From the NCBI GenBank assembly GCA_028875125.1, contig JAPPGC010000094.1, positions 15,761-79,760 of the forward strand: DNA of 64,000 bases, read 5' to 3'. The stretch is from Bacteroidota bacterium (lineage in GTDB: Bacteria; Bacteroidota; Rhodothermia; Rhodothermales; Bin80). How positions within the stretch are numbered: position 1 is the first letter of the stretch; every line of letters begins with the position of its first letter. The notes beneath the pieces were generated by a model, which worked only from the letters and a program-made list of their open reading frames with translations, made no database searches and was not told the DNA's origin. Positions 1 through 64,000 of the stretch are shown one piece after another. Position numbers and translations under genes: made by a program.

Positions 1-560
1 CGCCCTCGGTGGCTGATCTCATTTTTTTCTTCACGGGAAAGCTGCGCAAGGCTAATGTTGCTCCCCTCCGGAACGAAGATCGACTCGTAGCCAAATCCTT
101 TGGTAGACATTTCGGATGTTGCAATATGTCCACTCAGGCATCCCCTAAAGTACTTGAGACCGCCAGAGTACGCTAAAGCCAGTATAGTAATGAACTGGGC
201 CCTGCGGTTTGTTTCATTTGCAAGCATCTGAAGCACCAGGGCTCGATTGTCTAGGTCATCCTTCTTTATGCCGGCAAAGCGTGCTGAGTGCATGCCAGGT
301 TGCCCATTGAGAGCATCAATGCATAGTCCGGTATCGTCCCCAAGTGCCCAGAGCCCAGTGTGATCGTATGCACTTAAGGCTTTCAGTGCTGCGTTTTCTT
401 CAAGCGAGGAAGCAGTTTCGTCCACTGAGGGGGCGTCTAGAAAAGCAGACAGATCCATTACATCAGCCGAGGCGGAAGCCAGAAGAAGTTTAAGCTCCGC
501 TGCCTTGTGAGTATTGTGGGTAGCTAGAACCAGTTTAAGAGGCGAGTAAACGCTTGTCAT
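1..560 (-). CDS. rdgB: dITP/XTP pyrophosphatase (RdgB/HAM1 family), C-terminus cut by the window edge
   Basis: Absent from the ORF track because no stop lies in the window. My translation from the ATG at 560 gives MTSVYSPLKLVLATHNTHKAAELK...GDDTGLCIDALNGQPGMHSARFAG...GFGYESIFVP...EEKNEISHRG, which matches typical Ham1/RdgB motifs. Confidence 0.8.
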   Translation of the reverse strand, partial: MTSVYSPLKLVLATHNTHKAAELKLLLASASADVMDLSAFLDAPSVDETASSLEENAALKALSAYDHTGLWALGDDTGLCIDALNGQPGMHSARFAGIKKDDLDNRALVLQMLANETNRRAQFITILALAYSGGLKYFRGCLSGHIATSEMSTKGFGYESIFVPEGSNISLAQLSREEKNEISHRG

Positions 561-830
561 GAACCAGAATTTTGATTATATACTCCAACCATATGGTACA
601 CTTAAAATTCCAGAAACCTTTGTTTGTTGAGAATATGCGTGTTTTTGTAGGATTGCCGGAGCAATTGGCCGACTCTAACACGCAATGGATCCGTCAGTAA
701 GTGAGTTCTTTATGTTGGGGTTTTCCCCTCAATCTGGACTTTGACAGTAAGCTACCCTTCCAGATGCAGGTTAATGTTGATCATTGACCAATGCTAATGG
801 TTTACGTGCTCGGCATGTGAACTGCAATCA

Positions 831-2261
831 ATGGAAAGCACAAGATTTGACGAGATTACGGCACTCTGCAAGCGCAGGGGATTTGTTTTTCAGTCTTCTG
901 AGATATACGGTGGACTAGGAGCCACCTATGACTACGGCCCCCTGGGTGTAGAACTGAAGCAAAATGTGCGCGAGCAGTGGTGGCGCGACATGGTTTATGC
1001 CAACGAAAATATCGAAGGCGTAGACGCCGCAATTCTGATGCATCCCAGAGTATGGAAAGCTTCCGGGCATGTTGATGCATTTCACGACCCCTTGATTGAT
1101 GATAAAGCATCAAAGCGTCGATATCGTGCTGATCAACTTATTGAGCAACACATAGACCGTCTACGGTCAAAAGGCAAAACGGACCGTGCAGATACAGTGC
1201 AAAAACGATTCACAGAGGCACTCAATGCAGAGGATATGCCGAAAGCGCTCCATTCGCTCATTCTATCAGAAGAAATTCGTGGCCCTGACTCGGGAGCGTT
1301 CGACTGGACTGATGTACGTCAGTTCAATATGATGTTCGAAACAAAAGTGGGAGCGCTTGCTGGTGAGGACTCCTCGATCTATCTGCGCCCCGAAACGGCA
1401 CAGGGTATCTTCGTGAATTTTCAGAACGTATTGTCGACTTCACGCGTGCAGATTCCATTTGGCATTGCCCAAATTGGCAAAGCTTTCCGCAATGAAATTG
1501 TTGCACGACAGTTCATTTTCCGGATGCGTGAATTTGAGCAAATGGAAATGCAATACTTCGTGCAATCAGGTACGCAACATGAGGCATATGAGTTGTGGCG
1601 TTCGCGCAGATGGGACTGGCATGTGCGGAACGGCATCCCGGCGTCGAAACTTCGTTGGCATGTCCACGAAAAGCCCGCTCACTATGCTGATGCAGCTGTT
1701 GATATTCAGTATGAATTTCCAATTGGATGGCAGGAAATCGAGGGTATCCACTCCCGGACGGACTATGACCTCCGCAGGCATCAGGAGTACTCCGGAAAAA
1801 AGATGCAAATCTTTGATCAGGCATCAGGTAGCAGATTCATCCCGTTTGTGGTCGAAACCTCTGCCGGATTGGATCGAACGGTCTTGATGCTGCTTTGTGA
1901 AGCCTATCGTCAAGACACTATCGAAGGGAGGAGCCGTACGGTCATGGCTTTTGCACCGTCTGTGGCTCCCATAAAGGTTGGTGTATTTCCGTTGCTGCGT
2001 AGAGATGGCATGCCGGAGCGTGCCCGCGCCATCACGGATACGCTTAGACGCGAATGGAACGTTTTCTATGATGAAAAAGGATCCATAGGCAAGCGTTACC
2101 GCAGGATGGATGAGGCGGGTGCGCCGCTATGCATTACGATTGATCGCGAAACCCTCGAAGGGGAGGGTGTCACTGTTCGCAACCGAGATACACTGGAGCA
2201 GGTACGGATAGCCGATGATCAGGTACCAGCGTTTGTTTCGGACGCAATGCGTGGTGTTTAG
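831..2261 (+). CDS. glyQS: glycine--tRNA ligase (dimeric GlyQS type)
   Basis: 476 aa. The N-terminus FDEITALCKRRGFVFQSSEIYGGLGATYDYGPLGVELKQNV and the class II core (RPETAQGIFVNF, FRNEI) are typical of GlyQS. Confidence 0.95.
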   Translation: MESTRFDEITALCKRRGFVFQSSEIYGGLGATYDYGPLGVELKQNVREQWWRDMVYANENIEGVDAAILMHPRVWKASGHVDAFHDPLIDDKASKRRYRADQLIEQHIDRLRSKGKTDRADTVQKRFTEALNAEDMPKALHSLILSEEIRGPDSGAFDWTDVRQFNMMFETKVGALAGEDSSIYLRPETAQGIFVNFQNVLSTSRVQIPFGIAQIGKAFRNEIVARQFIFRMREFEQMEMQYFVQSGTQHEAYELWRSRRWDWHVRNGIPASKLRWHVHEKPAHYADAAVDIQYEFPIGWQEIEGIHSRTDYDLRRHQEYSGKKMQIFDQASGSRFIPFVVETSAGLDRTVLMLLCEAYRQDTIEGRSRTVMAFAPSVAPIKVGVFPLLRRDGMPERARAITDTLRREWNVFYDEKGSIGKRYRRMDEAGAPLCITIDRETLEGEGVTVRNRDTLEQVRIADDQVPAFVSDAMRGV

Positions 2262-3445
2262 CTGGAGGCTTGGTCCTCGACAGCCTGCCAGACTCTGAGT
2301 GCGTTGCCTCCGAGGATTTTTTCAATATCTTCGTCGGAATATCCGCGACGCAGTAATTCGGCAATCAGGTTAGGATACGTTGATACATCCTCCAGGCCTT
2401 CGGGTAGTGCAGTTACCCCGTCAAAATCACTGCCAATACCGACATGATCAATCCCAACCAGTTCGACAATATGATCAATGTGGTCTACCAACTCCGGCAA
2501 CGTGCCCAACGGATTTGATTTGCGCTGGGTTTCGCGATAGCGGGCACCCTCTTCGCTGTCGGGAGAGATATTGTTTTCTTCCAGATAATCTTCGATCGCA
2601 GTAGACAGCGCGCGTCCGGGCCCTTGGTATTCGCCACGAACGAAAGAAGAACCGTAACTGACCATGATTACGCCGCCCTTGGCAGCCGTTGCCTGGATGA
2701 GTTCGTCGCTCAAATTACGCTCCCATCCCGGTGTAAAATGGCGGGCAGAAGAGTGCGTAGCAAGTACGGGTGCACTGCTGCGACGCAGAATTTGGGATAT
2801 GGTGCTGTCGGTCAGATGGGAGATATCTATGATCATGCCCAGTCGATTCATATGGTCTACGACCTCTTCTCCAAGTGGGCTGAGACCATTCCATGTCCGT
2901 GTCGAATCGTAGGAGGAGTCACACAACTGATTGTCTCTTCCGTGTGTAAGTGTGATGTAGCGGATACCCCGCGCGTAGTAGTGCTCTAGATCTGCCACGC
3001 TGTGAATCGGCGCCCCATTCTCCATGCCCATGGGCAGCGAAATCAGCCCTACCGTCTTGTGCTCAGCCAAATCAGATGACCGAGTAGCAATGGCAAACTT
3101 GTCCGGCGCATGCGCAACAAATCCCTCCACCATGTCAATCAGTGAATCTGCAAGACTTTGAGCTGAGCCAGGAATATCCTGGCGTGCGCTCGGGATGTAA
3201 ATCGACATGAATGGGGCATTCAACCCACCAGCTACTGCTCTTGGATGGTCAAAATCACCCCCGACGGTTTCCTGACTGATATCTTCCGTGTATCGGGTCA
3301 TGCGATAGGGAACATCAATGTGTCCATCAATAATTAGATATTCTTCTGCAAGCGCATGTGCCCGTTGCATGGTATCGTCGGTGTTGTCTTGTGCGCAACT
3401 TGCTAAAAGTAGTAAAGACAGAATAACCAGTCGTTGCATGTTCAT
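2258..3445 (-). CDS. membrane dipeptidase (peptidase family M19), lipoprotein-type signal
   Basis: Motifs IIDGHIDVP, ISHLTDS and GIDHVGIGSDFDG are present. I moved the start to MNMQRLVILSLLLLASCAQ (ATG at 3445) rather than the track start at 3517. Confidence 0.85.
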   Translation of the reverse strand: MNMQRLVILSLLLLASCAQDNTDDTMQRAHALAEEYLIIDGHIDVPYRMTRYTEDISQETVGGDFDHPRAVAGGLNAPFMSIYIPSARQDIPGSAQSLADSLIDMVEGFVAHAPDKFAIATRSSDLAEHKTVGLISLPMGMENGAPIHSVADLEHYYARGIRYITLTHGRDNQLCDSSYDSTRTWNGLSPLGEEVVDHMNRLGMIIDISHLTDSTISQILRRSSAPVLATHSSARHFTPGWERNLSDELIQATAAKGGVIMVSYGSSFVRGEYQGPGRALSTAIEDYLEENNISPDSEEGARYRETQRKSNPLGTLPELVDHIDHIVELVGIDHVGIGSDFDGVTALPEGLEDVSTYPNLIAELLRRGYSDEDIEKILGGNALRVWQAVEDQASS

Positions 3446-3666
3446 CTTGGCGGTAATGTATTCAACTGTGGCGTGCAAAAACAGGATGTTTGGAACAAGA
3501 TCGCAGCACCCGCGCAATAGCCGTTAGGTCGGACCTGCTATCAGCATCCGGGATTCGTGCAGCTATACGGCTCTGAGTATTTTTATGTGTAACTCCAAGG
3601 ACCCACGAAATTGATTTCGTACAGTCTCATCTAATCGGTACAGTTTTGGACTTAATTCCCTTAATC

Positions 3667-5343
3667 TTATCGGGCGGTAGCCTGTCCACGGACCTCACGT
3701 ATCACGGTCACATTCACCTGACCGGGGTATGTCAGTTCATTTTGGATTCGTAAAGATATATCCTCTGCAAGTTGGTGTGTCCTTTTGTCGGATACTCTAT
3801 TTTGCTGAACGATAACACGGAGTTCACGTCCTCCCTGGATTGCGTAGGCCAGTCCAACACCTTCAAATGATTTGGCGATCCCCTCCATATCTCTCAGACG
3901 TTCGAGATACTCTTCGCGGCGTATATGGCGTGCACCCGGCCGGGCCCCGCTGATGGCATCGCACACCTGTACAATAGGTGCGTACAGGGTGGTCATTTCA
4001 ATCTCGTCGTGGTGCGAGCCTACGGCGTTGCAAATTTGCTCATGTTCTTTGAAGCGTTTGCAGTACTCCATGCCTACGAGTGCATGGGGTTGATCATCAG
4101 ATTCTTGCAGAACCTTGCCAATGTCGTGCAACAGACCTGCGCGCCGGGCCATACGAGCGTCGAGTCCCATCTCTGCGGCCATAAGTGAACAAAGCCGTGC
4201 TACTTGAATACTGTGACTGAGTAAGCTTTGGCCGTAGCTTGTCCGGTATTTCATTTTCCCGACGATTGGAGCGAGGCTTTTTTTCATTCCGCGCAGTCTT
4301 AGCTCAAGAACGGTGCGTTCGCCTATCTCCTGGATCTCCTCCTCGACAGCTTTTTGGGCTTTACTCACGAATTGCTCGACGCTCGCAGGATGAATACGGC
4401 CATCTCGGATGAGATTGCTTAAAGCTATTCGTGCTATTTCGCGTCGAAAGGGATCAAATGAACTGATTACGACTGCGCCGGGGGTATCGTCGATCAGTAG
4501 ATCCACATGCGCAGCGGTTTCAAATGCACGAAGGTTTCGTCCTTCCCGTCCGATAATGCGTCCCTTAATACCTTCGGAGGGCACGGGAACTACTGACACC
4601 GAGTTAGACTCAACCTCGTCTCTCACGAGCCGTTGCATCGTGGTGAGGACGATTTTTTGCGCTTCATGTTTGGCGGTGCGCTGTTTTTCGTCCCGAATTT
4701 CCAACAGCTCCCGGGCAGCCTCTTCTCGCGCTTTCTCAACGATCTCCTCTCGTAGGTGTTGACGTGCCTGATCCTGAGTCAGGCCGGCGATAACCTCCAG
4801 TTTCTTAATGCGATCGTCGATGAGTGAGTCGAGCCTGTGCTCCTTGGCATCGAGGTGATCTATACGCTGAGAGGCTCGCTGCACCAACTCATCAGCGCTC
4901 GCACGTAGGGTCTCTGCCTGGCGGTTGATCGTTTCACTTTCTGCTTGAAGAAGCGCAATCGCTTCCGCTGCGTCCCCTAAGAGTTTTTGTCTTTTTGTTA
5001 AGCGCCGGTTCCTGTTGTTGAGCTTCTTGCGTTGGCGATCATTCTTTGCTCTGGACCTTTGTTTATCCTGCTCCAGTTGTACCTGCTCTTTCTCCAAGGT
5101 GGTACGTTGAGCATTGAATTCAGCACGTTCATGGTCAAGCTCTGTTCTAGCCTTCTTAAGGGCCTCCGCTCTTAAGGCGGAAGACTCTTTTTCTGCTAGG
5201 GTAATAATTGCTGATGCTTGTTCGCGTGCACCCCTAAGTTTGCCCTTGGCAGTTTTAGTAGAAATCCACCAAGTAACAACTAGGCCTGCACCAAAAGCTA
5301 CGCTGGCAACGGCCAACAACAGGACGGCTTGCGTACCGTCCAT
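3667..5343 (-). CDS. rny: ribonuclease Y
   Basis: 558 aa with an N-terminal TM helix, a long coiled coil, a KH motif (GRIIGREGRNLRAFE) and an HD domain (LLHDIGK...GSHH). Confidence 0.95.
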   Translation of the reverse strand: MDGTQAVLLLAVASVAFGAGLVVTWWISTKTAKGKLRGAREQASAIITLAEKESSALRAEALKKARTELDHERAEFNAQRTTLEKEQVQLEQDKQRSRAKNDRQRKKLNNRNRRLTKRQKLLGDAAEAIALLQAESETINRQAETLRASADELVQRASQRIDHLDAKEHRLDSLIDDRIKKLEVIAGLTQDQARQHLREEIVEKAREEAARELLEIRDEKQRTAKHEAQKIVLTTMQRLVRDEVESNSVSVVPVPSEGIKGRIIGREGRNLRAFETAAHVDLLIDDTPGAVVISSFDPFRREIARIALSNLIRDGRIHPASVEQFVSKAQKAVEEEIQEIGERTVLELRLRGMKKSLAPIVGKMKYRTSYGQSLLSHSIQVARLCSLMAAEMGLDARMARRAGLLHDIGKVLQESDDQPHALVGMEYCKRFKEHEQICNAVGSHHDEIEMTTLYAPIVQVCDAISGARPGARHIRREEYLERLRDMEGIAKSFEGVGLAYAIQGGRELRVIVQQNRVSDKRTHQLAEDISLRIQNELTYPGQVNVTVIREVRGQATAR

Positions 5344-5540
5344 GTCTTTATGATTTTTCCCTATGAATAGGGTTACCGTTTGGATATGGAAGGGTTCCTT
5401 GGCAGGAGCGTGGGCGAGGCTCGGGTTCCAGAAACTCCAGAACTAATGTTTGTTTCGGTTGTCGATTTTTGTCCAAACTTAACCGAGGGAATTGACGGCC
5501 TTGGCAGGGGCTGCTCAAGCTGAGACAGCTGCGATCAGTC

Positions 5541-5740
5541 AAAAAAATGTCCGCGGGCGCCCGCAACGGTGGGTGTGAACCCCAAGGTACAAGATGGGGA
5601 GTTGCTCAAACCTTTCCATCGTCCCCTGCGTGATCACGACCTCTGACGAGGTTGGGGCCTGATGTCCGGGCATGAAGTGTAACTCCCTTTATTGATAGTG
5701 TCGGTTCACTTGCCTAAACCACTACGGACGCTCCGGGATA
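5541..5740 (-). ncRNA. ssrS: candidate 6S RNA (ssrS-like), about 200 nt, immediately downstream of zapA
   Basis: No credible ORF. On the minus strand it folds as a long imperfect hairpin. The closing stem is CCGUAGUGG...GUGAACC (5728-5703) pairing with GGUUCAC...CCGUUGCGG (5580-5562). An inner stem is GGGAGUU/AACUCCC, with a central bulged region and an apical stem ACCUC-GUCA-GAGGU. The 3' end is a GC palindrome GCGGGCGCCCGC followed by U7 (5547-5541). The zapA-ssrS synteny is known from E. coli. Confidence 0.4.
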
Positions 5741-5772
5741 AGCAGGGTACAGTGATGCCGCAATCCAGTTCC

Positions 5773-6084
5773 CTATTCCTGGATAGAAATCGGATCAACC
5801 TCCGCCAACACTTCGGATAACTTACGGTCAAGATGGTCTGTTTCGCGATCAAGCGCAGCCACCAAGACATCAGAGGTCTCTCTTGCCCCATCAAGTTCTT
5901 CGGCCAAAAACAAGGCTGTTATGACAGCAGCCACAAGATCCGGTTGGTCTGGGTGCTGCTCCTTAAATGCACGCATGCGCTGATCTACACGACGTGCCAC
6001 ATCCTGCATAGTCTCTACATCTCCGGCTTGCACCAGTAAAGGATAATCTCGATCAAGAATACGCACTTTGAGGGGTTGGTGCAT
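5773..6084 (-). CDS. zapA: cell division protein ZapA
   Basis: 103 aa. The pattern VRILDRDYPLLVQAGD...VARRVDQRM...AAVITALFLAEEL fits the ZapA family. Confidence 0.8.
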   Translation of the reverse strand: MHQPLKVRILDRDYPLLVQAGDVETMQDVARRVDQRMRAFKEQHPDQPDLVAAVITALFLAEELDGARETSDVLVAALDRETDHLDRKLSEVLAEVDPISIQE

Positions 6085-6087
6085 GGA

Positions 6088-6441
6088 TCAGTCCTCCCTC
6101 TGGTCAAAGAGTAGATAATTGTCTATAGTCTTGATGAACTTATTGATCCGGTCGAGAAACTCTTGCTCGTTTTCATCAAAAGTGAGCACCGTGTTTGTGG
6201 GCTCGATACTTGAGGCAGCCTCGAGTTCCGCAATCTGCTCTGCTAGTTTTCGATTCTGTAACCTCAGGCGCTTGATTTCTCGTGCGGCGGCTTCGACCCG
6301 GTCACGAAGACGTCGCAGTGACTTGGCCCCCCTTAGCGCGATGGTGGGTTGCATATCAAACCCTTGGCCGACTGGGGGCAGGTCAGGATTCTGTGCGGGA
6401 GGCGGATTTTCAACGAGCATACTAGAAACAACCTTAACCAA
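6088..6441 (-). CDS. hypothetical coiled-coil protein, possibly a ZapB-like division accessory
   Basis: 117 aa with a central heptad-like segment (LRRLRDRVEAAAREIKRLRLQNRKLAEQIAELEA). It lies 3 nt upstream of zapA. I recognise no family. Confidence 0.5.
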   Translation of the reverse strand: MVKVVSSMLVENPPPAQNPDLPPVGQGFDMQPTIALRGAKSLRRLRDRVEAAAREIKRLRLQNRKLAEQIAELEAASSIEPTNTVLTFDENEQEFLDRINKFIKTIDNYLLFDQRED

Positions 6442-6495
6442 ATCTTTTACGACTCAAATTAAGGTAATGGTTCATATTGACATTGTCAAATCCCC

Positions 6496-8943
6496 TTAAG
6501 CACGTAACTCTGCGTCAAATTGTGCAGAAAGAGTTGTAACAATGTTTTGAACAACGTGGTCAATCTCTTGATCTCGAAGGGTCCGATTTGCGCCAAAGCG
6601 CAATGAAAATGCCACACTTTTTTTGCCTGGTGCAATTCCCTTACCCGTATAGATATCAAATATGTCCACGTTCTTGAGCAGTTTCCGGCCAGCCTCGCGG
6701 ATTTTTTTGATCATGTCACCAACAGGCTGTTGCGAATCCACGACCATAGCAATATCCCGCTCAACAACAGGGTAACGTGGTACGGGCGAATAGACGGCAG
6801 CTGGCTGTTCTTCACATATCAGTGCCAATCTGGTCCAATTAAACGTGGCAAAGAAAACAGGATCAGGCAAGTCGTAGGCTGCCTGTATCTCATCCGAAAG
6901 ACGAGCGATAGTCCCGATCCATTTTTCATTAACGGAAAGTGTTATGTGATGGGCCGTAATATCTGTCGGCACAACGCTCGGCTCCATCTGAAGAAAATCA
7001 AGATTCAATAGGCTTAGCAGCTTCTCCACATCGCCCTTGATGTCAAAGAAGTCCGCCAAAGGGATGCTGCTGTCCCAACTCTGTGGTCGAACAGGGCCAC
7101 TAATTCCGAATAGGAGCACTTCATATTCAGAGTAATTTTCTATGAAGGCTGCTTCATGCCCACTGAGGTGAAAGACATGCCCCAATTCATAAAACCGGAG
7201 CGCCCGTCGTCCGTGGTTAGCATTGTGTTGCATAACATTCAACATGCCCGGCAGGAGTGAAGGTCGCAAGGTTGCCATGGAGCGAGACACCGCATTCAAG
7301 GTGCGTACAGGCGGATAATCTGCTGCAGTGACCGCTTGGCTGAACTGCAGGGCCTGTTCATCTGGCAACAGACTGTTTGTATAGATTTCTCGGAATCCAT
7401 GACCATTCAGATAGGCGTGAACACGCTCACGCAGCAAGTCAATGGGGCGCGTGACCGGAACAGATACAGGTAACGGTGCTGACTGCTGTGCCTTGATTTG
7501 ATGGAACCCATAGATACGTGCAATCTCTTCTATCAGATCAATCTCCAAATGGATGTCAGGCCGGTAGCTAGGTATCGTGCATGAGATTGTGTCACATGCT
7601 TCCTGTGGGTCAAATCCCAGCGATGTTAGGATTCGCAGGATATCCTTTCGTGGGATTCGTATACCTAGGATTTTGGGTACACGGGCAACCCTTAAATCAA
7701 GCCTGGTTGCTTTCGGAGGGCCGGGATGTGCATCCACGATCCCTGAGGTGACCGATCCACCTCCCAGCTCCGCAATCAGTGCGGCTACACGTACAGTGGC
7801 CCATGCCTGACTATCTGTATCAACCCCTCGTTCGAATCTGTAGGATGCATCTGTTGACATGCCCAAAGCCCTGGCAGACTTTCTTGTCCGGGAAGGGCAG
7901 AACCATGCGCCTTCAATCAACACATTGGACGTGGTTTCGTCGACCTCAGAGTTTTCTCCTCCCATGATGCCTCCAATCGCAACCGGCCGCTCGCCATCAC
8001 AAATCAGGACAACTCCCTCAGGCAACAAATGCTTCTTGCCATCAAGCGTGGTAAACTCCTCGTCCTTGACAGATTCCCGGACTACTATTCTTTGTTCAGC
8101 TATACGGTCATAGTCGAATGCGTGTAAAGGCTGCCCGCATTCATACATGACATAATTGGTCGCATCAACAACATTGTTGATGGAACGAAGCTCAATGGCT
8201 TCCAGCCGTTGCTTTAACCAGGCAGGGGAGGGACCAACTTTTACGCCTGTGACAATCACTGCCGCATACCGGCGACACAAGTCGGGACACTCGATGTCGA
8301 CCTTGATATGTTGGGTCGTTTCACCACCATCTGATGGAATGGTGATCTCGGGACGTTTTAGCGGCACATTTTGCAGTGCGGAAACGTCTCGAGCTACCCC
8401 TATGTGACTGGTTGCATCCGCCCGGTTTGGGGTGATGGCAATGTCCAGAACCGTATCATTCAGCTTCTTTCCCTCTCTTTCCATATAGTCAAGCAAGGGC
8501 TCGCCAATCACCGCGTTTCCTGATAGGACCATGATACCGCTGTGGTCATCGGACAGTCCAAGTTCATCTTCTGCACAGATCATCCCCATGGATGTCTGGC
8601 CACGGATTTTGGATTTTTTGATCTTGAGTACTTTATCGTCAATGGTCAGATGAGTGCCGATTGTTGCTACTGGTACCCGTTGGTCAGTGGCAACATTGGG
8701 AGCACCGCAAACGATTGGGATTAGTTCACCCGTTCCCAGATCAATATCGCAAAGCGTCAGGCGGTCAGCGTTGGGGTGCGGACGCACGGATACCACGCGT
8801 CCTACGAAGACGCCGTCCAACGATGGACCGAGATGCAGAATCTCCTCAACCTCAAGCCCAGACATCGTCAGAGCATGTGCAAGGTCCTCCGGGGAATACT
8901 CATGCGCTACATACTCGGACAGCCAGTTATAAGAGATCTTCAT
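6496..8943 (-). CDS. pheT: phenylalanine--tRNA ligase beta subunit
   Basis: 815 aa. It starts MKISYNWLSEYV and carries tRNA-binding, B3/4, B5 and FDX-ACB regions. It lies 5 nt downstream of pheS. Confidence 0.97.
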   Translation of the reverse strand: MKISYNWLSEYVAHEYSPEDLAHALTMSGLEVEEILHLGPSLDGVFVGRVVSVRPHPNADRLTLCDIDLGTGELIPIVCGAPNVATDQRVPVATIGTHLTIDDKVLKIKKSKIRGQTSMGMICAEDELGLSDDHSGIMVLSGNAVIGEPLLDYMEREGKKLNDTVLDIAITPNRADATSHIGVARDVSALQNVPLKRPEITIPSDGGETTQHIKVDIECPDLCRRYAAVIVTGVKVGPSPAWLKQRLEAIELRSINNVVDATNYVMYECGQPLHAFDYDRIAEQRIVVRESVKDEEFTTLDGKKHLLPEGVVLICDGERPVAIGGIMGGENSEVDETTSNVLIEGAWFCPSRTRKSARALGMSTDASYRFERGVDTDSQAWATVRVAALIAELGGGSVTSGIVDAHPGPPKATRLDLRVARVPKILGIRIPRKDILRILTSLGFDPQEACDTISCTIPSYRPDIHLEIDLIEEIARIYGFHQIKAQQSAPLPVSVPVTRPIDLLRERVHAYLNGHGFREIYTNSLLPDEQALQFSQAVTAADYPPVRTLNAVSRSMATLRPSLLPGMLNVMQHNANHGRRALRFYELGHVFHLSGHEAAFIENYSEYEVLLFGISGPVRPQSWDSSIPLADFFDIKGDVEKLLSLLNLDFLQMEPSVVPTDITAHHITLSVNEKWIGTIARLSDEIQAAYDLPDPVFFATFNWTRLALICEEQPAAVYSPVPRYPVVERDIAMVVDSQQPVGDMIKKIREAGRKLLKNVDIFDIYTGKGIAPGKKSVAFSLRFGANRTLRDQEIDHVVQNIVTTLSAQFDAELRA

Positions 8944-8948
8944 CGCAA

Positions 8949-9980
8949 TTAGAACTGTGCTAAAAATCGCACGTCATTTTCGTAAAAGACGCGGATGTCA
9001 TCGATACCGTACCGGAGCATGGCGGGGCGCTCTATTCCCATACCGAAGGCGTATCCGGTGTAGCGTTCGGAATCAATACCTACGGCTTCTAGAACGTTAG
9101 GGTGAACCATGCCGCTGCCTAGGATTTCCATCCAGCGACCGCCTTCTGGATGATCAGGCAAGTCCCACCAGATGTCTACTTCACCGCTTGGTTCCGTGAA
9201 CGGAAAGAAGCTGGGGCGGAATCGCATCTTTACTTCGTCACCAAAAAATGCACGTGCGAAGCCGGCGAGCGTGTGTTTAAGGTCGGCCATGGTCACGCCC
9301 TCATCCACGACCAGTCCTTCAACTTGATGAAACAGGCAATAGGACTTATAGGTGATGGCCTCATTGCGAAAAACTCGCCCTGGCGCAATTAGACGGAACG
9401 GGGGTTCTCCAGCCATCATTGTCCGAATCTGTACGGGAGAGGTATGTGTGCGCATCATGGCTCCGGCCCGGCCTTTTCCCGGCTCTTCAACAAAGAGTGT
9501 ATCCTGCATGTCTCGGGCGGGGTGGTCTGCCGGAAAATTCAGTGCGGTAAAGTTGTGCCAGTCATCCTCAATTTCGGGTCCCTCGGCAATCGCGAAGCCC
9601 ATGTGCTTAAATATATCTGTGATCTTGGCCAGGGCAAGCGTAATGGGATGCCTGGACCCGGCCCATTGGCTGCGTCGGCCGGGTAGTGTAAGGTCAATGT
9701 CCCAGGTGTTTGTAGTCTTTACTCGGTGTTGCTCAATGGCAGACTCAAGTGCCGTTTGGGCTTCTTTGCGCAGAGCATTAAGCAGCTGTCCGGCGCTACG
9801 CCGATCCTGTTTGGGGAGATCGGGGATGGTCTTGAAGAGCTTGGGGATCACGCCGCGTCGTTGTCCTAGGAACCGGATACGGAATTCCTCGGACTTGGCG
9901 GGTGTGTCGAGTTTTGCTCCCGCAATCTCCTCAGAGAAGGTTGCAGCGACCGTTTTCAGATTCTCTAGATTTGTCTCCAT
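8949..9980 (-). CDS. pheS: phenylalanine--tRNA ligase alpha subunit
   Basis: 343 aa with class II motifs ([45 protein letters not shown]). Confidence 0.97.
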
Positions 9981-9986
9981 TCTACC

Positions 9987-10109
9987 AAAACAAGAAACCC
10001 GCCAAGCCTGCGTGCGCAGGGGCGGGAATGTTTCTCACCAATCTACATTCGGCCCCTAGCCAAGCAAGGTGCCGCTAAAAAAGAATAAACTGGATATTTG
10101 GGTCATCAT
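9987..10109 (-). promoter_or_regulatory. candidate Phe-leader-peptide transcription attenuator upstream of pheST
   Basis: A minus-strand mini-ORF at 10109..10056 encodes MMTQISSLFFFSGTLLG*, and its ATG overlaps the rplT stop (TAATG). It is followed by a strong hairpin CCCGCC-CCUGCG-CA-CGCAGG-CUU-GGCGGG (10026-9998) and UUUCUUGUUUU (9997-9987), which ends 7 nt before the pheS ATG. An alternative pairing is possible between GCUAGGGGC (10060-10052) and GCCCCUGC (10023-10016). Confidence 0.55.
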
Positions 10110-10459
10110 TAGGTACCGTGTGCTTCCTGAACAACACGCGCGAAGGTTGCAGGCTCATTCATGGCTAAATCAGCAAGCACCTTTCGATTGAGCACGATTC
10201 CCTCTCTGCGGAGGGCACCTGCCAGACGGGAGTAGGTTGTACCATTCAGCCGGGCAGCTGCATTAATCCGGATAATCCAAAGCCGACGGAACTGCTGTTT
10301 ACGTTTACGGCGGTCCCGGTACGAGTACTGGAGTCCCTTTTCGACCGAGTGTTTAGCTACGGTGTAGATCTTACTCCGGCTGCCCCAGTATCCTTTGGCC
10401 ATGCCAAGGACTTTCCTGCGTCGTTGGCGTGAAGCTACTCTATTGCGTGCGCGTGGCAT
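10109..10459 (-). CDS. rplT: 50S ribosomal protein L20
   Basis: 116 aa. MPRARNRVASRQRRRKVLGMAKGYWGSRSK is a canonical L20 N-terminus. Confidence 0.97.
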   Translation of the reverse strand: MPRARNRVASRQRRRKVLGMAKGYWGSRSKIYTVAKHSVEKGLQYSYRDRRKRKQQFRRLWIIRINAAARLNGTTYSRLAGALRREGIVLNRKVLADLAMNEPATFARVVQEAHGT

Positions 10460-10491
10460 AATTATCAGCGAATTTAGGGATCACCTATCCA

Positions 10492-10692
10492 TCATTTGGA
10501 CGAACCCAGTAGACGATTCATGCGCGGCTCATCGCTTTTGTCGACGAGGGTTTTCTTACCAAGCTCCCGTTTGCGCTTACGGCTTTTCTTAGTCAGGATA
10601 TGGCTTTTGAAAGCATGCGCGCGCTTCAGGCGCCCGGATGCAGTTCGGACAAATCGTTTTTTGGCCCCGCTGTTGGATTTTGTCTTCGGCAT
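10492..10692 (-). CDS. rpmI: 50S ribosomal protein L35
   Basis: 66 aa. [14 protein letters not shown]...HILTKKS is canonical L35. Confidence 0.95.
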
Positions 10693-10761
10693 AGTTCCGA
10701 AATAATCAAGGCAACGTTCAACCGTGGCTGGATAAATTGTGTTCCAGCAAAACGTCGTTTT

Positions 10762-11283
10762 TCACTTGGTTTTCTGGGGAGCAAGTATGACGGTCATGCG
10801 CCGGCCCTCCATCCGCGGTTCCTGATCCAACTGGGCAACATCCTTCAATGCATCAATGAAGCGTGCCAGGATAATCATCCCCTGTTCCTTATAGATAATA
10901 TCCCGTCCTCTGAACTGTACATAGGCACGCACCTTGTGGCCGTCGGAAAGAAATTCATGGGCGTGCTTCGTTTTGAACTGGAAGTCGTGTGTATCGGTGC
11001 GGGGCCGAAAACGAATTTCTTTGAGTTGCGTGTGATGCTGTTTCTTGCGGGCATCGCGCTCCTTCTTATTTTTCTCGTAGAGAAACTTGCCGTAGTCCAT
11101 AATCTTACAGACTGGAGGATCAGCATTTGGTGCAATCTCCACCAGATCCATGGACTGTTCGTCAGCCATATCCAAGGCATCCTGCAGGTCGTACACACCA
11201 TGTTTACCTCCTGGATCCACTACGCGGACTACGTCTGCCTCAATGGCGTCGTTAATTCGTATCTGTATGCGTTTTGCGATGAT
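10762..11283 (-). CDS. infC: translation initiation factor IF-3 with a non-AUG start (exact start uncertain)
   Basis: The track ORF begins at an internal GTG (11220). The frame stays open upstream to 11292 and encodes ..NIIAKRIQIRINDAIEADVVRVVDPGG.., the normal IF-3 N-terminal domain. Only ATC, ATA and ATT codons are available as starts. Confidence 0.9.
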   Translation of the reverse strand: MIAKRIQIRINDAIEADVVRVVDPGGKHGVYDLQDALDMADEQSMDLVEIAPNADPPVCKIMDYGKFLYEKNKKERDARKKQHHTQLKEIRFRPRTDTHDFQFKTKHAHEFLSDGHKVRAYVQFRGRDIIYKEQGMIILARFIDALKDVAQLDQEPRMEGRRMTVILAPQKTK

Positions 11284-11334
11284 GTTATAAGTTTAGTTTC
11301 GAAGAAAGACAATCCAAGGTATTAACCTTGTCAG

Positions 11335-11408
11335 TGGGTCCTAATGGATTCGAACCATCGACCTCTACGATGTCAACGTAGCGCTCTAACCAACTGAGCT
11401 AAGGACCC
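11335..11408 (-). tRNA. tRNA-Val (anticodon GAC)
   Basis: Minus strand reads GGGTCCTTAGCTCAGTTGGTTAGAGCGCTACGTTGACATCGTAGAGGTCGATGGTTCGAATCCATTAGGACCCA. It has a 7-bp acceptor stem, the anticodon loop TTGACAT and a GTTCGAATC T-loop. CCA is not encoded. Confidence 0.9.
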
Positions 11409-11677
11409 CTGCACACATCACTGCAAATTACGGACTTTAACGCTATAGATGTATTATGTGCACAGGGTTAGCTTCTGTTAGTAGTAAAAGGAATGTCAAA
11501 TACGGAATTTCACGGGGCTAGTTCCTGCCTGAGTTTTTGAGTCGTTTGGTAACCGCACTTGTGGTCTCCACCAGAACTCAATTTACGGGCTACTACTACA
11601 CAAGATGAGTTCTCTCATTTTGCGAAAGTTTGAGCTTTTATCCACTACTACGGCAATAATACCAAAAAGACTAAACC

Positions 11678-12769
11678 ATGAATTATCCCATTAAATCAGT
11701 CACTTTCACGCTTCTGATCGTCCTGTCGGCTGCTGGATGTGGCACGGAAGCTCCTCGCTCTATCACAGTCGTGTCTTGGGGAGGCTCGTATGGACAAGCC
11801 GTCAACGAGGCGGTGAACATTCCCTTCGCCGAGGAGATGGGCATCAATGTTGGGGTCGAGGACTATAACGGAGGCCTCGCCCAAATCCGCGCACAGGTGG
11901 AAATTGGCAATATTCACTGGGATGTTGTGGATCTGGAATTTGCCGACGCGGTCCGGGGATGCGATGAAGGACTCCTGGAACCGATAGACATCGACATATT
12001 GCCGCCTGGCCCCGATGGAACACCCGCTATTGAGGATTTTGTGGCCGAAACCCTGACCGAATGTGGTGTAGGCAATCTCTATGGGGCAAACGTGTATGCT
12101 TACAGTGAGGCGACCATTCCTGGTCCCAAGCCTACCACGTTGGCTGATTTTTTCGACTTGGAGACCTTCCCAGGTCGCCGGGGAATGAGGCGAGTACCGC
12201 AGGTAAATCTTGAATGGGCATTGATCGCAGACGGGGTACCCCTGGATCAGGTGTACGCCACACTGGATACTCCCGAGGGAGTTGATCGTGCTTTCGCGAA
12301 ACTCGAAACGATCAAGGACGAAGTGATCTGGTGGGAAGCAGGTGCCCAGCCGCCACAAATGCTGGCCGACGGGGAAGTGATCATGACCTCAGCCTACAAC
12401 GGTCGGATCTTCAACGCACAGGTGCTTGAAGATCAGCCGTTCGCGATTGTATGGGACGGACAGGTGTTCGATGTGGCACAGATCGGAATAGTCCGAGGTA
12501 CTCCACGCCTCAAGGAGGCCCTGGAATATGTTGCCTTCGCAACCAGCGCTGAATCATTGTCGCGGGTTGCGAGGCGAATCTCATATTCCCCAGCGCGTAA
12601 GTCTGGGATGCTACTAGTGACTACTCACGTGGTGGCTGGCGTAGACATGGCACCACACATGCCTGCGAGTCCCGCCAATATTCAGCGCGCCATGCGTTTC
12701 AACTCAGCGTGGTGGGTTGATCACCAGGACGAAATGAACGAGCGATTTAGCGCATGGCTGGCCCGCTAA
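11678..12769 (+). CDS. ABC-transporter periplasmic substrate-binding lipoprotein (PotD/PotF-like family 1 SBP), orphan
   Basis: 363 aa with the lipobox LSAAGCG. The segment ITVVSWGGSYGQA...HWDVVDLE... is typical of polyamine-type SBPs. No permease or ATPase gene is adjacent. Confidence 0.8.
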   Translation: MNYPIKSVTFTLLIVLSAAGCGTEAPRSITVVSWGGSYGQAVNEAVNIPFAEEMGINVGVEDYNGGLAQIRAQVEIGNIHWDVVDLEFADAVRGCDEGLLEPIDIDILPPGPDGTPAIEDFVAETLTECGVGNLYGANVYAYSEATIPGPKPTTLADFFDLETFPGRRGMRRVPQVNLEWALIADGVPLDQVYATLDTPEGVDRAFAKLETIKDEVIWWEAGAQPPQMLADGEVIMTSAYNGRIFNAQVLEDQPFAIVWDGQVFDVAQIGIVRGTPRLKEALEYVAFATSAESLSRVARRISYSPARKSGMLLVTTHVVAGVDMAPHMPASPANIQRAMRFNSAWWVDHQDEMNERFSAWLAR

Positions 12770-13331
12770 GGTTGTCTCCGGCTAAGGACATCAGTGCGCA
12801 GTGAGATCGAAGTTGGGCTTCCTGTACACCGAGGCCGCTGCCACTTCGGGCAATAACAGAATTCGAATTGAGACTTTTGTTTTATCCAGCTTCTCCAATG
12901 CAGCCGCCAGGAGAGCAAGAGCCGTACAATAACTGGCAAGACACGTCAGGAATGAACCCTGCAGACTCGTAGGCTTGACCATCAATACGAGTGTAACCGA
13001 TGGCCCTGGAAGGGCTTGGCTTCCACATAATTATTTGGGGAGCACCACGCCTCTCGAATCTGTGGCCTGATGGAAATTCGGTTCAAGTACTTTCCTAGGT
13101 ATCGGGTTAAATCCGTACTTTGGGTGTGTACTCATGCTATATGATTCCCAAAAACGTCTCCAAATCTATTTGCCCGCAAACATGAACATGAGTAGTTAAA
13201 AAACCTCAACTGTCCTTGCCAGGGTGTTTCTGATTTTTCCTCGGGCACAGCGATAGCAGCCCAAATATGCATTCGGCGTTGCCAGACTGCATCCCCTTGT
13301 CTCAGCGTTTACCGCGGGTCTCATTCATTGT

Positions 13332-16300
13332 ATGACCATGAAGATCCATCAATCATTTGCTCTTCAGACGGTAGGGCTCGCTTCCGTTCTACTCTTCTAC
13401 GCCGGTAGAGTACTGGCTCAGAACGTTCCAGAGGTAGAGCCTCATGTCGTAGTGGTTCAATTCGAAGCCGGGATCTTTCTTCCTGGCAAAACCCTCACGA
13501 CCGGGTTACAGGTTTTTGATCGTAAGGCGGCCGTTTACGGGGTTCACACCATTGAGCGCATGTATCCATTTCTGGATCATGTAGAGCCGACTCCAAAGAC
13601 TCGGGGCAATCTGATGGCGCTGCGCCGAACGTACTATGTGCGCTACAGTGCCGATGTGATTCCTGAACGGGTTTCCAGAGACCTTGCGCTTGCCCCCGGC
13701 ATCGTCTACGCCGAGCAGGTACCTGTGAATCGTATTTGGGGGCCGGTCCGATGGGAGCGCATCGATCCAAATGATCCCAGATTCGGCGACCAGCCAGAAT
13801 TGCGGGCAATGAAGCTTCCTGAGGCCTGGGATGTCGTGAAAGGTTCAGACGGTACCCGGAAAGTGGTGATCGCGATCGTGGACGGAGGGGGTGAATGGCG
13901 GCATGAGGATCTTCGTGCAAATGTATGGACGAATGATGATGAAACTCCAGGCAATGGGATAGATGACGACAATAATGGATTTATTGATGATGTGCATGGT
14001 GTGAACTTTGCCAACGGCGATGTAACCGATAACGATCCAACAGGACTACCACAGACGCCTCGCAATGCAAGACATGGCACGGCGGCTGCGGGATCGGCCA
14101 GTGCCGTGACCGACAACTTTGTGGGGGTAGCCGGGGCAGCCTGGAATGCAGAACTGATGCACGTCAACGCGGGATGCCGCTACTCTGATAGGCTCCTTTG
14201 CAGTGCATATTCAGGTATTCTCTATGCCGCCATGAACGGTGCAGACGTCATCAATGCAAGCTGGACTGGTCGGCTGCGGGACGATCAATTGGTGAGACAC
14301 ATTGATCAGACGCTTGATCTGGCTACAGACATGGGCGCCCTGATTGTAGCCGCGGCGGGCAATCAGGATTATAGTATTGATGTGTTCCGTGTCTACCCAT
14401 CCCGGCATCCGCGTGTTCTCTCGGTGGGAGCCACACAGAAGGATACGCGTGTGAAGGCAGATTTTTCCAACTATGGGAGGCTGGTCAATGTTTTTGCTCC
14501 CGGCGTTGACATCATCACCACCGGTTCGGAGAACGGATATATCCTCATCAGCGGCACATCGTTTTCGTCTCCGCTGACGGCTGGTGTGGCCGCCCTTGCA
14601 AAGACGCGGTTTCCCAATTTGTCTCCAGATGCACTGCGGGAGCAAGTGCGATTGGCAAGCGAGAACATGTATGCGGAGAATCCGGGGTTTGCCGGTCAGC
14701 TGGGCCGAGGATTTGTCAACGCGCTGGCGGCTGTTCAAACGCCTATCTTTCCCGCCATCCGTCTTAGGCGCTGGTCATGGGAAGATCATGATGGAGATCG
14801 AATCATTGAGCCTAGCGAACGGGTGACCATTACAATGACATTAGTCAACCATCTCGCCGATGCCAATCGGTTCCGGGTCGAGCTTGTGGGAGCCGAGTCA
14901 TATTCATCTGTGCAGTGGACTAAACCTGAAGTTGAGATAGACCACCTAGCTAGTGGTGACTCGATCGAAGTGGTCTTTGAGTTCACGGTAGCGCCCAATG
15001 CTCCTGCCGACCAGCTAGTACGACTCTTTACACATGTTCGTGACGGAGCCTTTGAAGATGTAGCGGACATGATTTCGCTTCGTGTCAACCGGCAACTGGA
15101 ACGGGTACACCAGGGTCTGAGTGCATTATACGCCGCGACGGACGGGGATAGTTGGACCAAGAATGACAACTGGGATACCACGACGATTCCGACCGAGGAA
15201 GATCTGGCCAACTGGTTTGGTATCTCGCTCGATGAGGGGCTCTTGGTCCAGTTGGATTTGCAGAATAACAATCTCAGAGGGGCGTTGCCGCCCGAACTTG
15301 GAAACCTGCGGAACCTGAAGATTCTTTTTCTAACATCGAATGAGGGACTGACTGGGCCGATCCCGCCCGAACTCGGGAACCTTGAACAAATAAAGCTCCT
15401 GTTCCTGAATCACAATAGTCTTTCCGGGTCGATCCCATCCGAGCTCGGAAACTTGGACAAATTGCAGTCCCTGAACTTGCATGGCAATTCCCTTACCGGG
15501 CCAATCCCATCCGAACTCGGGGATCCTGAAATACTGCAGATTCTGCAGCTGTCGAACAATAGTCTTTCCGGGTCGATCCCATCCGAACTCGGGAACCTCG
15601 AATACCTGACGGATCTGAGGCTGTTTGATAATTCCCTTTCCGGGTCGATCCCATCCGAGCTCGGAAACTTGGAATGGCTGAGGAATCTGTGGCTGTTTGA
15701 TAATTCCCTCACGGGGCTGATCCCGCCCGAACTTGGGAGTCTTGAAGAACTGCAGAGGTTGAGGCTGCAGAACAATTCCCTTACCGAGTCGATTCCCCCC
15801 GAACTCGGGGACCTTGAACAACTGCAGGTGCTGGAGTTGTCTCGCAACTCTCTTTCCGGTCCAATCCCATCCGAACTCGGAAACCTTGAACAACTGCAGG
15901 ATCTGAGGCTTTTTGATAATTCCATTTCCGGGTCGATCCCATCCGAGCTCGGGAACTTGGAACAATTGCAGTATCTGGTTCTGAATGGCAATTCTCTTAC
16001 CGGGCCGATCCCACCAGAACTCGGAAACCTCGGACAACTGCGGCACTTGGGACTAGGGGACAACTCTCTTTCTGGACACGTCCCGCCCGCATTTGGGAAA
16101 CTACTGCGGCTAAGGCGGCTAGTTCTGAGTCGGAACGCCTTCACGGGACAGCTTCCAAGGAGCTTGATGCAATTGGATAACCTTGAATTGTTTCACTTTG
16201 ACAACCAAAATCTTTGTGCTCCAGCCGACGATGAGTTTCAAACGTGGCTGAACAGCATCCCGAATCACTCGGGATCAACATGTATAGCCTTGCACTTTGC

Positions 16301-16868
16301 CAGTAATATCTCTGATCAATCGTTCCTACGTACAGTGCCCATTACTCCGCTGATTCTGCCAGAAGCCCGAGGAGGTATTTTACCGGTTTCTTACAGCTTG
16401 ACTCCCGCGCTCCTCGCTGGGCTCGCATACGACTCATCGACACGCACGATCAGTGGAGCGCCGACCGTGGTTACTTTTAGTCCCATTCCTTACACTTTCA
16501 AGGCCACCGATGCTACCGGGGCGGCGGATAGCCTAGTGTTCAGTATTGAAGTCTCTAGTCCAGTTGCGGTGGAGCGGGAAGGATTGCCCGAATCGTTTAC
16601 GGTCTATGACAACTATCCTAACCCTTTTCGAGAATCCACGCTCCTGGTTGTCGATCTTCTCTGGCCCGCTACTCTGAACGTAGAGGTATTTGATGTGACG
16701 GGGCGGCGCGTACTTTCTCAGCCCCCGGTCGATCTGGCTGCTGGGAGGCGCCAGAGCATCCGTCTTGAAGGCTCAGCACTGCCCTCGGGCTTATATTTGT
16801 ATAGGATTCAGGCAAATTCGCCTGTGGGAATTCAAAGACAAGCTGGCCGCTTTCTGCGTATGCGGTGA
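13332..16868 (+). CDS. secreted S8 (subtilisin-family) peptidase fused to about 13 plant-type LRRs, an Ig-like domain and a T9SS C-terminal sorting domain
   Basis: Signal peptide present. Catalytic triad contexts are AIVDGGGEWRHEDL (Asp), ARHGTAAAGSA (His) and SGTSFSSPLTAG (Ser). The 24-aa repeats read LxxLxLxxNSLSGSIPSELGNL. An Ig-like segment (YSLTPALLAGLAYDSSTRTISGAPT) precedes the C-terminus YPNPFRESTLL...GLYLYRIQ. Confidence 0.85.
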   Translation: MTMKIHQSFALQTVGLASVLLFYAGRVLAQNVPEVEPHVVVVQFEAGIFLPGKTLTTGLQVFDRKAAVYGVHTIERMYPFLDHVEPTPKTRGNLMALRRTYYVRYSADVIPERVSRDLALAPGIVYAEQVPVNRIWGPVRWERIDPNDPRFGDQPELRAMKLPEAWDVVKGSDGTRKVVIAIVDGGGEWRHEDLRANVWTNDDETPGNGIDDDNNGFIDDVHGVNFANGDVTDNDPTGLPQTPRNARHGTAAAGSASAVTDNFVGVAGAAWNAELMHVNAGCRYSDRLLCSAYSGILYAAMNGADVINASWTGRLRDDQLVRHIDQTLDLATDMGALIVAAAGNQDYSIDVFRVYPSRHPRVLSVGATQKDTRVKADFSNYGRLVNVFAPGVDIITTGSENGYILISGTSFSSPLTAGVAALAKTRFPNLSPDALREQVRLASENMYAENPGFAGQLGRGFVNALAAVQTPIFPAIRLRRWSWEDHDGDRIIEPSERVTITMTLVNHLADANRFRVELVGAESYSSVQWTKPEVEIDHLASGDSIEVVFEFTVAPNAPADQLVRLFTHVRDGAFEDVADMISLRVNRQLERVHQGLSALYAATDGDSWTKNDNWDTTTIPTEEDLANWFGISLDEGLLVQLDLQNNNLRGALPPELGNLRNLKILFLTSNEGLTGPIPPELGNLEQIKLLFLNHNSLSGSIPSELGNLDKLQSLNLHGNSLTGPIPSELGDPEILQILQLSNNSLSGSIPSELGNLEYLTDLRLFDNSLSGSIPSELGNLEWLRNLWLFDNSLTGLIPPELGSLEELQRLRLQNNSLTESIPPELGDLEQLQVLELSRNSLSGPIPSELGNLEQLQDLRLFDNSISGSIPSELGNLEQLQYLVLNGNSLTGPIPPELGNLGQLRHLGLGDNSLSGHVPPAFGKLLRLRRLVLSRNAFTGQLPRSLMQLDNLELFHFDNQNLCAPADDEFQTWLNSIPNHSGSTCIALHFASNISDQSFLRTVPITPLILPEARGGILPVSYSLTPALLAGLAYDSSTRTISGAPTVVTFSPIPYTFKATDATGAADSLVFSIEVSSPVAVEREGLPESFTVYDNYPNPFRESTLLVVDLLWPATLNVEVFDVTGRRVLSQPPVDLAAGRRQSIRLEGSALPSGLYLYRIQANSPVGIQRQAGRFLRMR
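15240..16210 (+). repeat. 72-bp tandem coding repeat (LRR array) inside the S8-LRR gene
   Basis: ccgggtcgatcccatccga(a/g)ctcgg(a/g)aac recurs every 72 bp. This produces long spurious antisense ORFs. Confidence 0.9.
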
Positions 16869-16988
16869 TGAATGTGCAGGTGCGGATACTCATTCGGAAG
16901 AATGTAGCAGAATGCATACAGGAAGTGAGATTCCCCTCCGCTACTTGACATTCCCTTGACAATCTACATTATTGGCCGTACATGGCAG

Positions 16989-17609
16989 TCACAGCGCAAG
17001 CGCAAGCTTGAGGGTTGGTCCGGGAGTAACTCCTATGTGCAGCATGCTTTCACGCTCACGCCGCGCGGTAAGCAAGGCGGATACCGAAGCAATCAAACGG
17101 TTGGCTACGAGTGCAGCGACAAAACTGCCCCGTCGCTGCCCCCAGGATTCAGCATCTCCCCGAAGATCTCTATACCGCTGGAAATCCCGCTCGCTGGTCC
17201 AGGCCCACTGGAATGCCGGATCGTCCACATATGAGGCAAGGTCAACTCGTCGGCTACGCAGTTGTGCTTCGCGGTAATCACCGGAGGAGAGGTGATTGCC
17301 GATTGTGACATAGAACCGTCGGTCTTTTCCCGCGGTTGACACTCCTGCGTAGGATGCCGCCCATGATTGGTAGCTTTGAACGAGTTGACCACGCTGCCAT
17401 TCGCTAGTAACAAGCCCGGCTAGGAGTACCGCATCGGCAATGACAAAAAGGGCGGCACGCCGATTCCACTTGTTTCCATTAGCATACCTATGTCCCAGGC
17501 CCGGCAAAGCGATACTGTAAGCCGCCGCTTTTGCGGGGCGCAGAGGGGCTTGACCAGCGGAATCAGCTGCGAGTGGCAAAAAGAATACAAGGACAATTAA
17601 TATGCGCAT
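16989..17609 (-). CDS. hypothetical secreted/membrane protein (DUF5683-like PGLG motif)
   Basis: 206 aa with the signal peptide MRILIVLVFFLPLAADSAGQ. The segment SIALPGLGHRYANGNKWNRRAALFVIADAVLLAGLV resembles DUF5683. This comes from memory only. Confidence 0.55.
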   Translation of the reverse strand: MRILIVLVFFLPLAADSAGQAPLRPAKAAAYSIALPGLGHRYANGNKWNRRAALFVIADAVLLAGLVTSEWQRGQLVQSYQSWAASYAGVSTAGKDRRFYVTIGNHLSSGDYREAQLRSRRVDLASYVDDPAFQWAWTSERDFQRYRDLRGDAESWGQRRGSFVAALVANRLIASVSALLTARRERESMLHIGVTPGPTLKLALAL

Positions 17610-17788
17610 GCACCGTAGTCGGGTAAGAATGCGTGTATTGCGAGCTTATGTTCGCAGGTTATAAGGGGATTTTTACGCGAGGGATCAGCGCCATTGGTAC
17701 AACGGGTAATATCTGGGGTTGCCTGTAGGTGCTCAGGATTCGAAAAATTATCCAGAGGTTGCAGGCAAGAAAATAGTCTCATTGCCAC

Positions 17789-20221
17789 TCAAAATGATGT
17801 TCGAAGTCGCAGATTGATCGTGCGAGGTGTCAGACGTGTAGGGATTCGCTGCCAGACTCCGGTTGCATCGGGTAGCCAAGAGTATGCAACTGTATTGATG
17901 ATGTCAAATATATTCAGCATTTCGGCAGTTACTTCCAATTGGAGAGCTCGTTCACGCTGACTCAGGGTAATGATTTTTGTGACCCCAAAATCAACCCGGC
18001 GGAACTCGGGGTAGCGTCTCGAGTGTCGTGCTCCCGGAATCTGTACGACAACGCTTCCCACGCGCTTGCCTGGCATCGGGGGCGTGTATGGGATCCCGCT
18101 TCCGAAAAGTGCACGCATATGCAGTTTCCATGTCGGATCCATTGGAATATAGTCCTGCACAAATAGGGCAACGGTGTGGCGCTGGTCGGTTGGTCTTGGT
18201 AGCAAGCCTGCGTTAAGATCGGTGATATATTGGGGCAGGAACCGTTCACGTGCGACCATGAAGCTGTAGTTGAGCCAACTTTCCATGCCGGGCACGAATT
18301 CACCTCTCGCCTGAAGGTCCAGTCCATAAATGTGTCCGGAGGCATCGTTCAGTCCGCTATAATTGATCCTCACATTTTCGAGTGAATAGCTAATTGCGTT
18401 TGTCAGGTGCTTATAGTACGCTTCTCCCCGCAGGTACAATCTTTTGCGTGGCACAAACAGTTCTACACCAGTGATAACCTGCGTTGAGCGCTGTGACCGA
18501 AGATTCTCATTCAGCGACGCACTAAGTGGTATTTCTGGACTAGGAGTTCCGCGCAGTTCACGGTATGTCGGCTGTTGATAGTACACACCCGCGGATGCAG
18601 TCAAGGTCAATTGGTCAGAAGCTTCATAGCGCAGACTGGCCCGGGGTGAAAAAGTCCATTCACTACTGAATTCGTACCAGTTTGCCCGCAGGCCGGCACT
18701 AAGCAGAAAATCAGGACTGACACTGTAGGAGTCTTCTGCATGGAAGCTCAGTTGAGATGTATTTAACTTTACCGCTCCCTCGAGGCTGTCTACAACCAAC
18801 CGGACCGATTCCTGATCAATCCCTCTGCCGGTAACAATAGATTCCTCTTTGAGGACATCCTCAAAATTCAAGCGTCTCAGGCTCCAGCCGGCTTCTCCCG
18901 CATGCAGTTCTCCGGTCCAGTTATACTGGCCGCGGCCAGTTAGTGTGGTGACCGAGATCTCATTATCTGCAAAATCTTCCTGGCGGGCCATACCCCTTGG
19001 GACTTCTACTCGATCAGCGTCGTCGTCGGTAATGATGTCGTACAGGATCGCATCACCTTTCAGAAAGAACGATTCGGTTTCCTGGGTAGCGTAGAGGCTT
19101 ACTTCGTGTTGGAGGGTCCATCGTATTCCAATGCGACTTCGGAGGCGCAGTCCGGCAAGGCCTGTTTGGTACCCATCCCGTTCGGTACTTTCGTTGGAGT
19201 AAGAAAGCCATACTGAACGAAGATCTGCGGGGCCATCGTCTGCGGAAACTGTTCCATAAAAGGTCCGTCGCCCACGTGGATCCAGACGGAACACGTGATC
19301 GGCATACAGTCCAATGAATTCAATCTCCTGCTGTGATGTCGGTGAGTAGGTCAGACGTACTTGAACATCCTCGTAATCGGGCTGATAGTTGCCTTTCAAT
19401 TCCTGTGTGGAAAAGAACCGTCGGGCACGGGCCTTGCGCAATCCGATCTGCCATGAGAATACATTAGTAGTGGACGAGGCTGTGGCCGAGCCATCCAGAA
19501 GGGATAGGGTTGCACTTGTGGTGAAGTCGTCCGTTGCTGCGTATTCGATGTCTAGTGCAGAAGAGATTTTTCCGCCATATCGAGCAGGAAATCCTCCGGT
19601 ATATAATGTGATTCGCCGCGACAATTCCGGGTTAAACAACCCAATGCCTTCCTGCTCTCCTTGCCTGGGGCGGAATGGCATATGGATTTCGAAGCCATTA
19701 AGAAAGATCAGGTTCTCATTAAATCCACCGCCGCGTACGGAATACTGGTTGGACAATTCGTTATTAGCGGATACACCAGGCAAGACCAGGAGTGCTTGGA
19801 AGCCCTTGAAGGGGGAAGGCATTTGGCGCACTTGTTCTGGCGTGATCTGTTGCACCCCGGCACCGAGTGACATGTCATCTTCAACGATGACCTCTCCTGC
19901 CTCGAGCACAGCAGGGGCGAGTGTGATATCCAAGGTTGTTTCGGTCCGTGCCGAGATGTTTACAGAGTCAATGCGAGTGACAAAACCTACATGTGAGAAT
20001 CGGATTGAGTACCGACCTTCCGGAAGCCGCAGGGTGTAGCTTCCAGATTCGTCCGAGGCAGTTCCAAAATTCGTTTCGTTAACAAGGATACTGACGCCCG
20101 GGAGTGGCAGACCCGTGTCGGCTTCCACGATGGTACCACGCACGTCACCCCAGGACTGTGCAGAGACCTGCACGGCAAACAGCAGGGGAATCAAGTAGGT
20201 GACTCGATACATACCACGCAC
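17789..20221 (-). CDS. TonB-dependent receptor with an N-terminal CarboxypepD_reg-like domain
   Basis: 810 aa. Signal peptide, then VRGTIVEADTGLPLPGVSILV...GSYTLRLPEGRYSIRFSHVGF, a plug region, a long beta-barrel and a C-terminal ...NLRLRTSF. Confidence 0.9.
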   Translation of the reverse strand: MRGMYRVTYLIPLLFAVQVSAQSWGDVRGTIVEADTGLPLPGVSILVNETNFGTASDESGSYTLRLPEGRYSIRFSHVGFVTRIDSVNISARTETTLDITLAPAVLEAGEVIVEDDMSLGAGVQQITPEQVRQMPSPFKGFQALLVLPGVSANNELSNQYSVRGGGFNENLIFLNGFEIHMPFRPRQGEQEGIGLFNPELSRRITLYTGGFPARYGGKISSALDIEYAATDDFTTSATLSLLDGSATASSTTNVFSWQIGLRKARARRFFSTQELKGNYQPDYEDVQVRLTYSPTSQQEIEFIGLYADHVFRLDPRGRRTFYGTVSADDGPADLRSVWLSYSNESTERDGYQTGLAGLRLRSRIGIRWTLQHEVSLYATQETESFFLKGDAILYDIITDDDADRVEVPRGMARQEDFADNEISVTTLTGRGQYNWTGELHAGEAGWSLRRLNFEDVLKEESIVTGRGIDQESVRLVVDSLEGAVKLNTSQLSFHAEDSYSVSPDFLLSAGLRANWYEFSSEWTFSPRASLRYEASDQLTLTASAGVYYQQPTYRELRGTPSPEIPLSASLNENLRSQRSTQVITGVELFVPRKRLYLRGEAYYKHLTNAISYSLENVRINYSGLNDASGHIYGLDLQARGEFVPGMESWLNYSFMVARERFLPQYITDLNAGLLPRPTDQRHTVALFVQDYIPMDPTWKLHMRALFGSGIPYTPPMPGKRVGSVVVQIPGARHSRRYPEFRRVDFGVTKIITLSQRERALQLEVTAEMLNIFDIINTVAYSWLPDATGVWQRIPTRLTPRTINLRLRTSF

Positions 20222-20298
20222 GGCATGACCGGTAATGACCAGTAGTTTAGCGAGGTAGCAACAGCGCAGATTGTAGTCTGTAAGGAGATCAGGATGGA

Positions 20299-21270
20299 TT
20301 ACTGGGACCAGGAAGTTGGTTCACGGACCCATCGGTGTGTATACAAAGCTTCGAGCAGTGATGATTCCAGGGGGCCTTTGTCACTGGCGGCAATATTAGC
20401 TTCCACATGGTGTAACTTGCGCATTCCCGGTATCGTTGTGCTAACGACAGGGTTGCTCGGGATAAAACGTATGGCCATTTCAGGCAAGGTGCTATCTGGG
20501 GGTACTATAGCCCGTAATGGTTCCACATGTGCTACGCTGCTGCGCAGATTCTCCTCAACAAAGTAAGTATTTCGCCAATCTCCACTGGGCCAGGTGGAGT
20601 TAATTGTGATATTGCCAGTCAGGGTGCCCTCGTCAAAGGGTACTCGGGCGGTCACGCCAACATTGTGTTCCTGGCAGGCAGGGAAAAGCTCGTCTACGGG
20701 GTTTTGGTCAAAAATATTGTAGATCACCTGTACACAGTCCACGAGCCCGGTGCGCACGGCCTGTATTCCGTTCCACGGCTCCCATCGGTTAAGACTGATA
20801 CCAATGGCGTTAATCTGCCCGTTATTCTTGGATCGCTCGAGTTCTTGTATCCAACGATCATCTTGTAGCCATGAGTCTTCCCATGTGTGGAGTTGCATTA
20901 CGTCCAGCCGCTCCAGGCCGGTTTTCTGGAGACTTCGCTCAATATATTCACGGACGTAGCTGGGGGGATAACAGTCTTCAAGTGTATGTTCACGCCGGCT
21001 GGGCCAAGCGCGATTTTTTGGGGGCACCTTTGAGGCTGTGTAGAGACGTTTATCAGGATTGGCCCGCACAATTTTACCCATTAGTCCTTCGCTGTGACCA
21101 TCACCATATGCCCAGGCTGTATCAAAAAAGGTACATCCAAGGTCAACTGCGCGCTGCAAGGATCGCATGGACTCTGGATCTTCTGAGCCTTTCCAATTCC
21201 CCATGCCCCACATTCCATAACCGATTTCACTTACAGGAAAGCCGGTTCGACCCAGTGTTCTATAATTCAT
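20299..21270 (-). CDS. aldo/keto reductase
   Basis: 323 aa. MNYRTLGRTGFPVSEIGYGMWGMG...FFDTAWAYGDGHSE is a classical AKR N-terminus. Confidence 0.9.
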   Translation of the reverse strand: MNYRTLGRTGFPVSEIGYGMWGMGNWKGSEDPESMRSLQRAVDLGCTFFDTAWAYGDGHSEGLMGKIVRANPDKRLYTASKVPPKNRAWPSRREHTLEDCYPPSYVREYIERSLQKTGLERLDVMQLHTWEDSWLQDDRWIQELERSKNNGQINAIGISLNRWEPWNGIQAVRTGLVDCVQVIYNIFDQNPVDELFPACQEHNVGVTARVPFDEGTLTGNITINSTWPSGDWRNTYFVEENLRSSVAHVEPLRAIVPPDSTLPEMAIRFIPSNPVVSTTIPGMRKLHHVEANIAASDKGPLESSLLEALYTHRWVREPTSWSQ

Positions 21271-21869
21271 TTGCCTGATTTATTGTATTGGAATGTCAAG
21301 TAACCGGAGGGAATTAAATACCTAGCCCCATGATAATTCGAACCGGCAGACAAGCAGATGCAGTGTGCAGGACCACATGTCCGCCCCAGTACTTACCGTG
21401 ACATCCTCCAAACTGATGTCCCGACGGGTTTACCAAACGTCGGTCCGATTGTTTATGAATGGTCGAGTTGCAAGATCACCTGCGGTTTTTTATTGAATTT
21501 CGCGCTTATGCTACCGAATGAAGCGATTGAGAAATTGAAGAAGTGATGCCTCGTTCTATATATCCTTTCTCGGTGGCCCACGATTAACAGAGTGTTCCAC
21601 ATTAAGTGCGTGGTTCAATCTCAGTGACACGCAAAATGGAGCTGAGAGCAGCCGCATAACATGCGTGCGGTGCGGGTGATTCCCTTGCAATAGTGAGTTT
21701 CCCATCTAATAAGTTTTATCTCACTTACAACAATGGTCCGATATTTGTGGTTACTATGTGCAGGACGTTTTGCTACCTTTCAGGTTTAAATTGCGTCTAA
21801 GTATCACAGAGGGACCAAACACTACAAAAGCGCGTTACTTTTGGCACCAGGTATAAACCCGATGATCCC

Positions 21870-23309
21870 ATGACAGAGTATTTGCACAAGTTCGAGAATG
21901 GTAAAGCTTTCTTACGGTTCAGCCCGGTTTTGGGTATCCTGTTATTGACTGCCGGGTGCTATACACAGTTGGGGGTCGGGTATTTTGAGAGGGAGCCTGA
22001 TTATCAGGAAATCACGGAATATGATACTCCGTATGGGGACAGTGTGGTGGTCGATAACTACTACTACGATGGCTACTACGACCACTATTATCCCCGCAAC
22101 TATCGTTATCGCAGGCATTTCTCGACATTTTATGGGCATCCGTACACAATTATAGATCCGTATTATGATCCCTTCTGGTACGATCCGTTCTACGATGATT
22201 TCTGGTACGGTCGGTCCAGTTTGTATCTGAGTTTTAGCTGGGGTAGATCGTATTATGGGTCGCCCTTCGGGTATGGTTGGCATAATCCCTATCGGTATAA
22301 TCCCTATTACTACGCTGGTGGATATTATGGTGGATGGTATCATGGTGGATGGTATGGAGGTGGATGGTACAATTCTCCTTGGGCCTACTGGAATGGCCCG
22401 GCAGTCAACTACGGGCCGCGAGGATCGCGTATCGGTCGCGGCGGTGTAGCGTCAAGGGGGCGTTATGGGACTGCCGAAGATGACTTACGTGTCGGCCGGC
22501 GTAACGCCCCAAGCAGTCAGGGCAAGAGCACGGGTGCACTGGCCAGGAGCCGAACCCGTAGTGGAGTAGTGGCAGGCGGCAACACTTTGCGTGGCGTGCA
22601 ACGCTCAGGTGTTGACACAGAAGAACCTTCGCGGACGCGTCGCGGGGTTGTACGTAGCACATCAGGTAGCAATACTACTCGCACAGTGCCAGTGACAAGG
22701 TCAACTCCGCGTACACGCGGCACCACACGCTCAACGCCTACGACACGTTCTACGCAGCGTACTCGTGGTACCACACGTACGATACCCACGCCTCGAACGC
22801 GTTCGACACCCACAACGCGCTCAACGCCGCGTACACGCAGTTCGGGTGGCAGCACGCGTTCGACACCTACAACGCGCTCAACGCCGCGTACACGCAGCTC
22901 GGGTAGCACGCGTTCGACTCCCACGACGCGCTCAACGCCGCGTACACGGAGCTCGGGCAGCAGCCGTTCAACACCTACGACGCGCTCAACGCCGCGCACC
23001 CGCAGTTCAGGCAGCAGTCGTTCAACACCTACGACGCGCTCAACGCCGCGCACACGCAGTTCGGGCAGCAGTCGTTCAACACCTACGACGCGCTCAACGC
23101 CGCGTACACGCAGTTCGGGCAGTAGTAGTCGTTCAACTCCTACGACGCGCTCAACGCCGCGTACACGGAGCTCGGGCAGCAGCCGTTCAACTCCTGCGAC
23201 GCGCTCAACACCGCGAAGCAGTAGTTCATCTAGGGCGCCCGCAAGAAGTTCGAGCAGTCGTTCTTCGTCCCGCCGAGGAGGAAACTGGGCTCTTTGCTTA
23301 GAGGAGTAG
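21870..23309 (+). CDS. low-complexity lipoprotein-like protein with a Tyr/Trp/Gly/Pro/Asp-rich domain followed by Arg/Ser/Thr/Pro tandem repeats
   Basis: 479 aa with a signal ending LLLTAGC. Residues ~60-170 are extremely aromatic (DNYYYDGYYDHYYPRNYRY...GGWYHGGWYGGGWY). Residues ~300-450 carry eight copies of RSTPTTRSTPRTRSSGSS. Differences between repeat units are mostly synonymous in this frame, which supports it as the coding frame. Confidence 0.7.
   Translation: MTEYLHKFENGKAFLRFSPVLGILLLTAGCYTQLGVGYFEREPDYQEITEYDTPYGDSVVVDNYYYDGYYDHYYPRNYRYRRHFSTFYGHPYTIIDPYYDPFWYDPFYDDFWYGRSSLYLSFSWGRSYYGSPFGYGWHNPYRYNPYYYAGGYYGGWYHGGWYGGGWYNSPWAYWNGPAVNYGPRGSRIGRGGVASRGRYGTAEDDLRVGRRNAPSSQGKSTGALARSRTRSGVVAGGNTLRGVQRSGVDTEEPSRTRRGVVRSTSGSNTTRTVPVTRSTPRTRGTTRSTPTTRSTQRTRGTTRTIPTPRTRSTPTTRSTPRTRSSGGSTRSTPTTRSTPRTRSSGSTRSTPTTRSTPRTRSSGSSRSTPTTRSTPRTRSSGSSRSTPTTRSTPRTRSSGSSRSTPTTRSTPRTRSSGSSSRSTPTTRSTPRTRSSGSSRSTPATRSTPRSSSSSRAPARSSSSRSSSRRGGNWALCLEE
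22800..23225 (+). repeat. 54/57-bp tandem coding repeat (7 full units and 1 degenerate unit)
   Basis: Units cgttc(g/a)aca(c/t)c(c/t)ac(a/g)acgcgctcaacgccgcg(t/c)acacgcagttcgggcagcag.. start at 22800, 22857, 22911, 22965, 23019, 23073, 23130 and 23184. Older degenerate copies extend upstream from about 22690. Confidence 0.9.
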
Positions 23310-23403
23310 GGACACCCTAGAAAACCACTTGCCAGAAACAGAACCCAGAGAGGGCTAGGGGACATATGTGCCATATACAATCACTAAGCGTACATTTCTT
23401 AAA

Positions 23404-25008
23404 ATGAAACAGCTGAGCAGTAACATCATCAGAATTTTCATGGGTGGCATTGTAGCTGTCATGACGGTTACAGTGTCTTCGGCCAAAGCACAAACTGCTG
23501 CTGACGCCTTGAGGTTCAGTCAGCGAGAAGTATCTGTCGGCGCCCGCATGACTGGATTGTCCACACGTGGCTTTGCAGGAGTCGGAGACTACAGTGCCCT
23601 GCACAGTAATCCGGCTGGGATTGGATACGTCGGCGACTCACAATTCAACATTTCCATAAGGGGAAGTGATATTGCCAACGACCTCTGGACCGAAGGGCTT
23701 AGACTCGACAACAATAGGTCAACGGTCGACCGGTCGGGGCTAGGGAGTATAGGTGTTCTGTATGATGTGCCCGTGACGCAAGGGTCACTTGTTGGCGGGC
23801 TTGGCGTTAGCCGGGTACGTGATTTCACGCGAGTATTGAATTTTTCAGGGGTGAATGCCAACAGTACGATCTCCACGTCTTTCCTGCCATTCGATAACGA
23901 ATACAGCATAGACGAAGAGGGTAACCTTCTAGAACTCAATGATCTTCCATTCGCGGCCTTCAACGCCGGCGTGTTTGAGTACTACCAAGACCTCTATTTA
24001 CAGGGTGAGTATCCGTTCTATGAAGCCGTAGTACCTGGCAGCGCAATTGAGCAGTTGGGGGATGTGACCGAGGGAGGTAGCTTATATGAAGCTACCGCGG
24101 CAGTAGCTTGGCAGGCGACCAAGGATATGATGGTTGGTGTTTCGGCGAATTTGATTCTTGGTCATTACAGCTTCGATTACAGGTTCACGGAGAGGGACAT
24201 TTTTAACGAGAATACTGGAGAGCATTATGATGTGCTTCTTGACGACGGCGGCCTATTGCAGGGCTTTGACGAGCTCATCTATGAGCAGCGATTACGGAGC
24301 GACATGGCAGGATTTAATTCTCGGGCCGGTATCAGCACAAAACTGGGCAGCGCATTCCGACTTGGAGCTACATTTGAATCTCCGACCTGGAGCTATATAG
24401 AAGAGAGCTATGGAGAGCAGTTTGCTACACGATTTGATGTCGGAGGTGAACTTAGCTACGGAGAACGCAGTGATGATGTTGGCAATGGTTACTTTGAGTA
24501 CTCACTACGTTCACCATGGCGTTTAGGTGCTGGACTACAATTTCACAGCGGGTCGTTTAAGCTCACTGCGGAAGGGGAGTTAGTTGACTGGGGGAAGCTT
24601 AAGCTGAGTTCAGATGAAGGAGAAGATATTTTCCGCGAAGCAAATCGTGAGATTGCGAACACATACGAAATGGCGATCAATGTTGCTTTGGGCGCTGAGT
24701 GGGAATTTGGCAGGTTTAATATTCGTGGAGGCGTTGCCGCTCGACCTGCTCCATACGAGTCCAATGTACTGGAAAGCGCAGTCTCTGATACTCCAGAACC
24801 AGGAGCACTTACTGCTGCGTCATTCGGGTTTGGATTCCGATTCACAGACAGAGTTCGTATGGATCTCGGTATACAGAGGGTAGTCACCGAAGACTACTGG
24901 CATGCCTACCCTTCTGATGCCGGAGGGCCAAGGCAGGATGCACAGGTTCAGATAGATGAATCGCTGACAAAAGATATAGCTGTACTTGAACTTACCTGGA
25001 AATTCTAG
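23404..25008 (+). CDS. outer-membrane beta-barrel protein (FadL/PorV-superfamily-like)
   Basis: I chose the start MKQLSSNIIRIF (23404). Signal ...SSAKAQ. The N-terminal motif ALRFSQREVSVGARMTGL...ALHSNPAGIG is shared with the barrels at 31449 and 32463. The C-terminus ends ...LELTWKF. Confidence 0.7.
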   Translation: MKQLSSNIIRIFMGGIVAVMTVTVSSAKAQTAADALRFSQREVSVGARMTGLSTRGFAGVGDYSALHSNPAGIGYVGDSQFNISIRGSDIANDLWTEGLRLDNNRSTVDRSGLGSIGVLYDVPVTQGSLVGGLGVSRVRDFTRVLNFSGVNANSTISTSFLPFDNEYSIDEEGNLLELNDLPFAAFNAGVFEYYQDLYLQGEYPFYEAVVPGSAIEQLGDVTEGGSLYEATAAVAWQATKDMMVGVSANLILGHYSFDYRFTERDIFNENTGEHYDVLLDDGGLLQGFDELIYEQRLRSDMAGFNSRAGISTKLGSAFRLGATFESPTWSYIEESYGEQFATRFDVGGELSYGERSDDVGNGYFEYSLRSPWRLGAGLQFHSGSFKLTAEGELVDWGKLKLSSDEGEDIFREANREIANTYEMAINVALGAEWEFGRFNIRGGVAARPAPYESNVLESAVSDTPEPGALTAASFGFGFRFTDRVRMDLGIQRVVTEDYWHAYPSDAGGPRQDAQVQIDESLTKDIAVLELTWKF

Positions 25009-25320
25009 TGCATCCACTTCTATCCAATGCCGGATGCCATTCAATCCAAAAGTATGAGTCAGGGAATAATATCAAACAGAAAACACGAAACCAAAAAGAT
25101 CGTTGATGTCTGTCAGATTCTGAGGCAGGCAGGTTCCAAGAATCATAGAGGCTCCAACTTATTCAGATCGTGAACAACAGGTAACTCCAAAAAGAATGGG
25201 ATCCGTCTTACATGGGCTGCAAGGAGTCCAATAATGAATTCCAAGGAACAAGTCAGTATATGCTTAATAAAACATCGGCCATTCAGTTTTCGCATTCACA
25301 TTTAATCAAAGGTTAGTCAG

Positions 25321-25527
25321 TTGGCATTTCATATTGGCATCGGCGTTAAGGTCAAGGACAAGGAGAATATTGACCGGGCTCTTCGGCGCTTTAAGCGCAC
25401 CGTCAACCGCAGTCGGGTATTGCGGCTGCATCGACAGAACATGGCTTTCACCAAGCCTTCTGAGGAGCGGCGGATCGCTGAGGAAAAAGCGGCCCGTAAC
25501 GCAAGGATGCACAATCGCCGCTATTAG
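25321..25527 (+). CDS. rpsU: 30S ribosomal protein S21 (start codon uncertain, non-ATG)
   Basis: ..GVKVKDKENIDRALRRFKRTVNRSRVLRLHRQNMAFTKPSEERR matches the S21 family pattern. Possible starts are TTG at 25321 or ATT/ATC at 25333/25339. Confidence 0.9.
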   Translation: MAFHIGIGVKVKDKENIDRALRRFKRTVNRSRVLRLHRQNMAFTKPSEERRIAEEKAARNARMHNRRY

Positions 25528-26363
25528 TTTGGCGGGCCTCGTCGGAAGCATCTTCCGTTCGAGCAGTTGGTCCAGTCCCCCGTTTTCTATTGGTATGTGT
25601 ACGCAGCTTCTAATTGAAGGCTGCACGGTTTCGTTGTGTTTTGCTTCCACCATAAGCCTGCCCACCGCGATTATGCACCATTGGAAAGTTGGGGCAATTC
25701 TTTAATTGAGCACACTAGACGCAATTTCCTGAAGGCTAATCCAGATCCATTTTCCGTTAAGGAGGAACATGGAGGGATCGAGCCGGATTATTCCTGATTC
25801 GGCACTCACCACTGCATTACCGGGTGTGATGCATGTCGTCTCGGAGTTTACGACTCTGACCGTCTTTGCTTTGGCAAGTACAGGAAGCACTCAAGTCGGA
25901 CCCACACATTGGCTCATCATGCTTACACAGCATGACGAGCCTGCAGGCACGAGAGAGCGCTTCCCCACGTGCGCCTCATTAATGGTCCGGGATCAGTGCA
26001 CAGGCAGAGATGGATCCCACTAGATGCTTTGACTTCCTTCGTTCAGAAGCGCCCTCAACTGCCAATCTGAGCCTACCTGCTACCTTAGGTTGAGGTGGCA
26101 GGCATTGCCCGTTGAACTCTCAGGATCGTTCCCTCAGAGCATTCTAGTTGCTAGCAAGAACTGCACTGGGCAACTACTCCTGATCTTTTGGGTTTGGCCT
26201 ACCTAATTTGTCGGAGATAACGAATCAGGCATCAAATGCTGAATTATGAATTCCCTTTGCTGTGGTTGAACCAAAACTTATGACGGAATCAGTTGCATAT
26301 TTGATCAGAATTGGTTAAAATGTGTATGACATCCTACATATATCAATTAGCGGGCGATCTGTT

Positions 26364-29189
26364 ATGAAACAACGCGTCCCAGGTATTGCGTGCATGGTGT
26401 TACTTGGCCTTGTGCACCTCTTGACAGCCGCCTCCGTGAGCGCCCAGTCCGGTAAAATCACGGGGATCGTAACGGACGAAGCAGGGGAAGCTATGGTCAG
26501 CGTAAATGTGGTTATTGTAGGTACGACTAGAGGAGCATCCACAGATCAGGATGGAAGGTTCTTTATTCTGAATGTGGAGCCGGGCACCTATGGACTGCGA
26601 GCATCCTTTATCGGGTTCCGAACCGTGACTCAATCCGAGGTCGTCGTTAATATCAATAAGACGACCACAGTTGACTTCGTGCTTGAAGAGTCTACGACCG
26701 AAGGCGACGAAATACTCGTCATTGCTGTGCGCCCGGATGTACAGGTTGATCAGACAGCCACGCTGGAAATTATCCGCCCTGAAGAAGTCGAGCAAATTGC
26801 CGGTGTTACCGACCTTTCTGATGTACTCGGACTCCAGGCGGAAGTGAACGATGGGCATTTCAGAGGTGGGAGATCCAATGAGGAACTCTATGTGCTGGCT
26901 GGCATGGGGATCGTGAATCCGCTGAATTCATCGCGCTCATTCACACCCATGCTGAGCGCAGTTGAAGAAGTGGAGGTCATTACGAGTGGGTTTGCGGCCG
27001 AATATGGCAACGCCATGAGTGGAGTTATCAATATCTCCACCAAGGAGGGAGGAGACTCATGGAGCAGTCGGGCTGAAATTCGTACACGCACCCCCAACTA
27101 CAAGCACTTCGGGGGAAGCGTGTTTGATCCGGCGAACAATCCCTACATCCGCTTGATGAACAACCTCGAGTGGTGGAAAGCGCCTGACCCGGAAAATGAT
27201 GACAAGCCAAGATGGCAGGGGGCGGTAGGCCGTGGCTTTGGATCCAGGGTTGATCCAGAAGAGGGTGCACAGCTTGCATACGACCTGTGGAAGCGGACGC
27301 ATCGCGACGTAGGGTATCAGTACGACGACCGGTGGGATGCACTCATCGACTTTACACTTGGTGGTCCGATCTCCCAGGACAGCCGTCTCTTTGTTGCAAC
27401 TCAGATCAGTAGGGTGTGGCCCATGTTACCCACACCAGAGGCCGATAGACAAATGCAGGTTATGGGAAATCTCGTCACGAAGCCCGGCCCCGGAAAGAAA
27501 TTGAAGTTGAGTGGAATGTACGGCAGCGTCTACCAGCAGGAGTTCAGTTCTTCCGCTGGCGGTTTCTATAGATGGGTTTATGATCGCGTGATCGGCGCGA
27601 ATAAGGTGCTGGACAAAAGTGTCGGTATAGGGTTGGTCTACTCCCATGTTCTCAATGATCGGACCTACTATGAATTAACCGTGAACGGTATGCGGACCAA
27701 GCTCACCGAAGGCGTGGATGTGATTGATCCAGATCGGTTCCGCGATGATATCAAAGATGGATCCGTCTGGGAAAGACTCTACTGGGAGGATGGATTCCGA
27801 ACCGGAGTAATGGATGACGATTTTTTCGACGAAGAATCTTGGACATATTCCGCTGTCGGGTTCATTACCAGCCAGATCTCCAATAATCACGAAATTAAAG
27901 TTGGGGTCCAAGGTAACCTGTATGATATAGATGTAGAGAATCGACTGAATCATTCGTCCCGGTCCAGCGCTGTGCAGGAGTATTTTCAGGCCAGCCCTTA
28001 TGAAGGAGCAATCTATGTGCAGGATAAGATGGAATTTCAGGGAATGATCACAAATGTGGGACTGCGCTTTGATTTCTATGATCAGAATGTGGAGTATTAC
28101 ACAGACGAATTCTCTCCATTCAGAGACCCTGAAAACCCCGCGCTCATCAATGAAACCAATGCAGCGACTGCAAAAACTCCCATTGTAGCGCGACTGCAGC
28201 CACGGCTTGGATTTTCGTTTCCGATCAGTGAGCGGGCAGTCTTTCACCTGAACTATGGCAGTTACCTCAAGCGTCCCGGCCTAGAGAGTCTGATTGGCAG
28301 CAGAACAACACTCTTTAACGAAAACCTGGGAACGGTGGAACCGCGACGACTCGGTAATCCTCTTTTAAAGCCGGAGGAAACCAAGAGCTACGATGTCGGA
28401 CTGGTGCTCGGGGTAGCACGTGGGTTCACACTGGATGTGAGTGGATACTACAAGGATGTCAAGAACCTGATTCAACGTGTGGTCTACATTGATTCCAATG
28501 ACAATCTTTATGAGTCACTCGGCAATCGGGACTACGCAAACATCCGTGGTTTCAGTCTGCGCCTGAATAAGCGCAGGGGGACTATTTCTGGATCCGTGCG
28601 CTATCATTTTTCGGTGGCCACTGGGAAGAATTCAACCCCAACGGGGCGCAGCCCAATCATCGACGAAACCGACGAACAGACACAGGCTCCCAGTCCGCGT
28701 GATATCCTCCTCAATTTTGACCGCAGACATGCGCTTGTGTTGGTTGCGGGGATTAATCTTCCACGGGAATGGGGGCCAAGGATCGCTGGTGGACACCCGT
28801 TAGGTCGTCTTCGGATAAACTTCCTTCATGACTCCCGAAGTGGCAGGCCGTATACGCCCAGTGAATTATTGGGGGACAACTTTGCCAAGTTGAATACCGA
28901 ACGCACCCCTGGGGAACACAACACGGATCTCAAGATCACTAAGACTATTGGTGCAGGTATTGCACAAGTGGATGTTTTTGCTGAGATATTCAATCTCTTT
29001 AATGCACGGATATTTCATTATAACAGGGTTTTTCTGGATTCCGAAACACTGCGTCGCTACGAGAACGGAGAAGACATAGAATACGCGCTGCCAGACAGCA
29101 ACAACCCTGACCTTGCTGCTGTGCAGACATTTCGTATCTACAACAATGCCCCCCGCTCAATACGGATTGGTGTTGTCATAAACATGTGA
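26364..29189 (+). CDS. TonB-dependent receptor (CarboxypepD_reg + plug + barrel), first gene of the polysaccharide locus
   Basis: I chose the start MKQRVPGIACMVLLGL..SVSAQ (26364). Features: SGKITGIVTDEAGEAMVSVNVVIVGTTRGASTDQDGRFFILNVEPGTYGL, a plug (EVITSGFAAEYGNAMSGVINISTK) and a long barrel. It is paralogous to 59382..62216. Confidence 0.9.
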   Translation: MKQRVPGIACMVLLGLVHLLTAASVSAQSGKITGIVTDEAGEAMVSVNVVIVGTTRGASTDQDGRFFILNVEPGTYGLRASFIGFRTVTQSEVVVNINKTTTVDFVLEESTTEGDEILVIAVRPDVQVDQTATLEIIRPEEVEQIAGVTDLSDVLGLQAEVNDGHFRGGRSNEELYVLAGMGIVNPLNSSRSFTPMLSAVEEVEVITSGFAAEYGNAMSGVINISTKEGGDSWSSRAEIRTRTPNYKHFGGSVFDPANNPYIRLMNNLEWWKAPDPENDDKPRWQGAVGRGFGSRVDPEEGAQLAYDLWKRTHRDVGYQYDDRWDALIDFTLGGPISQDSRLFVATQISRVWPMLPTPEADRQMQVMGNLVTKPGPGKKLKLSGMYGSVYQQEFSSSAGGFYRWVYDRVIGANKVLDKSVGIGLVYSHVLNDRTYYELTVNGMRTKLTEGVDVIDPDRFRDDIKDGSVWERLYWEDGFRTGVMDDDFFDEESWTYSAVGFITSQISNNHEIKVGVQGNLYDIDVENRLNHSSRSSAVQEYFQASPYEGAIYVQDKMEFQGMITNVGLRFDFYDQNVEYYTDEFSPFRDPENPALINETNAATAKTPIVARLQPRLGFSFPISERAVFHLNYGSYLKRPGLESLIGSRTTLFNENLGTVEPRRLGNPLLKPEETKSYDVGLVLGVARGFTLDVSGYYKDVKNLIQRVVYIDSNDNLYESLGNRDYANIRGFSLRLNKRRGTISGSVRYHFSVATGKNSTPTGRSPIIDETDEQTQAPSPRDILLNFDRRHALVLVAGINLPREWGPRIAGGHPLGRLRINFLHDSRSGRPYTPSELLGDNFAKLNTERTPGEHNTDLKITKTIGAGIAQVDVFAEIFNLFNARIFHYNRVFLDSETLRRYENGEDIEYALPDSNNPDLAAVQTFRIYNNAPRSIRIGVVINM

Positions 29190-29211
29190 CACTTACGGCA
29201 TAGTAACAAAG

Positions 29212-31452
29212 ATGGCTCGTATCCTCGCATTTATTCTAATAATGGCAGCAGTGCTTCCTGAAACTCAGGCACAGGTCCTGCGCGACAAGCGTGTACACAG
29301 TCGTGGGATGCTGCACGAGACGGTCTATAACACTGGAGAGATCGGCCGCAAGTGGTTTTACAGAGATCATGACATTACACTGGACCCACTTATGGAGTGG
29401 CCGGGGAATTCAGCTACGACCATAGATGGTCTGCAGTACAGTGGGCAACATAACATTATTGGAGGCGGAATATCAATTGCAGCCTCGTACAGCGGCACGA
29501 ACATATTCAATCTTGACGAGCGCATGTACTCGTTTGGTGGATCATCTGGGCAGCACGTCCCCATCACGGTTGCCGGGGTGTATTCCTTTCCGATTTCCAT
29601 CGAACGTGTAGAGAACTATCCGCTTCTAGACGATGGCAGTTTGAACCCTGCTTATGATCCCAATGAAGCCGAGGAGATCATCACTGCGCAGTGGGGGACC
29701 AATACCGGAATATCGGTCACACGTACTAGTCGCGCCTGGAGCTATCCGGACTATGATGATTTGATCATATTCGAGTACACGTTTGAAAATACCGGTGACA
29801 AGGACGGGGATGGCAATCTAGACAATAATGAAACACTCCATGAGGTTCTGATAGGATTTCATTATGGAGTGGCACCTTCTATGATGGGATTTCAGCGGTG
29901 GTATGGTACGTGGGAGTATGATTTCATGTACAAGAACGATCTGCGTGGTTATTTCGATCGGCATCGCTGGTTGAGGTATGTGGTTAACATCGGCAATGGG
30001 GTAAACGCGGATTTTGCCCAATCCGGCAAGCCGGATCCAAAATATTTCGCGAGCTTTGCCGCTACCGGTGAGCAGGGCGGAGGATTGATGTCCCCTCAGG
30101 CCCCAGGTATCCAGATGTTGTTTTACGATCGCAACTACTTGGCTACTAAGGGAAACACGTTCGCACTTGATCCGAGGGTTTCAAATGAGCGCATGATCAC
30201 TAGCGACAGTACGCTCAAGCAACCTTTCATGAACAAGGTCGAAAGCGGAAACTCCAGAGAGGACAAGATGAGACCCAAGCTTGTCCCATACACGCGCTGG
30301 AGCGGTACATACACTCCCTATCGGGAAACGGTATTCCCTCCGCCACCGGGCACCGAGGATCCCGATACTCTGAGGTGGATCGGACGTGGAGCATATAATT
30401 TCAGGCAATCCTACAAGGCGGTTGGTCACCACATTGTATTTGGACCGTACATTCTTCCGCCGGGAGCCAAATTGGAATTTTCACTAGCTGAAGTGGTGGG
30501 CTATAGTGCTGCCGATGGACCAGGGGAATGGGACGAAGGCGGGGGACTTGGCGAGGTAATTGACGAGCAACTACCGTGGCATGAGGTCCCACATTTTGCG
30601 GATCGGGTGATTGATCCGGCATCCGGTCAAACGCTTGTAGAAAACTATATCGGAGAGTTTGGTTATCCAGACTATGTAAACTCGGACGTTCGAACGGTCA
30701 AAGATGTGGCCGATATGGCCTACAATGCCTACACAGGCAGGGCACCCTTGCTACCTCTTTGGCCGGAAGATAACCCGCCTGATGGGGTATATCAGATTCC
30801 TACACCACCTCCAGCACCTATTGTCAGGATCACCAATAACGACAGGGCTCACTCGGTTCTGCGTTGGGGGCGTGCACAGGAATCTTTTTCACATCCAAGA
30901 TTGACGGGCCCGGTGGCTACTTACCGTGTACAGCGCTCACAGGCAGCGATTGGTCCATGGCAGACCTTGGCAGAGATTCCCGTTGGCAGTGCCAATAATC
31001 TGACCGAGTCAGATTTGTACGAGTTCATAGATACAGAAACGACAGTTGGAGAGTCACAGTGGTATGCAGTCACGTCTCTGGATGCCCAGGGTAATGAAAG
31101 CGGGAAGACCAACCTCATGGAAGTAACCTCCCAACTTGGAGCTGCCGAGACGCTGGTTGAAGTACATGCTGTGCCTAACCCGTTTTATCTCAGAAGTGGT
31201 TTCACAACCGGAGGGGGTGGTAATTCAGCGCAGCAAATTGGTTTTTATGGGCTACCGGAGCGTGCTACAATTGAGATTTACTCATACAGCGGACAGCTCG
31301 TCGATACGATAGAGCACGATGCAACTCAGTATTCCGTTCCCTGGTTTCAAGTAACCCGTAACGACCAGGAGATTGCTTCGGGAGTCTATTTCTTTGTAGT
31401 GCAGACTCCCGACGGGGAAACCTATCGCGGCAAATTTACGGTGATCAAATGA
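29212..31452 (+). CDS. uncharacterised secreted TBDR-partner protein with an FN3-like region and a T9SS-type C-terminal domain
   Basis: 746 aa with the signal MARILAFILIMAAVLPETQAQ. I recognise no catalytic family. The C-terminus VPNPFYL...ATIEIYSYSGQLVDTI...SGVYFFVVQTPDGETYRGKFTVIK resembles a Por secretion tail. It lies 22 nt after the TBDR and is homologous to the partial ORF at 62225. Confidence 0.75.
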   Translation: MARILAFILIMAAVLPETQAQVLRDKRVHSRGMLHETVYNTGEIGRKWFYRDHDITLDPLMEWPGNSATTIDGLQYSGQHNIIGGGISIAASYSGTNIFNLDERMYSFGGSSGQHVPITVAGVYSFPISIERVENYPLLDDGSLNPAYDPNEAEEIITAQWGTNTGISVTRTSRAWSYPDYDDLIIFEYTFENTGDKDGDGNLDNNETLHEVLIGFHYGVAPSMMGFQRWYGTWEYDFMYKNDLRGYFDRHRWLRYVVNIGNGVNADFAQSGKPDPKYFASFAATGEQGGGLMSPQAPGIQMLFYDRNYLATKGNTFALDPRVSNERMITSDSTLKQPFMNKVESGNSREDKMRPKLVPYTRWSGTYTPYRETVFPPPPGTEDPDTLRWIGRGAYNFRQSYKAVGHHIVFGPYILPPGAKLEFSLAEVVGYSAADGPGEWDEGGGLGEVIDEQLPWHEVPHFADRVIDPASGQTLVENYIGEFGYPDYVNSDVRTVKDVADMAYNAYTGRAPLLPLWPEDNPPDGVYQIPTPPPAPIVRITNNDRAHSVLRWGRAQESFSHPRLTGPVATYRVQRSQAAIGPWQTLAEIPVGSANNLTESDLYEFIDTETTVGESQWYAVTSLDAQGNESGKTNLMEVTSQLGAAETLVEVHAVPNPFYLRSGFTTGGGGNSAQQIGFYGLPERATIEIYSYSGQLVDTIEHDATQYSVPWFQVTRNDQEIASGVYFFVVQTPDGETYRGKFTVIK

Positions 31453-32453
31453 GACGAAGAACATCAAGCAGCAAAGCTGTATTAGTCCTTCTGTTCGCCA
31501 GTGGTTTGTTTTTACCAACCGCCCATGGGCAGAAGGTGGGAACGTCGTCTATGCAATTTCTGAGTGTGGCCCCTGATGCCCGTTCGATGGGTATTGGTAC
31601 GGCGTACAGTGCCATAGCCGAAGGAGCGCATGCGCTCTATTGGAACCCAGCCGGGCTTACGCGAACTGCGGGACACAGTCTCGTAATTGACAGGGTGGAC
31701 TGGTTCCTGGATGCAGCGCATTACGGTGTTGCCTATGGCGCATCTCTTGGATCCTGGGGGCATGCGGGCGTACATTTCTACATGGCAGACATGGGAGATT
31801 TTCAGGAGACGCGTGTGGACCATCTCGGATTCGTTGACCAAGGGGGCACACAGGTGTACAACCCAGGTCTGACAGGTACGACCTTTTCTTTGCGCAGCTG
31901 GGTGCTTGGCGTTTCATACGCCAGAGCATTCACGGACCGGTTTTCTGCCGGCCTCACGGCCAAGATGGCGCAGGAAAACCTCTGGCTGTCAGAAGCCAGT
32001 GCGTTTCTGTTTGACTTTGGAATGACATACATCACGGGATTCCGTTCATTACGCTTAGGTGCTTCTGTAATGAACTTTGGTGCACCAGTGGTCTTTGAGG
32101 AAGACTCCTATCCGGTTCCGTTACGGTTCCGGCTTGGTGGTGCGGTGGCTGTTATTGGTAGCGGTGGTATTATTTCATTTCACGACGCGAACCGCTTGAC
32201 CGCCACCTTTGACCTCATCCAACCCAATGATTATGATCAACAGTGGGCTGCAGGACTGGAGTATGCATTTTTACAGCGCATACATGTACGGGGTGGTTAT
32301 CAGCACAATTATGACATCGCGTCCTACAGTTTTGGACTGGGGATACGTCAGCCAATCGCTTCGGTTGGGCTCGGATTTGACTATAGTTACAGCAGTATGA
32401 GCGAGGCCTTTGGAGTGGTGCACCGGCTTGGATTTTCACTTTCGTTAGACTGA
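31449..32453 (+). CDS. PorV/PorQ-family outer-membrane barrel
   Basis: 334 aa. After the signal comes GTSSMQFLSVAPDARSMGIGTAYSAIAEGAHALYWNPAGL, the characteristic PorV/PorQ N-terminal pattern. Its ATG overlaps the previous stop (ATGA at 31449-31452). Confidence 0.75.
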   Translation: MRRRTSSSKAVLVLLFASGLFLPTAHGQKVGTSSMQFLSVAPDARSMGIGTAYSAIAEGAHALYWNPAGLTRTAGHSLVIDRVDWFLDAAHYGVAYGASLGSWGHAGVHFYMADMGDFQETRVDHLGFVDQGGTQVYNPGLTGTTFSLRSWVLGVSYARAFTDRFSAGLTAKMAQENLWLSEASAFLFDFGMTYITGFRSLRLGASVMNFGAPVVFEEDSYPVPLRFRLGGAVAVIGSGGIISFHDANRLTATFDLIQPNDYDQQWAAGLEYAFLQRIHVRGGYQHNYDIASYSFGLGIRQPIASVGLGFDYSYSSMSEAFGVVHRLGFSLSLD

Positions 32454-32462
32454 CTACAGGAC

Positions 32463-33863
32463 ATGCTTCGTCGACTCCCCTTACTGTTGCTCTTCGTAGC
32501 CCCATTGTCATACGGACAAGGGGTTATGCAGCCACTATCGGTTCAGGGGGTGGAGCGTCAGGAGTCCGTGACTGTGCGTGCACGGGCAATGGGTAGTGCA
32601 GTAACCGCCCTGTCGGGTTCTATTGAAACTGTGATCCTCAATCCGGCCGGTCTGGCCAGTCTTTCTCTTCCAACGCTTTCGGCAAGCGGGGCTTGGTTTC
32701 AGCAGGACTGGGCAGAAACGCAGCATTGGAATCCCAATCGCTATTACGCGGGGATGTCGCTCTTCTTCGCGGATCCAGATGAATATCGGAGCGAGCCGCT
32801 CTCGGCGCCGGACTGGACCCATAGTCAGGGCACTTTTCGATTGGCGGCAATAGGGGGAGCAATCCCATTGAGATTGGGAGAGCGCGCATTGACCGTGGGG
32901 GTTATGCTGCATCAGACCGCACAGTTGAGCGATTATGATCGCAACGACAATGTGCTGAATCCTTACATCGGCCAATTTCGCCCAGATCCTATTGAACGCC
33001 CCAAGCCCGGAGAAGAAATTGTTGTTCGATGGTCAGCCTTTGAGAGGGAGCGCACGGGATATATGCAGGCGGTTTCCACAGCAGCTGGATTGGAGTTGAG
33101 TGAAAACTTCCATGTTGGATTGCGTATTACTCGAGCTTGGGGAAGCTCAACGGATCGTCAGGAGATCCGCGAAACAGGGGTGTTTTTCCTTCGCGAAGAT
33201 GCACACGACTATGATCATGAACCCGCTAATGGGTCCATATCGTGGGATGGATCCTCGGAATACAGCAGTTGGAAAGGCGTACTGGGCTTGCAGTGGCAGT
33301 ATGACGTGATCACTGTAGGGATCACGTACCAATTTGCGAGTGATCTGCGACGCAACTTCAGTAACACCGGACAAGTGCGTACGACGAATGGCGAGGCGCG
33401 AAATCTTACGCAGGTGGGAGTCGATAGAGTCAGATTGCCTGCCCGTGTTAGGGCAGGGGTAGCTCTGCGTCCTATACCGGTCGTTACACTCGCAGCAGAC
33501 TATTCTTGGCAGAACTTTTCGGACCTGAAGGTCACAGGCAGTGGAGTGACTACAGCTCCAGACTGGGGGATGGTTGAAGGCATAGGTTTGGGAGGAGAAT
33601 GGAATTTTCGGGGGGAAACCTTCCTGCGTGCAGGGTTCAGACGCGACCCACAACCGTTCAGGATTGAGGGCTTTGGACTTGTCGGGCAGACGGCCACCGG
33701 AGACGCATTCAGTGCCGGCCTCGGGACAAGCATCTCCGTCCTTACGCTGGATATCGCATATGAATTTCAGCGCTTGCGTTACCAGGATAGATGGGAATCC
33801 AATGTTGACTACAACCGGATACGCAAGCATAATGTGCTCTTTGGTGTGTCCTACACTTTTTAG
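32463..33863 (+). CDS. second outer-membrane beta-barrel (FadL/PorV-superfamily-like)
   Basis: 466 aa with signal ...PLSYGQ. Features: SVTVRARAMGSAVTAL...ILNPAGLASL, alternating amphipathic strands and a C-terminal ...LFGVSYTF. It lies 9 nt after the PorV-like gene. Confidence 0.65.
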   Translation: MLRRLPLLLLFVAPLSYGQGVMQPLSVQGVERQESVTVRARAMGSAVTALSGSIETVILNPAGLASLSLPTLSASGAWFQQDWAETQHWNPNRYYAGMSLFFADPDEYRSEPLSAPDWTHSQGTFRLAAIGGAIPLRLGERALTVGVMLHQTAQLSDYDRNDNVLNPYIGQFRPDPIERPKPGEEIVVRWSAFERERTGYMQAVSTAAGLELSENFHVGLRITRAWGSSTDRQEIRETGVFFLREDAHDYDHEPANGSISWDGSSEYSSWKGVLGLQWQYDVITVGITYQFASDLRRNFSNTGQVRTTNGEARNLTQVGVDRVRLPARVRAGVALRPIPVVTLAADYSWQNFSDLKVTGSGVTTAPDWGMVEGIGLGGEWNFRGETFLRAGFRRDPQPFRIEGFGLVGQTATGDAFSAGLGTSISVLTLDIAYEFQRLRYQDRWESNVDYNRIRKHNVLFGVSYTF

Positions 33864-33919
33864 AAGCTGGCCGGCATATGAACGGCATCTGTAGCACACA
33901 CGGCCAGTCTGGTTTTGCT

Positions 33920-36502
33920 ATGCCTTTATGGCGACAACTGTTGTTCATTGGTCTGCTTATTCCTGCCCAGGCTCTGGCTCAGCACCCCAGGTACGACACA
34001 TACACTGGTTTTGCTACGGATACAACACCGGTACTACCGGCGGTTGAAAAACATCCTTCGTTATACTTTTCTGCGGACTTTATACCGGAGCTCCGTTTGC
34101 GCAAGGCTGACCAGAGCTCAAGGTACTATTTCCTTTGGCAGCGCTTCAGAGCGGATGCTCTCAGGTACATCACCAAAGACATGTCGCTTATGGATGAAAA
34201 TGATCGTCCTCGCGCAGCAAAGACGTTGGCTTTCTGGTGGATAATAGAGGAAGATTCAACTGCCCTCCAAAAAGCAATTGAGGCATTACTAGTGGCCTAT
34301 AACGGTGTACCCCAGACTGGGGAGAAACCTTATGATGAGATTTACCGTGCGATCTGGTTGCAAAATTACGCTGCTGCCTACGACTGGGTTTATGATCACT
34401 TGACCTCAGACCAGAACACTGAAATTCGTCTTCGCATAGTGGAAGAGACACAGTATCTGAGAGACAATATTATGGTTGGGGACCGTCTGGCACCGCGTCC
34501 GCATAATCACCGGTCCAAGCCGGCCTGGGCAATCGGTACCGCAGCACTGGTACTTTCTGACCATGATCAGGCGGCAGATTGGCTCTCCCATGCTCTGGAA
34601 GCAGCAAATACAGTGACGAGATATCAGTTTAGCGCGGATGGAATCTACCGTGAAGGTGGACACTACTGGATGTATAATGCGGTAAACTTTATCCCTTTTC
34701 TGTGGCACTACTTGAATGTATCCGGGGTTGATTTATTTGGTGATTATCAGCCGGCATTTGAATGGCCAATCCGCGTACGTACAGGACGTGGCCAGATTCC
34801 AAATATAGAGGATTCCTACCTCAAGCCAGCGCCTACCCATATGGTAGCCGCAGCATACAAAGGCGTACCGACCTCCTTGAATGCAGACGCAGATTTCGCA
34901 GCCATTTGTCAGTGGAATTATGAGAATACCCGCCTGATTGAACATAATTACACGGGTGCAACCGTGGATGTAGCGTGGGAGATCGACGAGTACATTCTGT
35001 TCGACAGTTCCATTGAATCCGTTGCACCAACGGTTTCTCCGAATCAATTTCTGGAAGGCGGTCAGGTGGTATTTCGCAGGAGCTGGGAACCCTCATCAGA
35101 TGACCGATACCTGCTTTTCCACGGGGTTGCAGACGCTGACAATCATAATCATCCAGACCAACTGTCTTTTTTTCTGGGCGGAAACGACGCCATCTTGGCC
35201 CCGGATGCAGGCTACGGTCCAGATGGATTCTCTGATGATCGGCGCGGCTCCTGGTATCTTAAAGCTCACGCACACAATATTCTCACAGCTGATGGGTTTC
35301 CGCCGGTGGCGGATGACCTGTACAGTAATCCGTCTGTGTTAAACGTTACTCCTTTCGCCCGTTATGAGATTGATTCCGAGTTTTTCGGGTTTGCGGAAAA
35401 GGAGAGCGGGTATGTTCGCCCGAACGATGTGAGTCTACGCCGGAGTATCGCCTTTATTGATCAGGATTATTTTGTTGTTTCGGATCTGCTTTATGGGTCC
35501 GAGGAGCACACCTATCGATCATATTTGCATGGACGCGGATCATTTAATCAAGCGGGTCACTACCTATCTTGGTCTCCTTTCGGAAATCGCTATGGGGCGG
35601 CAGCAAGACTGGACGCATTTATCTTACCCGAGTCTGCCAGCCTAACGGTATCAACCGGCTACATCAGCCTGTTCAAGGATGAGCGTCATGAGCAGTATGT
35701 TGAAGCCGCGCAAGTCGGTCAGGAGGCCGCATTCATGCAGCTACTCTTGCCAGCCAGGTCCGGATCTTCCGTTCCAGACCTAGACGATTTAAGTGGTGAA
35801 TCCTACGTAGCCGCAAGGCTTGTCAGATCTGATTCACTGGATTACTTTTTTCTCCAGGCACGATCAGAGTTGCGTGAGTTGGGTGAATTCGCTACCGATG
35901 CCACTTTTGCGTGGTTACGAAACACTGATGCGGGATGGCAGAATCTGGCGCTTCGTGAAGCGAATCAATTCGAGAGTGCAGAGATAGAGGTTTCATCAGA
36001 TTCAAAGGTGACACTTGCCTTGGATGCCAGCACGAGTGGAGTCCTTGATATTGCTACGCCCGCAGTGCATCCAGCCGCACAGATCGAAGTAGTCATGACG
36101 GGTGCAGAGTTGGTGCAGGAGGTCCGTATTAACGGGCAGCCAAGCCCATTTACCTTTCAATCGGATCGTCTATTGATTGGCTTGGAGAAGACGAGTATTG
36201 ATCTGATCCCCGACAATAGTACTCCAGAGCAGTTACAAGCCTACCCAAACCCGTTCAGTCACTCCGTGACACTGGAGGCATCGGTAAACCGTACCGGCCC
36301 ACTTACTGCTGAGGTCTACAATCTCTTGGGCCAGCGGATACGTAAACTTGAAGCAGAACACATAGTCGGCACCAAGACTATCCGCTTTACGTGGGACGGA
36401 TATACGGAGTCCGGTTCATCTGCCCCTTCTGCTATATATTTCGTGCGCTTGACGGATGCGCGCGGCGCGACATTGCTGGGTAGAGTTGTGCGCGTTAGGT
36501 AA
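33920..36502 (+). CDS. heparinase II/III-family polysaccharide lyase with a T9SS C-terminal sorting domain
   Basis: I chose the start MPLWRQLLFIGLLIPAQALAQ (33920). Motifs: RPHNHRSKPAW, HYWMY, DNHNHPDQLSFFL and KAHAHN. C-terminus: AYPNPFSHSVTLEA...EVYNLLGQRI...IYFVRL. Confidence 0.8.
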   Translation: MPLWRQLLFIGLLIPAQALAQHPRYDTYTGFATDTTPVLPAVEKHPSLYFSADFIPELRLRKADQSSRYYFLWQRFRADALRYITKDMSLMDENDRPRAAKTLAFWWIIEEDSTALQKAIEALLVAYNGVPQTGEKPYDEIYRAIWLQNYAAAYDWVYDHLTSDQNTEIRLRIVEETQYLRDNIMVGDRLAPRPHNHRSKPAWAIGTAALVLSDHDQAADWLSHALEAANTVTRYQFSADGIYREGGHYWMYNAVNFIPFLWHYLNVSGVDLFGDYQPAFEWPIRVRTGRGQIPNIEDSYLKPAPTHMVAAAYKGVPTSLNADADFAAICQWNYENTRLIEHNYTGATVDVAWEIDEYILFDSSIESVAPTVSPNQFLEGGQVVFRRSWEPSSDDRYLLFHGVADADNHNHPDQLSFFLGGNDAILAPDAGYGPDGFSDDRRGSWYLKAHAHNILTADGFPPVADDLYSNPSVLNVTPFARYEIDSEFFGFAEKESGYVRPNDVSLRRSIAFIDQDYFVVSDLLYGSEEHTYRSYLHGRGSFNQAGHYLSWSPFGNRYGAAARLDAFILPESASLTVSTGYISLFKDERHEQYVEAAQVGQEAAFMQLLLPARSGSSVPDLDDLSGESYVAARLVRSDSLDYFFLQARSELRELGEFATDATFAWLRNTDAGWQNLALREANQFESAEIEVSSDSKVTLALDASTSGVLDIATPAVHPAAQIEVVMTGAELVQEVRINGQPSPFTFQSDRLLIGLEKTSIDLIPDNSTPEQLQAYPNPFSHSVTLEASVNRTGPLTAEVYNLLGQRIRKLEAEHIVGTKTIRFTWDGYTESGSSAPSAIYFVRLTDARGATLLGRVVRVR

Positions 36503-36597
36503 GGGAAACTAAGCGTCGGCGGTATAGGTGTGTGTGGGGGCCTTCGCCATATCCGTCTCACGACGTCCCGCATCGGTCAATGACTAGAAAAAGGTTG

Positions 36598-37824
36598 CTA
36601 AGGCTTTTCAATCCGCGCTCTCACAACGTTTGGAGCGCCAAGTTCGTCTGTGGTGACGCCATACAGCATTCCGTCTCTCACGATCGGTTCAGGATCAGAT
36701 TGCAGTGTGAACGGAAGGCGCAGTTCTCCCAGATAACGTCCCTCGGGGTCAAATAGATCGAAAAGACGGCCTTCGTCTTCGGGCATCACTGCTTCCCGCT
36801 TCACCCACAGATTGCCTTCGTCATCACAGAAGAATGAAACAACTGCGGGCTTTGAATTCGGAATCCTCGACCAATCGACCATCCCGCCTAGATTGATAAA
36901 CCACTGAAATTCCTCCCGTACGTCAGCCATCTCTTCCTCGCTCACCGGGACCAGGTCATGTTCTTTGGAGACTCTTCGAAGTGTCTCACCAACCGGATTC
37001 AGTTCAACTAGCTCATATTCTTTGGTGGTCAGCGTCCAAAGATTCCCAGTTGGAGAGAAGCGCCAATCAAAGGACCCTTGAAAGGGAATCGATTCGGCAA
37101 TCGAAGAGCTTCGCCCGCCGCCCAAGTCCCTGACATGTGTAAATGCCTCCCTTTCGACAGAAGCTTCGGGAATCGCGATGGTATCAAGCGGAGTGAGCGA
37201 CTGATCAAAACGGGCCATAGCTTGGGTCATGCTGAATTCATGGAAGAATACGACTACCGCATTGTAGCGCCCCCCGAAGTCGAATCCGCCCGGATATGGA
37301 CGGATGCCAACGCCGGGATTACCTATAGCCTCCGTTCTCAGGTATCTGCCGGTCGGATCGAAAATGGAAAGCTGTGCCTTGAGCATCTGCATGACTAGGG
37401 CTTCTCCGTTTTCGTTGATGTCAACTGCGAGAGCTTGCTCAAATTCCCCCGGCCCTGTCCCCTTGCTTCCAAATGTGTGCACAAAAGTCCCGTCCGAATC
37501 AAAAATGCTGATCTGTTGAGCCTGAAAGTCGAGAACAAAAATCCGTCCCTGCCCGTCTACATCAAAGGAAATGACATCTCCAAAAATCGGTGCTTCGTCG
37601 TTGGTATCTGTTCCGACCCTGATTTCCTCCACGAACTGCCACGTGTCTGCCTCATCCCACAGTGGCTCCTCGGTGTTTCGAACAACGATCTCGCCGGAAG
37701 CAAGCGTATCCATTGTGCCGGACCAAGCCTCATTCGCATTGAAATTGTCCGGCCGACAGCAGGTGATACAGACAGTAACAGCTACGGCAAGTGTCCAGCT
37801 TATGATTGTGCGAGATGACGACAT
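36598..37824 (-). CDS. 6-bladed beta-propeller (NHL-like) lipoprotein
   Basis: 408 aa with a Cys-containing signal (VTVCITCC). It has repeated GxGPGEF...D..G.i.V.D...qqI.iFD type blades. Confidence 0.7.
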   Translation of the reverse strand: MSSSRTIISWTLAVAVTVCITCCRPDNFNANEAWSGTMDTLASGEIVVRNTEEPLWDEADTWQFVEEIRVGTDTNDEAPIFGDVISFDVDGQGRIFVLDFQAQQISIFDSDGTFVHTFGSKGTGPGEFEQALAVDINENGEALVMQMLKAQLSIFDPTGRYLRTEAIGNPGVGIRPYPGGFDFGGRYNAVVVFFHEFSMTQAMARFDQSLTPLDTIAIPEASVEREAFTHVRDLGGGRSSSIAESIPFQGSFDWRFSPTGNLWTLTTKEYELVELNPVGETLRRVSKEHDLVPVSEEEMADVREEFQWFINLGGMVDWSRIPNSKPAVVSFFCDDEGNLWVKREAVMPEDEGRLFDLFDPEGRYLGELRLPFTLQSDPEPIVRDGMLYGVTTDELGAPNVVRARIEKP

Positions 37825-38199
37825 TGTCTAAACCTAGCTTAGTAATCTGGCAAATACAAACATAGGCAATAGTAGGGACATCCTGAAGATTGTGGCTTCA
37901 CCCCGCGCCAAGAAGCGGCGTGCTCCACGGCACTACATCCTCGATTCGAGTAGTCAACAGGTGCCAGCACCTATGACATTTGGAGCTACGTCTACGACTT
38001 AAAGGGAGGACTCTCCACGATGTATGCAACTGGCAGCCATCCTATGGAGTCGTGTTGTTGAACTGGAGTCTAACGCCAACTAAAACCTACGGTCCCAAAA
38101 TATTCACCACGAAAACTTCTGAAATTGTCCAATTGGAAGGACAATGCAAGGAAGATGTCTCCGGCCTGTAGTTATCACCGAAATAAATTAACTTGTATT

Positions 38200-38221
38200 A
38201 CATCATACATGAATATGATGT
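38200..38221. promoter_or_regulatory. candidate operator: perfect 8-bp inverted repeat ACATCATA-N6-TATGATGT upstream of the beta-helix/PL6 operon
   Basis: It ends 36 nt before the ATG at 38257 and abuts an AT-rich TATATTTA box. The related half-site TGTATGA(T/C)(G/A)T also lies upstream of the TBDR gene (26323-26332) and, on the minus strand, upstream of the PL17 gene (51829-51820). Confidence 0.3.
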
Positions 38222-38256
38222 ATATTTAACTCCCAACAACCAAACGAATTGACGCG

Positions 38257-40629
38257 ATGCGCACAACAATTACTACCTATTTAGGGCTCACCATTGCCCT
38301 AGTATTCCTGGGATTGAAGCCGGCTCTTGCCCAGCAAAGAATTGAAGTAGAAGCTGGCCAGAACACGATACTGGATGCAGTGGCAATGGCTGCGCCGGGA
38401 GACACGCTCGTCTTAACGACGGACGGAGGCCAGTATCCAAATGACGATGAAATTAAGCCAGATAGCTCGCTTTCGCTCACGATTATGGCGGCCCCTGGGC
38501 TCATGAACCGCCCAGTGCTGACAAATAACGGAACAGACAACACGAAGGATATCATCCGACTCTACGGCGATCTGACCCTGATTGGTCTTGAATTTGATGG
38601 GTTAGCGCACCAGGGACTGACGACCAAGTATGCCATCCGGACGGGTAGTGGTTCCGGTGATGCGGGGGATAATGTTAAGAACGGCTATGTGCTGAAGATT
38701 ATCGATTGCTATTTTCACGACATCGTGCATGGGGGCGACGGAAACGCATTCCGCGCCTATGGTAGAACGATGGCGGATTCGATTATCGTCCGAAACACAT
38801 TAGTCTTCAACACAGGCAAGGAGGGGATCCGGGCGCGCGATGAAGACAGTGATCGTCCAGACTTTGGGTTCTTCAATGTGAAGTATTTCGAGGTCTCCAA
38901 TTCCACTTTCTGGAACATAAAGAACGATGGGATCAGCGTGTATGGTGGATTTGCCGAAGCAGATCCAAATCATGACGGTCCGGAAGTCATCATTGATCAT
39001 GTGACCATGCATAATGTGGGTCATTATTTCCTAAACCTGAAAGGAGTAGATAATGCAACGGTGACCAACACGATTTTGGTGGATAATTATGACATCGTCA
39101 ATGCGACAAACAAGACATTGGGTGCGCCGTGGATGGTTGAAGGATCCACCCTGTCATACAGTGACACGCTCAATGTCAGTCTTGGTGGAGGCTGGAGAGG
39201 AGGAGGGGATCCGACGATAATGAACCTGTATGCAGTGGATCCAATGTTTGTTGATGCGGCAAACGGCGATTTCACGCTCATGTCAAACAGCCCGCTCATC
39301 GGGGCGGGCATGGGTGGTGCGACCCTCGGTGATCCGCGGTGGTGGCCGGAGGGTGTAAGCGTTCCTACGGTGCACATGGTTGCGGCAGGTCAGAACACAC
39401 TAACGGATGCTGTTGATGCTGCTGAAGCGGGCGATATCATCGAGTTGACCGATGCCGGGGGCGAATATCTCAATGACGATCAGATAAATGTCCGCGTTCC
39501 GCTTACCGTCCGCGCTGCCGACGGACTTGCTGAGCGGCCGATACTAAAGAATAACGAGCCGGATGAAAACACTCGCGTTGTGTTTCGCATTTACAATTCT
39601 CTGCATCTGGACGGTATTGAGATAGATGGCCAGGCCGGTACAGATTTCAATGCCAAGTATCTTCTTCGCATTGACGGCGAAAGTGTGGATTCCAGCATGG
39701 TGCTCAAGGTCACCAACAGTTATCTGCATAGTGTAGTATCCGGCGGTGATGGCAACTTCCTTCGCCACTATCCTGGGACCTTCGCGGATTCGCTGATATT
39801 CAGGAATTCCATTTTTAACGTTTCGGGTAAGGAAGGCATTAGAGTCAAGGACGAGTCCTCAAACAGCGGACTCTACAATTTCGGGTACTTTGAAGTAACC
39901 AACAGCACCTTCGCCAACACGCGCCAGGCGGCCATCTATATCTACGCGGGTGATGGTGACGCTTCAACCCCTGAGCCGGAGGTGGTCATGGACAGAATCA
40001 CATGCCACAACTGCGGCCATGGCAACGGGCGTGCATTCTATCCGCGGGGATTCCAGAATGTGATGATTACCAACAGCATCATTGCCAACAGCAAAACGGA
40101 CTCAGAATTCAGCGTGAAACTGGAGGGGAATTCGATGATTTCCCATTCGGATACATTTATGGTGTCTCCGGTCGTCCTCAACGGGACTTCAACGGCGACG
40201 GACATGTACAATATTGATCCCGAATTTGCCGATCCAGACAATCTGGACTTCTCTATTCCAATGGCAAATGCGTTGCGCATGGCCGGGACTGATGGCATGG
40301 GAATTGGCGATATGCGTTGGTTAGCCGATCGCACCTCTGTTGAGACTCTGGAGATTCCAGAGGAGCAGGGCTTTGTGCTTGGCCAAAACTACCCGAATCC
40401 GTTCCAGTCACAGACGACGATTCCGTATCGGATGGAACGCCAGGGACATGTTACACTTGAAGTATTTGACCTGCTCGGTCGGCGCGTGGCGCAAATCAGA
40501 GAAGGCTTCGAATCTGCGGGTTCCCACACGGCAACTGTTTCCATGGAACGGCAGGCACCCGGTACTTACTTCTACAAGCTTAGCGTGGACGGCCAGGTTA
40601 CATGGCGTAAGCTCGTGGTAGCCAGATAG
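38257..40629 (+). CDS. secreted protein with two tandem right-handed beta-helix modules and a T9SS CTD (candidate novel polysaccharide lyase or binding protein)
   Basis: 790 aa. Module 1 (AGQNTILDAVAMAAPGDTLVLT..GGQYPNDDEI...GGDGNAFRAYG...GKEGIRARDE...YFEVSNSTFWN) is repeated as module 2 (AGQNTLTDAVDAAEAGDIIELT..GGEYLNDDQI...GGDGNFLRHYP...GKEGIRVKDE...YFEVTNSTFAN). C-terminus: NYPNPFQSQTTI...VFDLLGRRV...YFYKLSV. Confidence 0.65.
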   Translation: MRTTITTYLGLTIALVFLGLKPALAQQRIEVEAGQNTILDAVAMAAPGDTLVLTTDGGQYPNDDEIKPDSSLSLTIMAAPGLMNRPVLTNNGTDNTKDIIRLYGDLTLIGLEFDGLAHQGLTTKYAIRTGSGSGDAGDNVKNGYVLKIIDCYFHDIVHGGDGNAFRAYGRTMADSIIVRNTLVFNTGKEGIRARDEDSDRPDFGFFNVKYFEVSNSTFWNIKNDGISVYGGFAEADPNHDGPEVIIDHVTMHNVGHYFLNLKGVDNATVTNTILVDNYDIVNATNKTLGAPWMVEGSTLSYSDTLNVSLGGGWRGGGDPTIMNLYAVDPMFVDAANGDFTLMSNSPLIGAGMGGATLGDPRWWPEGVSVPTVHMVAAGQNTLTDAVDAAEAGDIIELTDAGGEYLNDDQINVRVPLTVRAADGLAERPILKNNEPDENTRVVFRIYNSLHLDGIEIDGQAGTDFNAKYLLRIDGESVDSSMVLKVTNSYLHSVVSGGDGNFLRHYPGTFADSLIFRNSIFNVSGKEGIRVKDESSNSGLYNFGYFEVTNSTFANTRQAAIYIYAGDGDASTPEPEVVMDRITCHNCGHGNGRAFYPRGFQNVMITNSIIANSKTDSEFSVKLEGNSMISHSDTFMVSPVVLNGTSTATDMYNIDPEFADPDNLDFSIPMANALRMAGTDGMGIGDMRWLADRTSVETLEIPEEQGFVLGQNYPNPFQSQTTIPYRMERQGHVTLEVFDLLGRRVAQIREGFESAGSHTATVSMERQAPGTYFYKLSVDGQVTWRKLVVAR

Positions 40630-40633
40630 TCTG

Positions 40634-42385
40634 TTGCACAGGATCATATGGTGCTGGCTTTCCAGCACAAAGTATTTATTATGCTTGCTTCTCGCTCCAC
40701 TTGCAGCTTATGCGCAGGTGGAGCGCGTAGCTAGCACTCCGCAGGAGCTCTCCAGTGCCATTGCCTCTTCGGGACCGGGGGACACCATTATAATGGCGAA
40801 TGGTATCTGGACCGATGTGGTGATTTCGTTCTATGCCCAAGGTGTGGAAGGGGATTCGATCACGCTCCGGGCGGAAACCCCCGGGCAGGTGATCCTGAAT
40901 GGCAACTCCCGCTTGAAGATCGGTGGATCATACCTCAAAGTAGATGGCCTATGGTTTGACCAAGGTGCGTTGCGCAGTGGGCATCTTATTGAGTTCAGGC
41001 GTTCGTCCTCACGGTTGACTACCCATAGCCGACTTACAAACTGTACCATAACCAACTATAATCCTTCAAGCTATTTGACGGAGTATAAGTGGGTTTCTAT
41101 TTACGGCGCGCACAATCGTGTTGATCATTGTCATTTTGCCGGGAAAAGCCATGACGGTGCAACGCTCGTGGTATGGCTGCGTAATCCGCCCAATGACAGT
41201 TCGGTGTGGCATCGCATTGATAATAACCACTTCGGGCATCGTCCAGAGCTCGGCAAGAATGGTGGAGAGACCATTCGTATTGGCACCAGCAGCCGCTCAA
41301 TGCAGGATGCGTACGTGACCGTGGAGCACAATCTTTTCGAGGAATGTGATGGAGAGATCGAAATCATTTCGAATAAGAGTGGCAACAATGTTTTCCGGCA
41401 TAACACGTTCCTGCGCTCATCAGGTACACTTACGCTAAGACACGGCAATGAAGCCAGCGTGTACGGAAACTATTTCTTGGGGGACGGCAAGTCAGGATCA
41501 GGTGGCGTTCGGATTATCGGCGAGCGACACAAGGTTTACAATAATTATTTTCAGGACTTGAGGGGCACAGGTTACCGTTCTGCCTTGGCGGTTGTTAATG
41601 GAGTTCCGAATTCTCCTCTCAACAGATATTTTCAAGTGAAGGACGCCGTGGTGGCGTTCAACACATTTGTCGATGTTGAAGAGACCTTCGTCATAGGAGC
41701 TGGAAAGAGCTCGGAGCAATCCCTTGCGCCTGATGGACTCCAGGTTGCGAATAACCTGGTTGTAACTCGCAACGGACCGATCATAGAATACGAGGATGCA
41801 CCACTCAATATCACCTATGCGTCGAACGTGTTCTTCGGGGCCGAATCAGGTATTGGTCCGGTTGACGGTATACTCATTGCCGATCCTGCACTCGTTTTTG
41901 ATCAAGACGTATGGCGGCCCTCCAGTACAAGCGTGGCAGTGGGGTCGGCCACCGCAATAGATTTTGTAACCCACGACATTGATGGCCAGGAACGGGACGG
42001 CCTCCCTGATATTGGAGCCGACGAGATCAGTTTATCGCCGGTCCTTTATCGGCCGCTCACATCGCAGGATGTAGGTCCATCGTACCTCAGTCTTGTATTG
42101 CACTCTGATCGACCGGCGCTTCCGGTATCAACTCCAGTTGTACAGGTGTACCCTAATCCGTTCAGATCTGCGGTCACGATTGATTTTGAGCTAAAAATCC
42201 CCGGCTTCGTACAGCTAAGCATCTATGACCTTTTGGGGCGCGAGGTGGCTAAACTGGCTGCTGGTACCAGGAATACAGGTAATCACCTCACCACGTTTGA
42301 TGGATCTGGACTTGTGCCAGGGATTTACTTTATTGTAGTGGAAGTGGACGGTTTACGCACGAAGCATACATTGATTAGGCATTGA
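40634..42385 (+). CDS. polysaccharide lyase family 6 (alginate lyase/chondroitinase B-like) with a T9SS CTD
   Basis: 583 aa. PGDTIIMANGIWTD, NHFGHRPELGKNGGETIRIGTS and NLFEECDGEIEIISNKSGNNVFRHNTFLRSSGTLTLRHGN match conserved PL6 blocks. C-terminus: VYPNPFRSAVTIDF...IYDLLGREV. The start is probably TTG at 40634. Confidence 0.85.
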   Translation: MHRIIWCWLSSTKYLLCLLLAPLAAYAQVERVASTPQELSSAIASSGPGDTIIMANGIWTDVVISFYAQGVEGDSITLRAETPGQVILNGNSRLKIGGSYLKVDGLWFDQGALRSGHLIEFRRSSSRLTTHSRLTNCTITNYNPSSYLTEYKWVSIYGAHNRVDHCHFAGKSHDGATLVVWLRNPPNDSSVWHRIDNNHFGHRPELGKNGGETIRIGTSSRSMQDAYVTVEHNLFEECDGEIEIISNKSGNNVFRHNTFLRSSGTLTLRHGNEASVYGNYFLGDGKSGSGGVRIIGERHKVYNNYFQDLRGTGYRSALAVVNGVPNSPLNRYFQVKDAVVAFNTFVDVEETFVIGAGKSSEQSLAPDGLQVANNLVVTRNGPIIEYEDAPLNITYASNVFFGAESGIGPVDGILIADPALVFDQDVWRPSSTSVAVGSATAIDFVTHDIDGQERDGLPDIGADEISLSPVLYRPLTSQDVGPSYLSLVLHSDRPALPVSTPVVQVYPNPFRSAVTIDFELKIPGFVQLSIYDLLGREVAKLAAGTRNTGNHLTTFDGSGLVPGIYFIVVEVDGLRTKHTLIRH

Positions 42386-44886
42386 CCAGGCTAAGCATCT
42401 TACTGGCACTGGGACTGGCAATCGTAGCTCCAGTCACCCCGGATAACACACTGGTCCGCACGGCGGATGAGTTTCGGGAAGCGGTCCGTCACGCTCAGCC
42501 GGGTGATACAATCACTATGGCTAACGGCATGTGGCGCGACGCAAATCTGGTATTTGATGCGGATGGTGCACAAGGAGATTCAATCACTGTTCGTGCCGAG
42601 ACTCCTGGAGAAGTGATTCTGACTGGTCAGTCTCGTCTTCGTATCGGTGGGCAGTACTTGAAAGTAGAGGGATTGTGGTTTCACCGTGGAGCGCTGGATC
42701 GAGGACATGTGATCGCATTCCGCACGGACAGGGCGGCCCGCCACAGCCGCATCACAGACTGCGCGATAACAGAGTTCAACCCCGATAACTGGTTACTGCA
42801 GTACAAATGGGTGTCTCTGTATGGCACACACAATCGAGTAGATCACTGTTACTTTGCCGGCAAGACGCACGATGGAGCCACGCTTGTTGTATGGCTGGAA
42901 GATCCGCCGGCCGACGAACCCAACTACCACCGGATTGACCATAACCACTTTGGGCACCGCCCTGAGCTGGGTAAGAATGGTGGGGAAACCATCCGTATTG
43001 GCACCAGCAGCCGCTCTATGCAGGACTCCTATTCATTGGTAGAGCATAACCTGTTTGAGCGCACCAATGGCGAGCACGAAATCATTTCCAACAAGTCAGG
43101 ACACAATACCTATCAACATAACACCTTACTCGAAGCGCAGGGAGCCTTAACCCTGCGTCATGGTAACCATGCCACCATCAGGGAGAACTGGTTTCTGGGT
43201 AGAGGAAAGCCGGGTACGGGTGGAGTACGTGTCATAGGAGAGGACCATTTGGTTACGCACAACTATTTTGCCGAGCTGGAGGGAGATTCCTCACGTGCAT
43301 CGCTCTCAGTAATGAACGGTATACCCAACTCGCCTCTGAACCGGTATTTTCAGGTTAAGCGCCCAATTATTACCCAGAACACATTTGTTGGCACGCGGGT
43401 GAGCATACTTTTTGGATTGGGAGCAGATGGAGAGAAGACACTCCTGCCCGAGGATGTTCTGTTTGGCCAGAATGTCGTTTTTACAGAAAACGGTAAATCT
43501 GTGGTTACGGCGTACGTGTCTGCTGACGACGTTACCTGGAATGAGAATGTGTTCTATGGAACGCAATTGGGCATTCAGTCTCCCCCTGGAATTCGATGGG
43601 AGAACCCAGAATTGATAAGTGGTCCTCACGAGATGCTGTATCCGTCTCCCGCAGGCCCAGCGGCCGGGAAAGGGGCATCGCCCACATATCCACCTCTTTC
43701 ACCGTCCGACGTTGGTCCCTCGTGGTGGGGTCAACCCTGGGACCCGGATATATTGGTGGATTCAGCGCGTGTGCTGCCTGATTTTTCTTACGTGGGATAC
43801 AAAAGGGGCGAAGAGCCTCCGCCCGATCCTGAAGTAACGCTGGATGTGACTGACTATGGCGCAACTGGCGATGATATGAATGACGACACTGAGGGGTTCA
43901 AGCGGGCAATTCAAGCGGCGCACAGTCAGGAAGGGTGGGTTGTTATTGGTATTCCGAAGGGACGGTTTCACTTGTCTGACGTGATGCGCCTGGAACGGGA
44001 CAGTGTAATTGTGCGGGGAAGTGGAGTGAGTGAGTCGGTTATTAGCATAGAGAAGCCCCTCGGTTCCTTGGATGTGGCAGATGAGTTCAGTGAGTCATCC
44101 TATTCGTCTAGGGTCCGGGGGAGGGTAGCATCGCCTTATTCAAGTTGGGGTGGAATGTTCTGGTTTCGAGGATCAAGGGCTCCGGCAGGAACATCTCCCA
44201 CATCCATGGAGGTTGGCATGGAGCATCTCAGTATAGAATTTAATTCTGTGCCATATGGGGGGCACCAGCTTGAGGATGGATACAATGCAGTGTATCTCGA
44301 AGGTGTAAGAAATGGATGGATTCGAGATGTGGAGATCAAGAATGCGGATGCGGGAATAATCCTCAATATGGCGTCCCAAGTCACACTTGAGAATATTCTG
44401 ATTACCGGGCGAGGAGGTCATTATGGTATTCACACACAGGACTCAAAACATATCCTGATGGAGAATATTCGCGTTCATTCAAACACACTGCATCCAGTCG
44501 GTTGTGCGGGTGAAAGTGGTTATAACGTTGTCACGGCTAGCTCCATAGGACACATTTATGATGCGGGCTGCGCGGAACCCAATTTGTTTGAAGGGCTCAC
44601 CGTTCGAGGTGACTCAATGGGTAGACCAATCTTGGATGTAGAATCCCAATCACCGCTGGTACTATGGAATATTAAGATCCACTACGATCACGTCAGGGCC
44701 CTACGACCGCCTGTTTATCTGGGTGCATTGGGGGATCATGTTACCGTCGTGGGATTGTCGAGCGACGTACCAGTACGTATGCAGTCTGGGGCAGGGGGTT
44801 ATTACGAAGGTACAAATTGGCCTGGGGAGCTTACCGTCTCATCCTTGTATCGATATCAACTCGGAAAGCGGCTTAGGGAAAACTGA
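42382..44886 (+). CDS. PL6 lyase domain fused to a C-terminal Pectate_lyase_3/GH28-like beta-helix domain, no T9SS CTD
   Basis: 834 aa. The N-terminal half is paralogous to 40634 (NHFGHRPELGKNGGETIRIGTS, EIISNKSGHNTYQHNT...LTLRHGN). The C-terminal half begins VTDYGATGDDMNDDTEGFKRAIQAA, the signature start of the pectate-lyase-superfamily beta-helix. The TTG start overlaps the upstream stop (TTGA). Confidence 0.8.
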   Translation: MTRLSILLALGLAIVAPVTPDNTLVRTADEFREAVRHAQPGDTITMANGMWRDANLVFDADGAQGDSITVRAETPGEVILTGQSRLRIGGQYLKVEGLWFHRGALDRGHVIAFRTDRAARHSRITDCAITEFNPDNWLLQYKWVSLYGTHNRVDHCYFAGKTHDGATLVVWLEDPPADEPNYHRIDHNHFGHRPELGKNGGETIRIGTSSRSMQDSYSLVEHNLFERTNGEHEIISNKSGHNTYQHNTLLEAQGALTLRHGNHATIRENWFLGRGKPGTGGVRVIGEDHLVTHNYFAELEGDSSRASLSVMNGIPNSPLNRYFQVKRPIITQNTFVGTRVSILFGLGADGEKTLLPEDVLFGQNVVFTENGKSVVTAYVSADDVTWNENVFYGTQLGIQSPPGIRWENPELISGPHEMLYPSPAGPAAGKGASPTYPPLSPSDVGPSWWGQPWDPDILVDSARVLPDFSYVGYKRGEEPPPDPEVTLDVTDYGATGDDMNDDTEGFKRAIQAAHSQEGWVVIGIPKGRFHLSDVMRLERDSVIVRGSGVSESVISIEKPLGSLDVADEFSESSYSSRVRGRVASPYSSWGGMFWFRGSRAPAGTSPTSMEVGMEHLSIEFNSVPYGGHQLEDGYNAVYLEGVRNGWIRDVEIKNADAGIILNMASQVTLENILITGRGGHYGIHTQDSKHILMENIRVHSNTLHPVGCAGESGYNVVTASSIGHIYDAGCAEPNLFEGLTVRGDSMGRPILDVESQSPLVLWNIKIHYDHVRALRPPVYLGALGDHVTVVGLSSDVPVRMQSGAGGYYEGTNWPGELTVSSLYRYQLGKRLREN

Positions 44887-44928
44887 GGGCCAGAGGAGGG
44901 TTGTGATAACTGGAGTTTCGGGTCAATC

Positions 44929-45678
44929 TCATTGGCTGGCCTCCAAGGAATCAGATGCCTGTTGGGCAGACAGCATCTGGGAGATATGATTCTCCGATTC
45001 CATCAGGTGGTGTTCCATGTTGATGCGGGCAGCTTGTGCGTCTCGCATGAGAATAGATTCCAGGATGCGCCCGTGCCATTCGATTGCTGAGGACTTCGCA
45101 TCTTCAACTATTTCGTGGACGGAGGATTTGATTTGAGGCATGAGCGCATGGATCGGTGCAATCAGTAGCGGCATGATGCTATTCCCAGATGCAATTGCAA
45201 TGTGTTGATGGAATGCGAGGTCCAGGTTGGCTAATTCTTCACTTTTCCCCGTCCATGTTTTCATTGCATCAAAATCCTCCTGCAGTTGCGCAGCATCATC
45301 CGGTGTGTGATGGAGGGCAGCTTCGGCTGCTATCGGGGGTTCAATGAGTTGGCGGGCCCTGATGATGTCAATGAACTTTAGGTCTCCGCAATGTTGCTGT
45401 AGATACATTTCCAGCGGAGTAATTACTGTTTCAGCGGAGAGTTCAGATACAAAAATGCCGCGCCCTTTTTCGATTCGTATCAGTCCGCTCCCAGAGAGCA
45501 TGCGCAGAGCTTCTCTCAGCACGGTTCTGCTCACGCCGAATTGAGCGCATAGGTCCAATTCGGATGAAAGTCGCATCCCCGGTACCAAATGCTTTTCGCG
45601 AATGGAGTTCTCAATGGCCTCTACCACAGAATGGCTGAGAAGCTGGGGCTTACCAACGGATGCGAATTTTCGGGCCAT
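44929..45678 (-). CDS. GntR/FadR-family transcriptional regulator (wHTH + FCD domain)
   Basis: 249 aa. LSSELDLCAQFGVSRTVLREALRMLSGSGLIRIEKGRGIFV is the GntR wHTH, followed by an all-helical FCD-like C-terminal half. Confidence 0.9.
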   Translation of the reverse strand: MARKFASVGKPQLLSHSVVEAIENSIREKHLVPGMRLSSELDLCAQFGVSRTVLREALRMLSGSGLIRIEKGRGIFVSELSAETVITPLEMYLQQHCGDLKFIDIIRARQLIEPPIAAEAALHHTPDDAAQLQEDFDAMKTWTGKSEELANLDLAFHQHIAIASGNSIMPLLIAPIHALMPQIKSSVHEIVEDAKSSAIEWHGRILESILMRDAQAARINMEHHLMESENHISQMLSAQQASDSLEASQ

Positions 45679-45742
45679 GGATTAAGGTGCAGGGTTTGGA
45701 GGCGTTGCTTGTGAGCGTGAAGAGTGAATGTAAGATAGTTTA

Positions 45743-47035
45743 TTAGAAACCGAATAATCGGGGGATCACCAACGTGATTTGTGGCACAAAAGTGATCAAT
45801 ATCAGCGCGACCAGCATAGCGACATATAGGGGAGCCAGAGGCCGAATCATCGCGGGTACAGTTACCCCGGAAATTCCTGCACCCGCAAACAGTACCGTAC
45901 CCACGGGTGGTGTACAGAGACCGATGCATAGATTGGCCACCATCAAGATACCGAAGTGGAGCGGATCAATGCCAAATCCCACGACCACTGGGAGAAAAAT
46001 AGGCGTAAAGATCAGAATGGCCGGCGTCATGTCCATGAATGTGCCAACCATCAACAACAGCACGTTTATCAGAAGGAGTACAATGATCTTGTTGTCACTG
46101 ACTGCTAAAAGTGATTCCGCAATGCCTTGTGGAATATCCTCAAAAGAAAGCACCCAGGAGAGTGCCAGCGAGGCACCGATGAGGAGCATGACCACTGCGG
46201 TAGTCGTCACACTGTTAAGAAAAACGTCATAGAGATCCCGTATTCGGACCTCGCGATAGAGCAGCACGAGTACAAGTGCGTAGAGCACAGCAATGGCAGC
46301 CGCTTCGGTTGCGGTGAATATCCCTGCGATAATTCCCCCAATGACAACCACAACCAGGGTCAGGCTCGGAAGTGCGTGTGCAAAATGCTTGAAGACCTCC
46401 GGAAGCGGTACACGATCCCCCTTTCCGTATCCCTTTCGGTTTGCGACGAACGCTGCGACTACCATCAGTAGTCCCCCTATAAGAATGCCGGGCAGATATC
46501 CAGCTACGAATAGTGCAGCGACCGAAACTGTACCGCTGGCCAGCGAATATACGATGAGCACATTGCTGGGGGGGATCAGCAATCCTGTTGTTGCGGAGGA
46601 AACATTGACTGCCGCGCTGAAGCCGGGGGAGTAGCCGCCGTCAACCATCTTGGGGTGCATGACCGATCCTATCGCTGCCGCAGCTGCAATTCCCGAACCT
46701 GAAATAGAGCCAAACAGCATGCACGCAATGATATTTACAAGTGCGAGACCTCCTGGAAGTGCCCCGATCAAGGCGCGGGCAAATGCAATAAGGCGGCGGG
46801 CAATTCCGCCACGGCCCATTAAATTACCTGCCAGAATGAAGAATGGGATGGCTAATAATGTGAAGCTGTCCAAGCCCGTTGCAATACGTTGTGCGGTAGT
46901 GCTAGCCGCGGGCACAAAATCCACTGCCACGACCATGGTGAGCAATGTAGACATACCCAAGCAATAGGCTACCGGCACATCTAACAGCAACAGAATCAAG
47001 AAGCTTACCACAAGTACAAGTACGGCAATCTCCAT
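45743..47035 (-). CDS. dctM: TRAP transporter large permease
   Basis: 430 aa polytopic membrane protein with the DctM pattern (..LLAIPFFILAGNLM..GGIA..). Confidence 0.92.
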   Translation of the reverse strand: MEIAVLVLVVSFLILLLLDVPVAYCLGMSTLLTMVVAVDFVPAASTTAQRIATGLDSFTLLAIPFFILAGNLMGRGGIARRLIAFARALIGALPGGLALVNIIACMLFGSISGSGIAAAAAIGSVMHPKMVDGGYSPGFSAAVNVSSATTGLLIPPSNVLIVYSLASGTVSVAALFVAGYLPGILIGGLLMVVAAFVANRKGYGKGDRVPLPEVFKHFAHALPSLTLVVVVIGGIIAGIFTATEAAAIAVLYALVLVLLYREVRIRDLYDVFLNSVTTTAVVMLLIGASLALSWVLSFEDIPQGIAESLLAVSDNKIIVLLLINVLLLMVGTFMDMTPAILIFTPIFLPVVVGFGIDPLHFGILMVANLCIGLCTPPVGTVLFAGAGISGVTVPAMIRPLAPLYVAMLVALILITFVPQITLVIPRLFGF

Positions 47036-47070
47036 TTACAGTTGATCAGTTCGGGTTTATGGTCGATGTC

Positions 47071-47559
47071 TCAACCATCGGACAAGAGGGTAGAACTCTC
47101 CTGATCCGGGTTCTCTCGAATAGCAACGATACTGTAGTAGATCATAAGAAGTCCGCTTATTGGAAGCACAAGATAGACGTAACCTATGGGAACCTGAAAC
47201 GCGGCAGAAAGCTGATTCAGATCCAACGTCACATAGACGAGCCAACTGCCTCCGAATACGAGCGCTACCACGGAAAAAATGATAATAACGATGTGAGCGA
47301 ACACATGAACGGATCGTTTTTGGGCGTCGGACAGTCGTCGTACAAGCACATCAATGCCGAGGTGTGCACGCACACGCAACGCGTATGCGGCACCCAGCAG
47401 GCTAATCCAGATGAGCAGATAAGTTGACATTTCCTCTGTGTACGAACTGGGACTGTTAAGCAGGAAGCGAGTAATGACCTGCCAGGAAACAGTAACTACC
47501 ATGACCGCCATTAAGGTGACCAGCAATCCTGCAAGCGTCTTGTCAATAATGCGTGTCAT
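47071..47559 (-). CDS. dctQ: TRAP transporter small permease
   Basis: 162 aa with 4 TM helices. It sits between dctP and dctM. Confidence 0.85.
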   Translation of the reverse strand: MTRIIDKTLAGLLVTLMAVMVVTVSWQVITRFLLNSPSSYTEEMSTYLLIWISLLGAAYALRVRAHLGIDVLVRRLSDAQKRSVHVFAHIVIIIFSVVALVFGGSWLVYVTLDLNQLSAAFQVPIGYVYLVLPISGLLMIYYSIVAIRENPDQESSTLLSDG

Positions 47560-47561
47560 GG

Positions 47562-48557
47562 TTATTGGATACTAAGAGCCCGAATCCGATTGGCCCATGG
47601 TTCTAGGTCGGTGCCTTCAAGAGATTCATAGAGTGGCAGAACGGCTTCCTGAAAGGGCCTTTTATCTGGACGAACGACGATCACTCCGTCCTCTTCGACG
47701 GCACTAAGCGCTTCCCGCCGGGCCTCGTTCCACAATCTTCGCTGGAACGCCACTGATTCCTCTACCGCTTGAGTAAGCCACCCCTTTTGCTGGACGGACA
47801 GCTTATTCCATGTATGTGTACCAATCAGAAGGACATCTGGAGGAGCGGAATGTTCATCCAACGTGTAGTATCGAGCCTGCTCAAAATGTTTGGATCCATA
47901 GAAGTTTGGTGGATTGTTCTCTGCACCATCCACGACCCCCTGCTGCAGTGCTGTATATAGCTCCCCATAAGCCATTGGCGTAGCATTTGCACCGAGTAGA
48001 TTAATTGTTTGGATGGAAAGATTACTTCGCATCACGCGAATTTTCAATCCTTCAAGATCCTCAGGAGTATCCACCCTTTTGTCATGTATATAGAAGCTTC
48101 GGAATCCCGCATCGTAATAACACAATCCACGTATCCGGTAGGGTAATCCTTGCACCAGAATTTCCTGTCCTACGTCGCCTTGAAGCGCCCTCCAGAGATG
48201 GTCCTGATCCTCAAAGAGGTATGGAAGACTGTAAACGCCCATAGCTGGCACAAAATTTTCGATCACGCTAGAGGCGGTTTTTGCCATGTCGAGTGTGCCG
48301 AGCTGAAGCAGCTCTACAGATTCTCGTTCGTTGCCCAACTGTCCACTGGGATAAATTTTCACCCGCATAGTGCCTCCCGAGAGTTCTTCTAAACGTTCCC
48401 CCATGAAAGCCATTCCACGGTGTACCGGATGCGTAGAATCCAGTACATGTGCCAAACGGAACTCAATACTGTCTTGTGAGGAGCTACAGCCCGTGCTGCT
48501 CAGGAGCAGCGGTACAGTCAGTAGTGCGAGCAACACAAGCTTAGTGGCTGAATTCAT
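47562..48557 (-). CDS. dctP: TRAP transporter substrate-binding protein (lipoprotein)
   Basis: 331 aa with the lipobox SSTGCSS. Contains the DctP-family blocks FRLAHVLDSTHP..., YPSGQLG.E and LKIRVM. Confidence 0.9.
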   Translation of the reverse strand: MNSATKLVLLALLTVPLLLSSTGCSSSQDSIEFRLAHVLDSTHPVHRGMAFMGERLEELSGGTMRVKIYPSGQLGNERESVELLQLGTLDMAKTASSVIENFVPAMGVYSLPYLFEDQDHLWRALQGDVGQEILVQGLPYRIRGLCYYDAGFRSFYIHDKRVDTPEDLEGLKIRVMRSNLSIQTINLLGANATPMAYGELYTALQQGVVDGAENNPPNFYGSKHFEQARYYTLDEHSAPPDVLLIGTHTWNKLSVQQKGWLTQAVEESVAFQRRLWNEARREALSAVEEDGVIVVRPDKRPFQEAVLPLYESLEGTDLEPWANRIRALSIQ

Positions 48558-48743
48558 GAAGGTGGCACGATAAGCTCTTCGGTCAGGAGAATACGTTTAT
48601 CCAGAATATGAGTAATAGGTCGGGTTCACGCAGATGGAGAGTATCGATTGGCATCAAGTAGCCAGAGTAATCGTTCTGGCAACCATTCTTGCGCATCAAA
48701 TACCTCGGGATTGTCCATCTGCCTCTCGATCTTCGGAATCAAA

Positions 48744-49502
48744 TCAGACGAAGTAAAGGCCGCCATTCACTTCCACAGATTCACCATTCACATATGCAGA
48801 GGCATCTGATGCAAGAAAGGCGACGATATTGGCTACATCTTCAGATTCCCCCTCACGGCCTACGGCCGTCTTTCCAGCAACCATTTTACGAACGTTATCG
48901 GGTGTAAACGTGTCGTGGAATGTGGTATTGATCAGGCCGGGTGAGACGCAGTTCACGCGGATGTTGCGTGCAGAAAGTTCTTTTGCCATTCCACGGGTCA
49001 TGGTCAGGACGCCGCCTTTTGAAGTCGCATAGGCAATTGATCCTCCTCCCCCTCCATCCCGGGCTGCGAGTGATGCAAGGTTCACAATCGTTCCACCAGG
49101 CTTCATGTACGGCAATGCGGCCTGAGAAACGAGAAAGACAGATTTGAGATTTACTGCCATAACGGCGTCCCAGAATGCTTCGTCCATCTCGTCGAGCTTC
49201 TTGCGGGCCAGTAAGCCGCCGGCGTTATTGACAAGTATATCAAGGGAACCACCAAAGGCTTTCATGCCTTCGGTGAGTAGACGATTTACGTCAGCCGCTT
49301 GAGTGACATCGGCTTTTATTGCAATAGCCCGGCCGCCTGAACTGGCGACTTTTGCGACGGTCTCATCCGCGGCGTTTTTGCTGGAGTGATAATTAACGAT
49401 GACAGAGGCGCCTGCTTTCGCCAGGGCGTAGACAATCCATCTTCCGATATCTCTACCTCCTCCGGTTACCAGTGCTACCTTGCCGCTCAGGTCTGTATTC
49501 AT
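48744..49502 (-). CDS. SDR-family oxidoreductase (candidate DEH/KduD-type uronate-pathway reductase)
   Basis: I moved the start to MNTDLSGKVALVTGGGRDIGR (ATG at 49502). It has the TGxxxGIG, NNAG and S...YxxxK (YATSKGG) motifs. The functional guess rests on locus context only. Confidence 0.85.
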   Translation of the reverse strand: MNTDLSGKVALVTGGGRDIGRWIVYALAKAGASVIVNYHSSKNAADETVAKVASSGGRAIAIKADVTQAADVNRLLTEGMKAFGGSLDILVNNAGGLLARKKLDEMDEAFWDAVMAVNLKSVFLVSQAALPYMKPGGTIVNLASLAARDGGGGGSIAYATSKGGVLTMTRGMAKELSARNIRVNCVSPGLINTTFHDTFTPDNVRKMVAGKTAVGREGESEDVANIVAFLASDASAYVNGESVEVNGGLYFV

Positions 49503-49563
49503 GCTGTCGTTTTGTGCTAGTATTTTAAGTGATTCGAGGTGGTCAGGAGTTTTTGCTTGCGTG

Positions 49564-51765
49564 TCAATTTTTTGCTTCTGAGTTACCCAGAAATTCAACC
49601 TGATAATTTCCAGTCCACTGGAAAGATAGATCACCGAAAGTAACCTCCCGTCGTCCGGTCACTCCCTCAGACTGGTTTGAAACTACAATTCGCCAGTGAA
49701 GGCCTTCCTGACCAGTGATTTCAATTACACTGGCTACATCCGAATGGCCCAAGACATTTACGCCCGTGATTCGGGGTCTAGCCTGTGCAGATCTTTCCCG
49801 GGCTTCATTGAAGTATCCATGGGGTTCAATGACGGATGCAAAAAGCATATTTTCGGCCTGACGACGCAGGACCAGAAGGGGATGGGACTGCAGGTTGAAA
49901 TCGGGATCGTTTGCGCCGGTGCGTCCGAGATGCACTTCACTTTCCGGCCGGGCTGAAGAAGTTAGTGAATAGTACCGATGGCCGTCCAACCAGGTAAACT
50001 GGATAGACGAGTCTGTACGGGCCTGTGCTGTGTGCCAGATGTGCTGGTATCCATGACCACTTCCCAGGGGCTGCATCGCATTTGTATTTGTCTCGAATTG
50101 CAGGTTTGAAGTAATGTTCTGACCGGAATAATGCAGCGGGTAATCATATTGGCGGGTTATAGCGCTGGTTAGGCGATACAAGTCCACAACGACCGGATAC
50201 AGAAGTGATTCATCCTTAATGAGCAGCATAGTTCGCTGCATATCCACGCCATCATAATACGTGTCTGCACGTGCACTCATGGCAATTGCGTGTGCCTCTT
50301 CTGCTTCAAAAAAATGTCGTTTGGCAGACATTGACTCTGCAGTGACTTCGTCCCACATATTTTGTGTCATTCCGTCGACAACTACGGTATTGTGTGCAAT
50401 GGTCTGCATTGCATAGGAGTCGTTTTCCGGCAAATAGCGCCCGCCGAATTTGGGCTCCACATTGACCCATCTACCAAACCCGTAATCGCGAATGACCTGT
50501 CGCCCCTGATCAAAGAAGATGAAGTGGAGCTTATCAAAATGTCCATGACCGCCTCCGTGTACGCCATACTTCATGAGGAGCATCGACTGTCCCATACCTT
50601 CTCCCATCCTGAGAATTCCCAGCCCACCGGAGGTACCGTCGCTTCCATCGCTGAATTCCACCGAGGGCCAGGAAATTTGCGGATCCGATTCACTGGCATC
50701 AAAATCACGGGCAAGTATTAATCCAGCTCCGCTCAAAGAGACACGCCCCTGGACTTTGGCGACACCCAGAAGATCTTCATCCTCTCCATAGCGATCGTAA
50801 GTCAGCGCGTTGGCCAGAATAACCTCAGGTGCTGCCACATCCATCGTTAGCGATGCATCGTTGATCGGTGGAAAGACGCCGTTGGGGAATGAAGTTTGGA
50901 CAGCCGCATAATAGGCTTTCCGCAAGATCTGGTCGCGGTATTCATAGATGCCCACCTCTGGTTGCATTCGCTCCACAGCCTCGGCAAAATAGAAGAAGGG
51001 CATCAAGGCATAGCGGATATAGTAAGGTCCTTCCATGTAATATCCATCTGGCGAGAACAGCAGGTCAAGTTGCGCCAGAAAGCCACCTTTGCCATCCAGA
51101 TCCGAGCCGTGCAAGGACTTTTCGACTAGTGCTAGGTCCCCCATCACGTAGGCAATCATTCCAACAGCAGCGACGGCCCACGTGCCGTGGTTATGAATGC
51201 GGTCGAATTCTGCTTTGTTACGGATATGAAACCAGTCAGCCATGGGCCGAAAGATGTTGGTTTCAAACCGGGTTCTTTCCTCTTCAGAAAGCCAATCATA
51301 TACGCAGTCATAAGCAATACTCGTATGCACGAGCCAAACTTCCTCATTCAGGGTTTGATGAAATATTTTGCCTGGCTTCTGATGATGTGCCAGTGGATGC
51401 GGGCCGAGGTTTGGATACAGGATCGCGTACAAATTCAGCATATCGCGTACAAAAGCTGCGTACTTGTCTTCTCCGGTGATGCTGTAGAGCAGTCCGGCGT
51501 AGCGCATTTCGCGATAGTTCTGTTTATGTCTTTCGTGCTCGTATCCGCCGGCTTCTCCGGGAATGGGTACTTCCAATGGATGTGCGAAGGCAACCTCCAT
51601 AGTTTCTTTTGCCAAGGAGATCGCTTCATCAAGTAGGGCGTAACGGCCCTGAGCTTCCCTTATAGCGAGGGCATCTTCCTGTGAGATAAAGATCCCTGCA
51701 TGCTGACCCGAAGCCGTAAATGGCAAGGTGAATGCAAGAAAAACAAGTAACAGGATCCGCAACAT
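49564..51765 (-). CDS. PL17-like (alginate_lyase + heparinase II/III) exolytic oligo-uronate lyase
   Basis: I moved the start to MLRILLLVFLAFTLPFTASGQ (ATG at 51765). GGYEHERHKQNY, IHNHGTWAV, GPYYIRYAL and GGGHGHFDKLHF match my recollection of PL17/Alg17C-type enzymes. Confidence 0.8.
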   Translation of the reverse strand: MLRILLLVFLAFTLPFTASGQHAGIFISQEDALAIREAQGRYALLDEAISLAKETMEVAFAHPLEVPIPGEAGGYEHERHKQNYREMRYAGLLYSITGEDKYAAFVRDMLNLYAILYPNLGPHPLAHHQKPGKIFHQTLNEEVWLVHTSIAYDCVYDWLSEEERTRFETNIFRPMADWFHIRNKAEFDRIHNHGTWAVAAVGMIAYVMGDLALVEKSLHGSDLDGKGGFLAQLDLLFSPDGYYMEGPYYIRYALMPFFYFAEAVERMQPEVGIYEYRDQILRKAYYAAVQTSFPNGVFPPINDASLTMDVAAPEVILANALTYDRYGEDEDLLGVAKVQGRVSLSGAGLILARDFDASESDPQISWPSVEFSDGSDGTSGGLGILRMGEGMGQSMLLMKYGVHGGGHGHFDKLHFIFFDQGRQVIRDYGFGRWVNVEPKFGGRYLPENDSYAMQTIAHNTVVVDGMTQNMWDEVTAESMSAKRHFFEAEEAHAIAMSARADTYYDGVDMQRTMLLIKDESLLYPVVVDLYRLTSAITRQYDYPLHYSGQNITSNLQFETNTNAMQPLGSGHGYQHIWHTAQARTDSSIQFTWLDGHRYYSLTSSARPESEVHLGRTGANDPDFNLQSHPLLVLRRQAENMLFASVIEPHGYFNEARERSAQARPRITGVNVLGHSDVASVIEITGQEGLHWRIVVSNQSEGVTGRREVTFGDLSFQWTGNYQVEFLGNSEAKN

Positions 51766-52727
51766 AGAATATTCCACTTGGGTTCGTACATCTACGAGAT
51801 TATACTTGAAATATATCACATATCATACAACTTTATTGTGTTTCGCATCTATAGAGGGTTATACTTTGGTCGGGCTTGACCGGTAGCCGGTTTGTAACCT
51901 GCTTTTCCACCGGACGAATTGGAGGCAGCGACTTCGTGCTTGGAACAGGTTGCAGTCCCTCGCCAAAGCTTCCGGTATCTGCTCCAGTTTCATTGTCAAC
52001 TGCTTCTCCTTGCGAGAGACGCGATTGCACGCGCATTCCCCTCCTGTGGACTCCTCCGGTTGCGTTTCTTCACAGGGGTTACCACTTTATCTCCGGAACT
52101 GGCATCTGTGGGCTTCAATCGCGGTTGAACCCTTGGAAATATGCCACACTAACCCTCCCGCGTAGCCTCGTCTAATCTAGGTTTCATGAATCCTGGTGGG
52201 CAACTTCGCCTCCGAAAGATCCTCGAAGGCCCGAGAATGCTTGGATGCACTCGGCACATCACACGGCCGGGGCCAGCCACACAAATACCGAAGCAGGACA
52301 TTGGAAAGAAGGTACTCCCGCACCCAGGAAGTCGTAGGAATGTGTAACGCCATCTTAGCCAGAAACGACCGCGAAAGGCAAACCCGGTATGCCAGCGGGC
52401 GTCCTGTGGAACGAACCCGTAGACGGGGTAGATTACCCTCCACACACACCATCTCAAAAAACAACAACTTCCTAAATCAATTGGTCACGCCTCAAAGTTC
52501 TGCTCCACACAAGTAAACAAGTCCTATTGACAGGAGACATTAATGCCGCACATCTTTTTAGCAAGGAGTGCTGTGTTGAGTGGATCGTAAGTGTGATCAC
52601 AAAGTTGTACACCAAATTTTGTATACTAAACGGTCGTTGCATCCTGATCATGTTTGCGAACCCTAATCGCTTAACCATTGGAGGTTATCGTAAGCTAACC
52701 TCCTCGCAACGACTCATAGGGTTGGCT

Positions 52728-53009
52728 ATGGCACTCATTACGGCCGTATCGGCACAATCCCAGGAAGTATTCCCAACACCAGGTGTCCCACCTACTACCC
52801 GAGCAGCACGAGTACAGGCTACGGTCAACCTCGACAGTGGCTTGAGCGAGACGGACTGGCAGCGCGTGGTGCCTGCTCGAGGCTTCTGCCAAGCCGAGCC
52901 GCAGCAGGGCAACCCGTCCACATTTGACACGGAGGTCCGCGTAAAGACTGTGGATCAATGCATGTCTCCCGTTGGCAACCACGCATGGCGGTCACAAGCA
53001 CAACTGTGA
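52728..53009 (+). pseudogene. truncated N-terminal remnant of a DUF5916/CBM9-like paralog
   Basis: MALITAVSAQ...VNLDSGLSETDWQRVVPARGFCQAEPQQGNPSTFDTEVRVKTVD aligns with IQLDGLVDEPAWRAVDPFPLVMYQPTYQGAMTERTEIRVAYDD of the intact gene 24 nt downstream. The remnant stops after about 93 aa where about 770 are expected. Confidence 0.5.
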
Positions 53010-53032
53010 TCTGCCCTACGATCTGATCCGCA

Positions 53033-55336
53033 ATGCCCAGTCTTCTCTTCGCGAGACTCTTACGAAATCATGACAGGCCGCATAGCAAAGTCGATCGCTT
53101 CAAACATTTGATCCTAGGAATGTGCCTGTCCTTCCTAGCACAGCCGCTGGCCGCTCAAGTCACCGTGGACTATGCCCCCGGTGCTCAACCTCCCATCAAG
53201 CTACACCGCCTCGCGCAGCCTATTCAGCTTGATGGCCTCGTCGACGAACCTGCCTGGCGAGCTGTCGACCCTTTTCCTCTGGTGATGTATCAGCCCACGT
53301 ACCAGGGTGCCATGACCGAACGCACAGAGATTCGGGTGGCATACGATGACGACTACCTATACGTCTCTGGAAAACTCTACCACGTCGTCTCCGAAAACCT
53401 GCGAGCCAATTCTTTCTACCGCGACCGCTGGAGTGGTGACGAGACTTTCGCCATTGTGCTCGATACATTCAACGACAACGAGAATGCTCTATGGTTCTAC
53501 ACAACGCCCCTCGGTACTCGCTTTGACATCGCAGTAGCAGACGATGCGGCTAATGGTCGAGATTCTAACAACTATAATTGGAATACATTCTGGGATGTAG
53601 CAACAACTCGAACCAACGAGGGCTGGTTTGCTGAGATACGCATTCCTTTCAGCAGCCTCGGTTTTCAGGATGAGGATGGGCGCGTAGAAATGGGAATGAT
53701 CGTGTATCGGTGGATGGGTCACAACAATCACCGCTACATTTTCCCGGATATACCACCCCGTTGGGAACGTGGCAGCAACAAGCCCTCCGTCGCACAGGAT
53801 GTGATCCTCGAAGGAGTGTACAGCCGTAAACCCGTTTATGTGACCCCGTACGGTCTTGGGGGTGTCCAGCGGAAATCTGAACTGTCTCCCTCAAAAACAG
53901 ACTACCGTTTCAACGACGACTTCACGCGTGAAATCGGTCTCGACGTGAAGTACAATCTTACCAACAATCTAACGCTTGACGCTACAGTCAACACCGACTT
54001 TGCCCAAGTGGAGGCCGACGACCAGCAGATTAACCTGACGAGATTTTCGCTCTTTTTTCCCGAGAAACGGCAGTTTTTTCAGGAGCGTTCCGGAATCTTC
54101 GAGTTTGATACCGGAGCTAGCGGCAGTCGTCTATTCCACAGCCGCCGCATCGGCTTGGTCGACGGGCAGCCGATTCCTATCCTCGGTGGCTCCCGGCTCG
54201 TCGGGCGCATGGGCGAGTGGGACATCGGATTACTCAACATGCAAACTGCAAAGGAAGGCGACGTACCCACCGAGAATTTCGGTGTGTTGCGGCTGCGTCG
54301 AAGGGTCTTTAATGCCTTCTCGACCATTGGCGGCCTGGCTACGAGTCGGATCGACGTTGACGGTGGGTATAATTTGGCGTATGGGCTCGACGGCGTCGTG
54401 CGCGTCATCGGGGATGAATACTTCACAGCGAAATGGGCGCAGACGCTGGACAAGAATCAGTTGGATGCAGGTACTTTCAGTTTCCTAGATGCCGGACGGT
54501 TTATGCTGAAGTGGGAACGGCGCATCATCCAGGGGTTCAGCTATGAGTTGGAAGTCGTTCGGAGCGGGGCGGACTACAACCCCTCCGTAGGCTTTGTCCG
54601 TCGCCGCGACGTCTTCGTACTCAGCCCCGATGTCAACTATCAAACATTCCGGGGGGCTGACTCGCGGTTCCGGCGAATCTGGGTCGGTAACTGGTCCAAT
54701 ATATACCTTCGCAACGAAGACGGTTCCGTTGAATCGGCATGGCTCCATCCCTTTTACTGGTTTGAAACCAAGGGTGGGGCGACACTGCTGCTCTCGACGG
54801 CCCATACTTATGAGGATGTGCGCATGTCCTTTCCGCTCTCCGCGGGAGTTATGGTTCCCGTCGGTTCCTACTGGTTCCATGATCTTTGGGTTGAGGCAAA
54901 TCCGCCTGATCGATGGTTTTTCCGGCCTGATGTTACCTTCCGCACCGGCACTTTCTATGATGGATGGAAGACGACCTTGAGCTCCGGGGCCACATGGAAT
55001 TTATCTCGCCATTTGGAATTGCGCGGAACCTACGAACTCAACCTCATTCGTTTCTCGGATAGAGACCAGCAGCTCGACACGCACTTGGGTCAAATTCGTA
55101 TCCAGGCTGCGCTTAACACCCATTTCTCGGCCACGGCCTTCCTGCAATACAACAGCGTCGCCGATGAATTCTTTGTCAACACCCGGATTCGCTATCATTT
55201 TGGTGAGGGCAACGATTTGTGGCTGGTTTTCAATGAAGGCTTCAACACCGAGCGGCATCAGTCCTTCGGCCCGACGCTGCCTGTAACCGATAGCCGAGCG
55301 ATCCTACTCAAGTACACTCACACCTTCATCTGGTGA
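53033..55336 (+). CDS. DUF5916-like protein (N-terminal CBM9-like domain + large beta-rich/barrel domain)
   Basis: 767 aa with signal ..FLAQPLAAQ. Contains LDGLVDEPAW...RVAYDDDYLYVSGKLY and DTFNDNENALWFYTTPLG... The family assignment is from memory. The start may be the internal M of MCLSFLA. Confidence 0.7.
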   Translation: MPSLLFARLLRNHDRPHSKVDRFKHLILGMCLSFLAQPLAAQVTVDYAPGAQPPIKLHRLAQPIQLDGLVDEPAWRAVDPFPLVMYQPTYQGAMTERTEIRVAYDDDYLYVSGKLYHVVSENLRANSFYRDRWSGDETFAIVLDTFNDNENALWFYTTPLGTRFDIAVADDAANGRDSNNYNWNTFWDVATTRTNEGWFAEIRIPFSSLGFQDEDGRVEMGMIVYRWMGHNNHRYIFPDIPPRWERGSNKPSVAQDVILEGVYSRKPVYVTPYGLGGVQRKSELSPSKTDYRFNDDFTREIGLDVKYNLTNNLTLDATVNTDFAQVEADDQQINLTRFSLFFPEKRQFFQERSGIFEFDTGASGSRLFHSRRIGLVDGQPIPILGGSRLVGRMGEWDIGLLNMQTAKEGDVPTENFGVLRLRRRVFNAFSTIGGLATSRIDVDGGYNLAYGLDGVVRVIGDEYFTAKWAQTLDKNQLDAGTFSFLDAGRFMLKWERRIIQGFSYELEVVRSGADYNPSVGFVRRRDVFVLSPDVNYQTFRGADSRFRRIWVGNWSNIYLRNEDGSVESAWLHPFYWFETKGGATLLLSTAHTYEDVRMSFPLSAGVMVPVGSYWFHDLWVEANPPDRWFFRPDVTFRTGTFYDGWKTTLSSGATWNLSRHLELRGTYELNLIRFSDRDQQLDTHLGQIRIQAALNTHFSATAFLQYNSVADEFFVNTRIRYHFGEGNDLWLVFNEGFNTERHQSFGPTLPVTDSRAILLKYTHTFIW

Positions 55337-55501
55337 GATGCTCCACATTAATGCGGAGCTGGCGTGCAGTTCAATTGCGGAGCGAGGAATGCGAATAAAT
55401 TGTCCTCGGAGGTGTGTGTGGAAATCTATTTTTCAAACGAAATCAGCAGGTAACCCATTTACGTTAACTGATACCGCGCAGCCAGATACATAACTCCCAA
55501 G

Positions 55502-58500
55502 CTAAACCAGAAGCGCACTTTCGATAACTTCTTCCTGTTCAAGCTGGTGCACCATAGAACTCCCAGTTGCTGGGCTGGCACTCGGATGACGCCCGGCATA
55601 CTGTATTCTGAATTCATGTCCGGGATGCACAGAACGGAGGGTGCTAGTCAAGAGTGGGCGGACATAGGTCCAAGCTCCCATGTTCGCGGGCTCTTCCTGT
55701 GCCCAGCAAATTTCCACATCAGGACGGTATTTCGACAGTTCGGTGTGTAGCGCTTCCCGTGGCCAGGGATAGTATTGTTCCAGTCGAATCAGTGCGATGG
55801 AGTCGCGTTGATCTTCGTGTTTATCAAGCTCGGCCAACAGGTCGTAGTAAATTTTTCCACTGCACATCACGAGGCGGTCAATAGTGGCAGCATTCTTCTC
55901 CGTACCGATCACCGGCATAAATCCGCCATCAATCAAGTCCGCCGGCGAGGAGATTGCCTTTGGATGCCGTAAGAGGCTCTTGGGAGTCATTAGGATCAGA
56001 GGCTTCTTGACATCCCGCAAGACCTGCTGCCTGAGTGCGTGAAAGTAGTTACTGGGTGTGCTCAGGTTGCACACGATCATATTTCCTTCAGCGCAAAGTT
56101 GGAGATACCGCTCTAGGCGCGCTGACGAATGCTCGGGGCCCTGTCCCTCGTACCCGTGTGGAAGCAAGTTAACTATGCTGCTTTCCTGGCCCCACTTTTC
56201 TTCGGCCGCCGATAAGAATTGGTCAAAAACGATCTGTGCACCATTAGAAAAATCTCCGAACTGGGCTTCCCAAATCACCAATGCATCCCTGTTTTCGACC
56301 GAGTAGCCGTACTCAAATGCAGCTACTGCATATTCGGAAAGCAGACTATCGTAGATATGCAGCTTTGCCTGATTTTCCGTGATGTTGTTGAGTGGGATGT
56401 ATTCTTCATTCGTGTTTTGATCATAGACAACAGCGTGGCGCTGCGAGAAGGTCGCCCGTCGGGAATCCTGCCCACTCAGGCGAACTGTAGTTCCCTCCTG
56501 TAGCAGCGTGCCGAATGCCAATGCTTCAGCAAATGCCCAGTCTATGATGCCTGATTTCCGCAGTTTTTGATCTCTGCGCTTGAACTGCTGCATCAGTTTA
56601 GGATGTGCATTAAAACCTTCGGGAGTTCTCAGCAGCGTACTCAGCACGGCTTCCAATTGCTCTTCCGAAACACGGGTATCTACCCACGGTATCGTGTCGT
56701 AACTCCGATTGTGGAAATGCTCAAGTATTTGCGCGGCGTCCTTTTCCTTGAGGTCAGAGGTGCGCTCGAAGGCCTCCTGCAACAAATCCCTGAAGCCATC
56801 CAGCATTTTCTCCGCTTCATCGGGTGTCATGTCCCCCCGATTAAGGAGCGATTCTGTATACAACTTTCGGGGAGATCGTTTTTTCTTGATTTGCTGATAT
56901 AGAACAGGGTTGGTATAAGTCGGCTCATCCCCCTCGTTGTGGCCGTGTTGCCGGTAACAAAGCATATCAATCACGATATCTTTATTGAACACCTGGCGGT
57001 AGTCTAGGGCTAGGCGGGCAACACGTACGCATGCTTCAGGATCATCTCCATTAACGTGGAAGATGGGCGCTTCAATGAGCCGTGCCACATCGGTCGCATA
57101 TGTTGAGCTACGAGCCTCGCTTGGTCCGGTAGTGAAACCGATCTGGTTGTTGATCACGAGATGGATGGTTCCACCGGTATGATAGCCCCGGAGCTGGCTG
57201 CAATTAAGAGTTTCAGCGACCACGCCCTGACCGGCAAATGCCGCATCACCATGAATTAACACGGGAATTATGGCATCAACGACCCGGTCGCCAGGGGCGT
57301 TCGGGTCATCCATATCCCGCAGGCAGTCCTGTTTGGCTCGGACCATTCCCTCCACAATCGGGCTCACAGACTCCAAGTGGCTTGGATTGGATGCTAGCGT
57401 GAGCGCGATCTTGGCGCCATCTGAGGCCTCATAAACTCCCTTGCTGCCCAGATGATATTTTACGTCCCCGGAGCCATAAATCGTATCGGGATTAATGTTA
57501 CCTTCAAACTCCGAGAAGATCACCTCATAGGATTTTCCCATGATATTGGCCAGAACATTTAGCCGCCCTCGGTGCGCCATACCAATCACGATCTCATGCA
57601 CCCCCTGTTCGGCGGCATCGCCCATAATCACATCCAGCATCGGTACGATACTCTCGCCTCCTTCCAGAGAAAAACGCTTATGACCAATGAAGCGTGTATG
57701 CAGAAATCGCTCAAACGACTCCGCTTCATTCAGCTTGTGCAGAATGCGTCGCTTATCCTCCAGGGTAAGCTCTTCGGCATTGCGCAGTGGCTCAATTTTT
57801 TCCTGCAACCAATGTTTTTCCAGGGGACTGGAAATATGCATGTACGAAACGCCAATCCGGCGCGTATAGGTTTCCCGAAGGATATTCAGGATATCCCGCA
57901 AGGGAAGTACATCCTTACCACCCAATCCCCCTGTAACGAACTCCCGGTCCAGGTCCCAGACGGTGAGTCCATACTTGGCGGGATCCAGTTCGGGGTGATA
58001 CTTCCAATTTGGTTGTAATGGATTTATGTCTGCCTGCAGGTGACCCAAGACGCGAAACAGCCGGATCAGGATCATAACTTGGGCCTGTTTTTGAATCGCA
58101 TCAAGCTCTATACCCGTCTGCTGAGAGGCGCCCAGGCGCGGCGTAGAGTCAGGACTAAGTACATAAGGGGGGTGAGGTACATGCAGATCTTCGAAGACAT
58201 TTGAATAAAAATCCTCCTCTCCCTGTAGAAGTTTCGCAACATGGGCTAAAAACGCACCACTTTCTGCGCCCTGAATGACACGGTGATCGTAAGTACTGGT
58301 AACAGTCATTACGGGAGACAGCCCGACCTTGCTTGCAGCAGAGGCGCTTATGGCCTGGTATTCCGCTGGATAGCCAATTGAGCCGATCCCCACGATCACT
58401 CCTTGGCGGGGCATAAGCCGTGGCACGCTCAGACTCGTCCCAATCATCCCCGGATTGGTGAGTGTTACATTCGTATTCTGGAAATCCTCCAGCGTAAGCT

Positions 58501-59137
58501 TATTAGAGCGGGCGCGCTGGATGATTTCATTGTAAGATGCCAGGAATTGCGCAAAATTCATTTGCTCCGCGCCCTTGATATTAGGCACAAGCAGCGATCG
58601 ACGTCCTCGGCGCTGGGTGTCAATGGCCAAACCAAAATTCACGTGCGATGGACGTACATGCTGTGGCTTATTGCCATCCCGGATGAACGTGCTGAACATA
58701 GTCGGGAAAGCCTTCAGTGCCTGTACAATCGCAAAAGCAATCAGGTGAGTGAAGGACACCTTCTGCCCACCAATTCCGCGCTGGTATTGGTTGAGCAGAG
58801 TCCGGTTCTCGGTGAGCAGTTTCACAGATAGGGTTCGAACAGAGGTTGCAGTAGGAATCTCCAGACTGGCCTCCATGTTCTCCACGATAGCTGCACTCGG
58901 CCCACGAATGGGGGCGACGGCGGTATCGGCCGGCAGGCCGTCTCCTGACGGACGCGGTGGCTCTTTGGCTATGGTAGTTTGCCGATCCTGTTTGGGTTCA
59001 ACCGTAACAGGAATACTTTCCCCGGGGTCATAATCGGCAAAAAAATCCCGCCAACTTTCGCTGACGCTAGAGGGGTCGTCCTGGAAGCGCTTGTAGAGGG
59101 CCTCGACGTAACCGGTATTGAATCCAAGCAAGCTCAC
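55502..59137 (-). CDS. OdhA/Kgd-type multifunctional 2-oxoglutarate dehydrogenase: an E2-like acyltransferase catalytic domain inserted into the E1 component
   Basis: 1211 aa. It has the SucA N-terminus (GYVEALYKRFQDDPSSVSESWRDFF). Residues ~80-310 form a 2-oxoacid dehydrogenase acyltransferase core (TSTYDHRVIQGAESGAFL). The rest is the E1 TPP body (GMAHRGRLNVL, GDAAFAGQGVV, EAQFGDF). No lipoyl domain is present. Confidence 0.85.
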   Translation of the reverse strand: MSLLGFNTGYVEALYKRFQDDPSSVSESWRDFFADYDPGESIPVTVEPKQDRQTTIAKEPPRPSGDGLPADTAVAPIRGPSAAIVENMEASLEIPTATSVRTLSVKLLTENRTLLNQYQRGIGGQKVSFTHLIAFAIVQALKAFPTMFSTFIRDGNKPQHVRPSHVNFGLAIDTQRRGRRSLLVPNIKGAEQMNFAQFLASYNEIIQRARSNKLTLEDFQNTNVTLTNPGMIGTSLSVPRLMPRQGVIVGIGSIGYPAEYQAISASAASKVGLSPVMTVTSTYDHRVIQGAESGAFLAHVAKLLQGEEDFYSNVFEDLHVPHPPYVLSPDSTPRLGASQQTGIELDAIQKQAQVMILIRLFRVLGHLQADINPLQPNWKYHPELDPAKYGLTVWDLDREFVTGGLGGKDVLPLRDILNILRETYTRRIGVSYMHISSPLEKHWLQEKIEPLRNAEELTLEDKRRILHKLNEAESFERFLHTRFIGHKRFSLEGGESIVPMLDVIMGDAAEQGVHEIVIGMAHRGRLNVLANIMGKSYEVIFSEFEGNINPDTIYGSGDVKYHLGSKGVYEASDGAKIALTLASNPSHLESVSPIVEGMVRAKQDCLRDMDDPNAPGDRVVDAIIPVLIHGDAAFAGQGVVAETLNCSQLRGYHTGGTIHLVINNQIGFTTGPSEARSSTYATDVARLIEAPIFHVNGDDPEACVRVARLALDYRQVFNKDIVIDMLCYRQHGHNEGDEPTYTNPVLYQQIKKKRSPRKLYTESLLNRGDMTPDEAEKMLDGFRDLLQEAFERTSDLKEKDAAQILEHFHNRSYDTIPWVDTRVSEEQLEAVLSTLLRTPEGFNAHPKLMQQFKRRDQKLRKSGIIDWAFAEALAFGTLLQEGTTVRLSGQDSRRATFSQRHAVVYDQNTNEEYIPLNNITENQAKLHIYDSLLSEYAVAAFEYGYSVENRDALVIWEAQFGDFSNGAQIVFDQFLSAAEEKWGQESSIVNLLPHGYEGQGPEHSSARLERYLQLCAEGNMIVCNLSTPSNYFHALRQQVLRDVKKPLILMTPKSLLRHPKAISSPADLIDGGFMPVIGTEKNAATIDRLVMCSGKIYYDLLAELDKHEDQRDSIALIRLEQYYPWPREALHTELSKYRPDVEICWAQEEPANMGAWTYVRPLLTSTLRSVHPGHEFRIQYAGRHPSASPATGSSMVHQLEQEEVIESALLV

Positions 59138-59381
59138 GGGTCCTATCTAGATTGGTGGGTATAAGAGAAGGTACAATATTTCGCAAGGCAATGGAGGAGC
59201 AAGGATACACTTGAACCGAAATGCATTACACTGGTTGAGGCCAACACGTTACTATATGATCAAACGCTCAAATGGTTGATTGCGTTCAGGACTGCGATTA
59301 TGCTCCAGAAGGTTGCAAACATGTTTGAAGCTGCCGTAAATTACTAAGGCATGGCACCAAGATTAAGGGAATTAGAGTATT

Positions 59382-62216
59382 ATGAAACGTAAACCGGATT
59401 TCCCCCTGATGCTTGCTGCCACGCTTCCGACGTTTCAGCACAGGATACCCTCCCTTGACAAGCTGCCTTTAATGATCCAGCCAGTTCATAGATGTTGGGG
59501 GCGGTATGGAGCCACCCTTCTGGTGATGGCAATTCTCTTGAATATCGCCCAGGTTTCGGCGGAACCGGGATCAACAGGCAAAATTGCGGGCCGGATTGTG
59601 GATGTGGACACCGGTGATCCCTTGCCCGGAGCTGCCGTCAGAATTGAAGAAACAGTTCTTGGTGACGCAACTGATAGCGAGGGCCATTACGCGATAATCA
59701 ATGTCAAGCCGGGCACATACACGATTGTGGCATCCATGATCGGATATGCTACGGTTAGGATTGAGAATGTTGAAGTTTCGGCGGACCGTACCACGCGGGT
59801 CAACATTGAGCTCCGGGAGGCCGTAATTGAGGGTGAGGAGATCTTGGTGATAGCCCAACGCCCGCTCATTGAGCAGGATCGCACGACTTCAGCGTCCTAC
59901 GTATCTGCTGAGTCTATTGAGAGCCTTCCAGTACAGGAATTCCAGGATCTACTCCAGATGCAGCCTGGCGTAGCCTATGACGCATCTGGGCGCCTGCATT
60001 TGCGCGGAGGACGTCATGGCGAAGTCGCCTATATGATCGATGGCATCCCGGTAACAGATCAGTTTGGCGGCGGAAGCAAGATAGAAATTGAAAACAGTTG
60101 GGTACAGGAATTGCAAGTGATCAGCGGTACCTTCAACGCAGAGTACGGGCAGGCTCAGTCCGGCGTCATCAATGTCATCTCTAAAGAAGGGCGCCCCGTG
60201 CTGGGCGGTACAGCATCGTTCTTCGGGGGCAGTTATTTGACGGGGAAAAACGATGTTTTCCTGAATTCTGCCTCACCCAGATTGTCTGAGTTTAATGGCG
60301 AAGTATCGCTTGATGGCCCGATTCCATTTCTGCCGTCCGGTTCATTTCTGGTCAGTGCACGTCTCCTTGATTCTGACGGGTGGCTGTTCGGTGAGCGTCG
60401 GGTCCAGATAGACGACACAGTTCCGATCCAGGAGTTTATCCGGCAGGCACGTCAAACGTCAAGTGATCATGAGACGTTAGTAGGCATTCGGATTCCAGAT
60501 TCGCTGCAGACGGGAGATGGCGCGATGGTCGCTATGAACTATCGCAGGAAATATGCCCTGCATTCTTCGCTTTCAGCGCGCCCGCTACAGGCGCTGAAGG
60601 TGAGCTATTCCTTGTTCCTTAACGTTCAGGATCGGAAGAACTATCAGGATAGCCGACGATTTGCCCCGGATGGTCAGCCAACGGTCACCGACCGGGGACA
60701 GAATCACATCCTGTCTCTGACCCATACCCTGACATCATCCACTTTCTACAGGATGGCTTTTTCGTTTCAACGTGACCGGAGGAAGAGCCACCTGTTTGAT
60801 AATCCGTTGGACCCGCGATACCAGGGGCTGGCATTCGGGACCCAGGGATTTCTCTTTGGCGGGACCAGCAACGGACGTTCCGAGATAACACAAGATTTGT
60901 ACTGCGGGAAGGTGGACTTCACGAGTCAGGTTGACCGGTTCAATCTGATAAAGATGGGAATGGAATATCGGCGACACAATATCAGGACTCGCGAACTGGT
61001 GACTATTTCCGATGGTCCGGTATATGAGCCTCCAAATCTTCGCATTCCGTCCGAAAATACGGCCGGCAATGATGTCTATACCCAACAACCGCGTGAATTA
61101 TCAGCCTATGTGCAGGACAAGATTGAGATTGATGAAATCATCCTGAATGCCGGGCTGCGCTTTGACTTCTGGGATCCAAGGGGCCGCATTCCGACAGATC
61201 TGGAGGCCATTACCAATCCGGAGGATGGCATTCGGCTGGATACGGACTTTGAAGCGTCAGCAACGAGTTCCCAACTCAGTCCCCGGATCGGGTTGGCATT
61301 CCCTATTGCCGAATCGGGGGTGCTCCATGTGTCCTACGGCCATTTTTTCCAGATTCCGCGATTCTCGTACATCTTCACCAACTCTGAATTTGAGGTGAGG
61401 CTGGGTGACCTGGAAACAATGATGGGCAACGCCAATCTGAAGCCGGAAAGGACGATTGCCTATGAAGTTGGCGTGCAGCAGGCCGTTGCAGCTGACTGGA
61501 AGTTTGAACTTACCGTCTATTACAAGGACATAAAGAACCTGCTTGGGCAGGAAATCATTACAACGCGCGACAAGAAGATCTACGCGCGCTACATCAACCG
61601 GGATTACGGTAACACGCGCGGGATCGTATTCTCCCTGATTAGGCAGTATCGGGGCAGTCTCGGGGCGACGGTAGATTACACCTACCAGATTGCCCGCGGC
61701 AATGCTTCGGATCCCAATGCGGTCTTTTTTGACCATCAGGCCAGCCCACCGCGAGAAAGTGAGAAGCAGATTCTCCCCCTGGACTGGGATCAGCGGCATA
61801 CGCTAAATGGGACCCTGATCGTGGGCAATCCCGGCAGTTGGACGCTGAGCTTTATTGGCCGCTTCCATACCGGCCAGCCCTACACGCCTACAGATCCAGG
61901 CAGTGCCCTGGCTGAGCAGTTTGGGAACAGCGAGCGGAAACCTTCGCAGGTGAGTCTCGACGTTAATTTCAATCGTAGCTTGCAGTGGAGAGCGATGCGT
62001 GTGAAGCTATTCGGGCGGGTGTACAATGCGCTGGACCGTCTGAATGCGGACCGCGTGTATTCCAGTACCGGCAATCCCGCGCATCCTTATCGGACGGTTG
62101 GAGAAACCGAGATACTGGCACAGAACCCCAATTTCACCGTGGATGAGATAAATCTGAGGCCGGATTTTTATTCGCAACCACGGCGGATTGTCGTGGGTGT
62201 TGAACTTAGTTTCTAA
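59382..62216 (+). CDS. TonB-dependent receptor (CarboxypepD_reg + plug + barrel), paralog of 26364..29189
   Basis: TGKIAGRIVDVDTGDPLPGAAVRIE...GHYAIINVKPGTYTI, EGEEILVIAQRP and a plug (LQVISGTFNAEYGQAQSGVINVISK). The true start is probably an internal Met (about 59472 or 59535). The C-terminus ends ...VGVELSF. Confidence 0.9.
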   Translation: MKRKPDFPLMLAATLPTFQHRIPSLDKLPLMIQPVHRCWGRYGATLLVMAILLNIAQVSAEPGSTGKIAGRIVDVDTGDPLPGAAVRIEETVLGDATDSEGHYAIINVKPGTYTIVASMIGYATVRIENVEVSADRTTRVNIELREAVIEGEEILVIAQRPLIEQDRTTSASYVSAESIESLPVQEFQDLLQMQPGVAYDASGRLHLRGGRHGEVAYMIDGIPVTDQFGGGSKIEIENSWVQELQVISGTFNAEYGQAQSGVINVISKEGRPVLGGTASFFGGSYLTGKNDVFLNSASPRLSEFNGEVSLDGPIPFLPSGSFLVSARLLDSDGWLFGERRVQIDDTVPIQEFIRQARQTSSDHETLVGIRIPDSLQTGDGAMVAMNYRRKYALHSSLSARPLQALKVSYSLFLNVQDRKNYQDSRRFAPDGQPTVTDRGQNHILSLTHTLTSSTFYRMAFSFQRDRRKSHLFDNPLDPRYQGLAFGTQGFLFGGTSNGRSEITQDLYCGKVDFTSQVDRFNLIKMGMEYRRHNIRTRELVTISDGPVYEPPNLRIPSENTAGNDVYTQQPRELSAYVQDKIEIDEIILNAGLRFDFWDPRGRIPTDLEAITNPEDGIRLDTDFEASATSSQLSPRIGLAFPIAESGVLHVSYGHFFQIPRFSYIFTNSEFEVRLGDLETMMGNANLKPERTIAYEVGVQQAVAADWKFELTVYYKDIKNLLGQEIITTRDKKIYARYINRDYGNTRGIVFSLIRQYRGSLGATVDYTYQIARGNASDPNAVFFDHQASPPRESEKQILPLDWDQRHTLNGTLIVGNPGSWTLSFIGRFHTGQPYTPTDPGSALAEQFGNSERKPSQVSLDVNFNRSLQWRAMRVKLFGRVYNALDRLNADRVYSSTGNPAHPYRTVGETEILAQNPNFTVDEINLRPDFYSQPRRIVVGVELSF

Positions 62217-62224
62217 ACAGGCGC

Positions 62225-64000
62225 ATGTGGCAAATGGGTGGCAATTCCCCGACTAGGTGGGCACACGGGCCGGTGCCAGGTTCGGCATCCTGCATTCAGG
62301 GCTGGTATTCGGGGCCATCCAGGTGGGCATTGCTCATCCTGCTGCTTTTTGTTGCGTACGACGCGCGGGCACAGACACGGCCTGAAGCGGGCAGAGACCA
62401 GCGGCGCACGGGCATTCATGATGGCAATCTTGTATACACACGCTACTCCAATTACGGCAACCTGGGATCTCGGTACGAACCTCCCAAGATGGAATGGCCG
62501 AAAGGCTCCGGCACATGGTATGGGTTTGAGTTCATCATGATGGCTGGTGCAGAAGTGCAGGATGCCAACGGGAGACTTATCAGGGTGGTATCCGAGAATT
62601 ACACCAATCCGGGATCCTTTGATATCAGTCCCGACGGTTCGCATACCTATGGATGGGAGCCCTTGGCGGGTTATTTCAATCCAGAGGCCGCCAATGTGCA
62701 CAATTATCCTGCCATGAGCCACTTGGCTGAGACATGGCCTAGAGCGTGGCCCCATGATTACCCTGGCCCGCCAGGATCTCGGGATGGGAGGTGGAATGGG
62801 GAGTTTGGCTCTTTCGTCCGGGCAGATCAGGAGAGCTATTACGTGATGGATGACCGCAACAATGACGAGTTTGACTACTACCCGTTCATTGGCAGCCCGC
62901 AGGACTCGGCAGATTTTCCGTCCGGTCTGCGGGGTCTGGGTCTGGAAGTAAGGGTTCGCGGATACCAGTGGGTTTCCGTTCAGGCCGAGGACATCCTGAT
63001 TGTCCGCTACGACATCAAGAACGTCAGCCACAAGCTGCTGAGGCGTGTTGTCTTTGGCATGTACGTGGATCCGGCCGTAGGAGGACAGGGTGATTCAGTA
63101 GATGATTTCGCCGACTTTGAGCAGGTTGATGATATTGTCTATATGTGGGACCGCGACGGAATAGACAATCGCGGCCGCCCGGGAGTAGGTTATTTCGGCT
63201 TCGCCTTCCTGGAGAGTCCCGGAGATCCGCTCAACGAAATAGATAATGATCAGGATGGTATCGTTGACGAGCGGCAGGACAACCCTCGGGGCATCATGGT
63301 CGCTGGCCAGGATGAGATTGAGGCCTATGTAGATTCCCGATATGACCGAAACCAATTTGAGAGTTTCTACGGGGCCTTGTCGCTGCGACCAGCTTACGAG
63401 AGCGGAATGTGGTGGACCGGAGATGAAGACATGGACTGGGTGCCCTATCTGGATGCTAATGGTAACGGGCTAAGAGATGCGGGAGAATTGATTCTCGATG
63501 ACACCGGTTCGGACGGACTGACCCCTCAGGCGGAAGGCTATCTCGGCCCTGACACCGATGGCACGGAGGGAAACGGGATCCCCGATGAAGGCGAACCGAA
63601 CTTCGGCAAGACCGACAATGATGAATCAGATCAGATTGGCCTGACCAGTTTCGTGTTGCGTCCGGCCGGCAACGTGAGTGACGACGCCCGTACTTGGCGC
63701 GAAATGGAACCTGGGAGCTTTGGCGGGTCAATGCCGAGCAACCTGGCGTTCATTTACGGATCTGGCTATTTCGAACTGCCGCGGGAAGAGACGCGCAAGT
63801 TTGCCATCGCCAATCTTTTTGGCCGTGACTTTGATGATATCCTGCGCAACAAGCGCACAATGCAGCGTATTTATGATGCCGATTACTCGTTCGCGCGGCC
63901 ACCCAACAAGCCCACACTAACGGCGGTTACGGGGGATCGCAAGGTGACCCTAATGTGGGACAATCGGGCTGAGTTCTCACGTGACCCGATCTATGGGCGC
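62225..64000 (+). CDS. uncharacterised secreted TBDR-partner protein (homolog of 29212..31452) with thrombospondin-type-3-like acidic Ca-binding repeats, truncated by the window end
   Basis: Absent from the ORF track because no stop lies in the window. My translation gives 592 codons without a stop: MWQMGG...RWALLILLLFVAYDARAQ...MEWPKGSGTWYG...LEVRVRGYQWVSVQAEDILIVRYDIKNVS...EIDNDQDGIVDE...DTDGTEGNGIPDEGEPNFGKTDNDESD...PPNKPTLTAVTGDRKVTLMWDN. It starts 8 nt after the TBDR stop. Confidence 0.7.
   Translation, partial: MWQMGGNSPTRWAHGPVPGSASCIQGWYSGPSRWALLILLLFVAYDARAQTRPEAGRDQRRTGIHDGNLVYTRYSNYGNLGSRYEPPKMEWPKGSGTWYGFEFIMMAGAEVQDANGRLIRVVSENYTNPGSFDISPDGSHTYGWEPLAGYFNPEAANVHNYPAMSHLAETWPRAWPHDYPGPPGSRDGRWNGEFGSFVRADQESYYVMDDRNNDEFDYYPFIGSPQDSADFPSGLRGLGLEVRVRGYQWVSVQAEDILIVRYDIKNVSHKLLRRVVFGMYVDPAVGGQGDSVDDFADFEQVDDIVYMWDRDGIDNRGRPGVGYFGFAFLESPGDPLNEIDNDQDGIVDERQDNPRGIMVAGQDEIEAYVDSRYDRNQFESFYGALSLRPAYESGMWWTGDEDMDWVPYLDANGNGLRDAGELILDDTGSDGLTPQAEGYLGPDTDGTEGNGIPDEGEPNFGKTDNDESDQIGLTSFVLRPAGNVSDDARTWREMEPGSFGGSMPSNLAFIYGSGYFELPREETRKFAIANLFGRDFDDILRNKRTMQRIYDADYSFARPPNKPTLTAVTGDRKVTLMWDNRAEFSRDPIYGR

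Follow-up and report, generated by a model that had tools for sequence, protein, structure and literature searches.

The locus examined here raises the question of how expression of pheST, which encodes the Phe-tRNA ligase, is controlled when the genes lie directly downstream of rplT with a terminator-like hairpin in between. In the window, by which we mean the whole 64,000-nt stretch of DNA analysed, the minus strand carries, in order, a tRNA gene, infC, rpmI, rplT, a 128-nt spacer, pheS and pheT (Table 1). The window PheS is closest to that of uncultured Rhodothermales, with 73% identity to the best species-representative genome and up to 96% identity to metagenome proteins. On the evidence of this spacer and its relatives, we consider it likely that the spacer acts as a ribosome-mediated (leader-peptide) transcription attenuator, tying pheST expression to charged tRNA-Phe. 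Most likely, the attenuator is conserved across the Rhodothermales and shares its principle, though not its sequence, with E. coli pheM.

The leader reading frame between rplT and pheS

A short open reading frame opens the spacer. Its ATG occupies 10109-10107, the A being shared with the rplT stop codon TAA (10111-10109) in a TAATG overlap, and its frame of 18 codons, stop included, closes with UAG at 10058-10056. A first-pass annotation of this DNA had described a 17-codon ORF starting on the rplT stop and holding three Phe codons at 10085-10077, and the sequence bears out this description in full. TTYTTYTTY occurs at four sites in the window, counting both strands, and only the site in the spacer is surrounded by a short ATG-initiated ORF. 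Screening the entire window for further leader-like ORFs with codon runs upstream of terminators returned no other credible candidate. Ribosomes coming straight from rplT probably translate the leader.

No gene is called for the leader ORF in public annotations of the loci examined. Automated gene calls in dozens of genomes instead lengthen rplT or pheS so that they run into the spacer, and leave the mini-ORF unannotated. A programmed −1 frameshift at CGA-UUU-UUU-A was also considered for the Phe run and was rejected, the heptamer being out of the X XXY YYZ frame.

Table 1. Features of the rplT–pheS region, with coordinates in the window.
Feature	Position	Strand	Remarks
tRNA gene	11408-11335	minus	sole Rfam match in 8500-12500 at E up to 10
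rpmI	10692-10492	minus	
rplT (ribosomal protein L20, 116 aa)	10459-10109	minus	Pfam Ribosomal_L20 assigned to orthologous genes
Leader ORF, MMTQISSLFFFSGTLLG followed by stop	10109-10056	minus	17 sense codons + UAG
Three consecutive Phe codons, TTC TTT TTT	10085-10077	minus	proposed sensing site
Region 1, CGGCACCUUGC	10074-10064	minus	directly after the Phe codons; predicted partner of region 2 if ribosome-free
Region 2, GCUAGGGGCCGAAUGU	10060-10045	minus	predicted antiterminator 5' strand; contains the leader stop codon
Antiterminator loop (predicted)	10044-10032	minus	variable among relatives
Region 3, ACAUUC CC GCCCCUG C GC	10031-10014	minus	predicted antiterminator 3' strand; overlaps terminator 5' arm
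Terminator hairpin (regions 3:4)	10026-9998	minus	6 + 5 bp, 3-nt bulge, GCAC loop
Region 4	10011-9998	minus	Us follow
Terminator U-tract, TTTCTTGTTTT (= UUUCUUGUUUU)	9997-9987	minus	interrupted run
pheS (343 aa)	9980-8949	minus	proposed regulated gene
pheT (815 aa)	8943-6496	minus	downstream of pheS, taken as co-transcribed; Pfam domains found in orthologues

Alternative folds of the spacer and the proposed switch

The candidate terminator reads CCCGCC-CCTGC / GCAC / GCAGG-(CTT bulge)-GGCGGG, a sequence that occurs once in the window against zero expected occurrences. The 11-bp GC-rich hairpin and U-tract of the first-pass annotation are therefore present, but the spacings given there need correction: the hairpin starts 29 nt (not 30) past the leader stop, and 6 nt (not 7), namely GGTAGA, separate the end of the U-tract from the pheS ATG (9980). 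Because the U-tract ends so close to the ATG, there is no room for a promoter belonging to pheS itself, and all pheST transcription in this genome must therefore cross the terminator. A simple terminator scan of the window did not list the hairpin, which was overlooked because the 3-nt bulge interrupts its stem.

Left unconstrained, the RNA is predicted to fold into two hairpins, one formed by regions 1 and 2 (10074-10064 with 10060-10050) and the other being the terminator 3:4. With the terminator's 3' arm removed, RNAfold instead pairs GCUAGGGGC (10060-10052) with GCCCCUGC (10023-10016), the same two segments that had been put forward earlier as a mutually exclusive antiterminator, and extends the pairing beyond them. 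In this antiterminator fold, the partners of region 2 are GCCCCUG(C)GC (10023-10014) and ACAUUC (10031-10026), the latter forming a second helix with GAAUGU (10050-10045), for a predicted total of 15 bp and −19.7 to −20.4 kcal/mol. Masking the footprint of a ribosome stalled on the Phe codons yields the antiterminator 2:3 in RNA folding, and masking that of a ribosome on UAG leaves the terminator alone, at −23 kcal/mol. The predicted pairings 1:2, 2:3 and 3:4 are mutually exclusive, and together they cover the three states of a classical attenuator. Folded as a single sequence, the complete spacer shows no exceptional stability (z = −0.49), as is expected because the RNA has alternative structures.

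These folds suggest how the switch might operate. Transcripts of infC-rpmI-rplT would run into the 17-codon ORF, and ribosomes leaving rplT would reinitiate on it. With ample Phe-tRNA, the ribosome would reach UAG and cover region 2; with region 2 masked, 3:4 would form and transcription would terminate near 9990, immediately ahead of the pheS ATG. When Phe-tRNA is scarce, the ribosome would stall on UUC-UUU-UUU and cover region 1, leaving region 2, at least 17 nt downstream, free to pair with region 3 in an antiterminator of about −20 kcal/mol, and the polymerase would read into pheST. Without translation, 1:2 would form and 3:4 would terminate.

Conservation across the Rhodothermales

To place the spacer among its relatives, metagenomes were queried with the hairpin alone, written as TCCCGCCCCTG N3-8 CAGG NNN GGCGGG; because no other element entered the query, the metagenome sample was not selected for leader features. 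The query gave 52 matches, 35 of which adjoin rplT and/or pheS of Rhodothermales-like contigs. The 17 matches away from these genes were considered as a repeated element, an interpretation rejected because none has a T-tract; 16 of them have the look of random matches within GC-rich sequence, and the other, L090, comes just after an ORF ends. Metagenome matches make up most of the resulting set of 44 distinct Rhodothermales spacers, which also includes genome loci and loci found via close PheS homologues.

In 38 of the 44 spacers, a short ORF with Phe codons ends just upstream of the hairpin. Loss of the ORF or of its Phe codons from relatives that keep the hairpin, the outcome named at first pass as evidence for a plain rplT terminator, is thus not the prevailing pattern, and this check speaks for the attenuator interpretation. 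The leaders range from 13 to 32 codons, 37 of the 38 start with ATG, and the start lies within −19 to +9 nt of the rplT stop codon in 25, often in ATGA, TAATG or TGATG overlaps. Three Phe codons are found in 22 leaders, two in 11, four in three and a single one in two (L110 and L128). Leaders of the window clade follow the pattern xxS(S/A)FFF(S/I/L/F)GT(L/S)xG, those of the largest clade MTPNxxYRFFTGAFPN(Q/L)GR and those of the third clade MPLIRAPFRFAFAGSTFRTPQGR, each followed by the stop codon; the singletons include MYQVFFDPCSSQG, MTFFATITFSGQSHRLQGN and MKPQTSIRFFTACAASL, the last being the leader of the cultured Rhodothermus bifroesti, which has the element as well. Between clades the peptides are dissimilar (for example FFFSGTLLG, YRFFTGAFPNQGR and FRFAFAGSTF), and all that persists is the Phe codons and their enrichment, the frame, the position of the stop and the three-helix geometry.

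The remaining six spacers have the hairpin without a convincing Phe leader (L002/L100, L003, L106, L121, L007 and L006). An indel destroys any common frame in L002/L100 and L003, L007 has one Phe and a weak G-run, and the hairpin of L006 is of a different kind. Because these six keep a hairpin without a convincing leader, the hairpin is evidently able to serve as a plain, leaky terminator. In a genome scan, rplT immediately preceded pheS in Rhodothermales, Ignavibacteria, Melioribacter and Chlorobiaceae, with no such adjacency in Bacteroidia. The rplT-pheS spacers of Ignavibacteria and Chlorobi are short, carry a plain hairpin with a T-tract and contain no Phe ORF, a comparison that suggests that the plain terminator came first and that the Rhodothermales later acquired the mini-ORF.

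Several features suggest that the leader frame is read as codons. Phe is the commonest residue of the leaders, accounting for 102 of 672 residues (15.2%); it contributes 730 of 14722 residues (5.0%; binomial p = 2e-23) to the flanking RplT and PheS, and 5.5–8.3% in the two other leader frames. At least two Phe residues are present in 36 of the 38 leaders and in 11 of the 12 clusters formed at 70% nucleotide identity. Within the window clade, the Phe and Gly codons vary almost solely at third positions (TTC/TTT; GGC/GGT/GGA), the sole exception being L081, where the third Phe is replaced by Ile (ATC), and the other codons of the leader change non-synonymously. T-runs across the family measure 3, 6, 9 or 12 nt, so that their indels preserve the frame, and in one clade in-frame UUU triplets repeat at 6-nt spacing (FRFAFA). 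The leaders favour UUU over UUC by 82:20, against 193:537 in the flanking genes (Fisher p = 7e-26, calculated on non-independent samples). This bias, together with the high conservation of CGAUUUUUUA in the largest clade, could in part stem from a constraint that acts on the RNA and not on the codons.

The geometry of the proposed switch is conserved as well. A G-run, usually GGGGCG or GGGGC, starts at −8 to +7 nt relative to the first stop-codon base in all 38 leaders and is complementary to CGCCCC(UG) in the terminator arm, and 17–81 nt (median 26) separate it from the end of the Phe run. At these distances, a ribosome at the stop would cover the G-run and one stalled at the Phe codons would not. 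Ribosome-mask folds gave these three states for the window, and likewise for eight relatives spread over four clades, and antiterminator-equivalent structures were predicted in all 35 leaders folded. Both these folds and the G-run distances agree with the earlier remark that the geometry suits classical attenuation. Single-strand folding from the Phe run to the G-run was used to assess the 1:2 helix, and predicted a hairpin between the G-run and an upstream C-rich segment in 37 of 38 leaders. The region 1 sequences differ between clades, and on our reading of the folds the register of the 1:2 helix varies between them as well.

For the 2:3 duplex, 27 of 38 leaders showed a predicted pairing stronger than that of any control window from their own locus. 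When the variable flanks were swapped among loci, the native partner gave −18.2 kcal/mol against −16.7 kcal/mol for the swapped ones and was the better of the two in 28 of 38 (Wilcoxon p = 6e-5; the data are not independent). Across an alignment of 22 sequences, pairing in the terminator stem reaches 100%, and one of its pairs covaries (CG 10, UA 10, GC 1, UG 1); in most relatives the U-tract consists of A/U followed by U7-8. The arms of the terminator hardly vary over 58–100% PheS identity, which fits a 5' arm obliged to pair with two partners. In the MAFFT alignment, the antiterminator core is 84% paired, with no covariation signal and no excess over shuffles, as its columns are nearly invariant, and RNAalifold on the aligned spacers recovered the terminator only. 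The predicted antiterminator is supported by conserved complementarity and thermodynamics, not by covariation.

Three other explanations have to be weighed against attenuation by Phe-tRNA charging. If the hairpin were simply a leaky intrinsic terminator of infC-rpmI-rplT, pheST would be expressed by constitutive read-through and the mini-ORF would have no regulatory role. A Phe-ORF-free hairpin with a T-tract is indeed the rule at the Ignavibacteria, Chlorobi and Melioribacter loci, the six Rhodothermales spacers described above look the same, and the antiterminator lacks covariation. We nevertheless regard this explanation as quite improbable, given that the ORF is kept in 38 of 44 spacers (with ATG in 37 of the 38) and Phe is the only conserved feature of its peptide, that a G-run able to pair with the terminator arm lies against the stop codon in every case, that the T-run indels preserve the frame, and that the terminator arms are far more conserved than those of ordinary terminators. 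A conserved peptide acting as a nascent arrest peptide or functional micropeptide (for example YRFFTGAFPNQGR), with codons that do not sense tRNA charging, would explain why both the peptide and the nucleotides of the largest clade (CGAUUUUUUACC) are so highly conserved. It is very improbable all the same: Phe alone is common to the clades (FFFSGTLLG, RFFTGAFPNQGR, FRFAFAGSTFRTPQGR, MYQVFFDPCSSQG), the non-Phe positions of the window clade vary non-synonymously, and the nucleotide conservation falls largely in pairing regions 1 and 2.

A further explanation grants that translation of the ORF controls the terminator and holds that it reports general translation flux, through the rate of L20 synthesis and stop-start coupling, instead of Phe specifically. 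The proximity of 25 of the 38 leader starts to the rplT stop, with its overlaps, speaks for such a device, and some leaders hold only one or two Phe codons. Yet no other residue is as frequent as Phe, which stands at three times background and is all that the otherwise unrelated leaders have in common; the genes under control encode the Phe-tRNA ligase, and a preference for the non-preferred UUU suits a stalling site; as a full account of the element, general flux therefore seems unlikely. It is not exclusive of Phe sensing, and the two readings are compatible. Joining them gives a broader proposal that we advance tentatively: the spacers may form an order-wide, independently evolved attenuator family in which a sensor ORF without initiation signals of its own is loaded from rplT termination (ATGA/TAATG/TGATG) and carries one to four UUU-biased Phe codons, so that PheRS synthesis would depend on L20 translation as well as on the charging of tRNA-Phe.

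Relation to known control systems

The nearest functional parallel to the proposed attenuator is the pheM leader of E. coli pheST-ihfA, which occupies the same position in infC-rpmI-rplT-leader-pheS-pheT and regulates the same genes; in both, a short Phe-rich ORF is followed by alternative antiterminator and terminator hairpins. The Rfam model RF01859 (Phe_leader) scored 75 bits on E. coli pheM as a positive control, against a gathering score of 55, and gave no match in 8500-12500 of the window at E up to 10 or at L138, L095 and L001 at the gathering score. No similarity to pheM in sequence or structure is detectable, and the layouts also differ. In E. coli, a terminator of rplT and 122 nt lie between the rplT stop and the pheM start, whereas the window ORF begins on the rplT stop; the E. 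coli gap also holds a separate promoter. pheM has five Phe in 14 codons, against three in 17 in the window and one to four across the Rhodothermales family, and some 200 nt separate the end of the E. coli attenuator from pheS, against 6 nt between the window U-tract and the ATG. The element thus probably works like pheM without belonging to the RF01859 family, and has probably arisen independently, since the intermediate FCB lineages lack a leader. An analogous device, apparently independent of that in E. coli, had already been suspected from the window alone, and the behaviour of RF01859 and the plain hairpins of Ignavibacteria and Chlorobi agree with that suspicion.

In Firmicutes, the pheS T-box follows the same logic, low charging of tRNA-Phe leading to antitermination upstream of pheST, but a T-box works without an ORF, by binding the uncharged tRNA itself, whereas the window element has one. 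A T-box was rejected here for lack of an Rfam match in the spacer at E up to 10. The L20 leader (Rfam RF00558) and the L20 operator of rpmI-rplT are structured RNAs that control expression of the same operon; they lie upstream of infC or rpmI and bind L20, whereas the window element lies downstream of rplT and contains an ORF. An L20-binding operator was rejected on its position and on the lack of an Rfam match. Comparison with Rfam 15 at E up to 10 gave no family match in the spacer.

We therefore regard the element as a variant of a known attenuation mechanism, new as far as the literature searched extends and probably of independent evolution. That literature yielded no description for the Rhodothermales, or of a pheST attenuator outside Proteobacteria, although an earlier prediction is possible. 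Vitreschak et al. in 2004 and Lopatovskaya et al. in 2010 reportedly predicted some attenuators in Bacteroidetes/Chlorobi. If the attenuator is real, it would constitute a third independent solution to the control of pheST, beside pheM of the Gammaproteobacteria and the T-box of the Firmicutes, and one in which a plain inter-operon terminator, as in Ignavibacteria and Chlorobi, may have been turned into an amino-acid sensor by insertion of a mini-ORF. Ribosomes would then have to follow RNA polymerase closely in this phylum, which bears on the debate over transcription-translation coupling, and tight coupling would be implied for a Shine-Dalgarno-poor FCB lineage. Dozens of genomes would contain an unannotated, translated mini-ORF, and the element would offer a compact natural Phe-responsive part that can be tested in cultured Rhodothermus.

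The comparison extends to the classical operon attenuators of the Proteobacteria (trpL, hisL, leuL, thrL, ilvL and pheL), which share the four-region logic in which region 2 is free when the ribosome stalls and masked when it terminates. Codons for the cognate amino acid are enriched in these leaders as in the window family. In the E. coli leu leader (leuL), a rare or less-preferred codon likewise occupies the sensing site. The window family differs in having few regulatory codons and a stop codon embedded in region 2, and in being fed, as proposed here, by termination and reinitiation from a ribosomal protein gene, where the classical leaders have a promoter and Shine-Dalgarno sequence of their own. 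Documented leader-peptide attenuation clusters in Proteobacteria, with some cases in Actinobacteria and Firmicutes. When one Firmicutes case was described, such systems were otherwise known only in Proteobacteria and Actinobacteria (PMC2965389). The host of the window element, by comparison, belongs to the Rhodothermales of the FCB group, and not to the Proteobacteria in which the classical attenuators are found.

Codon choice and sequence conservation around the Phe run

Phenylalanine codons in the 38 leader ORFs (the window and loci L001 and L081–L141) are strongly biased towards UUU (82 UUU to 20 UUC), whereas rplT and pheS, which flank the leaders at the same loci, favour UUC (193 UUU to 537 UUC). 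Therefore, the non-preferred codon is favoured at the proposed sensing site. Alternatively, an RNA-level constraint on the U-run in the leaders may account for this bias. Sequence conservation also extends upstream of the Phe run, where the immediately preceding codon nearly always carries A at its third position regardless of the amino acid encoded (CGA, GCA, UCA, UUA or CCA across the compared loci), and CGAUUUUUUA is almost invariant in the largest leader clade. In predicted folds, the segment 5′ of the Phe run pairs with a segment just 3′ of region 2 of the leader RNA, CCAGUUUAU with GUAGAUUGG in the window and GCGCAUAUCG with CGGUAUGUGC in L095; this additional outer helix may explain the upstream conservation.

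Features located at or near the rplT–pheS junction and upstream of infC
Feature	Locus	Position	Strand	Detail
Phe run	window	10085–10077	minus	TTC TTT TTT
Codon 5′ of Phe run	window	10088–10086	minus	
tRNA gene	window	11335–11408	minus	Rfam tRNA, 72 bits; directly upstream of infC
Transposase 3′ end and leader	L116	22–513, 498–571		PF01610, E = 9e-39

Leaders separated from rplT

In L116, a close relative with 92% PheS identity, what lies directly 5′ of the Phe codons is not rplT but the terminal (3′) part of an ISL3-family transposase gene, and an in-frame new ATG opens the leader, which reads MESEIDLSTKKDEEPFFFSGTSLG up to its stop codon. The Phe run, the pairing segments (regions 1–4) and pheS are all intact despite this replacement, making L116 a naturally disrupted leader–rplT coupling. 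In L136, roughly the first 85 nt past the rplT stop are inserted sequence in which units resembling GGAAAATAG recur, and beyond this insertion lies an otherwise typical leader (MTPNAVYRFFTVAFPNQGR, then a stop). Because this insertion parts rplT from a typical leader, coupling to rplT is not obligatory.

Gene calls and neighbouring genes

The leader ORF was never among the public gene calls (L083, L084 and L085; proteins P0004, P0005, P0010 and others). Some PheS proteins are annotated with 353–365 aa rather than 343, and rplT is called as 122 rather than 116 aa in L083–L085, with the result that the last 16–19 nt of the called gene coincide with the beginning of the leader. Upstream of infC, the anticodon loop of the window tRNA, on our reading UUGACAU, would give GAC (Val); the gene found upstream of infC in Rhodothermus (L138) is thrS.

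Terminator variants and age of the junction terminator

Three loci (L113, L089 and L120) contain the terminator 3′ arm twice, the second copy, with its own T-tract (CCGGCCCGGCGGGTTTTTT), lying about 10–35 nt past the terminator U-tract; it may represent either a second terminator in tandem or what is left of a duplication. The L006 spacer lacks a Phe leader and has a different hairpin (CCCGTCCACC TTTT GGCAGGCGGG), 3′ of which a ~13-nt unit (GGTGTCCAGCGAT, with variants) is repeated in tandem approximately five times.

Ignavibacteria, Melioribacter and Chlorobiaceae (L008–L078) share the rplT–pheS adjacency of the window, and their 60–100-nt spacers hold only a plain hairpin and T-tract; the junction terminator therefore seems to predate the Phe leader, and dependence of pheST on read-through may be general in the FCB group.

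What the first reader, a model, noticed from the sequence alone, without database searches (positions are those of the whole stretch)
21870..25008. Extreme low-complexity lipoprotein (aromatic-rich block + eight RSTPTTRSTPRTRSSGSS repeats) paired with a PorV/FadL-like barrel
Seen:
- After a lipoprotein-like signal (LLLTAGC), a ~110-aa block is dominated by Y, W, G, P and D (YYYDGYYDHYY, GGWYHGGWYGGGWY).
- It is followed by a strongly basic Arg/Ser/Thr/Pro region with 7-8 near-identical 18/19-aa repeats.
- Differences between units are mostly synonymous (tcg/tca, ccc/cct, aca/acg), so the peptide rather than the DNA is conserved.
- A barrel protein with the same ARxMG...NPAG motif as the PorV-like genes starts 95 nt downstream.

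I recognise no family.

Inference only:
- It may be an intrinsically disordered, polyanion-binding (alginate, EPS, nucleic acid or mineral) surface tether.
- Alternatively it may be a heavily O-glycosylated or phosphorylated S/T-rich linker, presented by its partner barrel.
Basis: partly seen in the sequence, partly recalled or inferred. Interest (0 to 1): 0.6.

Follow-up and report, generated by a model that had tools for sequence, protein, structure and literature searches.

The report
Disordered lipoprotein paired with FadL-type barrel
This is a real, conserved but unnamed two-gene outer-membrane module of Rhodothermales and Bacteroidota: a lipid-anchored, almost wholly disordered protein (tyrosine-rich head, strongly positive repeat tail) always encoded next to its own FadL-type barrel, whose function is still unknown.

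Summary
ORF 21870-23309 encodes a 479-aa lipoprotein: lipobox LLLTAG|C, an acidic head with 25% Tyr, and a tail of about +44 charge holding 7 perfect RSTPTTRSTPRTRSSG cores. All 10 variable repeat sites are synonymous third positions.

A 534-aa barrel (23404-25008) follows after 94 nt. It is a predicted 14-stranded FadL-fold protein with hatch and NPA motif. It fails the BamG, PorV/PorQ and PorP/SprF family thresholds.

The pair is not a curiosity of this genome. In 31 of 31 evaluable loci (Rhodothermales, Salinibacter, Hufsiella, Pedobacter, unclassified) the lipoprotein gene sits directly upstream of an orthologous barrel. The head profile finds about 456 protein clusters. None of the 19 family members scanned matches a Pfam family, and none of the four scanned matches an NCBIfam family. 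Head and tail are both under purifying selection (pN/pS 0.07-0.18), while repeat number and unit drift.

My best reading (confidence about 0.4) is that the barrel is a dedicated dock for the lipoprotein, as in BamG-BamH, and the tail is a polyanion-binding electrostatic tether. Surface versus periplasmic location is unresolved.

Verdict: new variant of a known kind, moderately interesting.

The parts
21870..23309 (+). CDS of the 479-aa lipoprotein (stop codon included)
   Evidence: ORF. Homologues with the same architecture lie upstream of the barrel in 24/24 evaluable Rhodothermales loci. pN/pS is 0.07-0.32 against relatives.
21870..21959 (+). Signal peptide with lipobox LLLTAG|C (Cys30 = 21957-21959), followed by the near-invariant CYTQL
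   Evidence: Sequence. Cys is invariant in alignments A1 and A4. 118 of 127 full-length family members have a lipobox, and CYTQL is the commonest continuation.
21960..22379 (+). Acidic aromatic head (aa 31-170). Family-wide motifs: EREPDYxEVxEY, GDSVVVDNYYYD, RYRRHFSxFYG, YDPF repeats, SSLxLSFGWG, G/Y/W block
   Evidence: Composition. Conserved columns. pN/pS 0.08-0.14. AF2 shows only a weak hairpin at aa 45-65, with pLDDT 41.
22323..22369 (+). 15-nt micro-repeat x3.1 encoding GGWYH/GGWYG/GGWY
   Evidence: Tandem Repeats Finder.
22410..22448 (+). Junction motif YGPRGSRIGRGGV between head and tail. It recurs across the family as PRGSxxGRGG
   Evidence: Alignments; distant members.
22380..22679 (+). 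Non-repetitive basic Gly/Arg/Ser middle region (aa 171-270, net about +12)
   Evidence: Conserved LARSRTRSG...RGVQRS...SRTRRGV blocks. pN/pS 0.18-0.32.
22680..23306 (+). Polycationic Ser/Thr/Arg/Pro tail (aa 271-479, net about +44)
   Evidence: pN/pS 0.07-0.18. The family tail averages about 20% R/K and 31% S/T (medians 17% and 30%), with a median net charge of +19 downstream of residue 200.
22800..23215 (+). 54-nt tandem array, 7.6 copies (RSTPTTRSTPRTRSSG + 2-3 Ser/Gly)
   Evidence: 0 non-synonymous differences among the 7 cores.
23286..23309 (+). Seven-codon read-through extension WALCLEE plus stop. Relatives end ...RRGGN-TAG; here TAG is TGG
   Evidence: DNA alignment A6.
23310..23403 (+). 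94-nt spacer. The proximal ~75 nt are more conserved than synonymous sites, including a CTAGGGG..GTATG element about 55 nt before the barrel ATG
   Evidence: No + strand terminator-like site between the genes. No Rfam match.
23404..25008 (+). CDS of the 534-aa FadL-superfamily outer-membrane barrel
   Evidence: 88 homologues, most carrying a precomputed PF03349 hit. AF2 pLDDT 84.4, pTM 0.80, 14 strands. Foldseek top hits are FadL, TodX and BamG, E 5e-19 to 1e-14.
23404..23490 (+). Barrel signal peptide, predicted cleavage AKA|Q (mature N-terminal Gln)
   Evidence: The AQ-(T/Y)xxDALRFS mature N-terminus is conserved across distant orthologues. The cleavage site itself is an inference.
23491..23640 (+). 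N-terminal hatch region (aa 30-79) with the NPA motif at 23608-23616
   Evidence: N69 and P70 are invariant and A71 is at least 90% conserved. NPA aligns with the NPA of a P. aeruginosa FadL homologue. Mean column identity 0.63.
23857..24045 (+). Large conserved acidic extracellular loop L2 (aa 152-214, net -11; FLPFDxEY, DLPFAAFNGG, GEYPF motifs)
   Evidence: Topology comes from the AF2 secondary structure.

Best explanation
The locus encodes a dedicated two-component outer-membrane module that is widespread in Rhodothermales/Salinibacter and in Sphingobacteriia- and Cytophagia-type Bacteroidota.

Component 1 is a lipid-anchored 'head-and-tail' protein predicted to be disordered on its own.
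- The head is acidic and rich in Tyr/Trp/Gly/Pro/Asp. It carries family-wide linear motifs, including CYTQL directly after the lipidated Cys.
- The tail is polycationic Arg/Ser/Thr(-Pro) and is built from tandem repeats that keep changing.

Component 2 is a 14-stranded FadL-fold barrel with a hatch, an NPA motif and a very acidic extracellular crown.

Proposed mechanism (inferred, not shown):
- The barrel works mainly as the membrane dock or presenter of the lipoprotein, not as a free-standing fatty-acid channel. [quoted passage not shown]
- The head's conserved motifs and the lipid anchor bind the barrel.
- The long, Pro-punctuated, highly charged tail acts through charge as a flexible tether or brush. 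Its targets would be polyanions: LPS, eDNA or acidic polysaccharide if it is surface-exposed, and peptidoglycan or anionic lipids if it is periplasmic.
- I slightly favour surface exposure. The side of the membrane is not settled.
For: Shown:
- Strict, reciprocal gene linkage. 24/24 evaluable Rhodothermales loci, 3/3 loci of distant barrel homologues and 4/4 loci of distant lipoprotein homologues keep the order lipoprotein then barrel on one strand, with gaps of 18-250 nt.
- The downstream barrels are orthologues of this barrel (blastp 1e-17 to 1e-86). The window's other FadL-like barrel is not (E 0.4).
- The family is real and sizeable: 456 clusters at E<=1e-3 and 75 at E<=1e-10.
- Among the listed members of at least 280 aa, 118 of 127 have a lipobox. 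About 26% of the head is aromatic, the median net charge downstream of residue 200 is +19, and the C-termini are Arg/Gly-rich.
- Purifying selection acts on both the head (pN/pS 0.08-0.14) and the tail (0.07-0.18). There are 0 non-synonymous differences among the repeat cores.
- The barrel is FadL-fold with NPA.
- The mature barrel has net charge -37, of which -31 lies in the long, conserved extracellular loops. The periplasmic turns are 2-6 residues and neutral. The other FadL-like barrel of the same genome is only -8.
- Between clades, weakly cationic lipoproteins (+7/+8, Sphingobacteriia) go with near-neutral barrels (-6/-3). Lipoproteins of +35 to +61 go with barrels of -31 to -53.

From the literature:
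- FadL-fold barrels in Bacteroidota act as docks for lipoproteins or cargo. BamG binds BamH's lipidated tail, BamG2-BamH2 are adjacent paralogues, and PorV is a shuttle (PMC12611786; PMC12578637).

Inference:
- Near-invariance of the residues right after the lipid-Cys is unusual for lipoproteins and suggests that a partner binds them specifically.
Against: - No physical interaction was tested, and complex prediction was not possible with the tools allowed.
- The lipoprotein lacks the Bacteroidota export signal of at least 2 acidic residues within six residues after the Cys, the rule quoted in PMC12578637. It reads CYTQLGV here and CSTSKLA in Pedobacter. That argues for a periplasmic orientation, where the barrel offers almost no docking surface.
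- The charge correlation is not significant over all pairs (Spearman -0.27, p 0.16) and is confounded by phylogeny and habitat.
- The barrel keeps the canonical FadL hatch and NPA features, so a genuine hydrophobic-substrate transport role is not excluded.
- Polyanion binding is inferred from composition alone.
- In Salinibacter-type members the tail is a mixed-charge Arg/Asp/Glu polyampholyte.
- A conserved element in the spacer may mean the two genes are not strictly co-expressed.
Confidence: 0.4

Rival explanations
1. Periplasmic envelope tether or spacer. The lipoprotein sits in the inner leaflet of the outer membrane. Its polycationic, Pro-punctuated tail binds peptidoglycan or anionic inner-membrane lipids electrostatically, as a non-covalent functional analogue of Lpp/Pal/OmpA in a lineage without Lpp. 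The barrel is a functionally related neighbour, possibly contacted through its hatch or the lipid anchor, rather than a presenter.
For: - No acidic export signal after the Cys in any clade.
- The periplasm is the default location for OM lipoproteins (established knowledge).
- Tail composition and net charge are conserved while unit and copy number drift, as expected for a length- and charge-based function.
- The 209-aa tail is long enough to span a periplasm (inference).
Against: - It does not explain the strict subfamily-specific linkage to a barrel whose periplasmic turns are 2-6 residues and poorly conserved.
- It does not explain the barrel's exceptional acidic extracellular crown.
- It has none of the defining Lpp features: no coiled coil and no C-terminal Lys (the ends are RGGN/RGGR).
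- Exact repeat peptides are under strong purifying selection, more than a pure charge or length function needs.
Confidence: 0.22
2. Hydrophobic-nutrient uptake system. The barrel is a true FadL-type channel, and the lipoprotein is its substrate-capture or hand-over partner, with a SusD-like or AupB-like role. The aromatic head binds hydrophobic or aromatic ligands.
For: - The barrel keeps the hatch, the invariant NPA and a break in strand 3 at residues 141-142, where FadL has its kink.
- Its best structural matches are transport-competent FadL and TodX.
- The head is about 36% aromatic.
Against: - No lipid or aromatic catabolic genes are linked in any of the loci examined. The neighbours are proS, an aldo/keto reductase, yceG and rpsU.
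- The head is predicted to be disordered with no pocket.
- A tail of about +44 has no obvious role in hydrophobic uptake.
- The segment before NPA is about 7-9 residues longer than in FadL. This is the kind of N-terminal extension that plugs the lateral opening in BamG. The FadL numbering is from memory.
Confidence: 0.15
3. T9SS-style cargo plus cognate anchor barrel, analogous to SprB/SprF or type-B CTD protein/PorP. The conserved Arg/Gly C-terminus would serve as the recognition signal.
For: - The gene order is cargo then barrel.
- The extreme C-terminus is conserved (RRGGN, RGGR, SRRR).
- The organism has T9SS substrates and a PorV/PorQ family protein nearby.
Against: - The lipoprotein has a lipobox signal, not a signal peptidase I signal plus CTD.
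- It has no Por_Secre_tail hit.
- The barrel gives no PorP/SprF hit at E<=0.1 and only 25 bits against the PorV family cut-off of 90.
Confidence: 0.05
4. Not a functional gene. The ORF is a chance open frame over a GC-rich tandem repeat, or a decaying pseudogene.
For: - One relative (L018) shifts frame inside the repeats.
- The window copy has lost its normal stop codon.
- Other frames over the repeat are also open.
Against: - 23 of 24 relatives keep the frame through repeats of differing number.
- pN/pS is 0.07-0.18 in the tail and 0.08-0.14 in the head.
- All intra-array differences are synonymous.
- The family has hundreds of clusters with the same architecture.
Confidence: 0.01

Closest known systems
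BamG-BamH and the paralogous BamG2-BamH2 pair of the Bacteroidota BAM complex (PMC12611786, PMC12578637)
   Same: - A FadL-fold 14-stranded barrel partnered with a lipoprotein. For BamG2-BamH2 the partner is encoded next to the barrel.
[quoted passage not shown]
- The barrel's N-terminus is conserved and somewhat extended.
- BamG structures are among the top Foldseek hits (9hiv_F, 9hjm_F, 9n2d_B).
   Different: - The barrel scores 20 bits against the BamG equivalog cut-off of 250.
- It is about 130 aa larger, with big acidic loops.
- The gene order is reversed.
- BamH is a folded two-domain surface lipoprotein with an acidic export signal. This lipoprotein is disordered, polycationic and lacks that signal.
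- No link to BamA is known.
FadL/TodX/OmpP1 hydrophobic-compound channels (Pfam PF03349)
   Same: - Predicted fold, N-terminal hatch, NPA motif and a break in strand 3.
- Best structural matches and a weak profile match.
   Different: - The window protein is just below the Pfam gathering score (26.5 against 29.7).
- It has about 100 extra residues in the extracellular loops and net charge -37.
- It has an obligate partner lipoprotein.
- No catabolic genes are linked.
PorV/PorQ (T9SS shuttle and attachment-complex barrels)
   Same: - The same superfamily and the shared N-terminal ARxMG...NPAG motif.
- The barrels bind other proteins on the cell surface.
   Different: - 25 bits against a cut-off of 90.
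- A bona fide PorV/PorQ family protein elsewhere in the window scores 179.
- The partner here is a lipoprotein without a T9SS C-terminal domain.
RcsF-OmpA/C/F (lipoprotein threaded through a barrel by a disordered, positively charged linker)
   Same: This shows that a disordered basic lipoprotein segment can be held in or by a barrel, and can be surface-exposed without any export signal. I recall this from established knowledge and did not test it here.
   Different: - RcsF has a short linker and a folded sensor domain.
- Its partner barrels are generic porins and are not genetically linked to it.
Tyr/Gly/Asn-rich extracellular loop 3 of Bacteroidota BamA (PMC12578637)
   Same: A flexible, Tyr/Gly-rich low-complexity segment at the outer membrane of the same superphylum, with function unknown.
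   Different: - It is a 38-residue loop of a barrel, not a 140-residue lipoprotein head.
- No homology has been shown.
Tyr/Arg 'sticker' proteins of eukaryotes (FUS-type low-complexity plus RGG regions; mussel foot protein Mfp-3)
   Same: Compositional resemblance only: Tyr/Trp/Gly-rich blocks combined with Arg-rich blocks. This comes from memory, is not a tool result, and is a lead, not a test.
   Different: - No homology.
- A different cellular compartment.
- No evidence here for condensates or adhesion.

Membership tests
FadL/OmpP1/TodX superfamily (barrel) | Pfam PF03349 Toluene_X match at or above the gathering score | tested here: inconclusive
   The window protein scores 26.5 bits against a cut-off of 29.7. 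Most of its close homologues carry a precomputed PF03349 hit. The family profile hits a P. aeruginosa FadL homologue at E 5.6e-6.
FadL/OmpP1/TodX superfamily (barrel) | 14-stranded barrel plugged by an N-terminal hatch | tested here: met
   The AF2 model has pLDDT 84.4 and 14 long strands, with a helical/coil N-terminal 50 residues at pLDDT 84-88. Foldseek top 25 hits are all FadL, TodX, TbuX, CymD or BamG, E 5e-19 to 2e-12. This is a prediction, not an experiment.
FadL/OmpP1/TodX superfamily (barrel) | Conserved NPA motif in the hatch | tested here: met
   N69 and P70 are invariant and A71 is at least 90% conserved in 22 homologues. The motif aligns with NNPA of 3dwo.
FadL/OmpP1/TodX superfamily (barrel) | Kink in strand S3 giving a lateral opening, and transport of hydrophobic substrates | tested here: inconclusive
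   DSSP breaks the third strand at residues 141-142. Model coordinates could not be inspected, and transport cannot be tested here.
BamG (Bacteroidota BAM subunit) | NCBIfam NF053685 equivalog score of at least 250 | tested here: not met
   20.1 bits.
BamG (Bacteroidota BAM subunit) | N-terminal extension of about 10-12 residues beyond FadL that threads the lateral opening | tested here: inconclusive
   The mature N-terminus to NPA is 39 residues, against about 32 in E. coli FadL (from memory). It is about 9 more than in 3dwo in the profile alignment. The N-terminus QTxxDALRFS is highly conserved. Its path in the structure was not examined.
PorV/PorQ family | NCBIfam NF033709 score of at least 90 | tested here: not met
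   25.1 bits, N-terminal motif only. The positive control in the same window (31449..32453) scores 179.1.
PorP/SprF barrel plus type-B CTD cargo | TIGR03519 match for the barrel, and a T9SS C-terminal domain on the upstream protein | tested here: not met
   The barrel has no PorP/SprF hit at E<=0.1. The lipoprotein has no Por_Secre_tail or any other Pfam hit.
Bacterial lipoprotein (signal peptidase II substrate) | Basic n-region, hydrophobic h-region and a lipobox ending in an invariant Cys | tested here: met
   The sequence is MTEYLHKFENGKAFLRFSPVLGILLLTAG|C. Cys is invariant in A1 and A4, and 118 of 127 full-length relatives have a lipobox. Actual lipidation cannot be tested here.
Bacteroidota surface-exposed lipoprotein | Export signal: two or more acidic residues in the six residues after the Cys (rule quoted in PMC12578637) | tested here: not met
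   The window reads C-YTQLGV. Sphingobacteriia members read C-STSKLA or C-SAPRLA. The rule has not been validated for Rhodothermota.
Braun lipoprotein (Lpp)-type peptidoglycan tether | Helical coiled coil and a C-terminal Lys for covalent attachment | tested here: not met
   No helix is predicted beyond the signal peptide. The C-termini are RGGN, RGGR or SRRR.
S/TPXX (SPKK-type) minor-groove DNA-binding repeats | Recurrent (S/T)-P-basic-basic turns as the conserved element | tested here: inconclusive
   This clade has two (S/T)P units per repeat (STPTTR, STPRTR). Other clades have Pro-free tails such as SGRSRSSSGGVRS (L021, L024), so this is not a family-defining feature. Binding was not tested.

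The most novel reading that the evidence does not exclude
The pair is a previously unrecognised envelope device. A FadL-fold barrel anchors a fully disordered 'sticker' protein with a Tyr/Trp-rich acidic head and an Arg-rich tail. That protein forms a cation-pi/electrostatic gel, coacervate or wet-adhesive layer at the cell surface or in the periplasm. This would be a bacterial counterpart of FUS-type condensates or mussel-foot adhesives. It could set surface charge, glue cells to anionic matrices such as sponge mesohyl, particles or eDNA, or stabilise LPS packing in place of divalent cations.
Probability: 0.1. Interest if true: 0.8.

Novelty: new variant of a known kind. Interest (0 to 1): 0.55.

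Why it matters
Barrel-lipoprotein complexes are a hallmark of Bacteroidota-type outer membranes. Recent BAM and T9SS structures show that FadL-fold barrels have been repurposed there as protein docks.

This locus adds a third such pairing, so far unnamed. It is a distinct FadL subfamily that always travels with a lipoprotein unlike any characterised partner: essentially all disordered, about 25% tyrosine at one end and about +44 charge at the other.

- The family has hundreds of sequence clusters but no Pfam or NCBIfam model.
- It occurs in culturable genera (Pseudopedobacter, Pedobacter, Hymenobacter, Salinibacter), so it is directly testable.
- If the tail proves to be a surface polycation brush or an envelope tether, it would bear on adhesion, surface charge and outer-membrane stability in marine symbionts and soil Bacteroidota.
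- There is also a practical point. The repeats truncate the gene in short-read assemblies. Four of the eight homologues found by single-sequence search are flagged 'partial' and three more are short fragments on small contigs, so the family is under-represented in databases.

Tried and rejected
- Pfam and NCBIfam scans of the lipoprotein and relatives gave no usable family. 19 family members were scanned in Pfam and 4 in NCBIfam. The only listings were chance-level: Ala_zip_lipo at 13 bits and Fib-H_N at 16 bits.
- The UniRef labels 'Prolyl-tRNA synthetase' and 'DUF3300' on two members are annotation spill-over. Neither member has a Pfam hit.
- AF2 of the head with a 29-sequence alignment gave pLDDT 41 and no usable fold, so no fold search was run on it.
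It was redone with an allowed alignment (A5).
- The sigma-70 promoter and terminator scan was at background level.
- Rfam on 21000-26400 gave no match.
- I looked for an acidic export signal on other lipoproteins in the window as a local control. Too few lipoproteins were present to be informative.
- The charge correlation across all 29 pairs was not significant. Only the between-clade contrast is suggestive.
- Four further literature searches found nothing on this family: two on tyrosine-rich and disordered lipoproteins, one on disordered Arg-rich periplasmic lipoproteins, and one on Rhodothermaceae sponge symbionts.
- I considered and dropped curli/Fap amyloid systems (no repeat or barrel similarity), LptD/E, PEP-CTERM or GlyGly-CTERM sorting (no C-terminal transmembrane helix) and silaffin-like mineralisation (no evidence; the family is not restricted to sponge symbionts).
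- Complex prediction of lipoprotein plus barrel could not be attempted.

Full report
**1. What is in the sequence**

ORF 21870..23309 (+) encodes 479 aa. It starts with a lipoprotein signal, MTEYLHKFENGKAFLRFSPVLGILLLTAG|C. The mature protein has three parts:
- Head, aa 31-170: Y 25%, G 14%, P 8%, D 8%, F 6%, W 5%, pI 4.9, net about -7.
- Gly/Arg/Ser middle, aa 171-270: net about +12.
- Tail, aa 271-479: S 28%, T 27%, R 22%, P 11%, net about +44.

The mature protein as a whole is about +49 with pI 11.2.

Tandem Repeats Finder reports a 54-nt unit x 7.6 at 22800-23215 (score 575) and a 15-nt unit x 3.1 at 22323-22369. Seven units share an identical 16-aa core, RSTPTTRSTPRTRSSG. The 10 nucleotide columns that vary among them are all third codon positions. 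That gives 96 synonymous and 0 non-synonymous pairwise codon differences.

The barrel gene follows. Homologues of 534 aa at 100% coverage place its start at ATG 23404, 94 nt after the lipoprotein stop.

**2. The barrel**

Sequence evidence:
- Pfam gives a sub-threshold Toluene_X (FadL) match, 26.5 bits against 29.7.
- NCBIfam gives only weak, far sub-threshold hits to PorV_fam (25 against 90) and BamG (20 against 250).
- A profile of 22 homologues hits a P. aeruginosa FadL homologue at E 5.6e-6, with the NPA motifs aligned.

Structural evidence:
- AF2 with the 22-sequence alignment gives a confident model (pLDDT 84.4, pTM 0.80). It has 14 long strands and a 50-residue N-terminal hatch region.
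- Foldseek against the PDB returns FadL, TodX, TbuX and CymD, and the BamG subunits of the B. thetaiotaomicron, P. gingivalis and F. johnsoniae BAM complexes. E-values run from 5e-19 to 2e-12, with a sharp drop afterwards.
- N69 and P70 are invariant and A71 is nearly so.
- The third strand is broken at residues 141-142, where FadL has its kink.

Reading the strand order from the model, the periplasmic turns are 2-6 residues and neutral. The extracellular loops total 178 residues, are well conserved (L2-L4 column identity 0.60-0.67) and carry -31 of the mature protein's -37 net charge. The other FadL-like barrel in this window (32463..33863) has only -8.

The mature N-terminus, Q-(T/Y)-x-x-D-A-L-R-F-S, is conserved out to Sphingobacteriia.

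The barrel is therefore a distinct, enlarged and very acidic subfamily of the FadL fold. It is not BamG, PorV/PorQ or PorP/SprF.

**3. The lipoprotein is a family, not a one-off**

- A single-sequence search with the head found only 8 relatives. Four are flagged 'partial' and three more are short fragments on small contigs. In L020 the assembly breaks inside the repeats, which is the likely reason for these truncations.
- A profile search of 1.84 billion representatives found 456 clusters at E<=1e-3, 75 at E<=1e-10 and 11 at E<=1e-30. All matches were at the N-terminus of the target.
- Among the 127 listed members of at least 280 aa, 118 have a lipobox and the commonest continuation is CYTQL. 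The head is 26% aromatic on average. The last 120 residues average about 20% R/K and 31% S/T (medians 17% and 30%), with a median net charge of +19 (maximum +60) downstream of residue 200. The extreme C-terminus is typically RGGN, RGGR, GGRN or SRRR.
- Motifs conserved across the family are EREPDYxEVxEY, GDSVVV, RYRRxFSxFYG, YDPF repeats, SSLxLSFGWG and PRGSxxGRGG at the head/tail junction.
- None of the 19 family members scanned hits Pfam, and none of the four scanned gives a real NCBIfam match.
- Named members are all 'hypothetical', for example Pedsa_0415 of Pseudopedobacter saltans and a Hymenobacter protein.
- AF2 on the head gives pLDDT 41, with only a weak hairpin at aa 45-65. The protein is predicted to be disordered on its own.

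**4. Linkage**

- A scan of one genome per species with the barrel profile returned 25 loci, all Rhodothermales/Rhodothermaceae or unclassified Bacteroidota MAGs. In 24 of them a lipoprotein of the same architecture lies directly upstream on the same strand, with a gap of 38-250 nt. The 25th is cut by the contig end.
- Three distant barrel homologues (33-36% and 24% identity: a Salinibacter MAG, an unclassified 5.6-Mb genome, and Hufsiella ginkgonis) have the same upstream partner.
- Four distant lipoprotein homologues (Pedobacter and unclassified bacteria) have a FadL-like barrel immediately downstream.
- Those downstream barrels are orthologues of this one (blastp 1e-17 to 1e-86). The window's second FadL-like barrel is not (E 0.4).
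- Linkage is therefore 31/31, reciprocal and subfamily-specific.
- The only recurrent neighbours are housekeeping genes. A divergent proS occurs in 4 loci, an aldo/keto reductase here and in Hufsiella, and yceG in two Salinibacter-type loci. The pair therefore looks like a self-contained module.

**5. Selection and repeat dynamics**

Against relatives whose barrels are 96%, 89%, 79% and 78% identical, pN/pS values are:

| Region | pN/pS |
|---|---|
| Head | 0.08-0.14 |
| Middle | 0.18-0.32 |
| Repetitive tail | 0.07-0.18 |

Protein length ranges from 353 to 554 aa, and both unit type and copy number differ between clades. Examples are RSTPTTRSTPRTRSSGSS here, TRSSSRPTTRSTPRTRSSSG, STRSAPRTRSSSGS, Pro-free SGRSRSSSGGVRS, and Arg/Asp/Glu polyampholyte tails in Salinibacter-type members.

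What is kept family-wide is a long, hydrophilic, net-positive tail rich in Ser/Thr/Arg(Gly) with an Arg/Gly C-terminus. Within a clade the exact peptide is also kept.

**6. How it most likely works**

Shown:
- The pairing is obligate.
- The barrel has a FadL fold with an acidic extracellular crown.
- The partner is a lipid-anchored, disordered protein combining an acidic aromatic head and a polycationic tail, and it is under purifying selection.

From the literature:
- In this superphylum FadL-fold barrels have been converted into protein docks. [quoted passage not shown]
- The BamG2-BamH2 paralogues are adjacent genes.
- PorV binds T9SS cargo (PMC12611786; PMC12578637).

Inferred:
- This barrel is the dedicated dock or presenter of its lipoprotein.
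- The near-invariant CYTQL next to the lipid, and the head motifs, are the contact elements.
- The tail works through charge as a flexible polyanion-binding tether or brush.

Which side of the membrane?
- For surface exposure: almost all of the barrel's conserved, charged surface is extracellular. Between clades, weakly cationic lipoproteins (+7/+8) pair with near-neutral barrels (-6/-3), and lipoproteins of +35 to +61 pair with barrels of -31 to -53.
- For a periplasmic location: no clade has the acidic export signal used by Bacteroidia and Flavobacteriia surface lipoproteins.
- The charge relation is not significant over all 29 pairs (rho -0.27, p 0.16) and is confounded by phylogeny.

I put about 0.4 on the dock-plus-electrostatic-tether model overall. 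Rivals are a periplasmic tether acting independently of the barrel (about 0.22), an accessory for genuine FadL-type hydrophobic uptake (about 0.15), and a T9SS-like cargo/anchor pair (about 0.05). A spurious ORF is about 0.01 and is effectively excluded.

**7. Comparison with known systems and novelty**

The kind of system (an outer-membrane barrel with a cognate lipoprotein in FCB-group bacteria, using a FadL-fold barrel as a protein partner) is known. This barrel subfamily and this lipoprotein family are not described in Pfam, NCBIfam or the searchable literature.

The partner is qualitatively unlike BamH, SusD-like proteins or T9SS cargo, because it has no predicted fold at all. I therefore rate it a new variant of a known kind.

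The compositional resemblance to Tyr/Arg 'sticker' proteins (FUS-type low-complexity regions, mussel foot protein 3) comes from memory only. It is offered as the most novel reading that the evidence does not exclude.

**8. Caveats**

- All structural statements are predictions.
- Barrel topology was read from secondary-structure order, not from coordinates.
- No expression data were available.
- The taxonomy of several loci is known only from MAG record titles.
- The organism is a Rhodothermales MAG lineage: 99% barrel identity to Rhodothermaceae SB0661_bin_24 and 96% to OZ244794. Its sponge association is my recollection of those MAG series, not a tool result.

Noticed in passing
window 23286-23309: The lipoprotein's normal stop codon (TAG directly after ...RRGGN in L001, L002 and L003) reads TGG here. 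This gives a 7-aa extension, WALCLEE, to the next in-frame TAG. L001 has a 99% identical barrel but keeps TAG, so this is either a very recent change or a sequencing error.
   Followed up: partly
window 23330-23403; L003, L006, L007, L010, L017 upstream of the barrel start: The spacer before the barrel gene is more conserved than synonymous sites: about 7% differences against L003, versus pS about 0.35-0.40. A CTAGGGG..GTATG element about 55 nt upstream of the ATG persists in relatives with only 55% barrel identity. It may be an internal promoter, operator or 5'-UTR element. It has no Rfam match.
   Followed up: partly
L018 4144-5808 (OZ241874): One relative shifts reading frame inside the repeat array and continues for about 190 aa in another open frame (LPLRGLVPRQEHGVHQAAVPVP repeats). 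This is either a long-read indel error or a natural frameshift or phase variant.
   Followed up: no
window 26322-36502: A separate cluster sits next door:
- a TonB-dependent-receptor-like protein (26322..29189);
- a 746-aa protein with a weak T9SS C-terminal domain / PorZ-like C-terminus (29212..31452);
- a bona fide PorV/PorQ-family barrel (31449..32453, 179 bits);
- a second FadL/BamG-like barrel (32463..33863, 66.6 bits against the BamG cut-off of 250);
- a heparinase II/III-like protein.
They are not orthologous to the barrel studied here.
   Followed up: partly
window 38257-48557: A polysaccharide-lyase locus: three T9SS-secreted or beta-helix proteins including two chondroitinase-B-type (PL6-like) lyases, a GntR/FadR-type regulator, and TRAP transporter DctP/DctM genes. 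It is not linked to the pair in other genomes.
   Followed up: no
window 13332-16868: A 1178-aa protein combining a subtilase (S8) domain with many leucine-rich repeats and a He_PIG Ig-like domain. This is a eukaryote-like repeat architecture of the kind often reported in host-associated bacteria.
   Followed up: no
window 22038-22055 (aa 57-62, GDSVVV): The invariant GDSVVV motif in the Rhodothermales head contains D-S-V. That fits the Bacteroidota general O-glycosylation sequon D-(S/T)-(A/I/L/V/M/T), which I recall from memory. It is not conserved in the more distant members.
   Followed up: no
L028, L029, L031, L033: In four distant loci the pair is transcribed divergently from proS (prolyl-tRNA synthetase). 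This probably explains the erroneous UniRef name 'Prolyl-tRNA synthetase' on some lipoprotein homologues. In this window the nearest class II synthetase (831..2261) is glycine-tRNA ligase, 20 kb away.
   Followed up: partly
P0101 (homologue): This 98-aa 'homologue' ends in ...LIHISEPTRPY. It looks like a chimeric or adapter-derived contig end rather than real protein sequence. It was nevertheless one of the 12 rows of alignment A5, which was the query of the profile search.
   Followed up: no
L030 6505-7665; L032 6588-7199: In two distant loci a further gene with no Pfam hit (386 aa and 203 aa) follows the barrel on the same strand. It may be an extra component in some lineages. In this window rpsU (25321..25527) follows instead.
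   Followed up: no
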